Below, one piece after another: positions 1 through 64,000 of a stretch of DNA of 64,000 bases. The stretch is from the NCBI GenBank assembly GCA_965645245.1, contig OZ287076.1, forward strand, positions 1,550,001-1,614,000, written 5' to 3'. The first letter of the stretch is position 1; the number at the start of each line of letters is the position of its first letter. Under the pieces are notes generated by a model, which worked only from the letters and a program-made list of their open reading frames with translations, ran no database searches and was not told where the DNA came from. This stretch comes from Massalongia carnosa. Taxonomy: Eukaryota. The position numbers were made by a program, and so were the translations under genes.

Positions 1-4
1 CATA

Positions 5-2367
5 ATCGTCGGCTAGTCTCTCGCTTACCTCGGCCGACTCGAGGGGTTCGCCTCTGGTCGGGGAAAGCAAAGTTCGGCGGAAAGCAAAGCTCGTCTTTTC
101 AACTTTTACACGCAAAAAATCAATCAAATAACGATGGGAATTTTTTTCTACAAAGATCAAGCATGAAAAATTTTATAATAGTAGTTATACTAATAATAAT
201 CCAACTGCTCCTGAACATCATCCTCGTCGCTGTCGTCGACATCGTCGCCTACTTCCTCTTCTATTTCAAAGGCAACGAAGTCTTTTTGTAGACGAATAGA
301 ATCACCTTCACCTATAAATCGTAGGTTTTGATCACCTACAGTATCCATGATAAAGATAGTCTCTATCTCTTCCTATTCATCATTGAATATATGAGTATCT
401 TTTACTCCTTTCTTCGTCTTTTTTTGGTCTCTTCCGTCTGCCAAGTAATGTCGCTCGCCTTCCAAATAGCCTCAGGATCATCAATAGGATTCAACATTTC
501 ATCTGATATGCTAACTCCCTGTTTTGCGAGGTCTTTAACATGTTTTATTCTGATCTTTTCATTCTTTCGAGCGATAACACCTTCCGCGTGTACACTATCT
601 CTTTTCATTCGCCATATTCTCATGAAGTTGTTGTGTTCTCGTTTCTTTTTTATCTGCTCATCTTTTTGCTGTCTTTCAGCAATTGCTCGTTGCGCATCCT
701 CCTTCGTGAGTCCTAATCCTCCGTCTGTCGAGTAATTAGGTCTTAATCACTTGCGAGAAGTTGCTCTTTATAGTAATTCATTGCTTCTTTGCTCATGATG
801 AAGTGATAATCCGAAGTTCGTAAGCGTCGATTTGGCAACAACTTCCTTCGTATTACTCACGAATTCCTCTAACTCCTGTTCCCGGACTGGATCACTCCAT
901 TGTGTATTATCGCGAATTTTGGGTAGCCATTCAAGTGATCCTCTTTCAACATCATCAAACGTTTTAGGTTGAATTCGTGGCAATGTTGGGAGAGATGATG
1001 TTGAAAAAGAAGAAGAATTATTCTCACTTTGCGAAGGTACAAACCCCTTTAGCTGTTCAGTGCATTTCTTCTCATTAATAGGCCACATTCCAGATTTTTC
1101 AAAGGCAGATTGAATAGTGGATTTCTTGAATGTGTTATCTCGTATTTTAGTGAGATCTTGACAAAATCGAGTTATTGTATACTCTACATTGAACTCCGCA
1201 ATCGCATCTTGAATGGCCACATCATGCCAATGTTTATAAGGTTGAAACACTCCTACATCAAGCGGTTGCATACAATGCGTCAAGTGTGGTATCAAAGGAT
1301 AAGGACGAATCCAGTTTTCATTGGCAAGCTTGATGAATTCAGGAGTAACATGACTACCGTGATTATCCATGAGCATCAACTTCCAATCACTCTCAGATCC
1401 TGCCTCAGAATTTTCAATGTAATGTTGCAGATATGCAATCGCTATTTTATCCGATGTGAATCTATTTTCTGACGAAACAATTCGAGTTCCTTTAGGCAGT
1501 TCGTCTGCAAACCAATTGCTCATCATATCATGACCTTGTATGATAAGTAAAGGAGGTGGCGGATAATCACCGGCTGGCGTTTATATTCTCGAAATGGTGA
1601 TAGATTTTCTATTCTCAGGACTAATAGAATAATACTCCTTTACGTCTGTTGGAACCAAATTTTCATGTCCCTTCATGCAGCCAACTCGAAAACCAGCCTC
1701 ATCAAAATTGATGATATTTCGTTTATTCTTGATATTCAGCTCTCGAAGAACCACCCGATAATCAGCGAACCCTGCTTCAACGTCCTTCACTTATCCCGCC
1801 GTATAGCGAACGACTGCTAGCGGTTTAGTCTTAATCTTATGTAAATGGTTAGATTTCCACCATGTTCTAAACCATCGCTTAGTAGGACCTTTATAATCAG
1901 CATTCTGACTTCGCTTCAGACTCTTGATCGCGTTGAATATCAGTTCATGCGTCGGTTGAACACCATATGTAAGTAACGAACTCATGTATTGCTTTAATCT
2001 GATGCTTCTCCAATATCTTATTATGCCCTCCTCTCTTCTCGACTTCATTCGACGCGCTGTTTTGAGCAAGTGAACTTTGTAAAGTGGTACGAGAAATGTC
2101 AAATATGCGAGCAGCGCATATCTTGCTTTCAAGTGGATTTTCTATTAGAAACTGCTTAGCATCATTCAGACGCGTGACAGTATCATTACAATTCATGATT
2201 ATGATGATCATCAATAATGAAATAGTTGATGTAGTCAAATGCGTCGTGTTGATGGAATGGAAATAAAATTGCGAAAAGACGAACTTTGCTTTCCGCCGAA
2301 CTTTGTTTCCCCGACTAGAGGCGAACGCCTCGAATCGGCCGAGGTAAGCGAGAGACTAGCCGACGAT
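5..2367 (-). mobile_element. pogo/Fot1-type (Tc1/mariner superfamily) DNA transposon, full length, transposase decayed
   Basis: ~96-bp TIRs at 5-100 and 2273-2367 (4 substitutions and 1 indel by eye), flanked by TA at 3-4 and 2368-2369. Minus-strand ORF pieces carry pogo DDE motifs INFDEAGF, LMDNHGSH and THCMQPLDVGVFQPYK. Confidence 0.95.
402..2238 (-). pseudogene. pogo-type transposase (HTH + DDE), split by stops and frameshifts
   Basis: Consecutive fragments 2238-1945, 2132-1791, 1790-1581, 1526-768 and 623-402, with in-frame TAA at 1791-1793 and 1581-1583. Confidence 0.9.
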
Positions 2368-2701
2368 TAACACTTTTCCAGTTTTGGTGGACGTTTGCCT
2401 TGCCTATTAAGCGATGACTGATGCATTAAACATCACGTGATAATATTTATGCACTGATTGGCCAGAACGGATCCAGTTCCGCACCGTAGTGGGAAAAAGA
2501 CGTCAAACCTTTTCTCAAACGGAGAAACGGGAAGAGACCAAGAGATAACCAAAACCACCTTTCGGTCCCACGAATTCTAGCATATTCCTTACCAGCTTTT
2601 GAAAAGCTCGAATTCACGTCACGAAAAGTGGGTAGGATTAGTTATTTCCTTGGGTGGTGGTGGCGTTGTTTGTGTGCTCCAGATTTCAGTTCCTTCTGAG
2701 C

Positions 2702-3355
2702 ATGTCTATGACCTCCTTCAAAGGGGATACTGCATTTCAGGCAAGATCGTTGGTAAGCGTAGATAGCGGGAAAATCCAACTCGACGTCCTCCTAAACGTA
2801 TATCTCTTGGCGCTCGTTCAGTGTACGCTAATCCGGTCAACCAGTTTCGCTCCCTTCTGAGACAGTCCAGCCAGTTTGCATCATACAATTTCAGAGAGTA
2901 CGCTAAGCGAAGAACGAAAGACGCTTTTAGAGAGCACCAACAGGTGAAGGACGATAGGGAGATACAGGAGATTATACAACGGGGCTTAAAGGAGCTGCAA
3001 GTGATGAAGGTGTGTACTACTGCCAGTCTTTGTTCTCTAAACGGATAGAAGCTACCACGCTTCGTAATTGTTTCCGAATGGTAGATGCAATGAAAAAATT
3101 GTTTTAAAAGCTGAAATGGAAAGGGGTTCATATCAATTTGATGCTAACCTTTTTCGCAGAGGCAAACCGTCGTCAGTCAATTTTTCCAGTTGGACCGTTT
3201 GGTAGTTGAAGGGCAGAGAACAGTAAGTTTCTCTTCATCCTGACCTGGTCTCAAGCCTACGTTCAAGCTGATAATATCGATTTTCAATCTTCAAGGGCAA
3301 ACAGACTGGAGCCAGAGGTGATATAGTTCGACAAGCGGCGGAAGGAAGTAGTTGA
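2702..3355 (+). CDS. ISD11: LYR-motif protein Isd11 (Nfs1 partner, Fe-S cluster assembly), 4 exons
   Basis: Spliced reading [48 protein letters not shown]...[24 protein letters not shown], with canonical introns. The last exon and stop are less certain. Confidence 0.9.
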
Positions 3356-4461
3356 TCATCTCAAACTAAAATTATCTTGGCAAATGTATCTTCGAAGCCT
3401 GAAATCTGGCCCCCTTTCCAGCTCTGTGATTTCTAAATGGCTTCGCACACCACGCGCCGCCCCCTTTCTCTACCCACTCTCTATCTCCAGGATTACCGGC
3501 TCCTGTACATAGTCATGTGCAAAGTTTGCTGTATCGCAAGGAATTTTAAGTCTGATACCATTCTAACGGAATCGCATAAAACGAACCGTCCTACATTAGG
3601 TGCTCATGTTAGTTTTAGTTGTCTGGGCAGACACGAGTTCCAAGCTAATACTTGTAGCTATCGACTAATATTTCTCTCAGGTCGGCTCCTTTTCCAAAAC
3701 GCAGTTTACATGTTATGAGCGAGCGAATGTTGGTTATTGCTGTCTTGCAACAGGATCACCATTCAACAAGTCTGACCGAAATCGGCTGTTGAACTCGATT
3801 TTCATTTTTTGAGGTTTTGGTCCAGCGATGGGAACCCGAACCGCTGGCAGGCGTCCCTGGCAAAGCTTCGGCTCGCCTTATTGGACTTAAGAGGTGTCTC
3901 TCCGGGTATTGGGACTGCGGAATGACCGTTTACTTACCTTAAAAGAATCATATCATAGCGGAGAACTTCTTGAGATTTTAATAGATCGCTTTCCCCATCA
4001 TGAGCCCTGCATTGCGTGAGCTCAACTCACGCATTAGACTTTTAACTTTTCCCTCTTTAGATAATTATATTAAAAGCATATAACTCAAGCTTTGGATGAG
4101 TAAGCAGTTCCCCGCAAAAGTTGGACTCAGCCAATGAATAAACCTTTCCTCCGTCCGTCTCTTGGCGCCATTGACCACCTCACATCACAGAGTACTTTTG
4201 TTAGCACACTACTGACCCGCAGCAACAAGTCGCCAATACCATTGAAGCCCTCCTTCCACCCCCACCATCGGGTACCTGTGAACTGACTAATTGCTCTGTA
4301 CCGAATATTGACCCCGCTTCGCTATCTCTCCCTCCAAGCACTGACACGTGAGGTGCATATCGTATACATTTCTCACGGAAAGCTCGATCAACAGCTTTGC
4401 TATATAGCTCTGGTCCTCGCTGCTGTCATCATACTACCCACCAAACTGAGCATATAGCAGT

Positions 4462-5644
4462 ATGCTTACTCGACGTCTTTGTTCCAGTCTGCAGCACCCA
4501 TCATCCCTTCTCCGAGCCTTCAGCACATCAGCCACCCTCAAAAGATCCCCCTCGTTAGCAGACATCACCCCCAATGGTGCGCCTGTATTCGACTCGCGTC
4601 AAGTCACGTTTCGAGAGCAACTGAAAGAAGTCCAAAGAGAAAAGGAAAAGCAAGATAGTCAGTCCGTTACTGCTTCTAAATCTCCTGTTTCGCGTCCCTC
4701 TGCTTTTTCGGGAAGCGCTCCCACTGCTCCTAAGGAGAGCAATGCGAGTGCCGCCCATGGCTCTCGCGATGAACTGGCCCTTGGCTCACTCTCAACACAT
4801 GATGCAGGGGCAGCGCGCGAATCCTCCCACAAGCAAGAAAGCACCAAACGAAAAGGGGCATTGTCGTCTCTGATATATGGCACCAATGAAGGGCGACAGA
4901 TGGATCAAGAAATCGAGAAATCATTCTCACAAGTGCTGGCGAGAGGAAAATACGTGCATTCGATCGTGTTCCATTCGGTCAAACCCGACAAGGTCGATGA
5001 GTATGTAGATCTTGTGGGAGGATGGTATCCTCGTATGGCGAATATCAAGGGGAACCATGTCAATCTTGTCGGAAGCTGGAGGACCGAAGTTGGAGATTGT
5101 GATACATTTGGTAACTTAACACGAAGCCAAGCGATTTGCAAATGCTAACTGTGGTATAGTACATATTTGGGAGTATCAACGCTACCAAGGTTACCATGCT
5201 TCATTGCACTCCATTGCCTCGCATCCAGACTTCGCCGAGTTTGACAAGAAACTCAAGACCTTGATCACCCAAAAGAACACTTCTCTCATGCAAGAATTCT
5301 CGTTCTGGCCCACTACTCCGCCGCGTCAGCTAGGAGGTTTGTTCGAACTTCGCTCGTACACGTTACACCCAGGGAACCTTCTTGAATGGGAGACACACTG
5401 GCGACGAGGACTCAAGGCAAGGAGAGAGGTCATGGAAGGCGTTGGTGCGTGGTTTGTGCAGATTGGAGATTTAAATACGGTGCATCATCTTTGGCAATTT
5501 GCCGATTTGGAGGAACGGAAGGCACGGAGAGAAATGAGCTGGGGGGTTGAGGGTTGGGGTGAGACGGTCCACAAGACGGTGCCCTTGATTGAAAAGATGA
5601 AGAGCCGGATACTGATACCAATGCCATGGAGTCCGGTCGCTTAG
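4462..5644 (+). CDS. NIPSNAP family protein (mitochondrial), 1 intron ~5111-5159
   Basis: Motifs LVGSWRTEVGDCDTFVHIWEY, FELRSYTLHPGNLLEW and GAWFVQIGDLNTVHHLWQF; N-terminus resembles a mitochondrial presequence. Confidence 0.92.
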
Positions 5645-6158
5645 GGGATCGAAGTACCTCTTGTTTCTTAATTTCGGCAACGGGTTTCCCTAGTTAGCGA
5701 TTCATTGTTCGTTTCTAGGTGGTTTTTCTCGGCCTTTTATTCCTGTTTCAGGCTTTGTATACATATAGTAGCATCCCTTTGACGACAGGGGAAAGGGGCT
5801 GCAAAGGGAAGGGAGCTTTCATTCGTGTCTTGGCGAAAGACTTTTAGGGTGACAGACTCGGCCAAATTCGTTAGCGAATGATAGACTACAAGAAATTAAT
5901 GTAGTACGGGCGGTAGCGTTCTTGTATCTATGTCTTGTGCCATGAATCTATGAAATAATCAAAACGTCAAATGAATTAAGCGCTGAAGCGTTAACTTAAG
6001 TAAAGTTATATAATAGGAGTTTGTGCAGCTGACTCAGCTATCCCAAACGGAAGATATTAATACCGACCCATAGGTTTAACAAATGTTTACGAATACACAA
6101 CATCTGCTTCTCTATAATATTTGAACTAACTTGCTGTCTTTTCCTTGTACTTCTTAAC

Positions 6159-7831
6159 ATGGCCGACGGAAGGATTCTGAAGCCTGAAAAGGACTTTACT
6201 AAAGAAGCGGACAAGCAGATACCCGAAGCTCAAGAGCTTGCTAAAGTAATTTACTTGGTCATATTCCTGATCTATCGCTGATCGTTTTTCTTAAGAACAG
6301 TGTGCAAGCGGCAATCGAGAAGCTCTCAGCCCTTGAGAAAGCTACCCGACAAGTGAGCATTTGTTTCGGAGGCTGGAAGTGGATGATTTGCTGAACATGG
6401 CCGGTTAGGCTTCAGATCTCGCGTCCTCTTCGAGGCTTCTAGTCGCCATCGTCACGATATGTAAGAACTCAGGAGACTGGGATCTGTTGAATGAGCAGGT
6501 CTTGCTCCTATCGAAAAAGCATGGCCAGCTCAAGCAAGCTACGACGAAGATGGTGCAAGTGGTCATGTCGTTCATCGAGGAAGCTCCGAATGCGGCGAAG
6601 AAGCTTTCGGTAGTAGAAACGCTGCGGACGGTGACTGAGGGCAAGGTATTGAGTGCGAAAGCTCCGGTCTGAACGTGTGGCTAATGTATGAGGGTAGATA
6701 TTTGTCGAGGTGGAAAGGGCCCGAGTCACTCGCATACTATCTAATATGAAGAAAGAGCAGGGCGATCTCAATGCGGCGGCAGACATTCTTTGTGAACTGC
6801 AGGTCGAAACGTTTGGCTCGATGGAGCGAAGAGAGAAGACTGAATTCATCCTTGAACAAGTGTCTTTGTGCATAGAAAAGGGGGACTGGACACAGGCCGG
6901 CATATTGAGCCGGAAGATTAGTACAAAGTATTTCGCCCGAAAACCGAAGAGAACCCCCGAACAGATAGAAAAGGAGAAGAAGGACCGGGAACAGAAGGAA
7001 AAGAATCGAGGGGCGGATGATCCGCCGTTGGAGAAGGAGGACGACGTAACGGACTTGAAGTTACGGTACTACGAACAGCAGATTACGCTTGCAAAACAGG
7101 ACGACAAGTACTTGGATGCTTGCAAACACTACCGACAAGTGCTGGACACCGAGTCCGTAGAGGAAAATCCAGAGCAGCTGCGGGCTGTAAGTTTGGGCTA
7201 TCGCTGCTTTATATTCTCTAAACTTTTACAGGTCCTCCAAAGAGTAATTTATTACATTATCCTTGCCCCTTACGATAACGAGCAATCCGATCTCCTCCAC
7301 CGCATCCACTCCGACACCCGCAATACCCTGATCCCTTCCGAAGCCCAATTGCTGAAACTGTTCACCATTCCCGAACTCATGCGCTGGCCTATTGTTTCCG
7401 AAAAATTCGGGCCGCATCTCTGCACCACCGACGTCTTTTCCGCCTCCCCTTCCACCACCGACCCCAAAGCTCACATCCGGTGGCAAGACCTGCGGAAACG
7501 TGTCATCGAGCACAACGTGCGCGTTGTAGCTAGATACTACACCCGGATCCAAATGGGCCGCCTCACGCAACTGCTCGACCTCGACGAGGACGAAACCGAA
7601 TCCTACATCAGCCAGCTCGTGACGGCGAAGACGGTGTACGCCAAAATCGACCGCCCCGCGCGGGTGGTGAGTTTCGCCAAGACGCGCGATGCGGACGAGG
7701 TGTTGAACGAGTGGAGCGGCAGCATGAAGGGTCTGCTAGGCTTGCTGGAGCGTATCGATCATTTGATCACGAAGGAGGAGATGATGGCGAGGATTCAGCC
7801 CGTGGGGGGAAAGGAGGTCAAGGCGCATTGA
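6159..7831 (+). CDS. RPN5: 26S proteasome lid subunit Rpn5 (PCI domain), multi-exon
   Basis: LLSKKHGQLKQA, LRTVTEGKIFVEVERARVT, ELQVETFGSM and LRKRVIEHNVRVVARYYTRI; canonical introns. Confidence 0.95.
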
Positions 7832-9024
7832 TGGTTACATAGAGAAGGACTGCCTTGGTTGTTTTCCTGACAGAATCAATCGCTGCATGTCCTCTTCCAC
7901 CAGCCGGAAAGGGTTGCCGTGATTTTGACAACTTCACCAGACCCTTGCGCCAAGTCTTTCTCCTCCAAAGCCTTGAACTAGGTAGGATTATAAAGTTGCC
8001 TGATGATTGACCGATTCTACACGATCAACTACCCCTCAACGATATCGCGCCCTAGAAGTGGTTCGGATTCCGCTACATATGTACTTTTTTTGAAAGACTC
8101 CTTCTTGACGAATAGCCTGCCCTCCCAAAGACTCTTTCTCCTTCTCCTCCTTTTTCTCCTGCTCCTCCTTCTTCTTAGTAACTAGCAACTACAGAGTACT
8201 CATAGAGAAAAAAAAAGCGAAGCACCATTCGTTCGTTCGTTCGCTTGGTTTGCTTGTATCCATCATTATCAATACCATTATCACTACCATTAAATAAGCT
8301 CACCCATCCAAAAAAAAACCACCACCCATCCATCTTCCTCCCTATCTAGTCACCTTGTGCTTTTCCTTTTCTTTGCGCTAAATACATAACTAGCGAAGAC
8401 AAAACCGTCTGCAAACCGACAGAGAATCGAGATCGGGACATTTGCCCGATGTTGTTTTTATATGTTAACTCGTTTTGGAGTACCTAGTTAAGTTAGTTAA
8501 GTTAATGTTGTCTCTCTCTCTCTGTGCGTGTGTGGGTGCTTTTTCATGGGGCGATGCCCTATCGCGAATCCAGTACCTCTGTATACTGAATGGAGTTTTG
8601 TTTATCCTCCTTCCTTCTCCGATATTGTTGGTTGGTTGGTTGGCTTTTGCTTTTGCTTTTGCAAGGAGGAAAAGGGAAAATAGGTAGAGTGGTGATTTAT
8701 GGTTTGGTACGAGATTTTTTTTGGTACCGATTGTGATGATGGCGCAGAAAGGGACGGAGAGAGGGAGGGAAGGGAGGGGGTGAGGGGTGGGGTTTGCTGA
8801 CCGAGGAAGGAGGGAAGGATTGGCGGATAGGTATGTACGGTAGGGTAGGTATGGATCGGTAGGAGATGGAAAGGGTGATTTCAGCGCTTTTTGAGACTTC
8901 CCTTCCCCTATTCGACGCCCTCCGCTTGCTTGGTACTTTTTTGGCTGTAGAATCTATCTATCTAGGTAACACAATATACCTAAAACAAAGCTTGTCGACC
9001 AAGCTAACCAACCCCCCAACCGAA

Positions 9025-9999
9025 CTAACTAATTTCCCCTCCTCCCCCCCCTCTTCGTCGCCGCTCCGTTCCCCTCCCCCGAAAAACCACCCTCTCCTCC
9101 GCTTCCCTCGCCTCCTCCCAGCAGCCGCCGCAAAACCGCAATTCCCCGCCCTCGTTCTCCACCGTTGCAGGCATTTCGCTGCACAGCGTGCACAGGGGCC
9201 ACTTGAAGGTTCGGGAGCTGAGCGCGCGTGGTGAGCTTAAACATGGTTGGGTGGGAGTTGGGGAGCGATGCTGGAGGCGGTGGGAAGAGGGAGGCTGGGC
9301 GGTGATGGGAGAGCGGGGTCGTGGAAGAGGTGGCGGGGAATAGGAGAATGAGCGCCGGATGGGAGATGATGGGGTGGCGTAGTGGTCAGTAGCGGCGAAG
9401 TGCACGCGGCGATCAGGCCGATGGACAGGTGGGGGCGGGCGTGGTAGAGGAGGCGTGGATGGCGATTCCTGCTGGATGTGAAAACGACGGCGTGATCGGT
9501 TTCGGGTGTAGGTTGTAGATTGCGTGTCTAAGGGCTGTTTGGCGGGTACGGGTGGTGGAAGGGGGTAGTCGTCGTCGTCAACGACGTTCGATATATGAGC
9601 TTTTCGAGCGCTTCTTGAAGGAGGTTGATGGCTTCGCCTTGGTGGCGTTGCCTGACGAGGATTGTAGGGCTCAAAGCTATCCCGGCGGTGGGATGACTCG
9701 AACGTGTTGAAGACACTTGGAAGGGATGGATTGGTTGGAGAGAGATGTGGTGATTGCGGCGCATTGGATGTTGAGTAAGGGTTTTCAAATGATCCTAAAG
9801 GGGCGGTGGGATCCACTTTGTGAACATAGATGAGCGGAGATTGTGATCCTGGGGGTTGGTCGGCCCTGGAACGATTTAAGTGTGATTGTTGAGGTGGAGT
9901 TGGGGTTACGATAAGGTAGCCTGTGAAGGGAAAGACAGAAGAACCCGCGTGGAAAATCAGAGGTTCGGGCTCCCAGGTAAAAGAGGGTATACTTGACAT
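9025..9999 (-). CDS. Pro/Ser-rich hypothetical protein with C-terminal CxxC-x16-CxxC motif
   Basis: Open frame of 324 residues from ATG 9999 (MSSIPSF) containing CTLC...FCGGCW. Low complexity, so the ORF could be partly spurious. Confidence 0.5.
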   Translation of the reverse strand: MSSIPSFTWEPEPLIFHAGSSVFPFTGYLIVTPTPPQQSHLNRSRADQPPGSQSPLIYVHKVDPTAPLGSFENPYSTSNAPQSPHLSPTNPSLPSVFNTFESSHRRDSFEPYNPRQATPPRRSHQPPSRSARKAHISNVVDDDDYPLPPPVPAKQPLDTQSTTYTRNRSRRRFHIQQESPSTPPLPRPPPPVHRPDRRVHFAATDHYATPSSPIRRSFSYSPPPLPRPRSPITAQPPSSHRLQHRSPTPTQPCLSSPRALSSRTFKWPLCTLCSEMPATVENEGGELRFCGGCWEEAREAEERVVFRGRGTERRRRGGGGGEIS

Positions 10000-10318
10000 C
10001 CCTCTACAATCCTTCTTAGGTGACGGTAGGGAGATTCTTGAGAATAGCGTATAAAAGCAAATGTTGATCAATTGCTGAATGTCTAAAGGTAGTGGCAGAA
10101 AAGAAGGTCACCGTGTGGGAAACTTATCATCAGCTGCTTCACTTAATCCGCAACTGTGAATGTTTCTCAATAGCTCCATGCCTTTTTTTTTTTAAGAACC
10201 AATCACCTGAATTAGAACTGAACTCTACTTTGAAAGGCCATCTTTGATATGTTGCTGTGTAAGCTAGAGCAGTTCAACGTTAATTCCTTTAGCCACATAG
10301 CATAACTTATTGCTCTGA

Positions 10319-12853
10319 TTAAGAGTCGTCATCATCAAAGTGCCCTTTTCGCATCTTTGGTTTTCTTCCCTTTTTAGCCTGCTTCTCAAACTTGGGCTTG
10401 GGATCTGACGGCTGCCGTATGTCGTCCTTGCCAGCCTCGAACACACTTTTGCCCCCGGCCTTGGAGTTTTTCGTTCCTATACGCACGTTTCGAGCAGTTC
10501 TTGTCTTTGCACCGAGCGCCCACAAGTCCCCCCATCGCGACTTGCGCGCGTCTCGGTATGCCTGTCTGCTGAAAGACTTCGGTACAACCCATCGCTCTAT
10601 TTGGCCTTGAGGTGTGCAAAGGTCGAGAGTCACATGTCCTCTCCTCTTCAACGGCGGCAGTATAGCGCGCGGAAGACTCAGCGCGCTGAAAGCTGGAGAC
10701 TGTTTGTCGATCGTTCCCGAAGGCTCAGCTGACGAATCAACATCTTCATACTCCTCGGCCTCATACCCTTCGAATGCGGCATCCGCCGCTACTTTCCCCT
10801 GAAGAATCCCTTGGGTTTGACGCTGATCGATGCCTCGCTGCACAGCGATGTAACTAAACTGAAGGTCCTCATGGTTCCGGTCTCTGGCTCCAAGAATTCG
10901 CTGGAGAAAGTGTGGACGAACGAAGCGTTGCGAAAAGTGGCAGTGATCTTTCCTCCCTGAGCTTTTTCCCGAGGTGAGATACATAGGGCATTTGAGATGA
11001 TTTGTACAGGGTGCGATGATCATCCCAACTTCCTTTTCCCTAAAGCGTGTCTGAAACGGTTCTTCCACTCGATTCTCCGCCTTTTCCGAGCCTTGGGATG
11101 CAATATGGTGCTTTAGTAACACCTCACGTGCACCAGCAACGAATTCGAAGCCCCTGGGCACACCTTTCTCAACGATAAGAAGTACGCCGCCTTTCGGGTC
11201 CAGCAAGGACCAGAAGTTCTGCACCTGGCTCTTCCGCATATAATCTTCCTTTAACGACCACAAGGTATGAGGTGCTATGATTATATCGTACTGTTTTCTA
11301 GGAGTTGCAGACTTATTCTCTACAGACGGGTGATCATACTGCGGATTGTAGTCTGGCAAACGAGGTATAAATGTGGTATTACCCAGCACCTGGCTCATGC
11401 GGTTGCGTAGAGCACCTGATCCAACGACTACAATTGATTTCCCGAAAGGGACGGGCTTCTCAGGTGGTACACCATCGGGGTGCAGGAGCTCCCATTCAGT
11501 CCGCAAAAGATTTCGCCATGCAAGCACGCTAGCACCAGCTCCCCCGGCATCAAGAATACGAGGACCACCATCTTTCTTCAGTAGGTCTTTAAGCCATTCC
11601 GATCCGATGCGTTTACGGATTTCAACGAGACAGCTCGTCACTGCTGCATAGATACCAGGTGTGATGGCAGCCAAATACGAATTTGCTTCCATTTCGCTCA
11701 TTCTAAAGTGCGATGCTTCAAGCGCAATTGGCTGCTGTTTTAGATGGCCTTTCGTATTTGGCGTAGCCGTAGAGTTAGGCAGATGGGCCCCACCAAAGCT
11801 TTCTCGAGCTACCTCAGCCAGATGTTTATTAGAGGCTTTGGCTAATAATTCAGTGATTGGATCCACAACCGAATCCTTGTGAATATGAAGAGTAGCAGGG
11901 GAGGTTTTGAATTTGCCAGCAGCGGTGAGAGGATGCGTTCTTACATCATCATTGTCTTCGTGTGCACTCTCAGATTCTTCGCTAAATGAAACATCGTCTT
12001 CGTCTAAATCCTGATCAAGCTCTTCTTGCGCCGTGTCCTCGTACTCTTCCACGACCCCTTCAGCGTTTTCAGTTTCGTCAACTTTATTGGACTCGATCTC
12101 AGCAAGCTCGGCTGCTTGGCGCGCTTTGACCATATCTCTATAAAGCATAATACGGGCGTCAAAGTCATCTGCTACTCCCTTTCCTTGGACCTCCCTCTCC
12201 TCTGTTGGTGCGCCTTCGATGTCTTCTGACTCCTCAAATTCTTCTGCTTTTGATGCTGCTATTTCTTCCTCATTCACGTCAGAAGTCTCATACTCCGCGC
12301 GATATTCTGCTTCTTCCTCTAGAGGTCTTTTTTGATAGTATTCCACCTCCTCTAGATTACTATCCTCATCCTCTTGGAGAAGGGCATCATTTTCATTTTC
12401 TTCCGCTCCATCCTCCTCCACCATTTGTAGCAGCCTCACATCTTCAGGTCTAGTTTCGCTTATCGGTGGGCCATATAGCCTTTCATATATCCCGTATTCT
12501 TCAGTGGAGAGAAAATCTTTGGGAAGGGTTTCCCCAAATGTCTGCCTCGCTTGAAGCGCAACAGCCTCCAAGTCTGCAAGAGACTTTTTCGGACCATGCT
12601 GGTGGCCCTCGGCAGGATCCGAAGAACATCGAAAGGCCCTTCCAGCTGTAAACTGTCGTACCGATGGTCTCCTTTGACTTCTGGCACGGGTTAAAATCTC
12701 ACGACTAAATCTAGAGACATTGGGAGTCGGACAAAATCCATTCTTGAACAAGTACAAAAGCTGCGATGAACAGGTATAACAGATTTTCGTTTGAGTTGTT
12801 CGAGAGGCCTGCATGCTAGATATAACACTGTTGGGAGATAGGTATGGTGGCAT
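10319..12853 (-). CDS. RSM22: Mitochondrial small-subunit protein/assembly factor Rsm22 (METTL17 family)
   Basis: 844-aa ORF with ILDAGGAG, IVEKGVPRGF, IIAPCTNHLKCP, CHFSQRFVRP, KRRGHVTLDLC and YRDARKSRWGDLW. Confidence 0.93.
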   Translation of the reverse strand: MPPYLSPNSVISSMQASRTTQTKICYTCSSQLLYLFKNGFCPTPNVSRFSREILTRARSQRRPSVRQFTAGRAFRCSSDPAEGHQHGPKKSLADLEAVALQARQTFGETLPKDFLSTEEYGIYERLYGPPISETRPEDVRLLQMVEEDGAEENENDALLQEDEDSNLEEVEYYQKRPLEEEAEYRAEYETSDVNEEEIAASKAEEFEESEDIEGAPTEEREVQGKGVADDFDARIMLYRDMVKARQAAELAEIESNKVDETENAEGVVEEYEDTAQEELDQDLDEDDVSFSEESESAHEDNDDVRTHPLTAAGKFKTSPATLHIHKDSVVDPITELLAKASNKHLAEVARESFGGAHLPNSTATPNTKGHLKQQPIALEASHFRMSEMEANSYLAAITPGIYAAVTSCLVEIRKRIGSEWLKDLLKKDGGPRILDAGGAGASVLAWRNLLRTEWELLHPDGVPPEKPVPFGKSIVVVGSGALRNRMSQVLGNTTFIPRLPDYNPQYDHPSVENKSATPRKQYDIIIAPHTLWSLKEDYMRKSQVQNFWSLLDPKGGVLLIVEKGVPRGFEFVAGAREVLLKHHIASQGSEKAENRVEEPFQTRFREKEVGMIIAPCTNHLKCPMYLTSGKSSGRKDHCHFSQRFVRPHFLQRILGARDRNHEDLQFSYIAVQRGIDQRQTQGILQGKVAADAAFEGYEAEEYEDVDSSAEPSGTIDKQSPAFSALSLPRAILPPLKRRGHVTLDLCTPQGQIERWVVPKSFSRQAYRDARKSRWGDLWALGAKTRTARNVRIGTKNSKAGGKSVFEAGKDDIRQPSDPKPKFEKQAKKGRKPKMRKGHFDDDDS

Positions 12854-13061
12854 AGATATGTCTAATTAGGTGAGTCCTAGCGCAAACGTACCTTACTTGA
12901 AGCGCTAACTCGGATGAGATTAGTGCACAAAGATTTAGCTTTGATCAGCCTACTTGATCTAGTCTAATCTAATCTAATTATCACACCAAGATCTCCACGT
13001 GATCATTTATCTATCATCATTCATTTGTCAACTTTTCTTAGCAAGAAGTCCATTATAAGTT

Positions 13062-14354
13062 ATGGCTTCCAAATCAACGACATACCGTTGTCTTTATAGA
13101 TCTCCAATGTTAAAACCTCGCTGTACACACAATTCTGCCCGTACATTTGCTACCGCAACGCCGCCCTCTAACCCCTCAGACCCCCACCGTCGCCAACTCT
13201 CTTTCCAGGAGCGCCTAGAACACGGTCCCACTCTATTAGATTTCACATCTTCATCTCCAATTGAAGATGCTCCTCTCCGAACGGCTACAGTCGGCCCCCC
13301 TGGTCGCCGAAAAGAATTCACTCGCCTCCCCGCTTGGCTTCATACCCCGATCCCCAATAACTCCAACTATAAGAAAATAAAAGCCGATCTGCGTGGCCTC
13401 AATCTACACACCGTTTGTGAAGAAGCTCGCTGTCCTAATATCTCGGATTGCTGGGGTGGCTCCGACAAGTCGGCTGCCACGGCCACCATCATGCTCATGG
13501 GCGACACCTGCACGCGAGGTTGCCGGTTCTGTAGCGTCAAGACATCGCGTGCGCCCCCGCCGTTGGATCCGCATGAGCCAGAGCATACGGCTGAGGCGCT
13601 GTCACGGTGGGGTTTGGGATATGTGGTGCTGACGAGTGTGGATCGGGACGACCTGGCGGACGGCGGGGCGGCGCATTTCGCAGAGACCATCCGAAAGATC
13701 AAAATCAAGGCGCCGGGAATGCTGGTAGAGGCTTTAACAGGGGATTACGCGGGGGATTTAGAGATGGTGGCGATGGTAGCAGAGAGCGGGTTGGACGTTT
13801 ATGCACACAACGTGGAGACAGTGGAGGAGCTGACTCCGATGGTCCGGGATCGAAGGGCGGGCTTCCGGCAGAGCCTGAACGTGCTGAAGAGAGCAAAAGA
13901 AGTCAAGGAAGGGCTAATCACAAAAACAAGCATCATGCTTGGCCTGGGCGAAACGGAAGCGCAGCTTTGGGACACGCTAAAAGGTAAGATTCCTCCCAAT
14001 TACACAAAGCTTCCCCTGTTTTCCCTTCAAAGCTTTTGCTAATCAGCCCTCCTCACAGAATTGCGCAAAGCCGACGTCGACGTCGTGACGTTCGGGCAGT
14101 ACATGCAGCCGACCAAGCGCCACATGAAAGTGCACGAATACGTGACGCCGGCCGCGTTCGAGACATGGCGGCAGCGGGCGCTGGACCTGGGATTCCTGTA
14201 TTGCGCCAGCGGGCCGCTAGTCCGGAGCTCGTACAAGGCCGGCGAAGCCTTCATCGAGAACGTCTTGAAGAAGAAGAAGGTGCATAGAGCAGGCGCGGCG
14301 GACACGGCGATTGCGCGCACGGCGGGGGAGATTCCGGGGACGCTGAACGTTTGA
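13062..14354 (+). CDS. LIP5: Lipoyl synthase (radical SAM), 1 intron ~13984-14059
   Basis: [20 protein letters not shown] and the C-terminal motif [10 protein letters not shown]. Confidence 0.97.
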
Positions 14355-14646
14355 GAGGGTTCTGGATTGGCGAGAGGGGACGTGGTGCTTACGGGCGCGC
14401 TACTAGAGGGCATGGCGGCATTCAACATGGGGTTGGTAGGGCAGGAGTTGCGCTCCATTGCATCGCAGGGACTTTTGGGTTTCGAGGCATTTCGGCTATC
14501 GAACCGGTGGCACATCGGTATATCTCCACAAAAATCATCCCATCCCCCCCCTTTTCCCCCCTACCTTTCCCCACAGCCAGCGTCCCCTAAACCCCCCCCC
14601 CCCCCTTCTTCCCACCATACACATCCTCTACACAACCCTCCTTCCC

Positions 14647-16058
14647 TCACCCCCCCTCCCCATCCTCGTCCTCGTCCTCCTCCCCCATCACCACCCCCAA
14701 CGACCTCCTCCACACCGCCACCCCATGCCCCACCGCGCTCAACTTCGCCATCACCGCAATCAGGCTCGGGTCCTGGCTCTCCACGCGCACCTTCTCCCGC
14801 ACGCGCACCTCCTCCCCTCCCCCGCGCCACGGGAACACCCGCTCCGACTCGTCGTGCGGCGGCGAGCGCGGCGCCAGTCCGAGACGCTGCCGGAGGGCGA
14901 ATCCCGTTAGGGATAGGGCGCTGAATGTACTGGTGGTTGTGGTTGTGGTTGTGGGGACGGGGCCGGGGGCGGGAGTAGGAGTGGGGGTTGTGGGCCTGCT
15001 AGGGGCGTTTTGGTTGGCGGTGGTGGGGGACGACACAGAGGCGAGGGTGCGGATATGCAGGACTAGAGCGGCGTCTTGGATGGAGAGGTGGACGGAGAGG
15101 TGGGGGGGGAGGGGCGGGGAGAAGTTCTAGAGGAGAGAAGGGTTGGGGTTTAGTTGTTGGTCTGTTGATCCCTTTTGGATACATTATTTATTTTGTTGCA
15201 AACCACGCCAAAGAGAATAGGAAGAAGAGAGCGAGAAAAAAAACACCGAAAAAAAAAACCACATACCATCTCCCCCCCGACCTCCTCCCACCAGCGTCCC
15301 CCCACGACCTCCTCCCCTCCTCTCAACACGCGGCGCGCGTCCTCGACGGACTCAGCCAGCAGGCGCAGCTGGCCGGCGATGAACGACCCGTTGTGCGGAT
15401 CGCCGGTCCACGCGCTGATGTCGATGATGTCGAGCGATTGGTTGAGCAACGTGATCAGGGCCGAGAGCTGGGGGAGCGGCGGGAGCGGCGTGGTTAGGTG
15501 GAGGGCGTAGGAGGGATGGCCCCGGGGGGGTGGCAGCGTGGGGAGTCGGAGGTGGATGTCCTGGTTATTGTTATGGGGGGGGGGAGGGGAAGGAAGGGTC
15601 TTAAAACGGCGAAGGAAAAGGAGAGAAGAGAATAGGATTTAGATAGGGGTGGGGGGGGGAGTTTTTTCAAATAAATAAATGAGAGGTTTGAATATCGACA
15701 TATATAGAGAACCAATAAAAAACAAGAAACTCACTCACTCCCTTCACAATCCTCGTCCCAACCCTCACCACCACCCCCTTCACGCTCTCCGATCGCACCG
15801 ACGACAGCGCCAAGGTCGCCCCCGGCTCCGCGGGAGCGAGCAACGTCACGCATTCCTCCAGCCCGCTTTTCAGCGATCCGAGCGTGTCTTGCAGCGTGTT
15901 GAGGAGCCATTCGAGCTCAAGCGCCTAGAACGTCTTTTTGGTTATTTGCTTGGTTGGTTGGAATGTAGGATGGAGGGGGAGGGGTTGATTACCAGGGTTT
16001 TCTCTTCCTCCTGGATGAGTTGATCGGGAGGGAGGGGAGGCCAGACTGCGGAGGACAT
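14647..16058 (-). CDS. RAV2: RAVE complex subunit 2 / Rogdi family protein, 4 exons
   Basis: Spliced reading MSSAVWPPLP...ELEWLLNTLQDTL...LSSVRSESVKGVVVRVGTRIVKG...LNQSLDIIDIS...VREKVRVESQDPSLIAVMAKL. Confidence 0.85.
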
Positions 16059-16732
16059 AAATTCGATTGATTAATTCGATTGATTAATTCAATTGATTGA
16101 TTCTGGTTGGTTTGATTCAAGTGATTGGTTGGTTGGCTTTGAGGGTTCGGGGGAAAAGAGTGGAATGGAGATTTAGCCCTAATGCTGTTAACCCTTACTC
16201 ACGTGATGCCTCCATTGCGTTTCATTTGTGTGAGTGGAAGTTCTTCAAATCATGGATTGACACCCAAACCAGGTATCACATGATCTCTCGATGTCCCCCT
16301 AATGACGTATGTGTATGCAGCCCAACTAAGTTACTACTTAGTTGGCTGAGCGGTGCATTGTGATTGGACGAGCCACTCAGCGCCCCTGATTGGTTCAGAT
16401 CTTCTTGGTTCAGATTTTCTTACCTAATTTCCCGGAGAGAAGCCCGACGTCAGAGACAAAAATCGGGCTTCTTTTTTTTTATTTTGCGCTTCCGTCACTG
16501 GGTATCGAGGTGGTTTAAACTCACAGGTTCCTTCCGTTCCGCGGGCGTCATCAGCATTAATTGCGTGAAACTGCGATTATATACGAAGTACACAACCTAC
16601 TTCTACTGACTCCCCTTTCCCCATCCCATCCCATCCCAGTCTAAAACGGCAATGTGAAGGGTGGCATCAACCCTAATCCTTTCCCCCGCAGTGTGATCAT
16701 ATCACCCTGGTTACCTAACTACCTAATAAACA

Positions 16733-17802
16733 ATGGCTCCTCGTGCGCATCCCCCCCCCCAAAACCAAATTCCCCATTCCCCTCATTTACTCAAACTAAC
16801 CAAAAAAATCTCCCCAGGCCCTCTCCTCGCCCTCACCTCCCTGGTCCTCATCGCTGGCGCCATCCTCCTGATCTTCCTCACCCTCCTCGGCGGTGCCGTG
16901 GACAAGAACCCCACCAACCAGTTCTACTTCCTGGAAGCCGACACCGCGGGCATCGCCGGCGCGGCGCCCGTCACGCGATGGACGTTCTGGAACGCCTGCA
17001 GCGTGGTGAACGGCCGCAACGCGTGCCCCAAGGTCCATCCGGCGTATCCGTTAGATCCGAAACGGAATTTCGGGGGAATGGATGATGGGGTTCCGCCGGG
17101 GTTTTTGAATAGGTAGGAAATAAACCCCTTCCCCCTTCCAGGCCCTCCAGGGATGGAAAAGAGATGCGCAGAGAGCTGTTTCGATTTTTGTCAAACCAAA
17201 CCCAAACCAAGCTAACAAACCCCACCCCTCCCCCAAAGCGGACGAAAATACTATTACCTCTCGCGCTTCACTTTCGCCTTCGCGCTCATCGGGCTCTTCT
17301 TCGCCATGTGCTCGCTCTTCCTCGGTCTCCTAGCCCTATGCAGCCGCATCGGCAGTTTCCTCTCAAGCGCGCTCTGCTCCGTCGCGCTGATCTTCCAGGC
17401 CCTCACCGCAAGCCTGATGACGTACGTCTTCCCTTTTCCCCTCCCACTGAAATACCGAGTTTTTAAAAATACAATAAAAACAGCGCCACGCACGTCCTCG
17501 GCCGTCACGCCTTCCTCTCCGCCGGCCACCGCGCCTCGCTCGGCAAACAAACCTTTGGATTCATGTGGGCGGCCACTACCTGCCTCCTCCTCTCCACCGT
17601 CCTCTTCTGCATCGCCTCGTCGTCGTCGTTGTCGTCGTCGTCATCGCGCCGCTCTCGGCGCCAATCGGGCATCGGCGCTCGGACGACGGCGGGAAGGGGC
17701 CGTGGAGGATTGGGGTTTCTGGGCAGGAGGAAGACGAGCGTGAGGGAGAGGGGGAGCTTCGTGATCGATGAGGAGAGGAGGGTGAAGGGGGGGTTTTCGT
17801 AA
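16733..17802 (+). CDS. SUR7/PalI family tetraspan membrane protein, 4 exons
   Basis: TM1 followed by FYFLEADT...TRWTFWNAC...C...PAYPLDP, then YYLSRFTFAF and three further TM segments. Confidence 0.88.
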
Positions 17803-18165
17803 GGGGTTGAGGAGGTGAGGAGGGATGGGGGGGGAGAGAAAACCAAAAAAAGGGGGGGAATACCAATACTGTGATGTGATATAATGTGATAGTGCGCTTT
17901 GGAAAGAACGGAGAGGAGAGGGTGGTGTTGTTCTTGTTGTTATTGCTAGCACTATCGGCTACCACGTGTTAAATGGATGTATTTGTTCAACCAGCAGGGG
18001 ACCGAACAGGACGGGCACGGACGGTGTGCGAATGCGTCGGATGGTTGGCGATGGTGATCTGGTTTGTTGATAGATACCTAGATACCTTCACTCATTCACT
18101 CACAACCCTATCCTACCCTAGACTCCAGGCAAGGATGTTTTACCCTGACCTCCATCAACTCCCAT

Positions 18166-19951
18166 CTAATCCCCATCCATCCCCCCCTTCACATCGCGGC
18201 TCCATCCCACCTCCACCCCCAATCCCCTAGCGTCGGCCGCCCCCTCGCTTTCCAGCCTCCCGAACCCGACGAACCCCTCCTCAACCACCCAATTCGCTTC
18301 CGCTGCTCCCACGCCCCTTTGGATCAGCACCTCGCAACTCCACCCCACTACCAGCAAGCCGGGTGGTCGACTTCCCTCCTCCTCGACCGCGGCGCAAACG
18401 CAATGCAGCGTACTCCTGATCACGCGCTGATCGGTGCACGAGGCGCGCTCGACAACTGCGCACGGGGTTGAGGGGGGCCATTTGGGGGTGTTGTTGGTAG
18501 CGAGCGAGGAGGGAAGGTCACCGGTGGTGGAAAGGTTGAGCAGGGAGTCAACAAGGGAGGGCAGGCGGTGCAGCGACATCAGGAATATGACCGTTTGCGT
18601 AGGTACATACGGTGGTGGAGCAGGCGCTGTGCCCTTGCGGCCGGTCCCCGTGCAGATGAGGACTTGATCTGCCACGCTCCGATGCGTGAGCGGGATGGCA
18701 GCGAACAGCGGCGCGGAAAGCGCGCTGGTAACTCCCGGGAGCACTATCGGTGTGAATCCCCGTTCTTCGAAAAATGCATACTCTTCCCCGCCACGGCCAT
18801 AGACATAAGGATCGCCTTGCTTGAGGCGGAGGACTGTGAGGCCTTTTTGCAATGCTTCGAGACCGAGCGAAAGCAATTCTACCTGAGCAGCGTCGGCATT
18901 CCCGGGGAATTTGCGGGCAATATGTACAGGGGTACGGCGGGGGATGAGATCAAGGACGGGAGAAGGGACGAGTTTGTCGGCAAGAATTACGGACGCCGTT
19001 TGGATGGCTTTATGGGTAGCAAGGGTTAGGAGGAAGGGAGAGCCGGGGCCGGAACCTGCGAGGATGATCTCGGGTTTTGGCAAGCTGCGACAATCCAGAG
19101 TGGTGGTGTCTATTGGTGGCTGAGATGGGTTATCAGCCGTGTAAGATAGCAGCATTGCCTTGATGTCGGCATCATTGACAGTGGCAAGACGGCGAAGGGG
19201 CCAATATTCGCAAATTTGAGATAGCCAGCGGATGCGACGGGTTTTCGCCGCATTGTGATCAGACTCCATGATCAGTTGATTAAATGTCGATTTCTGAGCC
19301 ATGAGATCCTCGTCGTCGTTCTCCAGTTTGACATCCTCGGCATGATAATCTTCTTCCCATATTTGTCGGCGGAGTACACCAAGGCGTTCAATTGCAGCAC
19401 CGAAACCAGGCGGAAAAGACGATGCAATCTCTCTTCGAATCCGCGAGGCAAGCTTGCACCCATTCCCAGATGTTGTGATGCCTATTTGTAGGGGCCCATC
19501 GGAATGGGTAGAAAGTAGAGTAAACGTGCAAAGCTCTGGTGCATCGGTTACGTTGACTGGTATGCGGAGTCGTCTACACAACTTCGATACATGATGACCT
19601 GTTCACACGGACGGATAAGCTTGCCAGCCCAACCCTCGAGCCATATTTTGTACCTATCTCGCTTTTGCCTCCTACTGTGACGAATACTGCATCCACGACA
19701 TTTTCACTCTCTGTCCTCCCTAGCTTTTGCAAATCCTCCGCTTCAAAGTCTTTTCTGATCCACTCGACTTCTCCATCCCCGATCCGCTTCTTCAATGCGT
19801 AATGAATCTCTGCATGGGCAGGCGCGATGAGTTTGGGTGTTGCTCCAACCTGTAAGCTTCTTGCACATCTTGCGCTTGCTAGAGAGTTCGACCCAATTAT
19901 AAGATGAATGTGCCCCAATGCATTTTGCGCAGTGAGAAACAGGTCAGGCAT
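18166..19951 (-). CDS. MET1: Uroporphyrinogen-III C-methyltransferase / siroheme synthase-type Met1, 1 intron
   Basis: N-terminal CysG-like region (RIPVNVTDAPELCTF) plus methyltransferase motifs LAGSGPG, RLKQGDPYVYGRGGEE and LPGVTSALSAP. Confidence 0.93.
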
Positions 19952-20697
19952 CGGGCGATTTAGTTAAGCGTACAGGCAAACTTCGACGATCTAACCGAGC
20001 AGACAACCGTTGCTACTTATCTAGTATTCACGGAACGTTCAAAGCAAACAGCCGAAGTCGAGGTATCTCTTCTCTCATTAACAAACGCACTCTCAAAAGC
20101 CAGACATCCATTGCGGGGAAAAGGTAAGGTAAAAGGTGAAGTTATTTTGAGACAACCGTTTAGCGATAACGCCATTAAGGATTGTTGATGACGGACAAGA
20201 TCTCGGATCAGATTATTAAATTAGGGTTTGGATCTTTAGGGTTTGCGAAGTAGCTAGCTCACGTGACTGTCTGTACCTTTGATCTTTTGGGATAGTTATC
20301 TCCTATTCATTCCTGAGCGAGTCGAATGAGAAGAAGCTTGGCGATTTCACGCATCGAGTTGCCTGAAGTTGACTACTCGATCATCCGATTGACATTTGGG
20401 CGGTGAGCTTTAGGGGCTATGTTAGTAGGTTTACCTCTTCCATCTCTACCTTATGAAGTTAGAACATCACTTGAAGGCGGCCACGATCAACGCCTCCGCC
20501 GTCGTTTGGTGTGAAAATCATGCTTGATCTTCGAATCAACCATGGCCCTTATGCTGTCTGGAGGTGCCTTGATTTAGGCTTGCGGACACCCTTAAAGTGT
20601 ATTGTCCTTCGTCAGACTTGAAGGACCAGGAAAAGAATTCCAAGCACCGCTGAGTTTGCTGCCACAGCCCTCAGAGACTTCGTACAACATCAAAGAC

Positions 20698-21816
20698 ATG
20701 ACTACACGGTACACGCAGGACGAATGGCTCGCGATCATTGCTCAAACCCAGAGGAATTTGCCCAACACGAGGGTAGAATACAAAGCTCCAAACCTGGGGA
20801 CGCTGGAATTTGCGAAATCGATAGACCACACGTTGTTGAAGATCGATGCAACAAAAGAGCAAATCGACAAGCTTTGTGCCGAGGCCAGGAGACATGATTT
20901 CAAGGTATGGCAATTCGATGCGCCTTTTCGCTATCCACTTTCCCTCTAATATGTTTTTGGGCCTGGAGATAATTTTCTTCCCAAAGGCTAGACTTTCACG
21001 CCCCGTCCTATGTTCTCCACTTGAAAGATTATCTTCCCTTACCAACAGAGTGGCCCTTGCTATCGAGGGTATTATGCAGGAGTCGATGCTAAACAGCTAT
21101 TTTAGTCGGTATGTGTACGATTAGAATGGGTGGATCGAGCAGTCCACAACCTACGAGGTTCTTCGGTGATAGTAGCCTGCGTCGTCGGATTCCATGAAGG
21201 GACCTATTCAGTCTCGTATAAAGCCAAGTGAGAGAACTCTAGTTGCGAGCTTTGCCAAATGCCACCTACATATTCCAACCGCTAACAAACAGCCAGGGAA
21301 GCAAGGGATGCTATCGCGGTGGGAGCCAGCGAGCTGGACCTAGTCCTAAACCATGTCCGCCTAAAGCAAGAACGCTACTCGGAAGTCTACACCGACATCG
21401 CCGCCGTCCGCAACATCGCCCCGCATCCCGTGATTCTCAAAGTCATCCTAGAAACCTCGCAGCTCTCCCATTCAGACATCATCGCCGGCTGCAAAATCGC
21501 CGAAGCCGCGGGTGCCGACTTCGTCAAGACCAGCACAGGCTTCAACGGCCGCGGCGCTACGGCCGAGGACGTGAGCCTCATGAAAAAGGTCGTGGGCGCC
21601 GGCATGAGGGTCAAGGCTAGCGGGGGCGTGAAGACGGTCAGGGACTGCGTGACGATGATGGAGGCGGGCGCGGAGCGGATCGGGACGAGCAACGGAGTGT
21701 GGATCATGGAGGAGGCGCATACCCTAATGGACGAAGTTACGCACGAGGCGGGGAAGGACGCACGCCAGAGCCGGAGACCGTCGGTGCAGCTGACAAGGCT
21801 ATTTAGTGATTCGTAA
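20698..21816 (+). CDS. Deoxyribose-phosphate aldolase (DeoC/DERA), 3 exons
   Basis: IDHTLLK, VCV, VVGFHEG, ELDLV, LKVILETSQL, DFVKTSTGF, VKASGGVK and RIGTS. Confidence 0.93.
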
Positions 21817-23614
21817 GGGGGTCCTGCAGACTCTGTATGTGTCTCTGCGAAGACGAATCCACATGTGAATCAATTTATATTTTCAAGCCCAACACCCCCT
21901 CCCTTTTTTTTTTAATTAACAGCATCACAATATACATACATCCTCACGCGAACATCCCCTCTGCCTACCTACTAATCCATCCACCAACCGCAAAAGCAAA
22001 CAAAGACGAACGGCACAGATCACCCACCCATCTACCCATCTTCCCCCTCCTCCCCCAATCCTGCCTGCAAGCCTGTCCCTTCCCAATCGTATGTAGTCGC
22101 ATGGTAACATTTCACAACGAAATCCGTTGAAAGGGTGGGGTTATGGGTATGGGTATGGAAGTTGTGTTGGGTTCGTTCTATTTGCATTTCTGTTTCCATT
22201 TCCATCTAAAAAAAATCAAACAACTCCGTTCCCCCTTTTCCATTACGTATTCTTTTCAGCGCCAGCAACAGAAGAGAAAGAGAAGATTTCAAGGTCACGA
22301 AACGCTGGAAAACTCGCTAATGTGTTGATTGGGTTTTCTTTTCCACTCATTTATTTGTTCATTTGTTCATTCGATCGTTTATCCATCGATCTTGGTCCGA
22401 AGGACCAAACGAGCGAGCGAGCGAGCGAGGAAAGAAGGACAGAAAGAAAGAAAGAAAGGGGGGTTCGGGTGTAGTGTGTATGCTATGGATCCAGCGCAAC
22501 TGCTAGATATTGAAATTCTGGGATTTGTAATGTCTGTGGATGTATGAATAGATAGGTGGGTGCTTGGGATAGAGAGGTAGTTAGGGTACCTGGTGTCCCT
22601 TTTCTCTCATGAGGGGGGGGTTGGTTATAGACAGAGAGGTGAAATAGGTAGGTAGATAGGTAGATATCTAGATGGCAATTCATGGGACTTGGTTAGAGTT
22701 CTGTCGTTTGACTAGGTACGTATCCCGGGAAGGGTACTCTAAATATATTGGCGGTTTGTCTGTTAGCCATGTAACGATAATCAGTAGTTGCACGAATTAG
22801 CAAAAAGACTTCTTTTTATCTCCGCTCTCGTAGACCCCGTTCAGCTGAACCTGATAGAGTGAGGAATCCACCTCTCTTCTATACACGTTTGTTTCGGAAT
22901 TGATTTTCTAATCTGTACGGACCGTGATTTTATTGTATCAAAGATGTAACGTACGATTTTGTGTAATTTCAAATAAGTCGTTGAAGACGTTAGATAGGAA
23001 ATCAACAAGAGATTATGACTCGCGGGCCATAACTAAGATTTTCGATATCTTTAAAGACGGTTTGATGTTAATCGTCTGTTGTAGTCTACGACGAGAATAC
23101 CATGAACCTCAGGGTAAAAGTCAACACTCTCGTCTCTCGGCTGAAATCGTCTTTCTATATATCAATAAATGCTAGTGAAGTATTTTAAAAATGTTCGTTG
23201 ACGTTTGTTTCGTTAAGAGGATTTGATATTTGCAGTCCGCCGTAAAAATGGTATATCATATACATATTCAGATTTTCAACCGCGAGAGGTTAAAACATGT
23301 CCATGTCCATGTCTCTAGCTTTCTCCGTTTACGAATGACGTTCTGCAAAGTATAGCCAATGGTGATTTGTTCCTCGAACGAATCGTATTCGATGGTTAAT
23401 TGAAATTTCTTCGAAAGAAAGCTAAGACATGACTTATCTCTATTGAGGGAAGACATCTCGAATGCAAAGCTGGACTTTCCCTAGACATCCACTAAAGCAC
23501 TTGTTGAACCTTTCCACTCTCGGCATCTAGGTAACGGGTGTATTCCATATTTAGCATTCTTTCCTATCACTTGCATCTTCATCTTTGGTTAGGAATCTAC
23601 GGTGACATGTATAT

Positions 23615-24259
23615 CTATGCTGTTCGTCTCTCACGATAATTTGTGGATGGCTGAGCGGAACCGCTTCGTTGTAGTTTATAACATTTCACTTTCATTAGGA
23701 GGGTCCGAAAATTGTAACAATAGAAAAATCCCATGGCTCTCGCTCGTACCGTAATACAATAGCGAAGAACTCGTAGTAATTGTTGATTTGATTTTTTTGA
23801 TGGAACGCTCAATTGTTTCTCTTTTGCCCATTCCAAAAAAAAAAAACTAGGAGAACTCGCCATTAAGCATTTTCATAATACTGTCTGCAGCATATTTTAT
23901 GTAAGCTGGCCTGTTACTCTTTCAACGTTATCTCCAGTCATGCTCTTGATTTCTATAAATATCTTAGACATCAGTGTCCGAAAAAAAAATTTCAAGGCAA
24001 AAGTCAGGCCTTGTATGTATGAATACATTGGGTATCATGTATTCCGGAGTGATGGTCCAGTTGTCTATCAATCTAAAAATAAGGGTTCAAGATACTGAGG
24101 ATCTCTTGTCCGACAAGATTCATGTCTATTAACGTTAAGGCGGATGAGTTCAGAAATAGCTGCGGCGATAAGAGGAGTCTGAAGATAGGTTTGCCTATTT
24201 TGTGGAATAGGCGCAGGCGTAAGTGTACAGAGGTTTTGTTGACCGACCATTATTTTCAA
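23615..24259 (-). pseudogene. Possible decayed PD-(D/E)xK nuclease-like gene
   Basis: Frame-hopping fragments TPEY...RPDFCLE...KIFIEIKS...GQL...YCITVR..MGFFY resemble a PD...ExK core. Many stops and frameshifts in AT-rich DNA. Confidence 0.3.
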
Positions 24260-25827
24260 TGATATAAAGCCGCGGATTGGAAGACGAGATCAAAAACAAT
24301 ATCAAGACGGCCGAGATTATGAGAACGTATTTCAGAAGGTGAGATTACTGAACCCTGGACGCACACATTTTCTGCAACCCGATTCGTGCCGGCGTTGGGT
24401 ATAGCCAACATAAAGATCGTTAGACGTCAATACATTTACCACGAGCGGATATATGGGCCTTTTACTACTTAGAATTAGTCGGAAGCCCTATAACTATAGT
24501 TCTCGATGTACCATATAGATGGGATGTTATAGAGATAATAAGTGTAATACCGATATCAATGTTGATATGAAAGCGTACACTGCTCAGCAGCTGATCTGTT
24601 AAATCAAATGCACAGTGGTTGTCAGTCAGGTAAGGAACGATAAACCAAACGAAATACGCCGACTGCTGATCCGAATAGAAATTGATATAAAGAGAGTTTG
24701 AAGGTAAGGAGTCTGTGAACCCTAATCAAAACCCTAATCAAAACCTTAATGCACGACACAGCTGCTACTTTCGCGTTACATAATTTAATGTCAATACAGC
24801 ATTTCACTCTTCTTTCCACCCATCAAAGGGGATGTATATCAATCAAAGCCGCCAGGTTTGGGATTGGTTCAGGGTTCACTTTGGCCATCGAACATAAAGG
24901 ATGTATGTGAGAGACGCGGCTTTGAAGAAAAGATACACCATATCGGTCGAAATCCAAAGGCGCAAGGTTCCAAGGTCGATTTGAGAAACGTTTTAGCTCA
25001 CCACCGCCACAAGTACTCCCGTCAAGAGCAACCGTCGTCTCTCCCCTTCCCGTCTTCCCTTTCACTCCATTACGATCATTCAGCCGCTGCTTGTCATTCA
25101 GAATGTCTGGTTATCTCAACGATAGAGAAGAAAAGCCGTTTCCCTTCATACATTCGCGTGGAAAGTAATGCCAAAAAAGTGCATAATTTCCCCGACGATA
25201 TTGAAAAACATATTTCCAGCCTTTTTTTATTTTATTTTTGTTAGTTTGCACAGTCTTTTCCAAAATTTCTCCCACAAACCGGGTTCAAACTAAATCAATA
25301 CAGGGAAGATCAAGACTTTCTTTGTACGCTTGGTTTTTTTCCCCACCGATCTCAGTTCAAGTGTCTTATCCCCCACATACTACTCTGCGCAGCAATCGTA
25401 ATCAAAGCAAACGGGTAATTTGGAGAAAACTCGACTGATTCGTAAGCTGGCCTTCCATTATAATACCTTACCAAAGAACCATGTAAATGTTCTTGATGAA
25501 TATTTAAAAAAGGAGCAAAAAATCTGCCTTGATGTGGATTTCAAATGCAGCCTGAATCGAATAGGAGACTATGATTTTTTCGTTCCTACTATATCGTCAG
25601 CGATGCGTTCTGGCGCTGTCATCCATGTTAATTCCTCGGGTTGTGTTTTGTTGACCGGAAGTTATCAAGGAAGGATTCTATCAGATAGCTAAGGTGTTGA
25701 CTACTTCGTATAAACATACGCAAAACTCTGCATTCACCGCGATGACGCCTTTGACCCCACCTCTTGCATCAGTTCTCTCATCTAAGGCTTCAACCTAGGC
25801 CTAAGAAAATGCCTTCCCCTTCCCAAA

Positions 25828-27171
25828 TCATGACCTGCCCTTTCCTACAACCACCTCCCTCAACCCCATCAAGCCTAACCACACCGCCTCCTCCGTCCGG
25901 ATCGTCCTGCTCCCCTGCCCCGGACACAGATTCACCCAGTAATCAAAGAGATCCTTCGGCTCCATCACACCCAGCCCCGCAAGCTCCTGGTCCGCCGTAA
26001 CGGCCACTTCCAGCCCAGCCACGCCCCCGAACACGATGAGCAGGTGGCAGAACTCCGGGATCGGGGATGACAAATCGCTGCCCGCGGCTGGATGGATCAG
26101 CGCGGAAAGGGGGGTGCCCCGCTCCGAAGTCCCGAACGTGACGTCATAGCCGCCATCGAAGGGGCATTCGGTTAGGACTGTAGATATTGACGGGGCGCAG
26201 CGGACGCTGTAGCCCCAGTAGTAGCCGGCTTCTTCGCGTGGGGCTGAGGGGGCGGCTGCTGCCGCTGTTAGGCTTGCATCGTTTATGTTTGAGGAGCTGG
26301 CTTCGTCGGAGAATTTTAAGGTCACGCGGGCGTTTGGTGGAATTGAGGTAGGTACGGCGACTTTGTGGGGTAAACCGGTTTCGACATAGGTGACAACAGG
26401 CACTGTGTTCGAGGTGGATTTCTCCTCCCTCGTCCCTTTCTTCTTCTTCTTCTTCCTCTTCTCTTGCTCCTCCACCACTTCGCCACTGCCATTCATCGGT
26501 CCCGTGCTCTCAACCGTGATACCCTCGCGATACCGGCACCATTCATGCGCGCGTAGATGATGCGGCATATCCAGACTTGGAAGCGCGCCTGCCAGCTGCA
26601 GATTCGGATGCATGGGAAACAGTGCTTTCCGCAGATGCGGCGGGGTTTCCAGATACGAGAGGATATGTATGAGGAAGTGATTCGGATCTGAGTAGCCCGT
26701 GTAGTAGTTATCCGTGCCCCCACCACTGGCATAGCCGTAGCCCTCATTTCGACCACCATCACCACCTCTGCTCTTCTTCCCGCTCTGCGCATCGTCAAAA
26801 ACGACCACCTCGTCGACGCAGAACACGGCTAGCGCGCGAGCTAGCTGACCTGCTAGCGAAATCTTCAGCTCGGGCGATTGCGCGCTAATAAGATTTAAGC
26901 TTGGTCAGTATTTTTGCTGGAATTGGAACGGCGGAGCTATGGTACACACTTTGCGATTATGCTTCCTGGAACGGCAATGCTTAGCGTATACCCTCGTCCT
27001 TCCGTGGGCTCGAACACCGCTGTAGGCTTCGAGGTGTCGAGATCATCCTTCCGGGCCCCGCTAGGCTGCTCGTGCTTTCGCTTCTGTGGGGGGATTGTCA
27101 GTGGGCTGGAGATGTGGGAGGGCGAGGGCGCGGGCAAGTACTTTACCTGACGAAGCGGGACAGAGAGCCAT
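25828..27171 (-). CDS. SPOUT-family RNA methyltransferase (C9orf114/SPOUT1-like)
   Basis: TLSIAVPGSII, LARALAVFCVDEVVVF, YLETPPHLRKALFP, GYYWGYSVR, IVFGG and PGQGSRTIRTEEA. The start exon (MALCPASSGK) is inferred. Confidence 0.9.
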
Positions 27172-27427
27172 TGAGCAAGCTGCTGATACAATAGCGGGCT
27201 TTGTGTAGAACAATTCGGTTTCTTTGGGTAAACATGCTGCGGTCAAGCATCGGATGTGAAAGTCATCTAGCGTGGTGTGGGATTTTGTTAGGACGAAGCT
27301 CGGATTTAGTTAATTAAACCGGAGATAGCGCATAACCTCAAACAACCAAACGTGGCTCAGCCTCTCCATCTATTCCAAACCCCGTCTACTACCAAAAGAA
27401 GGAAAAAAAACCCCAAAAAAACCCACC

Positions 27428-28049
27428 ATGTCCACACCAGCACGCCCCTACCTCTCCAACGGCCAGGTCCTCCAAAGGTTCCCAAACCCCCTCCCTCCCA
27501 CTCTCAGCTCTCCACCTACCTACCTTACCATAACGTCATATTCCTATACAACAGTTAACCCCGTTCCCAGCCCGCCCCTCTCCGCTCGCGTCCGCAACCT
27601 CGTCAACGACACCTATGCCTTTCTCGGTCTTTACCTAATCACGCTCTTCTCCGTACGTTATTTCCTCCTTATAGTTCTCTCCTCCTCCCTCTTCAAACCG
27701 AGTATCGTCCTCTACTTTCACTATGCCCCTTCTGCCCATTTCTCGGCTCTATTCACCCTGCAGAAATACACACGTAGTAGCTAAGTAGCTAACATCCAAC
27801 CCTCCCATTACCGTTCCGGTTTACCAGCTAGACGCCTACGCTGCAGCCAAATCTTCCCAGTTTAATATCCGCAATCGGAAATCGGGTAGTATGAGACTTG
27901 GAGGGGGGAGCAGCGGAGGTGGAGGTGGAGGTGGAGGTGGAGGGGGAGGTGGAGGGGAAGGCAGGGGTGGAGGAGACGGGAAGGGGTGGGGAAAGAAGTT
28001 GGGGACGGTGGACGATATCAGGGTGCCGGAGTGCAATAGTTGTGGATGA
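27428..28049 (+). CDS. Selenoprotein K (SelK/SelG)-like protein, cysteine form, 117 aa; exons 27428-27477, 27571-27652, 27828-28049
   Basis: YLSNGQVL N-terminal motif, a single TM segment, a Gly-rich tail and the C-terminus LGTVDDIRVPECNSCG*. Confidence 0.8.
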
Positions 28050-28965
28050 GAGGGGCAAACGACTATTTTTGTGAGCTTTGTATAAGTTATATGTGATGAT
28101 TGTCATGATTATAGGAGAGTTGTAGAGAGAATGAAGAAAAGAATCTAGTCGACGTTCCGCAGTTTATCCATCTCTCTTTCTTCCAAGACTTGTCTAGCAA
28201 TAGCAATGACAATGACATACATACATAGCTATCTATCTATATCTACTTACTTTCATCTTCTTCGTTGTCATCTCTCCCTCCCCTCCCTCCTTTCCCTTCC
28301 CCCCCCCAAAATCTCTCCCGGCGTCATTAGCACCAAAAAAAAAGAACAAAGAAGAGTATCCTTACTTGCTCACTTGCCTGCCTGCTTGATGAGTGAGTGG
28401 AAATCCCTTGCCTATCTATCTCGCTAGCAACGAAATAGATTCAGGGGCGGGGGGGGGAGGAGACGTGGATTTAGAGAAATGGACATAGAGAGAGAAATTG
28501 GATAGTTGATTAGGTTTCTTTAAGGGATGGGATGGGATAGGATGGACAAAGAGGAGAAAGGAGAGGAGAGGAGAGGAGAGGAGAGGGGAGGGGAGGAGAG
28601 GGATTTTTGCATAGAGAGATAGGTATATATAATATGTGTATATTTGCACATATAAATTCATTCATTATACCTATGTCTATCTTAAATAAAATATATCTAC
28701 TTCGCCTCCAGTCTCGATCTTCATGTCCTTGTAGGCAGCCCTTGTACTTTGGCAACAACTGCCTAGCTCGGGGTCGTGTACGTTTTAGCCAAGGCGGCTG
28801 CCTACTATTCAACGCACCTGTAAGGTATTCTTTCTGCGACGAGAGCTGAATATAATTCTGAAACAAATGTAACGTTATTGCTGATTGAAAAAAAAATGTA
28901 GATTGAACACAGGTGATTGTTCAGCCGCATCAGCTTCCGCCATGGATAGACATTACGATCTTAGT

Positions 28966-31066
28966 CTAAACTGTCATCGTTTCTGTTCGATTCGCTTCAA
29001 CGCTTGGGTCAGAGGCTTGCGTTGTGGGCCTCCTCTCCGGTATGGAGCTCTTGATACTTTGCTCAATTACATCGGCTGGGTTAACGGTCTGTTCCAGGAT
29101 TCCCCCCGGTGCAGAAAGGCTATACATGGCATCCGGACCAGCAACGATGGATCTGTTGGAAAGCTGTCCATTCCACTCCGGACGATACCAAGGCGGCATT
29201 CTTTCGGCTGTTTTCTTATGAACCACTCTGCCTTTTCATCGATTGCCTTTCCCATTGTCATAACATGATCTTCCATAAGCTCATCATGATAATCTGAGCT
29301 GGCCCAAGATCGTACAATAGATTGCATTTGAGCTTTGGATTTGTATCTCTGAACACGACATCACAGCAGCCATATCCATCCTGGATATCCTGCGATGACA
29401 ACTGAGAAAAAGTATATTCTCTCGTCTCTTGCTTTCTTGAACTTGTCCCGGGATGGCTAGCTCCGCTAGCTTTTGCGCCCGAGGTTAGCGATGTACCAAA
29501 GAAGACATGTGAAGACAAGGAGTACAACCGTTGTGTATAAAAAGACCGAGATTGGCTTTCTGTTGGAGTTAAGCTCCTACCCTACATCAATTATGCTGAG
29601 ACTTCGTAGTTTGATCACATACATACCTGAATGTTCATGCCAAATATTGAACTCGACAGACTTAGGGGGATATATATGAAGGCAATGATAGTTACTGAAG
29701 GGTTAGCAAGGAATATTCAGCTGTTGTAGCTCAGAAAAGGGTGAGACATGTACACACTAAGCTTCACCCGTTTTGATTCGTCAATGGATATGTTCGCTTG
29801 TTCAATGGATCTCTTAGAGTTCTCTATGGACTTCTCTGCCTGCTGGATTCCCTTTCTAGACTCTTCAAGGACCATAAACTGACGAGAAGCTGCATGCTAT
29901 CTCTCATCTGGGACTCGGAGCTTTTTTATTCCTGGAGGATCAGATTTTGAGCTGACAAGGATGCTTCCCACTCTAGGTCAATCTCCATAGCTCTGATTTT
30001 ACAATCAGATCTTGCAGGGTTGGCTTGGTCGCTCGTTGTATTTTTTGCGGTGCTTAGATGAATTTCTAAAATCAACAGCGCCCGAAAGATTGCAAGGCTA
30101 CGAAATGAATTTTCAAGGGCATTGATGTGGATCCGTAGCGTCGTCATGTTCTCATAGATTTGAACGGGAATCATGCCATTTTAAAAGTCTAGAGCTGTAT
30201 CATGCAATCCACTTTTCAGAGTATTGTTCCAATAGGTGTGTCTGTACAGAAGAAAATTAGATATGTAAAGAGAGAACCAATCAAATGTGCAGAATGAGGA
30301 AGCGAAAAATACATCTCTTCAATAACGATTAAAGGATACAAACACAACATAGGGTGCTGAGAGACATTAGAGATTGTCGTCGCTGTGATATGCAAGAATA
30401 TCGAGGCATATTCCTGCACAGTATCCGCCCAGAATCCATCTTCTCTGATGTACTTCATTCTTGAGAATGAAGTACCATCCACTGTCAGTCCTGGGACGTC
30501 TCCTGAAACAAAAGCTATATTTTGATACCAGTCTGAAAGCCAAGGTGGATGGTCCTCCAACAGCGCTTCTAGCGCAACGATAACTGTATAAATAGATTGA
30601 GACTTCGACTTAGAAAAAAAAGTTCACGGCGGATTAATTCATGGGAAGCGAGGGTGTCAGCTTGCCTATTGTAATCTTCCTTCCACCCTCTGGTAATTCT
30701 TTCAGCACCTTGGCATGATGATTGCCAAATCGAAGAAACCTTGGTTTCAATGGCATTGGTGGTAGAGGATACTTGAGTTTCGATCCAGGCAGTCCTCCCA
30801 ATGAGCAAATGCTAGACCAGAAAAAGAGAGGCTCGATGCCAAAATGAAGGCCCAAGACATCAACCAATCCTGGCACATTGTATGGCTGGCTAGCACTAAG
30901 CGAGGCGACCCGAGCGATGTGGGTGGCACGGATAGTCCCTTTGGTAGGAAAAATCGAGAACGACAATCATGCGCTTTCGGCTCGATTGTCAAGAACAGAA
31001 CGTTATCACCATCTCACCCGTGCCATGCAAAACTTAGGTCGCTTTTATGATGGCGCGATCTGTTGA
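28966..31066 (-). pseudogene. CorA-like Mg2+ transporter-domain gene, disrupted
   Basis: Exon ~29627-29695 reads TIIAFIYIPLSLSSSIFGMNIQ (GMN signature), followed by a second TM; N-terminal VDVLGLHFGIEPLFFWS. Several in-frame stops; ends approximate. Confidence 0.75.
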
Positions 31067-31716
31067 ATTGCACTGCCGTCGTTCTGGAAGTTTCTATGCT
31101 TAGTCAGCTGAATGTGTATTAGCCGCTCTTCTCCCTCTATAGAATAATCAACCGTCTCAAGTTTCAACACGATCACCACGAGGAAGTGGCAAAACATTGC
31201 TGGACAGATCATCACGAACGAAATGTACTCTGTACGTGTTGTGGCACAGCCTTCGCCTGCACTAACCTCTTTCGGTTAGCTCGGAGCTAACTTATTTAGC
31301 CTATATGCCTAACCCTTTAAAATTAGACTTTGCTTACTAAGTTCGCTGTGCTTACACGTCTGAGGACAAAACTCAATAATACGGGCAGGTTTGCTTAATA
31401 ATGAAATAATACTTAATTATCGAGCGGCCTTCCCCGATTGAGCGTAAAATATCAACTCAATCATGTTATACCATACCGCCGTTTTTTATATGTGTTATTT
31501 TTATGTTTTGGAACCGCGCGGCCGAATATGTGCACTAAAGAACGACATCAAGGGATGGCGAGCATGCTTTTTAAACTCGATGCAAGCTGGACAAAAAGCT
31601 CGGGTTTCAGTCTACAATGGACATCAATTTGGGTCACGAAAATAGTAAGAGAAAGTCGGTTGCAGCCGGTCATTGATTCATAATTAGCAGTGCATCTCTA
31701 TAGCTAGACTATCCAC

Positions 31717-31743
31717 GGCAAAGCCGCGCTGCGCGGATTTGCC
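31717..31743. repeat. Imperfect palindrome, copy 1 (GGCAAAGCCGCGC-T-GCGCGGATTTGCC)
   Basis: Read directly; 14 nt beyond the stop at 31758. Confidence 0.9.
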
Positions 31744-31757
31744 ACATGACATTTGGT

Positions 31758-32936
31758 CTACCTCTTTCTTCCCTTGGCTGCCTTTTTCGCTGATTTATTG
31801 GCCGCCTCTACCAGTCCAAGGTTGGATTTGGCGCTTTTGATTTTGGCGGCCTTCGGGGTCTTGATGTCCTTGGAGGTTTTTGCAGCTTTGCCGCGTTTGC
31901 TAGAACCTGAAAAATCTGTCGGGTCTTCTGGATCGCCAGCCGGGAGCTGGACCTCGGCTTTGTAGTCTATCTTGAAGCTAAATCCTTCACACTTAAATTC
32001 TTCAAAGGAAGGCCGGATTGTAAAGAGCCCGGCAGCCTGTCCCTCCCTGCCCATGAGGCAATGAATGCCTCTCCACCACATGTAATACCAACCAGTTTCA
32101 CCTTCCTCCACCACGTTCCCATCTACATCGCGAGTGCTAGCGACCACCCAGATTTTAGCAGCGTGGCCCAGAGGCATGCGGGTAGCGCGAGGCATGCCGG
32201 CATGGCTATGGGCCAAAATTTACTGAGCCGCTTTTGAGACATGGATCCCAGAAGCTTGGCAACAAGAAAATCATCAACCCTGACATCTTCGCGAAGAATG
32301 TCATCAAGGTTTTCTAAGGAGGGGTTCATGACGAGAGCGAAGGTATCATAGATACTGTAAGAACCTCTATAGATGGGCGCCTCCGAACCAACGTTATCAA
32401 GGGCAGGATCGTAAACTTTGTAGCGGCTAGTGATAAATTTTTTGATATGGGATCTTGGTTAACGAGCCGGTTTAATGACGCGCGTCTTCTTGATAGATGA
32501 GCTTGAGGTGTTATCATCAGGAATGGGGTCGTCAAGATCGCGCTTGGGAAGACGCTTAACCGCGGTCTTGGTAGCCTCTCCGCTTGTAGTCTTTGTTTCG
32601 CTCTTAGTTCTCTTCTTGCTCAATCTGCTGCTTGACTCTTGTTCCTTCTCCTCGGTGTCTACATCAATTATTTCTCCTGCCTTCTTGGACGCAGGAGTCT
32701 TCTTAGACGTAGGAGTCTTTTTATTCGCAGCCTGAGATGAGGGCAAAGGAACTGTCTCGGAAGGCGGAAGCGCCAAATTGGCTTCGGATGTCTTGGGGCT
32801 ATTCACCACTGAACTAAGGGCTTGTGTCATGTAAAAGTGAGCAGAATTCACCTGAGGTTTAGTAAACATCAACATGATATACCTCTTTCGCAACCAGCCC
32901 TATGCCGACAGCAATATCATCTTGCACTGATTCCAT
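31758..32936 (-). pseudogene. Unknown Lys/Ser-rich protein, one premature stop and one frameshift
   Basis: ORFs 32893-32459 and 32329-32123 share a frame across a TAA, then shift into 32216-31758, which ends in a KAAK-rich tail. Start ATG 32936 needs an unusually short 31-nt intron, so it is uncertain. Confidence 0.55.
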
Positions 32937-33423
32937 CCTGTTTACTAGGAAGGGGTTTCAAAGGTGGATGTAGGTAATATTCGACAGGTTTAGATATCAC
33001 TGCATAAAGATGAGAAAGCGAGACAAGCAATCACGAACGTAATGTTAGTTCAAGAAATGTTTTGCAGATTAGGTTTGTAAAGCTGAAACACTTTTCAGGT
33101 GGGCATTAAATAGGTGACCACGACGGTCATTCTTGGTGCGCGTAGATGAAGTTTCTGGGAGGTATCCTGAAGCGTTGATCTACTAACAAAGCTGATTAGG
33201 GCTAAGCTTGTATAATCGATGCGTGATGTTTGTTGTGTTCTTCATGAGTTGTTTTGTTGGCGTTCTTTCATCTTTATCCTTCTTCAGTTCAAAGTCTTCT
33301 CGTTTCTAATATTCTTCAAGTGTTATCTTCAAGGTCGATCCCTTCACAAAGCTCACTCTGTACTTTCTTGTCATTAATCCTTGTCAACAAGGTCGTTCTA
33401 TCTAGGTCTTCAGCTTAGATAAA

Positions 33424-35659
33424 ATGAATGAAGAACGTACGGTGGCAAAGAGATCCTTTGATGATTTGACGAAAGAGACGAACAGTTTGGCTCTAAGTGA
33501 GATCAAGAGAGTAGTCAAATATGCAACTGAAGGAAACGCCCTCAATGCCCTTGACAACCCCATTATCAAAGATATTCGAAACAGGACCACTACAGCCAGA
33601 AATCGAAAAGCAAAGTCGATCAAGGAGATAAAGGCGGTATGGGGATCCGAAACTGAAGACTGGCACTTTGAGGAGTTTGGTGAGCTCTATCTGAGCAAGG
33701 TGGCAGCGGTTGCCAAAAAGCACTCCTTTGATAAGGCTAGCAGGATGATTTTACAAGTTACCATGGATCGCTTACGAAAAGGTCAGTCTAGTCGTGGCTC
33801 GACTAGAGACATTATAACCAGAGATTGGGGCAATCTAAACGCGATGAACGAAGAAGACGCCAACTCGTTACTGTTGCGGCCCTCTCTTGATGCTGAGGAG
33901 CTAGCTCAATTTGAGATGAATCTGATAAAGCTAAATGTGTCTGGTGAGCGCGGCCGTTCAGAGAAACGACTCACCACCGTCAAAACGACGAAGATTTAAG
34001 TCCAGGGCAGTCCGCCTTCGAGCGCTCACCTCTCTCACTCAAAAGAACATTGAGTCATCACAGGATGATGAAGAGACCGAAGAGAGAGACGAAGAAAGTA
34101 GTGATGAGAGTGAGGTGGAAGAGAAGAAATCAATGATGAAAATTTTCAAGCAAAAGTGTTCATGTGAAAACATTCATCGGGCGATTCTGGAGAGACTAGA
34201 GAGAAAGACTGCCTCAGCGGCAGGAATGAAAGGTGACGCAGAGTGTCTAGGCACTCTTAGAAAAATAATGTCTGCAGTTATCCACGGAGAGGAGTTAACT
34301 CACGTCTGCTATCGTCATCTTCTAGCTATAGGCGGTCATTTCGGTCTTCAAGTCAATAATTTAAATGCAGAAGAGTTAAGGCAGAGGCTCAAGTCTTGTC
34401 ATCATCATCGTTCCAACCTCGATGATCTGAAAACAGGACGGGAGACAAGCTTCTGCTTTTGTTTATGTGCTAGACCGAGGGTTGATGATGATGCTCTTGG
34501 CGTCTATTACAAACGAGCAACGAGATCATCTCTGATAAGAGGGCTCAATGAGGAGCAAGCCAAAATCATAGTCGACGAGATTGGAGGAGAGTTTGCTTGG
34601 GATCTCTGGATGAAAGATGGAAATCGTATGTTTGATTGGTTGTGGAAAGGGATAAAATCCAAAGACGAAGTAGAGACCGGAATCGGAGATCTAATACTCG
34701 AAGAGTTCGACATCTATCAGTGGCATCAGCGGGAGAGGAATGGTCAGTCGAATCGTGGATGGTTACGAACTATGTAATACTCTTTAACCCAACAGTTGAT
34801 CCGTCAAGACATCGAATACTGGGCACTGTACGCGTGCCTCCGTCCCGATCGCAATATTCGATTGGTATCATATCCGTATTACGCGACGTATACACGGGAG
34901 GGAGATCCAACTTTTTTTCGCCATATTGATATGAAGGTACCAAAATATCTGGATAATGGTCATGGGGGCAACATCATTCAAGGTTCGGTGTCGCTTAATG
35001 ATGAGACCGCCGAGGGGTGTACTAAAATAGTCCCTGGTTTTCATCTACACATTGCCCAGTGGTGGAATAACGTGTGCGCTCGTGGAGAGGTCCCGGATGG
35101 ACACGTACATGGCCTTGAAAAAATATGGATCAAAGAAGATGCCGCTCAGTTTGGAGACTTTATTCCTGTTCCCTGCAAAAGAGGAGACGTGAGAGTCACG
35201 AAGCCAGAAATCCTTTATGGTTCGACTCCAAAAAAAGGAAACGGCCCGCGTCGGACGGTTCTGCCTTGGTACGTCGGCGTGCAAGAAGACGGCGAGACGC
35301 AGGACATTGTCGAGTCCGATAAATAGAGTGACCTCGCAAGGGCGCATGCTAGTCAAACAGCACCCAGAGTCACTCCTTCAGGACTCGCGAATCGATTTGG
35401 GCCTATCCATAAGTTTCCACCATTCACTCAGCTCTGGCTTGATTCTCCTATCAGTCACGCGCTCGTCTGTCGGACAAGCTGGGAGGACCCTGTCGTTCAA
35501 GCGCAGGCAAACGTAATACTGGGAGAAGATCGCAAGTTAGCAGGAGGCGATTCAGAACCATAGGTTGAACGCTTGCGCAGTTTCAAGGCCGCGTATGGAA
35601 GAGTGAAAATGGTGGAGAGATTGATGTTTGGAGAGGATAGTTTTTTCGTAAATAATTAA
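33424..35659 (+). pseudogene. PhyH-like 2OG-Fe(II) oxygenase-domain protein with long N-terminal extension, disrupted
   Basis: FFRHIDM (HxD), IIQGSVSL, GCTKIVPGFH, VPCKRGDVRV...ILYGS and RRTVLPWY follow the PhyH pattern. Frameshift near 33940, TAA 34775-34777, TAG 35324-35326. Confidence 0.7.
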
Positions 35660-35736
35660 GCAGTCGATGCCTGCGTCAAGCCTGTTTAATTAGCGTGCCT
35701 GTTTTTGAGCTAGTCTCTTGTGTTAATGGTGAACTT

Positions 35737-35758
35737 AAAGCCGCGCCGCGCGGATTCG
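35737..35758. repeat. Imperfect palindrome, copy 2 (AAAGCCGCGC-C-GCGCGGATTCG)
   Basis: Read directly; 77 nt beyond the stop at 35659. Confidence 0.9.
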
Positions 35759-35877
35759 ACCTAGCGCGGCATAAACTTACATGGCTATACCCTGTACATC
35801 CCGCCCGTGCCCCGCTAGCGGTGTAAACAAAGGAAAGGTCACCTGTCCACAGCGCAAAAAAAAACATTGACTTCATC

Positions 35878-36273
35878 ATGGCCTCAACCGAAGCCAACGC
35901 CTCCTCGCCCACTGACCTGTTGACAAGTCCCTGACCTCGAGAGTTTCAACCCCTTCACTGCCAGAAAGCCAAACTCCTTTAAGGCGCCCTCAATCAACCA
36001 TTGCAACTGGCCTCTAAGTCGCTCGTTGAGGTCAATGGGGATCGATTTTCGATGAATCCGACAGTTAACCTTTATATGGAAGGCCTCGCTCGCCTGGGTG
36101 AGAGCTCGATGAAGTACAATCGACATTACATAAGTGAAACGGTACCCCTTGACGATCATGAAAAGGATGTTGACCTTGGACTCGCGCCTACAAATGAAAC
36201 CAGTGAAGCACCTGAAAGCCCCACCCTTCCAACAAGTACGCTGGAACCCTCAGGCGGTATGTTTGTTGATTAA
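35878..36273 (+). pseudogene. Small unknown ORF with two in-frame stops
   Basis: ATG 35878 is in frame with ORF 36001-36273, interrupted by TGA and TAA that would revert to CGA and CAA. Confidence 0.35.
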
Positions 36274-36301
36274 ACCCGTTCTATTCATCGCTCACCGGAG
36301 G

Positions 36302-36328
36302 AGCAAATCCGCGCCGCGCGGCTTTGCT
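36302..36328. repeat. Imperfect palindrome, copy 3, inverted (AGCAAATCCGCGC-C-GCGCGGCTTTGCT)
   Basis: Read directly; lies between the convergent stops at 36273 and 36337. Confidence 0.9.
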
Positions 36329-36336
36329 GTCCGCCA

Positions 36337-38569
36337 TCACTCATCCAGGTAAGCTGGTCGCCTTCTTTTTCGCCCGGAGCGAGAATCGGGCAGCTCCCTT
36401 GAGGCGATAGACGTTAACTCCGGTGAAGGTCGACGAGGCGTTTGAAGAGGTTTGTCTCTTGAGTTGTTGATGAATGTCTGAGCTCGATGAGCTTTTGGGG
36501 TTGCGTTCAAGCTTGACGCCCTTATTTCACTAAAAGCGTGACGGATAAAAGGTTCAGTCTGATGACCTGATGAAGTAAGGCTTAACCTATTATCTCCATC
36601 TTCTTGCCCTAGATTTTCCTTATCGCTCGTCGTGTCGTTGTCACTTGTCTTTTTCAGCGTTTTCCTTTTGACGTTCATCGCATATCCTCTTTGAATCGCC
36701 CAACTGTTTCTTCGCTCATCAAATTCTGTTTTGGCAGGATTGCTTAATGGCACTAAGATTCGTTTTTTTTTTTTATCATTGTGCCGCTTCCATTCTTCGA
36801 ACATTTCCCCCTCGGCCAGATCTATCGCTTGACCCCGTTTGAGAATATCCAGAATTTCTGCGCTGTGAATTTTCATGTCACTCCAGAAACCATCGATGAA
36901 TCTCGTCATATCCGATTCATCGCTTATAAGATCCGCCCAAGTTGCTAAGGATTTCAACACGTCGTCTGGCAATATCACCGATGGGAAAAATTGTATGTGA
37001 GAATTGGGAAATAGGATTTGTGCCTTGTTTTTTCTCCATTCTTCCAATCGACGAGTGAACCATGGACGCTTGGAAGCATTCCGAGCGTTATCTGTGTTCA
37101 ATATGTCATGAGGAAGTGTCGATGTCTGCGATTCAGGGTTGCAAGTCGAGCAACATGGCAGCGGCTTCTTAACTTCGGACGACGCATATGTATCATCATC
37201 AAAAAACCCCAGCCCGGTTTCTCGAATGCATGCATCTGAAGCGACGTTGATCATTTCATGTAGTCCATGCGGCATGTCGCGCCTCCGATCCGCATCCAAT
37301 TTCTTTGTGCCCTTCTTATCAGCGCCGGAGGCGGCTTGGGTTATCGGCTGACCCAGCGAATCCTGAGTGAATAGGACCTTGCCGCTCTTCGGCCCCACAC
37401 ACCATGGCGGATGCAGAGAGATGAAATGAGCCCGACGTCCACCGCTTCGCATGGCGCGTCCCACACGCTGATAGAATTTCTGCTTTGATGAAGATAAAAG
37501 CCACTGCGCCACTCTTTCAATATCGGGATTGTCAATGCCCAACCCATATGCATCCGTTGCAATCAATATTCGAGGCCATGCACACTCTTCCGAAGATATC
37601 CTGAACTGACGCTGAACCAGCTGCTTATCAAACGAAGCCATATCACCAAAATAAGGACTTATCCAATGATAAGATTCTTTAGGATATCCTAGCTGTCTCA
37701 TCCAATTGCGCATCAACTTACATGCGGTTTTGATGGAATTTATCGTGTCCATGTAAATTATTGTCTTTGGAACATCAAAAGGAGTTTCGGCTCGAATCGG
37801 TAAAGATGTTGAAGGTCAAGCATTCCAGCTTGTGGTTTCAATAAAGAACTGACTTGAATGTAAATGTCTGGTCGATCAAGAGGCGCTTTAATAAGACGAG
37901 TTTCATCATGAAACCCACATTGACTTCTGACGCAGTTCAGGGTTTCTTCATCCAAAGTTGCAGAAACTCCCAAAAAAGGTATTCCATCTGGCAATCGGGT
38001 TCGAAGCACTCCAAGGTTGAAGTATTCCGGTCGGAAATCGCGCCATTCTGATACCAGATGCAGCTCGTCGATGGCCAATAGACAAAGATTTGAGAAATAA
38101 GACGAATGACTGAGAACCATTTCGTTAAATCGCTTCGATGTTGCTATTTCTGGACTTGTGAATACTGTAAGTGTTAGACCGCTGACTTGTACACAACAGG
38201 AATATTCGACTTACCATGAGTGTAACAACTTTGACGAATATCAGTCAAGGTAGATGGATTATTATTATCTCCGTTCAACACTATGGGTCGACAGTTTTCG
38301 ATGAAGGTAAGTTTTTCACATTGCTCCTCTTCCAGTGCAATCAAAGGCATGATTATCAACACTGACTTGCAAGGCGAAAACATCAAAGGAGCAGCTTGAA
38401 ACAGTATGCTCTTTCCGAAACCTGTTTTTGCTATCAAGATCAAATCCATTCTATCACACAACAGATGATGAAGCGCATCCACCTGCTCCCTCTTTGGACG
38501 AAATCCGACATACTGATCAACAACGCTCTCGATCTTCTCACGAGTCAACATCTGTATCGCGTCACTCAT
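36337..38569 (-). pseudogene. RecQ-like superfamily-2 helicase, intron 38165-38214, single frameshift near 37801
   Basis: Motifs AKTGFGKS, PLIALEEEQ, DELH, SAT, ATDAYGLGID and QRVGRAMR, a Zn site C...CCSTC, and an HRDC-like segment LEEWR...ILPDDVL. Restoring one T gives QHLLPIRAETPFDVPKTIIYMD. Confidence 0.88.
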
Positions 38570-39629
38570 ATTGATGTAATATCGCTACAACAAGAAAGCA
38601 CGCTAGCAAGGACGACGACTATATTTTTGAGTTTGAAGTCCTGAAGAACTACGATAACATGATCCGCCAAGGCAATATGATGAATATGAGCGCCGACTAT
38701 TGAATTGAAGAGCAAGACTCAATTCGAAGTTGTTGTGCTGTCGTCGAGATTTGAGAGTCAATTTGAGTCGATATTGCTCGATGATGAAGATAACTGCGCA
38801 ACGCGCGCAGGATGTTTAAATTTTAGATCATTTAATAAAGAATATCTTAAAGTAGCGATGACAATAATGTATTATATTACAACTATCATGCGTTGTCGTT
38901 GATCTTGTCTTAAACGTGAAAAACGATGATTTTAAATCTTAAGCGCGAAACTTACGTGTGTTGTCACCAAAATAACGCGAACCTGACAAAATTACAGAGT
39001 TTTGAACTTTCAGACCTGCCGCCCGAAGCATGCGTAGTAAGCTAAATAGAATCTTATCCTAAAACAGTTAAACATTTAACTAAATTGACTTAGCTTCTGA
39101 CTAATTATATACTAATCCGAAAAGGCTTAGCTGTGGCGAGGGCAAGGCAGGTCTGAGGTACTGAGGCAAGGGTTCGCGGTGGGGCAACGAACGGATGACT
39201 CATCGAGATGGGCGCGCTAGGCTCCCCCGGGACGCGCGGTGAGACTGTCCGATTGTGGGATGGAAGGTTCCATTCTTCTTTCTCAGTCGACATGCCTCGA
39301 GGTCAAACCAGGTCTTCCGCACCACCGTACTGACTGACTGTCTTGGCAAAAGTAGCCTCGGCTGGTTCCACCAGTCACTCGGAAAATTCTAACGCGCTTT
39401 CTGTTTTCTGGCCCCTCTCCTTGCCTTTCACCAACCACCCACATTCGCACAGCCAGTACTTTTACCTTCAAGGCAAACCACCTCTTGGGGTATTGCAAGA
39501 CTGTGCCGTCTATTTTGCGATGAGACCAACACGAATTGAATGAGCCCTCTTCTGGCCAGTTTCTGCTAGAGTCTTGCAGTGAGACAGCAGATTCACGATT
39601 CGACTCGGGCCGGCGCTACCTGTTTCGAG

Positions 39630-42299
39630 ATGGTCAACCTTTCGCAAGAAGATCGCACCATCATCCTGGAGCATCCTTTGGATGACTCCCTAGATCATCT
39701 ACAAGATGCGCTTCGGAAGGCGGAGCGGTCTTATAAGCCAGGTGTGATCTCTTACGATGGAGCTGTTGACAGGTCCGACCAAGGACTTCAAAAGGCAACG
39801 TCAAGGCTTCTGAGCGCTTTGATGGGTTCAGACGTGACTCTTTATCTCCCTTCGAAGACTGGAAATCGAAACGTCGCTTCTGACTTACTAAGGGTTCGCG
39901 AACGCGTCCAGAAGGGTGACTTCCATTACGAACACTACCATGCGCTATCACGGCTAGTTATTAAGAAGGCATCGGACATCGAAATCTGGAACGCTGTCTT
40001 CGATCTCGTAATCACTCTTTCTCGGATAAGCCCTCCTGCAAGCGTTCCTGTCTCGTTCGACGGCACGCCCATCACGCATTCCTCCGCCTCGCAGCAAGGT
40101 GATGAGCAGACCAAAGAGTTGTTGAATGGACCGATTTTCCATGAAATTAAGAGATGTACATACAGGAATGTTGGCGGATTCTTCTCAAAGTATTTCGAGG
40201 GCAAGCAGTGGACTGAGCGGAGCAAAGAAATATACAATGCCATGAAGGACCGACATGTCGACGGCCGGTGGACTGACTTCCCTGATCCGCCAGTGCAGAA
40301 TGCTGTATGGGAATGGTTAGTTCATTTTCAGGATGAGTTTCTATCCGACGCGCAAGGTGTCTACTACACAAGCAGAAGTACCAAGGATCTTACTGGTGCT
40401 GAGGCACGACGTCAGCTCGATCTCTTCATCAAACGGAAGAGCGACAAGGTAGGAACGACACACAAATGGAAAGACGTCCGGGTCATTGGTGAGCACAAGC
40501 AATCAAAGGACGACTTTAAAACTTTGCTCCTCCAACTCGGCAGGTACATGCGTGATGTATTTACCGCCCAGCCTACCCGCCGCTTCATCCATGGATTTTT
40601 CCTCCACGGAACCACCATAGAGCTGTGGGTGTTCGATCGATCTGGCCCTTACAGCTCTGGTGAATTCGATATTCACGAGGAACCCGAGCAATTTATCCGA
40701 GCCGTTGCAGGGTACGCTATGATGAGCGACGAAGAGCTGGGCTTGGACATATTCGTTGAGCGGAATGGTGGAGATCTATTTATAACCATTACGGAAGATG
40801 CTACTGGAAAGGAAAAGAGATTTCAGCTGGAGCGTGCTCCGCTTGTCGTGCAACGAGCCATTGTCTGTCGGGGAACAACCTGTCATCGCACCAAGGATCT
40901 GGAAGATGTAGCCAAGTTCTCATGGACATCCGCCAAGCGGCCACCGGAGGCAGATCTCCTGAGGTTGGCACATCAGAAAGGTGTAAAAGGAGTTGCAAGA
41001 TTGCTGGGCTACCGACGCATAACTAGCATCGAGGAAATACGTAGCGGATTAACCTTTCCTGCTCCTCACCGATTCCGAAATACCTCGCCAAACACCTCGG
41101 CATCTTTCTCGCAATCCCAATCACAGCAGCCACTTTCTCGGTCTTTTGGGCCGTTCCAACGTTTGAGTATCGTGCAGATCTCTTCGAGGAGCTCGAAGAA
41201 ACGAAAATCTCCAGATAACGAAGCAAAAGCTTCCAAAAGGTCAAGATCCAACAGTCAAAGGTCAAGGCTACATCAAGAACACAATGCTACAGAGGCCCTG
41301 AAGATTACACAGACAAGGGGCCGAAAGCCTGTGGACCACGAAGGAAAGTTGCTTAAGGAGCCCGCATCCACCAGTCAAAAGTCGACGTCACGCAAGGAGT
41401 ACGAAGTTTCGCAATCCCCGGGAAATGCTGGTACAAGGAAACGAAAGTCTGAGGAAAGCGAAGAAAAGTCTTCGAAGCGGTCGAGATCCAACAGTCAAAG
41501 ATCAGACCTATCTCAGGAACACGAATCGTCACAAGCCCTTGAAAATACACAAGCCTCGAGTTTCTGTGACCCAAGCGACAGATCATTCGACAATCGCGTA
41601 TTCGGCTGCTTAATTATCTCGCCGGCCGGACGAGCAATCAAGGATTTTTACTCGATCCTAGAGCTATTAATGACACTTCGTGATGCGATCAAGGCGCATA
41701 GATCCTTGTACTTGGAAGGATCTATACTGCACAGAGACATCTCGGAAAACAACATCATAATAACAAATCCAAAGCAGGCCAATGGCTTCACGGGGATGCT
41801 GATCGATGCCGATCTTGCGAAAATAGTCGGTGGTGGGCGAACCGGCGCACGGCATCAGACAGGCACAATAGAGTTTATGGCGATTGAAGTGCTACGCAAA
41901 GTCGCTCATACCTATCGGCATGACCTCGAGTCGTTCTTTTATGTGCTTCTATGGATCTGCGCTCGTCGTGCGTGGGAAAGGGAATTTGGGTGCAAGTTGG
42001 TGGATAGACCCAAGAAAAGCATTTTAACGAAGTGGTACACGGGCGATTATGATGATATCGCTCGAAGTAAACGAGGCGATATGGGTGTTGATGGGTTTGA
42101 GGACATTTTGGAAGAATTTCCTTCAATATTCGATCACCTTAAGCCTTTGTGTCAAGAGATACGGGGTATCCTCTTCCCATATAAGGATGGGTTGTTTACT
42201 GGAACCCCACCGGATCCGGAGAAGCTATATGGGCCTATCCTTGAGGCATTCGATGAGGCTATAGCTAAGATAGCCAGTGCAGAAGAGAGTTTGGGATAG
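39630..42299 (+). CDS. Fungal-type protein kinase (FunK1 family), intact and intronless
   Basis: VFTAQPTRRFIHGF, WVFDRSG, IVCRGTTC, VAKFSW, ILHRDISENNI, LIDADLA, TGTIEFMAIEVL and HTYRHDLESFFYV. Confidence 0.95.
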   Translation: MVNLSQEDRTIILEHPLDDSLDHLQDALRKAERSYKPGVISYDGAVDRSDQGLQKATSRLLSALMGSDVTLYLPSKTGNRNVASDLLRVRERVQKGDFHYEHYHALSRLVIKKASDIEIWNAVFDLVITLSRISPPASVPVSFDGTPITHSSASQQGDEQTKELLNGPIFHEIKRCTYRNVGGFFSKYFEGKQWTERSKEIYNAMKDRHVDGRWTDFPDPPVQNAVWEWLVHFQDEFLSDAQGVYYTSRSTKDLTGAEARRQLDLFIKRKSDKVGTTHKWKDVRVIGEHKQSKDDFKTLLLQLGRYMRDVFTAQPTRRFIHGFFLHGTTIELWVFDRSGPYSSGEFDIHEEPEQFIRAVAGYAMMSDEELGLDIFVERNGGDLFITITEDATGKEKRFQLERAPLVVQRAIVCRGTTCHRTKDLEDVAKFSWTSAKRPPEADLLRLAHQKGVKGVARLLGYRRITSIEEIRSGLTFPAPHRFRNTSPNTSASFSQSQSQQPLSRSFGPFQRLSIVQISSRSSKKRKSPDNEAKASKRSRSNSQRSRLHQEHNATEALKITQTRGRKPVDHEGKLLKEPASTSQKSTSRKEYEVSQSPGNAGTRKRKSEESEEKSSKRSRSNSQRSDLSQEHESSQALENTQASSFCDPSDRSFDNRVFGCLIISPAGRAIKDFYSILELLMTLRDAIKAHRSLYLEGSILHRDISENNIIITNPKQANGFTGMLIDADLAKIVGGGRTGARHQTGTIEFMAIEVLRKVAHTYRHDLESFFYVLLWICARRAWEREFGCKLVDRPKKSILTKWYTGDYDDIARSKRGDMGVDGFEDILEEFPSIFDHLKPLCQEIRGILFPYKDGLFTGTPPDPEKLYGPILEAFDEAIAKIASAEESLG

Positions 42300-42410
42300 G
42301 TCGGGCATTCGCTCTTTGTATCTTACAAACAATGAGGAGACGTAAGCGTAAATAACTTATTACGCTCGTCGAACCTTTCGCCCAGCTTGGGTGTTAACAT
42401 CCTTTTAGAA

Positions 42411-42740
42411 GCTTCTGGATGCAGCCTTTGAAAAGACGTTCAGAAATTCATGGTATTTCGGGGGGACTATGGTCTTCGGGTCAGTGGGTCGGCGGTTTTT
42501 CTTGTTCAGCTGGTACTCGATGTCTTTCAAAGAAATAGAGAATAGCTCAACAATCTTTTGCTTGGACAGCAGTCGGTACGCAGCGCCTCTATCATCGCCA
42601 TCTCTATCGGCTTTTCTTCGGGAGTCGGCTTAACCTCGGTTCTAGAGTCCTTTGTTCGACACCGTCCTGGTCGAAATGGCCTGTTCTGGTCGCTTCAGTA
42701 TTTTCGTGATCTTTTTGGGTTCGGTGGCGTCCAAGTTTTA
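42411..42740 (-). mobile_element. Ty3/gypsy pol fragment (linker just upstream of reverse transcriptase)
   Basis: Minus strand reads AAYRLLSKQKIVELFSISLKDIEYQLNK...DPKTIVPPKYHEFLNVFSK and then breaks off. Confidence 0.7.
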
Positions 42741-42744
42741 TCTT

Positions 42745-42949
42745 TAAATACTATAATATGTTACAAGTTATGTTTTATCACATAAAAAAATCGTTACGAA
42801 TAAAATTTCGCATGAAACATTAAATATTAAAAATTGTTTCGTGTTAAAATCTTGTGTTGTGAAAATAAAATTTTTTGAAACTTGATCAAATAGGTGAGAA
42901 ATTTGTTAGTCCCGTTGAGCGGTTTGTCCCGTTGACTAGTGAATTACGT
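42745..42949. mobile_element. Orphan end of a second pogo-type transposon
   Basis: Minus strand TA|ACGTAATTCACTAGTCAACGGGACAAACCGCTCAACGGGAC has an ACGT terminus, TA at 42950-42951 and a twice-repeated TCAACGGGAC. The interior is AT-rich and no partner TIR was seen. Confidence 0.6.
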
Positions 42950-43435
42950 TAGTTATTGCTGGTAAACCAAGAGTGATGCGATGCCGCTTTGCTCAACAAT
43001 ACAAATGAAGAAAAAGTTTGTCAAAATCCCCTCGCTTTGCCACCAACTCTCCCACGATCCGAAGCCTCACGTTCCTGTAACGTCCAGGCTCTCAAACTCG
43101 AACAATAATCTAAAACTCATCCCACGGGTCTGCGTTTAGATAGCGGTCTTCTCCTAGTTAATCTTGAAATAACTACACCGTAGCCCTAGAGCCTTTCTAA
43201 GGGGTTTGTAGGTTGACAGATGGTTCAAGAAGACGATTTTCATCGTCTTCAGTGGCTATAGATTCACGTGGCAAGTTCGAGTCATTGAATGAGCTGTCGA
43301 TTGTGACTCAGGCTGACTGTCCTATAAGTTGTAACCAGAATGTAAGTGTTGTTGCTTATGTCAATTCTTTGTCCCCCTTTTGGTTTTTGGCTTTGGCTTG
43401 CCGGTGTAAGGAAAAACCGACAACACGGAAATTTT

Positions 43436-43523
43436 TGCTATGAGCAAGGTTCGAACTTGCGCGGAATGCTACTTGTGTTTAATAAGCTTAAGATAGATGC
43501 ATTAACCACTCGGCCATCACAGC
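43436..43523 (-). tRNA. tRNA-like gene, Leu(UAA)-like, aberrant and possibly a pseudogene
   Basis: Acceptor stem GCTGTGA/TCATAGC, A box TGGCCGAGTGG, T arm GCAAG-TTCGAAC-CTTGC and a downstream T5 tract. The anticodon and variable region pair poorly. Confidence 0.6.
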
Positions 43524-44450
43524 TACATATTTCACGGATATCATATATTCAATCTGCACTTGATAGAGAAAAAGGTGCAAGAACCAAGGCGGAAATAGAA
43601 TTGACATAATATGATGAAGAGATCAGTGATTTGATCATTGGTAACCTCTGTTGATTACTAGAGAAAGCCTGCCCCGGGTTCACCTACTCACCTATATAGA
43701 TACTTGATTTCGCAAGCAAATCTAGCAGAGAGCGAAGTAGGTATCTCCGCATATCATCAGATATCTCGACAGTGAACTGCTTTTCAAAGGACCCGGAGAG
43801 ATTCTAAACGGCACGCTCCCCTCCGGCCAGCCTCACAAAGCAGCGCCCAGAACCTTACTTTTCGAATTCTTTCCCCTTGAATTAAGGTTGAAGATTAAGA
43901 TATGTATGTAAGTAAGTAGCGTTGCCGGACGGGGGATGCTAGGATGAGGGAGAGAACGGACGGTATTGGAAGGACCAGTTTTTACTGATAGGATGAGATT
44001 AGTAAGATGATATGAGATGAGGGGGATGGCTGGGCCAAAAATGCGAGAAATTGAGACGGTAACAAAGAGAATGAGAGAGAGTGTGTGTGTGCATGTATAG
44101 ATCTGGTTTGGGATGTGAGAGTGGAATCAAGGGATGGAGGTATCTTTCGATTTGAACGAAAGGTTTGGGAAGTAAGGAGAGGAGCATAAAAGAGATATAA
44201 TCAGCAAGTAAGGAAGATGTTGGTCCTGAACGCGAAAATTCTCACCGCCCTCTTCTATATCCCTGCCTTTCTAATTCATGCGATTTTACTGAGGTGTTCA
44301 GCTCTATGTACAATACTCATCCCGTCTCCTACTCCTTCCTTCCTCCATCCAAATCCACGCCCCTTCCCTTTCCTCGGACCGGTGGTCTTATATCGGAATT
44401 TCTGTCTCTCTCCCTATCGCACAATCCTGCCGCCTGCCTTGCTTGCCTAT

Positions 44451-45113
44451 CTAATGCTTCTCCTCCGGCTTGGTGGGTTGCGCGGGCCGGTTCCGGTTAC
44501 GGGGGTCGTTTCTGAATTCATCGGCTAGTAGTGAAAGAGAGAGAAGGGAGAGGGGTTAGATGTGGTTGATCTTATGTTTTGGGTCGGGGAATAAATAAAT
44601 TTAACAGGGGAAGAGGAGAGGGAGGGGGGAGTATGGAGGTATGATGCAGGATCTTAGATGGAGAAGGGGAGATGGTGCAAGGCAAGGTATTTGGACCATG
44701 TAAAACAGGACGTTGTACTATTCGCAGAAGATAAGGGAACACAGGTAGGACCTACTGTCAATCAACACATTCGCGAGCTGCCACACGCCGTAGTACACCA
44801 CGATGCCTAAAACCAATTCTCTCCGTCAACCTTATTCAGCCCACGTAGCCAAGCTCTTCCCAACACCTCCCCCCCTTTCCGGCAAAGCGAGAAGAGAGAC
44901 AAGACAACCACAACAACAAACTTATCATGGAAGAAAAGAGAGCATACCGGCGGCGAAAAAGGGAGCCATTGGCCTCGCTAGGTAGTTCGAGGGAGAATTA
45001 GCATTCTTTCAACGTCCACAGGGGAGGGAGAGAGCGCGATTTGGGGATTGGGATGGAGGGAGGAGAGGAAACGTACCGACAGGCGCGTTAAACTTCTTGG
45101 GGAGGAGAGACAT
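44451..45113 (-). CDS. ATP18: ATP synthase subunit J (i/j), 4 exons
   Basis: Spliced reading MSLLPKKFNAPVARPMAPFFAAGIVVYYGVWQLANVLIDTDEFRNDPRN...; not present in the ORF track. Confidence 0.9.
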
Positions 45114-45396
45114 GTTGGATGAGATGAAGAGGAAGAGTTAAGCGGTTTTGATTTATGGAAAGAGAGTTGATTTGGGTGGATGTTAGAAGTTGTGCGGTAA
45201 AGTATGATGATTGATGAGTGTAGGTTCAAACATCCCAGAACCAAGCACAGGGATCCAACGCTGCTTTTATGTACAAACTTATCCATTTTCCCTCTTACAC
45301 ATAAATAATTACAGCATCTGCATTACTAATAAATAAAACAACCCTCTAAACTCCCCTCAAAAACCTTCAACGAGTTATCGCATCCTTCTGAAAACC

Positions 45397-46101
45397 ATGA
45401 CTGACGCCCTCTCGTCTTGCGTCTCCTCTCTCCGCTCGAGCACCTCCCTCCTCGCGTCCAGCATCTCGACTCTCGACACTGGCGTATACGATTTTCCACG
45501 GCTAGCCAAAGTCCTACAAACCACGCGAGTAAGAAATTTCCCCTCCATCTCCCAATTCTACTTCATTTCATTTCATTTCTATAATATTCTCACCGGCCTT
45601 TCTCCTAAAAGTTTACTCTTTTCAATCCCTTTCACCCACCCCTACCCACCCAGCTAGCTAGCCAGCCAGCCAGCCAGCCAACCATCTATCAACCTAAAAT
45701 TTCCCTAACCCCCATTCCGAACCCAGCATTTCGAGCTCCTCCCCACCACCACCCTCACAACCGCGCAATCCGCCCTCCTCGCCTCTCTGACCCCTGAACT
45801 TGCCTCGCTGCTTTCGCGCGCGGAGGCCCACCTCGACCGCCTCGAACGTCGGGACCAGGCCCTTGCCGCGCGCTGCGACTTGCTCGAGGGGAGGTTGTCG
45901 CATGGTGGTGGCAGTGGTGGTGGGGAGGAGGAGAATGTGGGAAGAGGGAGAGGGAGAGGAGGAGGAGGGGGGGGAAGAGAAGCGTTGCGGTTGAAGCAGA
46001 TGAGGGCGAGGAAAGAGAGGTTGGAGTATGCAGTTGAGAGACTGGTCATGCAGGCGCAGCAGCGGGAGAGGCAGTTGCGGATGAGTATGGCGGGGAAGTG
46101 A
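45397..46101 (+). CDS. SPC19: DASH complex subunit Spc19, 2 exons
   Basis: LSSCVSSLRSS...LDTGVYDFPRLAKVLQTTR|HFELLP...RKERLEYAVERL. Confidence 0.92.
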
Positions 46102-47532
46102 GCGGGCGGATGGAGGGGAAGACGGGGGGTGGGAAATGATGGCTGAAGGATGTGACGATTATCTGGCCTGGGCTCATGGATTGGGCTGTTGGGCGTTTCG
46201 AGCACTGGTGTCTTCAGCAGGCGTACATATGTATACCCAGGCGTGTCTTCCTTTCTCTGTTTCACCCCTTGGGAGCGCGATGCGATAGCCTTATATATAC
46301 GGCTCTCGCAATAAATACTAACATGCGCTCCATCTCTCCTCGCAAAAATCTCGTCTATTCAACTGTTTATAGCTTTCAAAAGGCTAGTTACTTGCGGGCC
46401 GGGCTTAGAGGTCTATCAGCCATCTCCCCATCCCCTCATCCTATCCCTTCCTTTCCTAGTAAACAACCCCCTTTTTCTTTTTCTAGTCTCATTCCATTCA
46501 TAACTCTATCCACGCACGGTTTGACGTTAAGACGACATCCCGATCTCCTCATATTACCTTGTACTTCGCCATAATTCTTAGTCTGTCACCTTCTTGCTTC
46601 GCTCCACTCCGCTTCCTCGCCCGAAGCTAGATTTACCTCCTAGGCTCACTCATATCCATTATCATTCGTATCATCCCTCACTAGCTGAACAACTAGACCG
46701 GACAGATCTATCTTGACCCTGCATGATCCGCCAGCTGACCTGCGTATCACGACGGAAACGACAAGGGCGGCCGGTAGCTTCGCCCCTCTTACGGTAGCCA
46801 TGTCTTTGGTACCAGAGCCTGAAGCCGAAGGAATTCACCGGGGGTAGAGGAAGTGCAGAGAAAGTAGTCAATGAGGCCTGCGGAAGCTCCCAAAGGAGTG
46901 TTCACAAGGCCTCTGGAGAGGAAGGAAACCAGAACGCTGCGGAACATTGTCATGGCGTGTTAAGAAACCGGTTTGATGCAATCCGTAGAATAGGAAATCG
47001 ATTTAGCTTGACTCGCTTTATCTGCTGAAGCCCTGAGCATTCGGGCTGAGGACGCAATAGCAAAGACGAAGATCAAAGTGGCGACGCAGAACCAATATCT
47101 TCCTGCTAATTTTGTCCCGCGGGAGCTTGGATTTCGAAAACGACGATGATGCCACGGACGAGGCTATGACGGTACTCCTGACTCAGAAGCCCAAGATGCG
47201 TGAGTCACATCTTGGAGAGTTAGGAGATGGTAGATAGCATTGGCGCTACTTTGGGCAAGGATATAGCATGTTGGCAACGAGCATTGAGATGCTTTAGTGT
47301 TGCTCTTATCTAACCTCCACAACATTGTCCTGCCTTGCAATGAATCTGGCCGTTCGGCTGGCCTAGCTGCTGTCGTACTCTTTAACGTAATGGCGATTAG
47401 TCCAAAAGGTGCCTTCATTCGCCATCATTATCGGTCTATTTGCTTTTGCTGACCATAGCGTGGGCAAGTTGTATAGAGATCTAGCAGCAACATGTCCAAT
47501 CATCCCATCTCAATCCAAGTAACACTAGGAAC

Positions 47533-47690
47533 GTGCGTACAAGCAACACAAGATGCAAGCCCGGTGGCTTTTGTTCTGTTGACGATCCATTCTCTTAAAA
47601 GAACAATTGGTGTGCGTACAAGCAACACAAGATGCAAGCCCGGTGGCTTTTGTTCTGTTGACGATCCATTCTCTTAAAAGAACAATTGGT
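47533..47690. repeat. Perfect 79-bp tandem duplication
   Basis: 47533-47611 is identical to 47612-47690. Confidence 0.95.
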
Positions 47691-48779
47691 GCGGGAATTG
47701 TACCGGAATACTCTATATGTTCCCGAAAGCAGATCCTTGGATATGGAACAAAGTCCCCCACCTGCAGTCCTGCACCTCAAATTACATCTATTGAGGGTAG
47801 CTTTAAGAGATGCAGGTCATCGGGGTCGCAGATTTAGATACTGCGACAAGGAATGAACGGAATAAAATTACCCGGACTTTTCATGCTGCAGACACTACAA
47901 CATGAAATGAGAGTGCCGAAGTATACCGAAAATCGCTTAATGCTCCATTCAAACGCGCGAAGAGAAAAAGAACAACCAGCCTAAAGTTTCCTTTCACAAA
48001 AGTTGCTAAAGGCTTCAACATTGCTTTTAAAGTATTGCATATTTCAAGGAAACCCGAGGAATCCCATTTATTGCATTTGCCATCAGGGATAGGTGAAGTA
48101 GAGTAGCTGCAAATCGCGATCACAACAGACATCTCATGACCATAGCCTTCATTGATGGGGCGGTCGATGCATTGTCGTGGATGCGGGTTTATGCAGAGGC
48201 CAAGACACCACCGATGTGGCCCCCAGATGGACCGCGATGACCATGATGAGAGAACGAGAACCAAGGCACGGCTCGTTGAATGTCCAAATTCTCTACAAGA
48301 TGTGTGAACCAGCTTCAATTCCACTCCATTTAATGCATGAAATTCGCGCTTGCATGCCAGTGGTCATGCCCATAGTCATGCCCATATATCGAGCCGGAGA
48401 TACGTAAAGAGATTATGAAATGCAGAAAAAAACAAAACAGCAATTGACGGACGAGATCGCTTCGACATGAGATTCGCAGGTTCCGAGTGAGGACTATAGG
48501 CGAATCCTGAACGTATTGAATGCAGAAAGAAAGGACCGATGCAGCGCTATCACGAGGTACTGTAGACTCGTAACCAGTGTAGATGCTGATATTACAGCGG
48601 TAGGTAAAGAGGAGCTTCTAGCCAATCCTACGCCTGGCCAGGCTAGTCTCAACAGCTTGCTGATAGGGCAAGCTTAATCAGCACATCAATCATCGGGGTG
48701 GCTTTGAACTTGTCTCAACGGACAAACTTGAACCATTCTTGATGATGAGCTATGAAACTCCTCTTGAAATGGGAACCCT

Positions 48780-49419
48780 TCATTTCATGCTGATGGAAAC
48801 TTCTAGCATGGGGATTTTCCTCACTTGAGTCTCAGGTAGTTCTTCCTCCTCGTCTTGATCCTCAGCTTCGTCCTCCTCCCCAGACTTTGCTATTGGGACA
48901 ATGTCATCTACGACTCCCACCGCGGCAGTCCTTAGCTGTACATTCAGATCATCTTGGCCTTGAAAGAAAAGCGCGAGGCTACACGCCTTTTCAATGGCCC
49001 TGCCGGTAGCTTTGATCAGTACCTTTTCGGGTTCTTTCTCCTTTTTCGAAGCACCATCCGGATCAAGAGCTTTGAGCTTCTCCTTATCATTACCTTTCCC
49101 GTTGACCAGGTCGACGTTGCCCAAAGATCGCTTCTCGATCAATGAGAGTAACTTACGCACACGTTTGACGGCAGAAACGAAGGGAGTTTTAGTGGAAACA
49201 TAGACGACTTTTGGTTGGTCTGGGCCGGCATAAGGAGAAGGAATTGGTGGATGGATAATGGGACGCTTCTGAACTCGGGCATCTAGTCTATTGTTTTAGT
49301 TGAGGTTCCAAAAAGACAGAGCACAGCATACTCTTCAAGCGCTGTGCCTTGCGTGTAGCGCTCTTCTGGACCTTCTGAACGCTTTGGCTTTTTGGCTCAG
49401 TTGCCTTGGGAGTACCCAT
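48780..49419 (-). CDS. POP7: RNase P/MRP subunit Rpp20/Pop7 family, 1 intron
   Basis: KRPIIHPPIPSPYAG...VVYVSTKTPFVSAVKRVRKLL, VLIKATGRAIEKA and VGVVDDI. Confidence 0.88.
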
Positions 49420-49685
49420 CACGCTGGTCTTATATGTGCGATTCAATAGACTGCGCAGATTTCATGCTTGGAAGGAGAAATAGATACTCGTACCTAGTAG
49501 AGGTGTAAATTCACGCGATTGGCATCCTTTGATTAGGGCAATCGGCTTATTTTCGGAAGAACGCTTTATGGTCAACCTCCAACGCACGTGACTAGAAATC
49601 ATATACCTAAATCATATACCTAGAGCGGAGTCGATTGCCTCCTTGACTTCTCGTGTACATCTTGAGCCATAACGGGCCCAGCTGA

Positions 49686-50444
49686 ATGAATCTTCATCAT
49701 CTCCATCTTCCTGGTCTAACACCTTATCTTCGCGCTTCCGCCATTCAGTCCCATTTGGTTCGAATCCGCCTCAATTACAAGGCGCTTCCAGACTTGCTCC
49801 GTGACAGAACCCCCCCACCACCCCCGACTCTCCTAACGTTTCAGACGCCTCCCACTTATACTTGTGGCCGACGTGAAATTGGTAGGCTTTCCTCTTCGCA
49901 GGTTACATACCTGCAAACCGAGGGGAAAGCAGAGTTTCATGAAGCACTCCGAGGAGGCCAAACCACGTTTCATGGTCCAGGCCAACTAACTGCCTACTTG
50001 ATTCTCACACTTGATGCTCATCCAGCATCGGCAAGAAAACATGTTCAGTTACTCGAGTCGTCTGTCATAGACGTGTGCCTGAAACATGGAATCGAGGGAT
50101 TCACCACTATCAACCCAGGGGTATGGATAAGTCCCGAGAAGAAAATAGCAAGTGTAGGGGTTCACTTACGAAGATATGTCACGAGTCACGGCATCGGGCT
50201 GAACGTGTCGACTGATCTTAGCTGGTTTCACCGAATTGTAGCCTGCGGGCTTGTTGGTAAGAAGACTACGAGTTTCGAGGCAGAAGGTGTTATTGGGAAA
50301 GAGGTTGGTGAAGTGGCAGAGATGTTTGCGGAATATGTGGCAGCACGTCTAGGGGGACTAACTAAGATTCAAATTATCAGTGAAGACCAGGTCATGGACA
50401 TGATGAATTCCGAGAAACCTAATGGACTTGCACAAGCAATCTAG
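49686..50444 (+). CDS. LIP2: Lipoyl(octanoyl) transferase (LipB family)
   Basis: PTYTCGRR, RGGQTTFHGPGQL, KIASVGVHLRRYVTSHGIGLNV and IVACGL. Confidence 0.95.
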   Translation: MNLHHLHLPGLTPYLRASAIQSHLVRIRLNYKALPDLLRDRTPPPPPTLLTFQTPPTYTCGRREIGRLSSSQVTYLQTEGKAEFHEALRGGQTTFHGPGQLTAYLILTLDAHPASARKHVQLLESSVIDVCLKHGIEGFTTINPGVWISPEKKIASVGVHLRRYVTSHGIGLNVSTDLSWFHRIVACGLVGKKTTSFEAEGVIGKEVGEVAEMFAEYVAARLGGLTKIQIISEDQVMDMMNSEKPNGLAQAI

Positions 50445-52322
50445 GATGACACTAATACCAGGTTATGTTGTCAGAACAGTAATTGAAAAGCTTAGCCATC
50501 TTGTTCGAGAAACATGTTAGCTGGTGTGCAAACCAAGTTGTGCCATGGCAGTCAGATACTAACGTCCCTTCAAGATGGAAATCGTTGTTGCGCAGTCTGA
50601 CTCCAATCTCGTGTTCTCTTATTACAGAACCAAGTAAAGTTTAAAACCCCCTACGTTGCAATTTGACAGCATATACTTGATAGGTTCATTCTTGGCTTTT
50701 CTTTCTCTAAGAGAATTTCCTGGCACCGTCGATATCTGATATCTTTTGTTTGAATCGTCACGCAAGCCGTTTGTTCTTGAAATCACGCCTGATGGTCTGG
50801 AATCAACAAAATCAATTCTTCGTTAGTAGAATTAATGTCTGTTGCCTCCTTCATTCCATCCCGGCCTGGTTTATATCACTATTTTAGGATGAAGCGCCAT
50901 ACCCATTCAAGGGTTTCGATTTCTCATTAAACCACTGCCCTGGTTTTTCCCAACCGCCCCTTTAATTATTCCTCTTTCAGTACTTTACTTAAACTACCCG
51001 TAACCTGCTGGAAGTCCCAAGACCCTCCACCCCAACCGTAACGTTTTAATATACCTAACTATATATCTATACATTGTTACAAAGTAAAGGATAATTCCAA
51101 TCCAGATAGATTCACCCCACTTCCTTTCCTATATATATTGGGTGTTCACCTTTCCACCAAAACAAAAATCTCCAGCCGAATGCCCGAAGGAGACGACGCG
51201 CATAAAGCCACTCGGGATGTTGACCGCTTTTCCCCCGAGTTAGTACCCCGATGGAGAGAATAGGTAGATGAGGGGAAATAGATGGAGTTCTATAGAGATA
51301 AATAAGCTGATGGGATATTGAGGTAATAGCAGTAATAATACAACCGCATTTTACTCGAATAACCACCTACTATCTATCCAACAAATACCTAACTTTAAAA
51401 AAAAACGAATCTACCACTTCCATCTATTCATGTAGCATCTACTCCATTCAATCCGGCAACTGTGTACTATAGTAGGTATTTCCGACCACCCGTTCGGAGA
51501 AAACCAGCTCAAAAAAATCCCCCAAAAAATCGAAAGATAACACATATGAGCGGTTTTCGCACATATCTTTTCGGATGGAAAACTAAAAAGGGTTGAGGGG
51601 TTTCTAAGTTACAGCCATTCCCAAGATCATGGAGAAAAAGACACAATGGTATATAAATAGAGCAAGTACCTAAGTAAAATAAGTAACAAAATTCAAAATC
51701 GCTTTCCTTCCTCCCTCCTCTCTCCCCTTCCCCCTTCTCTTCCTTTTCCCCCTTCCACCCTGCCCAAGCCCCAGGCTACTGAAACCAATCCATCAAAGTG
51801 GGGTCGGGCGGGGTGGGAACTAGTTGCCACGAAACGAAGGGAAAGGAAAGAAAGGGGAAAGAAAAGGGAAAGAAAAGGAAAAGAAAAGGAAACGAAAAGA
51901 AGCGAACACAGAAAATGGAAATGAAAAAGAGCGAGAATCGTGCGCCTTCCTGCTTGCTGTCTGCTGTGTTTCCCCCGAATCCCATATGCTGGTTCGCCCA
52001 TGGTGAACATTTCCCCCCCTACATGACCCGCCAAAAACGCCTAGGTCGAACTCAACCAGAAAAGATCATACCAAGCTGTTGTTGTCTCTCTGGAAATAAA
52101 AAGAACGCCAGAGTCCCTGGTGTAATGTGACGTTGGCAAATGCAGAATGAATGATCTCCCCATGCACACCTCCCATGAATTAACAAGCTCCGCGCTCGTA
52201 ACTTCACCCACACCACCCACCCATAACACCCTTCACTCCCCTCAAGAACTATACAAATTTCGCTTCCTTACTCCTAACAAAAGCTTCTCTCCATTACTGT
52301 CGAAAGATAACTCTCTCTACGA

Positions 52323-54752
52323 TCATCTCTCCCCACGCTGCCACCCATTCAGCCACGTCATAATCCCCACCCCTATCAACACCACCCCGACCATACTCAC
52401 GTACGGTGCACTCTGCATCGCCACCTCGCCATGGCTCCCGTTACCCCATCGATGTGACTGCAGCACAGTCGAGAGTGTGTGTTGCTGCAGCACTACGACA
52501 TCATGAGAGCGAGAATCACCGGACAGTGGGACGTCGTTTTGAGAACGCTGCGGCGATACAGCGGAAGGAGAGGAATATAAAGATTTTTGATGTAGGGAGA
52601 TTTGGTGTGAGGACGTTTCTGTGTTGGGGGTAGATTTATCGGTATTTGATGTTGTACTTGTGATGGTTGGATCGGTGCCGGCTCGAATCCGTTCGACCAT
52701 CTCGGCCAAGCCATTCCGTTCTCGTTCCGCACCCTCTGCGCGGCGTTTGTAGCTCTCCATGACAAGTTTCATTTCGTCCATCTCTCTGACCATAAGGTTA
52801 AGTCTTTCTTGCAATAAGGTGGTTGACGTGTCAATAGCCTTAGTATCATGATGCGGTTTCTCTGTAGTCTCTCTCTTTAAATCAGGAGGACCTATTGTAA
52901 ATTGCGAATCTTTCGCCGCTGGTACATCATCAACTTGGCCATGGAAACCATTCATGAGTTGCTGCTTCGATTGGTCTGGGGAGTCCGGTGGTGGCTCAAA
53001 CGCCTCGTCTTCAACGACTCCATTCTCCTGATTCTCACCATTTGGAAAATTATGCTTCTCCAGCAAACGGCGGGCACGCTCTTCTGCGGTTTCTCGTGCT
53101 TTACGCTCTCGCCGCAACAAAACCTCTAGATGCTTGACTCGATCGCCTTGGGAGTCAATTTCTCGCTTTGCGGCTGTCAACGCTTCGACAAGGGAAATGA
53201 TTTGGCTAGAAGCCGGTTCAGGTTTTGAAGGCAAAGGTAGTGGTGATTTGGGGGTTTCAGTCTCAGTCCTTTTCAACGGGCTCTGAGCAAGAGGGTCGAC
53301 GACGTTATAGCGAGGTAGGTCAGGCTTCTCTGGTAGAGGTTGCTGGGGTGGCGGTGCAGGTGGCTGCGAGAATGGTGATATGGCATCAATCGGGGCTAGT
53401 TGGGAAACACCGTTGGTTTGAGGTTCATCGGCGATGATATCTAATGGAGGTGGTGGAGCTTTCTCTCCAGGTTCTAGGGTCAGTAACGTGCTGAAGAAGG
53501 CGCTGGTTCGGTGAAGATCTTGAGATTGTTGTTTGGCCTGTTTCAATTCCATCTAAATTCGCTTAGTACATGCCGATGTAGTCCTTATTGAGCCCAAACT
53601 TACGGTGAGCTTTTTAACTACCTGTTCAATGGTAATTGGGTTCATCCAAGAATTCATCTGTCGTTGGGCTCCCATCCCATTCAAATTACCTCCGCTCGTG
53701 ATTGGTTGGCCTAAAATCCGAGCATTACTTGATACTGAACCCTGACTTCCAGCGCGTCCCCGGACCTGAGACAAATGTTGACCAATTGAGGGACCTACGA
53801 TCCCGTTCCCAGAGCTTGGATCCATATCACCAAAGTTGAGGTCAACAACATTTGAGCTATTGCCATATATGCCAGCGTGTTCAACTTTTGCCGAGACTTT
53901 GTGGTGAACGATACTTTTTTGATCCTCGCTGACGATATCGATGCCTAACTCCAACGTATCATGCTCCCGTAACTCATGTGGGTCAGAATCCCGGTTTTCT
54001 TGTGATAGCCTCACTCCATTGACGAATGTTCCATTCGAAGACTTCACGTCCCGAATCCAAATCTTGCCTTGTCTATCTGCCCAAACTTCCGCATGCTGTC
54101 TCGAAAGCACTTTCGAATCGAAATAGCCATTGACTGCCGTCGGTACGGTCTTTGCGTTTGTTTGTCGTCCAATCCTCAATACTTCAGGGTAGTAAGGTAC
54201 CGTGATATGCTTCCGCTCAAATGTACCTGTCATCGGCAACAATGCAAGAACAGCGGGCGGTTCTGACTGGTTCGACGATGGCTCCAATCTTCCACCATTC
54301 TGTTGTGGTTGCGACTGTGCTCTATTCGTAGAAGGTACCACAGGGATTGGTTGATGCATGGCCGACATTGTTGATGCAGCGGATTGACCAGATGAAGGTG
54401 TTGGTAAGGGCTGCGGCCTTGCTGTCGATATCCCAGACACGGGTTCCGCTTTTGACGATGGCCAGATTCCCTTTACGGGTTTTTTCCGCGGTCCCCATCC
54501 TCCTTGATCACCATTTGTAACCGGAGCTTCGCTGTTGAGCTGCGAAGATGTCGCCGGGATTGTATATGTGGATGAACCTGAGGATGAGGACGCAACCGAT
54601 GACGAGGAGTTGGCGCGCGGTGCGCTCTTGCGGGGCATGAACATTCGCGTTACCTCGTCGGCGCTCATGGGGTTTAATCCTCCTTGGCCACCGCTACCAG
54701 AATTCCATATAGGTAGAGGTTGGAGACTAGGTGGAGATGCTACAGCCGTCAT
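52323..54752 (-). CDS. FHA-domain coiled-coil tail-anchored protein (Vps64/Far9/SLMAP-like STRIPAK component), 1 intron
   Basis: FHA motifs IGRQTN, FDSKVLSRQHA and DVKSSNGTFVNG, followed by coiled coils and a C-terminal TM (VGVVLIGVGIMTWLNGW). Confidence 0.92.
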
Positions 54753-56930
54753 CGGTGTGATGATCACTACGTTAGTGGAAGGATATGAGTTGGCTCCAAT
54801 ATGATAATGCCTTCACTTCTCGAAAAATGTCTGCGTCAGGACGCCCGTGCTCGTGAAACAAGCGCCAGCATGCACTTCAGGGTATGCGACCAGGTGGTTT
54901 CCGTGGGCTCGAGATTCTTTCATCGAATTGACGCTTCAATAAGGTTGTATGCAAGTGATGGGGGTAGATTTGAATCTGGCAACGGACGTTTCTCTTTCCG
55001 TTATGGACCACCGCGTAGGATTTCCAGTTTTTCTTAGGGTGGGGAGGGTGGGTTGTGCTGACGACAAAGGGCTGAACCATCCACACACGATCAGTAAGAG
55101 CGCTAGCCACCAGAAACGGGGTTTGACAGTGAGCAAGTAGATCCAGATGGGATGTCTGGATTGTTGCAACCCTTTTTCGTGAAAAGCGAGGGGTAAAAAC
55201 TGAATTTAGATACCAAGGAAAAGTGTCCGGTTATTTGGTTGGAAACGTTCAAGACCAATCCTGAAGCGCGAGAAACGCCTTAAAAAGCCCCTAAAACTAG
55301 AAATCAGATGGAAACCTTTACCGTACGGGAGGAGAACAGACGAGTTTGCAAGTCGTTCCACCACGACGAACACAGCACAAAGTATCATGCATCATGCATC
55401 AATTCACCCATTAAGGGAATCATCTGGAAAATCTTGAACTAACTTCTAAACTATTTTCGTCGATTTCTGGTTCTCTTTCTGAGTTTATTTGGCTTTTACA
55501 TCGCTGCAGTTTACGATTCTTTGAAGCACGTGATCAACACTTGGCCCAAAAAGGGGTTTGGAAACACTCACTTGGTATTAAACTTTACATCAGCAGTCAT
55601 GATCTTCAGTATCTAATTGCTAAGCAGCTTCAGGATAGCGGAACGTTCAACGTTCACAGACACAGTCATTATGCCTCCCATGCCGTCAGGATCTGCGGGT
55701 GGAGGGGGCATGCGAGCCCCGTCTGCATTTGACAAGTGTAGGTCCCAACCACATAATGAAAAATAACTAGTGTTGCCCCAGAGCTATTTATCTACGCTGC
55801 AGTTTCCCCCTAGCTAATACGTAGCAGGGAAGATGGGGGCAATGCTAGGAGGCTGTAAGCCCATCATCTGCTCGTGGAAATCCTAGTTTGGAGACTGACA
55901 TCCAATGCCATGTAGCCGTGGGTCTGATTATGGGGTTCATTTTCGGTACACATTAACGTGCCCCTTTCTTTATGAAACAACTCCTCCACGACTAAAAATA
56001 TTACCACAGGCGGTTTCAATATAATAAGATATGGGGCAGGACCAAACGGACCGATGAGGATGCTAGGACAATACATGCTAGGCTCGGGAGCAACGTTTGG
56101 GTAAGCTACAACGGAGCCAGGCCCCTTCTTTGAAGAATGTATGTTGAAGGGCTGATGCGAATGGCTCTGTCGATCAGGTTCTTCATGTCGATTGGAAGTG
56201 TTATTAGGACTGAAGGGTCCTCGTCGGAGGTCACAGAGGCATATGCAAGGGCGAGACGGCATCCATTGGTGATGCCGAGGCAACGGCCGAGAAGATCAGA
56301 GGGAGGGCAGCGGGGAGCTGGGAGGAGGGAGGTTTGATTCATGATTTGTATGTCGGAAATCTAGCGTCTCTTCTTAGTCGTTGAGACTTATATCCTGCTT
56401 ACCGTTAGCTCTTAGGTGTCAATACCATTTTTCCAAAACTAGTCCTAAGCGTTTCGGTCGTCATCGCTATGCTCATGACAAGAGACTCTGCATTGAGCAC
56501 CACTTGATATTCTGCTGAAAGGATCGGATACCATATGCTCTACATATTTTTATTTCAACCACAAAATAAAAAGAAGAAGACTATGATGCCGTATATAGAG
56601 CGCCGCGTAATGATTATTGTACAATCATCATCCGCTCCCAGCCCATCCAAAGTTGCACCTACCCACCCACCCCACCCCACCCAACCCCACCCAACCCCAA
56701 GACAATCAAAGTAGGAGTAAGCAAACCAGAAAGAGTAATAAGTAAGTAACCAATTTTAGGAACGCATGGGAACGTTAGTGCCCCTCTGCGCGCCGTCTCG
56801 CCGCCCTTCCTCAGTTCTCTTTAGTAAATACCCACCGTGAACTGTGCCTGCCCAATAAGGAAAACGGCAGTATAGACAGGCGGAAAATTCGTAAAACAGA
56901 AAAATAATCTAGGCAAATAGGAAGGGTTAT

Positions 56931-58140
56931 TCACATGATGCAGCATTTGCTGCCCCCACCCGATCCGCCCGACGCCTTGACGGAAAGCGCCACGCGCGCC
57001 GCTTCTGTGAACGCCTCATTGACGCCTCGGTTCCGCTTCGCCGAACATTCTGCACGTTTTCTCAGTATGATGCATTACATGACCTTAAGGGTTACTGGTT
57101 TAACGGGAGCCGGGGGGAGAAAGGAGGGAAAGGGTGAAAGACATACCCAGGTATCGTAATGCCTGAATTCGTCTCGCGACCTCAAGACCCTGCTTGTAAT
57201 CGATCATATCCTTTTCCTTCCGCGAGGGGCCCATATCTTGTTGCTGTTGTTCCGCCGCCGCATCGTCGTCGTCATCTGCGTGCTTCTCGCGCAAATCGCA
57301 CTTTAGCGCTACCAGCACGAGCTTGACACCTTGGCAGTTCTCCGCGATCTCGCCCACCCACTTTGACTCGACATTTTCGAGCGAGTCGCGCGAATCGACC
57401 TGATAGGTTTGTCTCTCGTGTTAGAATAACCGCGCAAAGAATCGGAAGGAGGAAGGGGGAAGCCAAACACTGAAGCAGAGCATAATCGTATGGGTATCAT
57501 CGTAAGATAGCGAGCGTAGCCGGTCAAATTCCTCCTGCCCAGCGGTATCCCAAAGCGAGAGCTCGATATGGACATTGTCGACGAATATATCTATGAAAAT
57601 CCCCACCGATGTAAGCTTTCTCCCTCTTGACGCAGAAGACCAAACTTCGCAAAAGAACCTCGTACCATGAACGTAGTTTTCTGCAAATTCTCTGTTAGCG
57701 GCGGCTCCCCTCCCCCCTTGCGTAAATCTTTCTGGACTGAGGAATGGATTGGCTCACCAAAAACGGTTGGTTCACTGCCAATCACGTCGTGTACATAACG
57801 TCTAGTCAGCGGCAATTCCAGACGAGAGGAAAAATAATGTGAGGTGGGGGTTCGCCGACATACTATACGGTGGGGAAATATCTTCTCGTTATCGCGACAT
57901 GCGTGTCAGCATTGCCAGGCTTTGTTCGCGAGTTTCAGACATCTCGGGATGGATGGATGGATGGATGAACCGACGTACCCTCGAGTGAAGACGTTCAGCA
58001 ATGACGTTTTGCCGCAAGCACCATCGCCTCTTCGCGAGCGCACATAACTATCAGCCACAGCCCACCAAGGGGAGGCAGGGAAATGCGTACAAAAGGACCA
58101 ACTTGCGAGAGACAGTCTTTCCTCCACCACAGAGAGGCAT
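56931..58140 (-). CDS. RHO3: Rho GTPase Rho3, 8 exons including three micro-exons
   Basis: [54 protein letters not shown] and the CAAX end KCCIM*. Confidence 0.95.
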
Positions 58141-58763
58141 GATGGATGAATGGATCAATAATACACTAGATAGACAATAGGTACCTAGCCAAAAAGGTTC
58201 CTTTCGTTGTCGGTGAGGCTTTTAGAATACAGAGGTCCGGGGATTAGCAGCTCGAGGTGTTGAAGCCAACATGGAAAGAGCGTAATAATGAAGAAACCAA
58301 GCAGTTTTATTATTTTTTACTCCTTATTTTAAACAAGCAAGATTTAGAGCGCAGCATAGGGACAGGAGGGAATGCGGTGAGAGGGCGAGTCGATGATGCT
58401 ATGATGCGGCCCAACGTTTCGCAGCTTATTCTGGAAATTGAGGCTGAAGCTGGATTACGATCTGCTGCGTGGGGGTTGGTGAGGCGGCGTCATCTCGATC
58501 GTCTCTTTCGCTCATACTACCAGAATAACATTCAACATACCTAGTTGTAGAATAAGTGACACAAATATGGCTTTGCCTAGTTCTGGCCACTAAGGAAAAG
58601 GAACAATCTACGGAAGGATAAGGGTCATAGGGTGGTCAAACTGAGAGACCAACGCGTCCTATATTCATTTATGGTTCATCGCCTCAATTCTACATAAAAT
58701 CGCTTCGCTGGCCCGCCCCAGAAGACTTCTTACCAAGAACTAATCATACTAAGTACATAAATT

Positions 58764-59990
58764 TTAATCATCCAAACTCCTTGGTAACCCTCCTCGACCT
58801 CTTCTCATTCTTTCACCAATGCCCAATGCCCCGGCTTTGCGATTCAAGCCGCTTATAAAGTCTCCCTTCCCACCGTGCTTTGCCGATTTGGATCGCGCAA
58901 TTGCGTCCGCTTCTCTTTCAGCCTCCTCCCGTGCTTCGATTGCTGCAATCCGTTTCTCGCGATCTTGATCCAACTCAGAAGCAGCTTGCTGCATTGCTGC
59001 GAGCCTAGCTGCACGTCCATCCGCTTGTAAAGACGCCGGGCGTGGTTCTTCTGCAAGCGATGAGTTTCTCCGTTTTGTGGTATGCCAGCTTTTGCTTTGC
59101 TTTAAGGGATGATAAGTGTTGAATTTCCGCTGCGTTGAACTGGGCCTTCCATGAGGGGAATGTGATCTCTTGCGGCGATAGGGAGACGGCGACCTCCGAC
59201 GATGATAAGGTGAGGGTGATCTATGTCGAGTCGGTAAAGGGGATCGCAAACGTCGAGATGGAGAGATGGATCTGCTTCTGCTGCGGTGCAAGGATGGGGA
59301 TCGGAGGCGATAAATAGGAGACGTTCGGGAACGCGAGGATGAGTCGTCCGATCGGCGCGAATGATGGTGCCTACTCCTCCTTTGTCCATCTTCCTCATCA
59401 ATCCGTCTGCGCTTATGGCTATGGTGGTGGTCGTCACGATGATGATGTTTTCGGTGTTTACGCTCCTTATCTTTAACTTTGATGTCGGCTCCGGCAGCTT
59501 TGAGTAAAAGCCTCCGTCTGACCGGATCATTCATCAAAGCTTCGTATGCTGCCTGTTCCTGCTTCTTTATAGCCAGCATTGGATCTTCTCGTATCTTGGA
59601 TGCTGTGTCTCGGACGGTATTGGCATGCTGTAAAGCCATGAATGAATCTTCTGCTGCAGCCTTCTCCAGCTTCTTGTTCTCCGTGCCTTTAATTAGCCCA
59701 TCAACCCTTCTCTTTCCTAGCAGATATCCTTCCATCTCCTCTGTGGTACCAACTTGGCCACTGGAGGGCCCAGAGTACATCCAGTCCACGCGATTCAACC
59801 GTTTTGTACCCCCAGCAGCTTCTTGCATTTCCTGAAGTTCTTGAATTTGTCTTTCCTCTTGTCGCTCCTTCATCATTTGTTCAATGCGCTTCCGCTCATC
59901 AAGCGCTTTCTTTTCTTCTTCCCATACCCGCTTCTGGTTGCTCATGAGCACTGGGTGCCATGACTTTTTAAGATTAAGATCTCCACCCAT
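58764..59990 (-). CDS. CWC25: Pre-mRNA splicing factor Cwc25
   Basis: [28 protein letters not shown] and [11 protein letters not shown]. Confidence 0.95.
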
Positions 59991-60255
59991 TATGAGATGA
60001 TTTTGCTAAAACAATTTTTGTCAGAATAGACAGCAAGATATTTTAAGGGAGACGGGTTGCTTGTTACCTTTGGAAACAGGAAGGATGATCGGCCGCAGCA
60101 GACGGGTGTCAAACGGACGCACTAAACCCTATGGATCTTTATCGATAAGAGAATCGTGTACTTCACCATGTGCTACACCATCATCTAATCAACCAAATAA
60201 AACTATTCAAACTTAGAAAGCACGCACTTTGAACCTTAATGATCAAGTTTTCAGG

Positions 60256-62034
60256 ATGTCTGATGATGATTTTATGCAAGACTCTGATCCCGAGGAGTAA
60301 GTTAAGTCAATCGAAGAGCTCTTGTTTCGCCCTCTCTTACGATGCTCTAGGTATGATTTCGAATACGAAGATGGCGACGAAGAGGAAACCGGAGACGTTG
60401 GTATTGAGAATAAATATTACAATGCCAAGCAGATCAAGGCAGATAATCCAGAAGAAGCAATAGAAGAGTTTCTAGGATTACCTGCCTTGGAAGATGAGAA
60501 AGGGGACTGGTATGAGCCTTAAGCTCAATGTATGCTCACTTAAGACTGATGATCGTTGTTAAGGGGATTCAAGGGTTTAAAGCAAGCAATAAAACTCGAA
60601 TTCAAACTAGGTCGATATGAAAGGGTATGCCAATTTCTCTTGATTACATTCCTTGCTCATATGTGCTTGCAGGCTGTTGAGCACTATCGTGAGCTCCTCA
60701 CTTATGTCAAGTCCGCTGTCACTCGCAACTACTCGGAGAAGTCGATTAACAATATGCTCGATTTCATCGAAAAGGGTTCAGAGAATGAGAGCGCCTATCA
60801 TTGCATGGAGAGATTCTACTCCCAAACCCTCGAGTCATTTCAAAGCACGAACAATGAGAGACTCTGGCTGAAAACAAATATAAAGCTTGCACGTTTGTGG
60901 CTGGATCGAAAACAATATACTCAATTAGTCAAGATGGTCCGAGATTTACATCGAGCCTGTCAGAGGGAGGATGGAACCGACGATCCGAGTAAAGGCACAT
61001 ACGCTCTAGAGATATATGCCCTCGAAATCCAAATGTATGCCGATACGAGGAACAACAAACGGCTCAAGGTAAGCGTTGGCTAAACGCCAAATCGGTATTT
61101 CCATAGCTAAGTACTCAAGGCTCTATACCAACGCGCATTAAAAGTAAGCTCCGCAGTACCTCATCCCAAGATTATGGGAATTATTCGAGAGTGTGGCGGC
61201 AAAATGCATATGAGCGAAGGTCTGTTCCTGGAGGCTTAACTGTTGCTGGATCGCTGATTTGATGTAGAGAATTGGGAAGAAGCCCAGATTGACTTCTTCG
61301 AGTCGTTCCGAAACTACGATGAAGCTGGATCCTTACAGAGAATACAGGTGTTAAAGTATCTTGTTCTCACAACATTGCTAATGAAATCGGATATCAATCC
61401 TTTTGATTCCCAAGAAACTAAACCCTACAAGAATGATCCACGAATTTCAGCCATGACGGATCTCGTAGACGCGTATCAGCGGGATGATATCCACCGATAC
61501 GAGTCGATTTTGCAAAATAATAAGGATGTTTTAGCGGACCCGTTCATCGCAGAGAACATTGATGAAGTGACACGTAATATGCGTACTAAAGGCGTACTCA
61601 AGCTGATTACGCCTTACACGCGCTTTACTCTACTCTTTGTTGCCAAGCAGCTGAAGATCTCCGTTACAGAAGTGCAAGACATTGTGGGGTTCTTGATTAT
61701 TGCTGGCAAATTAAAAGGTAAAATCAATCAAGAAAGAGGCACCGTTGAGATCGAGATTTCTCATGACGTCGGTCGAACCCAAGCAATGCAGCAGTGGACC
61801 TCCGCGGTTGGGTCTCTGTGGAAAACGATATTGGATGAAGGGGATGGGTTCAAATCAGATGAGTCATCCCAAACCACACTGGGTGGAACTGCAATCTCAA
61901 GCCTCCAATCTACTCGATTTGATGGCATTGAATCGCTGCACGGCCAAGGCCCGAACGGGTTCGGCAAGGGTAGAGGCGGGGGAAAGAAAGGATTTGCTGG
62001 GTTTTCTGCACGGAGTTACGGTGACACCAGATAG
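60256..62034 (+). CDS. CSN2: COP9 signalosome subunit 2, multi-exon
   Basis: [56 protein letters not shown] and [13 protein letters not shown]. Confidence 0.95.
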
Positions 62035-63106
62035 GTGACACCAGATAGGTACAGCCGCTACGCATGGAGCGGTTGGTCATTTGGCAAAATGAAGCATGCA
62101 GGGTGACGGCCCCACCGAGCGAGGCGGTTCCTAGGAATGGAGCAATCGTTCGATCCGCTCCTGTTGAGACTATTTTTGCACATTGATCGTCCCGCGCAGC
62201 CACAGCGCTGGGTGGTCGGCTGGGCGGGGGGCCAGGTTGTCGGGCGGTTCCTGGCCTGTTCAGAGGCCGGATAAACGACGGAAGGGACAGCTAATATCCG
62301 TAATCCGTGCAGAACAGGGCTTCTGGGTGCAGGCGGAGGAGATACTCTGCAGTTTTGCATTTCGCAACCTTTTTTTTTGGTTCATGTACACCGTTCTTCA
62401 TCGGTATCAGCAAGTCAGCGGCCACAGATCAATCAGATGAATGCAAGTTAAACCCGGCTCATGCTCTGTTCCCGGGGTTCCGCGACCAATGATGATGTCT
62501 GGCGTAGTCGCTGCCAAATGCACTGCAAGCGTTGACAAGGAGTTTGTTTTCTCTGTTGCTGGGGGATGGAGGCGGCCGTCCAGTCGTCACGACCTCCCTT
62601 GGAGGTCCGGCCCTGTTGTATGGAAACACTTGTTCCACGTCAAGCAGATGCAGCATGCACGAGGGGGGCAGGCATGTGTATCATGTTCATGTATGCATAT
62701 GAAATGCATCCTACGTAATAGTCTAGGCACCGCATCAGGTAAAATGCACAGAGTGGAGCGGGCTCATACTCTGTAATCTGTGCCTTGTACCTTAAAGTCG
62801 GGAGGAAGTGGTAAGTGCCCCTGTCCATGTAACGTTGAGAATTCGGGGTTCCCCAGGAGCAGAAGTGCCGATTTCTAGGTGTCTTGCCGGTGAAGCACCG
62901 ATCGTGGTTAGCGGGATGTTTCGTTAGGGAAGTCGCTCCCCCATTGGTCTACTGTACGGAGTATGCATAGTAATGTACCTTTGTCGATGCCATCATGAGG
63001 CATCTATGAGATGGTTCTATGTCACGTGAGGCCCCTGAGTCAAAGTAAATTAAGAATCACCCTCTGAAAATTCTTTCCTCATCCACTTCTTCTCACTCGG
63101 CCTCAT

Positions 63107-63245
63107 CCATCTCACTGACTCGTCGTCGACCCCACGTTGTCTCGGTGCCCCTACCTCGCTGTCAGTGCTTGCTGCTTTTCCCATCTCACTGACTCGTCGT
63201 CGACCTCACGTTGTCCTCGGTGCCCCTACCTCGCTGTCGGTGCTT
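63107..63245. repeat. Two ~65-bp direct repeats (period 74) immediately 5' of the gag-like ORF
   Basis: CCATCTCACTGACTCGTCGTCGACC...CCTACCTCGCTGTC begins at 63107 and at 63181. Confidence 0.9.
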
Positions 63246-63252
63246 TTTCCCA

Positions 63253-64000
63253 ATGACGAACACCCGTTCCCAAAGCACCCCGATGGACGACATAGTCCCC
63301 GACTCCTAGGAGATTGTCGGATTGACGCAGGCCCAGTCCAATCAAATCTTCGCCCTACAAAAGAAGAAAGCCGAGGCAGAAGCGAAGGCGGCCGAGGCTG
63401 AGGCCAGAATTGCCGAGTCCAAGGCATTGGTCGCCGAGAAGGAGGTGGAAAAAATGCAGCTAGAAATCGACTGCATGCGCCGAGAATCTGACGCCCGAAT
63501 AGCGGCCGTCATTCCTGCTGGCAAGCCGAGTCGTGTCGTCGGCGATGACGACGAGGACCTAGGTGAGATCCCTCTCGAAGTAAGAAGTATAGCACCCCGT
63601 TTCGCGGGCCTACCACAGGACGAGATCATCAAGATCTTTTCAAATAAATTCAAAGCCATCAACCTCTCCCGCCTCCGACACATGCACGGCATGCAATACG
63701 AGTCCTACAAGGATCAGGACCGCATCGGCATCGAAGACGGCGCCTTGAGGTTGAGAAAGGCATCCGGGACCTACAAAGATTTCGGAAAGACAGTTCATGA
63801 CGTCTGGACCGAGAGCTTCATCAACTACACCTCGATCATGGTCAGTCTTTTCGGGAAATCGAGTCAACAGCTTCACGCCACCATGTCGGCATTCCACGGA
63901 AAAATCCTCACGCTGGCCAAGGTGTACGAGTGGCAGGAAGCAGTCCTCCCCCTCGCCATCGAAACCCACACTCACATCATCGCGTCTCAGCCATCCGACG
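63253..64000 (+). mobile_element. gag-like ORF1 of a probable DIRS/Ngaro (tyrosine-recombinase) retroelement, running off the window
   Basis: Frame open from 63253 apart from one TAG (63307-63309). A coiled coil is followed by WTESFINYTSIM...ILTLAKVYEWQEAVL, which resembles DIRS/Ngaro gag. No RT or recombinase is visible in the window. Confidence 0.5.

Follow-up and report, generated by a model that had tools for sequence, protein, structure and literature searches.

A decayed, transposase-less inverted-repeat element with a RecQ-like helicase in the lichen fungus Massalongia carnosa, probably related to AcademH transposons

A segment of ~8 kb in the genome of the lichen-forming ascomycete Massalongia carnosa is a repeated, inverted-repeat-bounded unit that carries a RecQ-like helicase gene and a 2OG-Fe(II)-type oxygenase gene and has no transposase of its own. 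It occupies ~31.2–39.17 kb of a 64,000-nt window (GCA_965645245.1 OZ287076.1:1550001-1614000; all positions are counted from the window start) and has housekeeping genes on both sides. As a whole, it is best explained as a decayed, non-autonomous, cargo-bearing copy of an inverted-repeat (class II) DNA transposon resembling AcademH, a group reportedly described by Kojima in 2020. We put the probability of this reading at roughly 0.7, and the likeness to AcademH lies in described features rather than in transposase sequence. An initial annotation of this DNA had proposed a real inverted-repeat-bounded element without visible transposase; alignment controls, the repeated ends and Pfam searches confirm that much.

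We aligned 30800–31700 with the reverse complement of 38650–39600. The best local alignment pairs 31249–31425, the left arm (plus strand), with 39143–38943 (130 matches in 205 columns, 63% identity, score 37), recovering the ends at 31249 and 39143 given in the initial annotation. Controls were real pieces of the window, on either strand, with n = 600 per scoring scheme. The arms score 37 versus 11.5±1.8 (maximum 18) under +1/-1/-2/-1 and 367 versus 175.6±33.1 under 5/-4/-10/-1, and 0/600 controls reach them in either scheme; in direct orientation the score under the first scheme is 16. Stricter scoring (2/-3/-5/-2) gave 25 versus 17.5±2.1, reached by 3/600 controls, and 10/500 dinucleotide shuffles reached the arm score. 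Under 1/-2/-3/-1 there was no arm signal (450/600 controls reach it), and the arm pair is absent from BLASTN matches at E ≤ 1e-3. Because results differ by scoring scheme, the arm repeat is significant only under scoring suited to ~63% identity. Flanks outside the arms show no similarity (11 versus 12.8±1.9; 380/400 controls reach this score). Each arm is at least 80% alike to other copies but only 63% identical to its partner, which agrees with the arms having been unlike already while the element was active, as had been supposed.

Other copies were read from contigs of public runs of the same fungus, among which run X1 agrees with the single-copy flanks at every base (0 mismatches). Depths were summed over contigs at least 80% alike and do not represent copy number. 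Summed depth in X1 is 886–1040 for the flanks, 44205 and 22396 for the left end (30670–32003), 30844 and 28057 for the right end (38007–39340) and 1345–8312 for the element interior, placing the ends at 25–50 times the flanks. Three joints in this run (31357→39027, 32022→34204 and 36450→38312) keep both ends and lack interior sequence, and extra depth and joints are seen in both X1 and X5. These data show that the element ends are highly repeated and that the element behaves as one unit in the genome. A paralogous form joins 30983 straight to 39225 via a common GGCTC. Compared with the element as bounded here, the gap in this form extends a further ~229 nt on the left and 55 nt on the right, which counts against our explanation.

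The right terminus lies at 39169 and reads 5'-TTGCCTCAGTACCTCAGAC on the minus strand. Both the shared motif and the joints between the window and contigs of other copies, which break at 39169/39170, place it 26 nt further out than the boundary of 39143 first suggested; with its terminus (39151–39169), the right arm spans 38943–39169 (minus strand). On the left, the terminus is expected 20–45 nt outside the arm (~31204–31248) and is degenerate in the window copy. Four X1 contigs leave the window sequence before 31234, with a consensus end ...TTCTGCCACAGTACCTCAG that resembles the right terminus. A search on the left side of the window copy found neither the terminal motif nor 9 bp repeating the right flank, and the lack of an intact left terminus and a target-site duplication there is a further point against our explanation. 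The sequence CCTCAGTACCTCAGAC occurs once without mismatch in the window (chance expectation with up to 3 mismatches allowed, 0.36 matches), and the terminal motif is common to the related loci L001–L004 and L011. With up to 4 substitutions, TTGCCTCAGTGCCTCAGAC occurs 8 times in the window and 39 loci containing related helicases, always at an element end adjoining a helicase, and CCTCAG-N1-3-CCTCAG falls at these 8 places within 263,955 nt. Family termini start 5'-T(T/A)(G/A)CCTCAG, and soil-fungus contigs carry the same terminal 19-mer exactly at the ends of helicase-bearing elements.

These findings bear on whether the segment is mobile at all. An ordinary accessory gene island, with flanks alike by chance or through local inverted duplication, would fit the absence of the arms from the BLASTN matches, the few controls and shuffles that reach the arms under strict scoring, and the lack of a second copy inside the 64-kb window (BLASTN). 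It is at odds with the 0/600 controls under suitable scoring, the depth of the ends, the existence of end-to-end joined forms and a terminal 19-mer common to unrelated soil-fungus contigs. Such an island is already contradicted by the present data and seems to us hardly credible.

The helicase gene (36337–38569, minus strand), supported by Pfam DEAD and Helicase_C matches, Foldseek and homologues, has exon 1 at 38569–38215, an intron at 38214–38165 (GTAAGT...CAG) and exon 2 from 38164 to the stop at 36337. Its ORF begins at the DEAD domain. The DNA upstream is non-coding and includes a conserved stretch between the right arm and the start codon (38724–38931, minus strand), which aligns to L004 1259–1461 with a score of 39 (controls 15.8±2.1; 0/200 reach it). 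The best Foldseek matches are BLM (E 5e-6), RECQ1 D2-Zn-WH, WRN and RecQ; a PDB sequence search returned weak matches only, to RecQ and eIF4A, and 28 homologues were found at 32–53% identity. The protein has the RecQ-family layout, an SF2 core followed by the RecQ zinc-binding subdomain. The ~250 residues at its C terminus are conserved in 24 sequences, with the C...CC..C columns kept. They fold into a RecQ zinc subdomain accompanied by helices, and neither an RNase H-like fold nor that of any other nuclease was seen there. The helicase had been described as RecQ-like and nearly intact. The first part stands, but the frame is broken by a 1-nt deletion beside 37801, behind which other copies have one extra base. 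Multi-copy RecQ-like helicase genes in an ascomycete also recall the fungal telomere-linked RecQ helicase families (PMC4522978). The window locus, however, sits inside an inverted-repeat-bounded unit, and a subtelomeric position is ruled out by the housekeeping genes on both sides and by 0 telomere-repeat matches in the window.

Between the arms also lies a PhyH-type Fe(II)/2OG oxygenase pseudogene of ~650 codons (33424–35326, plus strand; Pfam PhyH E 2.9e-5 and homologue alignments). The ORFs 33424–33999, 33935–34777 and 34796–35326 make up this one gene, so the element probably holds three genes instead of the four first counted. The frame changes near 33944–34000, and the N-terminal ORF has its matches in the same proteins as the rest. 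Alignments to homologues (943 representative clusters at E ≤ 1e-3) run through an in-frame TAA at 34775–34777, where 20/20 homologues have a residue. The HxD of the iron triad is kept (FRHIDM), and the distal iron-binding His, present in 20/20 homologues, is replaced by Tyr. By sequence, then, this is a family member without the full HxD...H triad, and a pseudogene. KDZ transposons of fungi carry TET/JBP oxygenases and hence share with the window element the combination of a fungal DNA transposon and a 2OG-Fe(II)-type oxygenase gene. The window gene, however, is a PhyH-type pseudogene, and no KDZ transposase is present in the element. Pfam gave PhyH or nothing, and never Tet_JBP, for the window ORFs and 20 full-length homologues, which rules out a TET/JBP identity. 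The KDZ analogy of the initial annotation therefore fails, whereas its claim of a 2OG-type oxygenase gene survives for a gene that is PhyH-type and broken.

The remaining ORFs are small and rich in lysine and serine (31758–32216, 32126–32458 and 32459–32893 in the ORF list; 31758–32899 overall, minus strand). They are possibly one putative intron-bearing gene, with no Pfam match and Atlas scores all below 0.9. Three copies of a GC-rich palindrome, AAAGCCGCGCNGCGCGGATT, lie at 31720–31739 (19 nt 3' of the small ORF's stop), 35737–35756 (downstream of the oxygenase gene) and 36305–36325 (12 nt 3' of the helicase stop); its core, CCGCGC-N-GCGCGG, occurs 3 times in the 64-kb window, 3/3 inside the element. 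With its left tip degenerate, its helicase frameshifted and its oxygenase bearing a stop and missing an iron ligand, the window copy is, to judge from these lesions, past moving or gene expression.

Pfam detected no DDE gene within 31.2–39.2 kb, and a tblastn search of the window with 11 DUF6589-type proteins gave E ≥ 0.23. Since it contains no DDE gene, the window element is at most a non-autonomous derivative. The hallmark of Starships is a DUF3435 tyrosine-recombinase 'captain'; this class was ruled out, as none of the 68 ORFs scanned across the window has a Pfam match to DUF3435.

A candidate transposase is found in relatives: a DUF6589 protein adjoins the helicase in 13/39 helicase loci, these being more distant helicase relatives. 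It is encoded by a separate gene on the opposite strand, convergent with the helicase. The DUF6589 alignment keeps YDN.N, GDQKT and LEH.N as conserved D/D/E residues. In a structure search with a model of mean pLDDT 65, the first 29 rows were all DDE transposases, integrases or RAG; the top match was Hermes (Z 8.2, rmsd 7.4, 272 aligned residues), for which Foldseek alone gave no better than E 0.09. DUF6589 thus appears, from the conserved residues and predicted fold, to be the DDE transposase of autonomous relatives. None of the 110 matches listed for DUF6589 lies on contigs of the window's own assembly, which is weak evidence against a trans-acting transposase in this genome. A helicase phylogeny joins the window helicase and that of DUF6589-linked L007 in one clade (99/99), nested among other DUF6589-linked clades. 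One relative, L039 (1020–11758), is a complete 10.7-kb element whose inverted repeats, ~70 nt long, open with TAGCCTC and whose target duplication of 9 bp, AAGCGATTC, is perfect; the duplication is known from this one element, whose helicase is distant and on a long branch. Another, L014, has both DUF6589 and helicase and starts TTACCTCAGCAAGCTCAGACCCTC, a close variant of the terminal motif. Clean element ends were not found in L008, L011, L016, L023, L034 or L037.

AcademH elements are described as helicase-encoding DNA transposons of the Academ superfamily (PMC10045372, PMC10799480), with target duplications of 9–10 bp (PMC10045372). The window element is likewise found in a fungus, has terminal inverted repeats and carries an SF2 (DEAD + Helicase_C) helicase as accessory protein; in its relatives the helicase is accompanied by a DDE-fold protein. 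It differs in that a transposase gene is missing from it and from its nearest relatives, although helicase and termini are kept, and in that the window copy also contains an oxygenase gene of PhyH type and a small ORF. The initial designation as an AcademH-like derivative is therefore favoured by the helicase–DDE-fold pairing in inverted-repeat elements, the 9-bp duplication of L039 and the L014 motif.

The same features can be read as derivation from another superfamily, KolobokH or Mutator-like, with DUF6589 as that superfamily's transposase or a new one. Mutator-like elements also show 9–10 bp duplications and long inverted repeats, by structure DUF6589 matches a hAT transposase, Hermes, best, and the literature searched contains passing mention of DUF6589 only, with no function described. 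On the other hand, DUF6589 has no MULE or hAT Pfam match at E up to 5, and the target duplication of Kolobok is TTAA, not 9 bp as in L039. KolobokH, a fungal inverted-repeat lineage of Kolobok, is described as encoding a RecQ helicase located downstream of the transposase domain within a single protein (PMC9587614), whereas the helicase of the window element and its relatives is a separate gene starting at the DEAD domain and, where DUF6589 is present, convergent with it. No longer (fused) helicase homologues were found, which is weak evidence. We regard descent from another superfamily as rather unlikely.

Some soil-fungus relatives are ~3 kb and contain the helicase alone, with a 108-nt perfect inverted repeat (L001 2759–2866 is the exact reverse complement of L004 1054–1161). 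L003 and L004 are 99% identical to 2 nt beyond the terminus and divergent after. The only complete helicase-only element, L004 1054–3618, shows no target duplication; its flanks may be chimeric. Conceivably such elements are self-sufficient, with the RecQ-like helicase as sole element protein for movement (with host nucleases or via its C-terminal region) and no DDE transposase. The arrangement of terminus, 0.3–0.6 kb and helicase, lacking a DDE gene, is shared by the window, L002 and L004, and L011 has the same terminus-to-helicase layout followed by a 475-aa ORF. The window helicase is just 36–55% identical in amino acids to those of L001–L006, L002 (from 997) has an intact helicase ORF and no other gene, one helicase cluster comprises 43 members at ≥90% identity on Mb-scale contigs, and the C-terminal ~250 residues are conserved. 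That region, however, is a zinc subdomain plus helices in which a nuclease fold was not seen. Moreover, given the nesting among DUF6589-linked clades and the L014 motif, transposase loss is the simpler reading, and we consider self-sufficiency very unlikely.

Under the preferred reading of an AcademH-like derivative, autonomous family members would have a helicase gene 0.3–0.6 kb inside one end and a convergent DUF6589 gene acting as DDE transposase. The window lineage would have lost the transposase gene and kept the helicase, with the PhyH-type oxygenase gene and small ORF sitting where relatives have DUF6589. The element may have been moved in trans by a DUF6589-type transposase recognising the shared termini, perhaps assisted by its own helicase, and would have given rise to numerous genomic derivatives with internal deletions. 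Pack-MULE-like elements are non-autonomous, cargo-carrying and inverted-repeat elements. Like these and MITE-type elements, the window element has no transposase, shares its ends with presumed autonomous relatives and has a captured host-like gene, and many of its copies are internally deleted, as in MITEs, down to the form joining 31357 to 39027. However, its helicase is kept and conserved across divergent transposase-less lineages, which is unusual for simple deletion derivatives.

What the window itself yields is modest, a transposon copy now dead, but it accounts for an orphan pair of helicase and oxygenase genes that annotation would otherwise call host genes. It also points to a role for DUF6589, apparently the DDE transposase of helicase-bearing fungal transposons, and the conserved terminal motif provides a handle for finding such elements. 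Lineages that have no transposase and keep the helicase bear on the role of accessory helicases in cut-and-paste transposition. Termini and intact helicase are kept over ~50% protein divergence, and we tentatively raise the possibility, speculative at this point, that the transposase-less helicase-keepers are a stable, widespread lineage of lichen and soil fungi and not sporadic deletion products. The helicase might then act in cis with a borrowed DDE enzyme, or itself drive movement, and the DUF6589/helicase group could be a superfamily apart from Academ. If a cis-acting helicase and a borrowed DDE enzyme prove to be the arrangement, it would amount to two-tier parasitism inside one superfamily.

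Local alignment of the left end of the element against the reverse complement of the right end gave 31249-31425 and 39143-38943 as the best pairing (130 matches in 205 columns, score 37), recovering the end coordinates of the initial annotation, 31249 and 39143, which are essentially right. A comparison with controls had also been proposed there, and its outcome depends on the scoring. Under scoring suited to ~63% identity, real pieces of the window gave 11.5 ± 1.8 and 0/600 controls reached the score of the arms; a second scheme of this kind gave 367 versus 176 ± 33, again with 0/600. Under strict scoring the arms are marginal (3/600 window-piece controls and 10/500 shuffles reach the score), and the harshest scheme shows no arm signal, with 450/600 controls reaching it. 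A BLASTN search of the window with 30.5-43.5 kb missed the arms, returning only a 28-nt palindrome pair and a repeat internal to FunK1, the fungal-specific kinase gene just right of the element. Beyond the arms, the flanks are not alike. Alternative end pairings, using the FunK1 unit or the whole 30.65-43.45 kb block, were rejected because they yielded no inverted or direct repeat beyond controls, one marginal direct match aside (31342-31395 versus 43387-43439; score 18, control maximum 17). The inverted-repeat element is real.

Scanning the helicase alignment against metagenome contigs yielded 39 loci (L001-L039) with relatives of the window's helicase, the closest of which, L001-L005, come from soil fungi. 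In reverse complement, L001 2759-2866 matches L004 1054-1161 exactly, and this 108-nt repeat terminates in 5'-TTGCCTCAGTGCCTCAGAC. With up to four substitutions allowed, the 19-mer occurs eight times in the 39 loci and the window, always at element ends adjoining the helicase: at L001 (-) 2866, L002 (+) 997, L003 (-) 2163, L004 (+) 1054 and (-) 3618, as variants at L004 (+) 51 and L011 (+) 2331, and, with one mismatch, at (-) 39169-39151 of the window. Since two contig joints also break at 39169/39170, we place the right terminus at 39169; the arms lie where they had been located, but the element extends further out than 39143. On the left side of the window no terminus is recognisable. Four contigs of X1, a public sequencing run of the same fungus, leave the window before 31234 with a consensus ending in ...TTCTGCCACAGTACCTCAG, indicating that the expected left tip is present in other copies and has been lost from this one.

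The non-coding stretch from arm to helicase start is likewise related between the window and L004 (39 versus 15.8 ± 2.1; 0/200 controls reach the score). L003 and L004 are 99% identical to 2 nt past the terminus and then diverge, which fits two insertion sites; at a greater distance from the element, a relationship between the flanks of L001 and L004 is possible. L002, followed inward from its left end at 997, carries an intact helicase and no second gene, and the delimited L004 element (1054-3618) has a shortened helicase. In the portions of the literature searched, we found no description of such helicase-only transposons. Just outside the helicase element of L001, at 2991-6737, lies a hAT element whose 775-aa transposase has the hAT dimerisation domain and whose perfect 18-nt inverted repeats start TAGGGCTGC. 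We rejected this transposase as the helicase element's own, the hAT element being separate and nested with its own inverted repeats.

The helicase gene of the window (36337-38569, minus strand) encodes DEAD and Helicase_C domains (Pfam) and is interrupted by a spliceosomal intron whose donor is GTAAGT. Cysteine columns are conserved beyond the core of the helicase alignment, and the best Foldseek matches of the structure model are BLM, RECQ1 D2-Zn-WH, WRN and RecQ. A telomere-linked helicase was considered and rejected, as the position of the locus does not fit. The gene had been described as nearly intact; however, its reading frame shifts near 37801, where other copies have one more base, and the window copy is thus frameshifted. 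A second helicase lineage, represented by the protein cluster of P0001, shares 49% identity with the window's helicase and has 43 members at ≥90% on Mb-scale contigs, two of whose lengths recur among contigs with copies of the window's oxygenase ORF; it probably marks a far commoner sister element of the same genome.

Three plus-strand ORFs join into a single oxygenase gene (33424-35326), leaving probably three genes in the element rather than the four initially counted. Its sole Pfam signal is PhyH. The proposed 2OG-Fe(II) oxygenase is therefore present as a family member, but a broken one, and the suggested likeness to the TET/JBP proteins of KDZ elements was rejected, PhyH being the only domain matched. 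This family comprises 943 representative clusters, mainly of 700-1000 aa, and its closest named members come from lichen-fungus genomes. In the window an in-frame TAA stands where 20/20 aligned homologues have a residue, and the distal iron-binding His, present in 20/20, is replaced by Tyr. The gene is a pseudogene. The small ORFs at 31758-32899 have no recognisable relatives (Pfam; Atlas scores under 0.9). When the 39 loci, whose contigs are short, were searched by tblastn with the oxygenase, FunK1 and the small ORFs, nothing matched, and no conserved pairing of helicase and oxygenase turned up among them. A GC-rich palindrome, AAAGCCGCGCNGCGCGGATT, has only three copies in the 64 kb (31720-31739, 35737-35756 and 36305-36325), one 3' of each of the three element genes and two of them <20 nt from the stop codon. 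The palindrome may serve as a common terminator-like hairpin or mark a cassette boundary.

Neither the window nor L001-L006 contains DUF6589, a Pfam domain protein that we read as a DDE transposase, and none was found on contigs of the window's assembly among the 110 matches listed. A DUF6589 gene adjoins the helicase, mostly convergently, in 13 of the 39 loci (L007, L008, L010, L013, L014, L016, L023, L024, L030, L034, L036, L037 and L039), most other loci being short. DUF6589 has conserved YDN.N, GDQKT and LEH.N motifs. Foldseek with its structure model (pLDDT 65) returned nothing at E ≤ 0.001, the top match being Hermes at E 0.09. An exhaustive structural search placed Hermes first (Z 8.2, rmsd 7.4, 272 aligned), and its first 29 rows are DDE transposases, retroviral integrases and RAG1. 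In the literature searched, one paper mentions DUF6589, in passing only, and the supplements of PMC10799480 do not name it.

A complete element of 10.7 kb in L039 (1020-11758) combines DUF6589 and helicase with inverted repeats of ~70 nt starting TAGCCTC and a perfect 9-bp duplication, AAGCGATTC. Clean ends or duplications were not found in L008, L011, L016, L023, L034 or L037. L014, with DUF6589 and helicase, starts TTACCTCAGCAAGCTCAGACCCTC, the same terminal architecture as in the helicase-only elements. A maximum-likelihood tree, rooted by midpoint only, groups the window's helicase with DUF6589-linked L007 in a 99/99 clade nested among further DUF6589-linked clades; the branch of L039 is very long. 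L034 (340-434 and 7872-8071) and L037 (1219-1372, 6441-6488 and 8482-8530) have subterminal arrays of 10-nt repeats, of the types GAACTCCCAC and GAACTCCTGN, in inverted orientation; by sequence, these look like transposase-binding arrays.

The window is fungal, and housekeeping genes flank the element: RPN5, Rsm22, lipoyl synthase, sirohaem synthase and an RNA methyltransferase (25.8-26.9 kb) on the left, and Spc19 (45.3 kb), Rpp20, lipoate ligase, FHA and CWC25 proteins on the right. At 768-1526 (minus strand), the remains of a DDE_1 (pogo/Tc5-type) transposase ORF (E 1.3e-8) bear no relation to the element. Parts of the stretch occur in 12 public runs from five studies, labelled as two organisms and lichen metagenomes, and at least half of it in four. 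In the flanks, X1 contigs agree with the window without a single mismatch (26.0-27.9, 29.0-30.0 and 43.8-46.0 kb), so X1 contains exactly this locus. Runs X13 and X6 leave the element almost uncovered, and we gave this no evidential weight.

Depth was summed over contigs ≥80% alike, with 1468 X1 contigs placed on 20 kb; such summed depth is not copy number but a sign of many related sequences only. It is 886-1040 in the flanks, 44205 at 30670-31336, 22396 at 31337-32003, 1345-8312 in the element interior, 30844 at 38007-38673 and 28057 at 38674-39340. X5, labelled as a different organism, gives a profile of the same shape at a lower level. Joints within single contigs (31357 to 39027, 32022 to 34204 and 36450 to 38312) represent copies with both ends kept and the interior missing, resembling deletion derivatives of cut-and-paste transposons. 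Both X1 and X5 have a contig in which 30983 is joined straight to 39225 via a common GGCTC, which stands in the window as a 5-bp direct repeat (30979-30983 and 39220-39224) enclosing 30984-39224; ten letters between match 39225-39232 apart from one change and an additional CG. This joined form lacks the element plus ~229 nt more on the left and 55 nt more on the right, a segment exceeding the transposon as delimited by its termini. Possible origins are a pre-insertion paralogue of a composite insertion and a microhomology deletion. A back-joint connects 39170, by way of CCCTA, with 31081, and in L014 (1-100) one copy's right end abuts the left end of a DUF6589 + helicase copy across a 7-nt spacer, GGTTCCA. 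Both suggest end-to-end copies.

The adjoining FunK1 gene (39579-42299; Pkinase_fungal, E 9e-131) is also repeated, with a summed depth 7-19x that of the flanks. X6, a different lichen metagenome, contains a 3991-nt contig matching 39283-42413 with 70 differences (~98%); the Spc19 region of X6 is only ~80% alike at similar depth. Recent transfer, or a common mobile unit, may account for this likeness. A direct repeat (41198-41311 and 41438-41551; 73% over 114 nt) lies in the serine/lysine-rich insert of the kinase.

AcademH transposons encode a helicase and make 9-10 bp duplications (PMC10045372) and are present in fungi (PMC10799480); relatives of the window element fit these reports, with a helicase, a fungal host and, in L039, a 9-bp duplication. 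In KolobokH, the helicase is fused behind the transposase (PMC9587614); that arrangement does not fit here. No longer, fused helicase forms were found. The AcademH-like derivative proposed initially gains support from these relatives; the element itself has no transposase. Judged by reported features, its best reading is that of a dead, non-autonomous, cargo-bearing member of an AcademH-like group of helicase/DDE transposons. If a DUF6589 + helicase element with termini starting TTGCCTCAGTACCTCAG were present in the window's assembly, this would support mobilisation in trans.

Follow-up and report, generated by a model that had tools for sequence, protein, structure and literature searches.

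An element-specific 27-bp dyad at the gene junctions of an AcademH-like DNA transposon from Massalongia carnosa, a candidate boundary or anti-silencing site

Results

The element and its genes

The window, the 64-kb stretch of Massalongia carnosa DNA analysed here, carries an AcademH-like DNA transposon from a multicopy family; this copy is dead and has an internal deletion. Its features, in window positions, are as follows.

31234..39169, no strand assigned: AcademH-like DNA transposon with imperfect long terminal inverted repeats (TIRs); the right end matches the start of the family J TIR
31234..31400, + strand: left TIR, 71% column identity in the alignment to the right end; the outermost ~17 bp are missing here
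31717..31743, no strand assigned: dyad copy 1, 27 bp, 14 nt beyond the stop of gene A
31758..32880, - strand: gene A, a passenger gene with a conserved ~170-aa domain, broken here; start approximate
33424..35659, + strand: passenger 2OG-Fe(II) dioxygenase (PhyH/YbiU-like, PF05721), ~810 aa, broken by frameshifts and stops
35734..35760, no strand assigned: dyad copy 2 (core 35737-35756), between the dioxygenase stop and the transposase start
35878..36273, + strand: DUF6589 transposase remnant, ~2.4 kb deleted within the gene; start codon inferred
36302..36328, no strand assigned: dyad copy 3, within the 63 nt that separate the convergent stops of transposase and helicase
36337..38569, - strand: RecQ-type superfamily 2 helicase (DEAD and Helicase_C), intron 38166-38215, frameshift near 37760-37815
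38970..39169, - strand: right TIR, tip intact at 39169

The right boundary is supported by joints at 39169/39170 on contigs of other samples, and a TIR-like tip precedes 31234, as a loose end, on run X2 contigs. Many element copies and deletion derivatives were found on the contigs of four runs, and TIR-only joints (31338-39016 and similar) occur in the window's own family. The comparison used throughout was family J, a distant, RIP-mutated family of 12.5-kb elements whose helicase is about 36% identical to that of the window. Both elements have terminal inverted repeats, as AcademH does, and the four family J copies with both ends preserved show a target duplication of 8 bp (three copies) or of 9 bp with one G/A difference (one copy). 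KolobokH elements duplicate TTAA; the duplications seen here are 8-9 bp long and varied in sequence. AcademH (Kojima 2020), as described in citing papers, likewise combines TIRs, a RecQ-type helicase, a convergent gene that is probably DUF6589, a long target duplication and a fungal host. It differs in the published duplication of 9 or 10 bp (PMC10045372) and in that two or three passenger genes are carried here. The element is classed as AcademH-like and not as an AcademH member, given duplications of 8-9 bp and a window copy that lacks the left tip. A Helitron 3' hairpin (CTAG lies near copies 1 and 2) was ruled out by the TIRs, the target duplications and the internal sites. A nested 4.6-kb element between copies 1 and 3 was also rejected: the gene order of family J continues through the sites and no such unit moves.

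The cargo consists of the helicase, the transposase remnant, the dioxygenase and gene A, which has no matched fold. The helicase (stop 36337-39) has 28 close relatives at 32-53%, and its distant matches are named RecQ; its intron, the position of which was read off the sequence, contains no dyad. The convergent gene with its stop at 36271-73 is the transposase remnant, which corrects an earlier reading of that gene: positions 36040-36273 match the last 78 codons of the family J transposase gene (40%, E 1.6e-14), and the convergent gene of family J is DUF6589 (E 2e-17), which we take to be the Academ transposase. A run X2 contig departs from the window sequence at 35998.

The dioxygenase profile spans 33508-35656, with the stop at 35657-59, and has 47 relatives, several of them in named ascomycetes; the genome of Penicillium nucicola holds four copies. 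A Tyr occupies the position of the distal His of the relatives. The best fold match was YbiU (Z 20.6, rmsd 3.4, 280 aligned), followed by GIG2 (Z 19.0), NgTET1 (Z 8.9) and ALKBH3 (Z 8.7). For the N-terminal half the Atlas search gave no usable match, and no known DNA-binding fold was found. No relatives of the dioxygenase were found in prokaryotic genomes, and none of either the dioxygenase or the helicase in viral contigs. Gene A (stop 31758-60) has 220 relatives at E<=0.001, and its profile matches 32710-32207 and 32204-31857 as well as family J. Its members share no Pfam family and have no meaningful PDB sequence match. A confident structure model gave no match in Foldseek or VIA, which does not imply a novel fold, and comparison of the model revealed no known DNA-binding fold.

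Three dyads at the gene junctions

A 20-mer pattern of the palindrome occurs at exactly 31720-31739 (+), 35737-35756 (+) and 36306-36325 (-), each site being matched on both strands; it had no match in any of 100 shuffles (mean 0.00). A looser core pattern allowing up to 3 mismatches again found only these three sites, as the initial annotation had claimed, and all three lie inside the element. The distances to the stops were also right, at 14 nt for gene A, 77 nt from the dioxygenase stop to the core, 28 nt for the transposase (36271-73) and 8 nt for the helicase, and the variable central base is visible in the sequence. The wider statement that the palindrome marks every gene 3' end holds as far as these distances go; however, copy 2 also lies directly upstream of the transposase start, so the dyad is not a 3' end mark alone. 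The G opposite A reported at one off-symmetry position is present in the window copies but is not conserved, since family J has C/A, A/T or T/T there, and the reported covariation of the outer pair rests on one pair, copy 2 having no paired outer arm.

Family J carries the same dyad at the three corresponding junctions; its gene order is identical, and the neighbouring non-coding DNA can no longer be aligned. The family J sites, in consensus positions, are as follows.

10468-10494: dyad matching copy 1
5702-5728: dyad matching copy 2, with a few flanking bases in common beyond the dyad
2827-2853: dyad matching copy 3, in a gap of about 41 nt

In family J a further gene, E, lies between site 3 and the TIR; it has no Pfam match in its RIP-damaged frames and no dyad at its 3' end. 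Across 57 family J loci there were 100 dyad matches in 529,537 element bases and 0 in 491,898 flanking bases. The test of confinement to the element covered the 64-kb window and 0.49 Mb of family J flanks. A check named beforehand for an element-specific, selected dyad, that homologous elements carry it and that it is not common outside them, thus came out in its favour. Judged from its recurrence at the same three junctions of a distant family, with 100 matches inside and none in the flanks, the dyad is under selection. It had no match in viral contigs, and in prokaryotic genomes the two exact matches to a 25-nt pattern, both within ordinary bacterial ORFs, were taken as chance. The exact 27-bp dyad is known from two families only, so the six sites are a thin sample.

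A further helicase-DUF6589 lineage carries a different dyad of its own, 45 bp long with 22-bp arms, at the helicase/transposase junction, next to passenger genes and within GT-AG introns. L007 and L012 have it in the transposase intron; in L008 that intron lacks it. This dyad folds strongly (z -12 and -4.7) and shows no covariation above shuffles. That it does the same job as the 27-bp dyad is our assumption. Since it sits both at junctions and inside introns, the gene 3' end may not hold as a general rule for such dyads.

Sequence constraint and folding

Four of the six core pairs are invariant across the six sites, and the remaining two differ in a single RIP-mutated site. Position 7/21 is unpaired in five of the six sites, as expected of a base that is not read. 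In covariation, the six sites scored above 489 of 500 shuffles, mostly through paired G-to-A/C-to-T changes of the RIP type. Copies 1 and 3 fold into hairpins of about -18 to -20 kcal/mol (z about -2) with 11 pairs, 5+6 around a mismatch; the sense strand of copy 2 forms none of these pairs and folds no better than shuffles (z +1.15). The one-base centre of the dyad is unable to close a loop, and no Rfam match was obtained at E<=1. The constraint is thus of the sequence type: with a near-invariant core, one free position and a copy 2 that does not fold as that hairpin, the site reads more as a protein-bound DNA dyad than as an RNA stem. Protection of the dyad from RIP was considered and rejected, since the first comparison was biased by a back-corrected reference and a fair one was not significant (0.07, 0.01 and 0.15 for the cores against a median of 0.12 for other GC-rich 13-mers).

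Discussion

The dyads are explained best, and we hold this with moderate confidence, as lineage-specific boundary or anti-silencing sites for a putative protein that binds DNA. The palindrome would be a double-stranded site for a symmetric (dimeric) protein, with a half-site of roughly RGCRAA-N-CCGCGC around a single free central base, and the transposon would retain one site per junction between transcription units. The bound protein could act as a boundary that blocks read-through over gaps of 40-60 nt. We propose that less double-stranded RNA would then arise from the convergent helicase and transposase transcripts, and that upstream genes would be kept off the next promoter. In addition or instead, it could hold the chromatin of the element open, a role that VANC plays for VANDAL elements. 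A binder encoded by the element (the transposase N-terminus, the gene A product or the N-terminal domain of the dioxygenase) is more likely than a host protein of general function. Protein binding, the identity of the binder and an effect on transcription or silencing are what we infer here. An extension that we consider unlikely is that an element protein bound to the lineage-specific dyad brings in the dioxygenase to modify DNA or chromatin there, either as a mark of gene ends comparable to base J in Leishmania or to remove methylation; dyad and reader would then evolve together in each lineage.

The most serious competitor, which we nevertheless regard as doubtful, is a signal in the RNA: a hairpin that would define transcript 3' ends or stop Pol II arriving from either side, perhaps via RNase III-type cleavage or a rule by which hairpins direct polyadenylation. 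Each of the six sites is preceded by a stop. Where stops converge, the space between them is largely taken up by the dyad (27 nt out of 63 here, 27 out of ~41 in family J and 47 out of 64 in L008), and both copies 1 and 3 and the 22-bp arms of the 45-bp dyad can form hairpins. Pac1 terminates Pol II at stem-loops in fission yeast, so that Pac1/Rnt1 termination shares a hairpin-capable sequence just beyond gene ends (PMC8421224). However, the stem required there is at least 20 nt according to the same paper, a length reached by the 45-bp dyad but not by 5+6 pairs around a mismatch, and it is the sequence of the 27-bp dyad, not its pairing, that is kept. The hairpin reading of the initial annotation is weakened by the invariant core, the free position, copy 2, the lack of an Rfam match and the location of the longer dyad in introns of essential element genes. 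Another candidate is an internal accessory site of the transposition machinery, such as a transposase enhancer or a site where the helicase loads or stops, which would be placed wherever non-coding DNA leaves room; in its favour, the dyad is element-specific, lineage-specific, symmetric and present at the helicase/transposase junction in both lineages. This is improbable, as the helicase-bearing derivatives L001-L004, with the same TIR type and different flanks, have no dyad, TIR-only joints exist in the window's family, and the dyad is unlike the subterminal TIR repeats.

Still less probable is that the palindrome is itself a very small mobile unit (REP- or MITE-like) that inserts into non-coding DNA of the element without serving it. 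The intron of L007 and L012 that is occupied and that of L008 that is empty, together with the window helicase intron, would fit, but no copy was found outside elements in about 0.49 Mb of flanks and the rest of the window, positions are retained between distant families, and flanking duplications were not seen. Integron attC sites are imperfect palindromes that follow each gene, and the least probable alternative, one we hold to be largely refuted, is an attC-like site by which passenger genes are excised, captured or shuffled. The gene content next to the dyad does differ, with gene E in family J, two of the 90 alignment ends listed fall within 5 nt of family J site 1, and one run X4 loose end lies inside copy 1 (31724). 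Both ends at site 1, however, continue into other AT-rich repeat-like DNA and look like a nested insertion. Deletion or inversion from dyad to dyad was seen in none of the 57 family J loci, and no dyad-to-dyad deletion was among the 15 joints listed of 22 in the window's family, so the gene-content breakpoints predicted at the palindrome did not appear. Nor was the transposase lost as a cassette: the deletion lies within the gene, and its last 78 codons and both flanking dyads were kept. In contrast to integrons, there is no integrase and no gain, loss or reordering of cassettes at the sites, and the genes, which have introns of their own, point in both directions. Neither the main frames of the element nor the family J frames scanned, the latter with less sensitivity owing to RIP damage, gave a match to any Pfam family of recombinases, the tyrosine type included.

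For a protein-bound boundary or anti-silencing site, the closest known system is that of Arabidopsis VANDAL elements, in which the sites bound by VANC are family-specific motifs of introns and intergenic DNA (PMC5735166). In both systems the motifs are specific to a family and restricted to non-coding DNA of the element, which here includes introns in one lineage, and both encode extra genes. The dyads here are single sites of 27 or 45 bp, with three per element for the 27-bp dyad, whereas the VANC motifs are dense tandem arrays of 9-bp units according to that paper, and no VANC homologue was found. DNA-bound proteins act as Pol II roadblocks in budding yeast, where Reb1, Rap1 and Abf1 illustrate how a protein on DNA between genes could halt Pol II (PMC5052057); those are genome-wide host sites, whereas the dyad is confined to the element. 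Fungal DNA transposons with TET/JBP enzymes (PMC12730594) likewise carry a 2OG-Fe(II) dioxygenase in hosts that methylate and RIP their repeats. The enzyme here is closest to the YbiU/GIG2 (DUF1479) and PhyH folds, with NgTET1 reaching only Z 8.9, and PMC12730594 contains no mention of Academ, PhyH or DUF6589. Neither internal palindromes nor this dioxygenase are described for Academ elements in the literature searched, to which the defining AcademH paper, its supplements and the Repbase entries may be exceptions.

RIP, methylation and RNAi all act against DNA transposons in fungi, and the expression of four or five genes of one element across gaps of 40-60 nt is a puzzle. A conserved internal dyad specific to each lineage offers a precise and mutable handle on this question of gene spacing and expression, and directs attention to two uncharacterised passenger proteins, the dioxygenase and the gene A family without a matched fold. 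Should the dyad have a reader among the proteins of the element, this would provide a compact, sequence-specific tool for setting boundaries or countering silencing in fungi. If the dioxygenase is recruited to the dyad, this would be a fungal counterpart of VANC, with an enzyme class that the literature searched does not record on transposons and a protein of unmatched fold besides.

The host element and its passenger genes

Genes for proteasome and splicing components and a FunK1 kinase identify the DNA of the window as fungal. Among five sequencing runs that contain it, one carries the label lichen metagenome. The palindromes under study lie within a 7.9-kb element bounded by imperfect inverted repeats.

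Features of the element in the window
about 31234-31400, left inverted repeat
31717-31743, dyad copy 1
31758-32880 (-), gene A, a passenger gene
33424-35659 (+), dioxygenase gene, PhyH-type (PF05721), broken
35734-35760, dyad copy 2
36040-36273, short frame, tail of a DUF6589 gene
36302-36328, dyad copy 3
38970-39169, right inverted repeat
Also within the element, a RecQ-type helicase gene (DEAD and Helicase_C)

Contigs from four sequencing runs showed that the family is multicopy and includes derivatives with internal deletions, and the left TIR tip missing from the window copy was present in other copies on these contigs. The window copy is dead. It seems to be nested in another repeated sequence (30900-31230 and 39170-39280), and in other samples 39170 is linked on contigs to 31060 or 31223, giving empty-site-like joints. 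The adjoining 39570-42299 encodes an intact 909-aa fungal FunK1-type kinase (PF17667), with many variant contigs in the runs. Elsewhere in the window, inverted repeat arms at 3-100 and 2273-2369 (93-95%) flank a DDE_1 frame (768-1526), a unit which we take to be a pogo/Fot1-like DNA transposon, and 47533-47690 is an exact 79-bp tandem duplication, either real or an assembly artefact.

The dioxygenase, of PhyH/YbiU type, has conserved Cys/His residues and a helical domain at its N-terminus, and travels on these elements. Members of its family are about 810 aa long and conserve an HxD...H triad; there are 47 relatives, several in named lichen-forming, earth-tongue, Onygenales and Penicillium fungi; Penicillium nucicola has four near-identical copies on four contigs. 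The model (pLDDT 85) matched YbiU (Z 20.6, rmsd 3.4, 280 aligned) and GIG2 (Z 19.0); NgTET1 scored 8.9. Action on DNA is a candidate role. Fungal transposons with TET/JBP dioxygenases are known, and base J is linked to termination in Leishmania (PMC12730594); that source mentions neither Academ nor PhyH. Gene A has 220 relatives and a confident AlphaFold model; neither Pfam nor the structure searches with Foldseek and VIA gave it a match.

The dyad in the window and in a distant relative

The initial annotation had described three copies of the palindrome, with none elsewhere in the window. Its pattern occurred at exactly three sites in the 64 kb, 31720-31739 (+), 35737-35756 (+) and 36306-36325 (-), and in 0 of 100 dinucleotide shuffles; the complete motif is a 27-bp dyad with one central base. 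The distances of 14, 77, 28 and 8 nt from the four stops were also correct.

The helicase profile retrieved 78 loci from metagenome contigs, among them family J (L014-L077 minus L049), a heavily RIP-mutated, 12.5-kb relative whose TIR start resembles the right end of the window element. Judging from RIP state and divergence, its host would be a different fungus. RIP in L014-L077 acted on CpA and, at rates that were also substantial, on CpG, CpC and CpT. Single J copies have a helicase 26-33% identical to that of the window, a figure that rises to 36% with back-correction. The genes follow one another as in the window element, namely helicase, convergent DUF6589 gene (E 2e-17), dioxygenase and gene A, followed by an extra gene E, and the three junctions that carry the dyad in the window carry it in J too. 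The two elements gave no DNA alignment outside the TIRs, dyads and some coding stretches. After six loci repeating a site in a second assembly had been dropped, the remaining 57 gave 100 dyad matches in 529,537 element bases and none in 491,898 flanking bases. Together with the shared junctions, this indicates that the dyad is under selection, as had been proposed, and that within the DNA scanned it is restricted to the element: it is a real, selected, element-specific cis site. A dyad lies past all four stops of the window element, as had been noted; the 3' end of gene E had none in the J loci scanned. Gene E (L030:19400-20860) lies between the third J dyad and the TIR and is absent from the window element; Pfam gave no match to its RIP-damaged frames.

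The element is filed as AcademH-like, DUF6589 being presumably tied to Academ. It shares a fungal host and RecQ helicase with AcademH (as described in PMC10799480); the target duplication is 8 bp in three and 9 bp in one of four J copies with both ends visible, against the 9-10 bp given in PMC10045372. For KolobokH, background came from PMC9587614.

DNA dyad or RNA stem

Six sites, three from the window and three from family J, were compared. Four of the six core pairs were invariant, and the sole site at which the other two varied was the third of family J, which is RIP-damaged. The G/A offset claimed to be conserved proved instead to be a free base: position 7/21 takes G, T, C or A and is unpaired in five of the six sites. 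One covariation score exceeded 489 of 500 shuffles, its source being three outer pairs with largely RIP-type paired changes; the other four measures on these sites were not above shuffles. Copies 1 and 3 folded as RNA hairpins (z about -2; copy 3, other strand, -1.7), and the sense strand of copy 2 formed none (z +1.15). Pac1 termination requires a stem length of 20 nt or more (PMC8421224). Together with this, the invariant core, the free position and the unfolded copy 2 speak for a DNA dyad read by a protein more than for a stem in RNA. An RNA hairpin setting the 3' end is less likely, though ahead of the other rivals. The dyad does fill much of the convergent-stop gap (27 of 63 nt in the window, 27 of about 41 nt in J), as suits a two-way 3'-end signal, but a DNA roadblock of the kind described in PMC5052057 would leave an identical layout. 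RIP sparing of the dyad cores was not measurable in family J, and so gives no indirect sign of occupancy.

The dyad had also been likened to an attC cassette site, with cassette recombination as a possible explanation of the lost transposase. The short frame is, however, the DUF6589 gene tail (E 1.6e-14), with 40% across 78 codons and a shared stop. In run X2 one contig leaves the window sequence at 35998, so that the transposase was lost by an intragenic deletion sparing both neighbouring dyads. Once ends at locus edges, at the termini or in an internal tandem repeat had been set aside, none of the 90 listed J alignment ends was a dyad-to-dyad deletion or inversion; many were alignment breaks that recur, or the paired flanks of a single insertion. 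Two (L042, L044) lay within 5 nt of site 1 and continued into other repeat-like DNA, and were read as nested insertions. In the window family, none of the 15 joints listed, out of 22, fell at a dyad, and of the 24 loose ends listed, out of 334, one lay inside copy 1. Pfam found no recombinase family in the element's frames. An attC-like role is thus unlikely, and we give it hardly any weight. That the dyad is an accessory transposition site appears improbable, and that it is a tiny mobile palindrome more improbable still.

An unrelated dyad in a further lineage

More distant helicase elements (L007, L008/L009, L011 and L012, with a DUF6589 gene in L007, L009 and L012) were without the 27-bp motif and shared an unrelated 45-bp dyad with arms of 21-22 bp.

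Positions of the 45-bp dyad
L007:885-935, 4609-4659
L008:3210-3259, 5315-5365
L011:3478-3528
L012:5116-5372, 6400-6449, 8002-8052, 10687-10738
Helicase/transposase junction: L008, L012, decayed in L007
Beside passenger genes, and also upstream of the transposase: L012
GT-AG introns of the helicase: L007, L008, L011
GT-AG intron of the transposase: L007, L012 (same intron in L008 without the dyad)

In L012 the junction copy is split, with about 190 bp inserted, and past the L008 transposase gene lies a 215-bp inverted-repeat unit (8157-8371), probably a MITE. The 45-bp dyad can fold strongly as RNA; its covariation was not above shuffles, and its profile had no match in the other loci or the window. 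Neither dyad was found in L078 (helicase and DUF6589) or in the short helicase derivatives L001-L004. Three of these, L001:~1-2866, L002:997- and L004:1054-3618, are non-autonomous, with the same TIR start; they retain the helicase together with one small convergent frame, and lack transposase and dyad.

Possible function of the dyad

For the protein-read dyad, we infer binder, binding and effect alike: a dimeric protein would bind it, and the bound dyad would mark a boundary between transcription units or serve as an anti-silencing address, the likeliest of the readings, whose chances we consider about even. In distribution the dyad resembles VANC targets, which lie in non-coding parts of VANDAL elements (PMC5735166), and differs in having no tandem arrays. 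No account of internal dyads of this kind was found in the literature searched, which had the defining AcademH description and Repbase outside it. Should the 45-bp dyad correspond to the 27-bp one, the general rule would be placement in non-coding parts of the element rather than at gene 3' ends. The passenger genes are uncharacterised; the element itself is of a known transposon kind.
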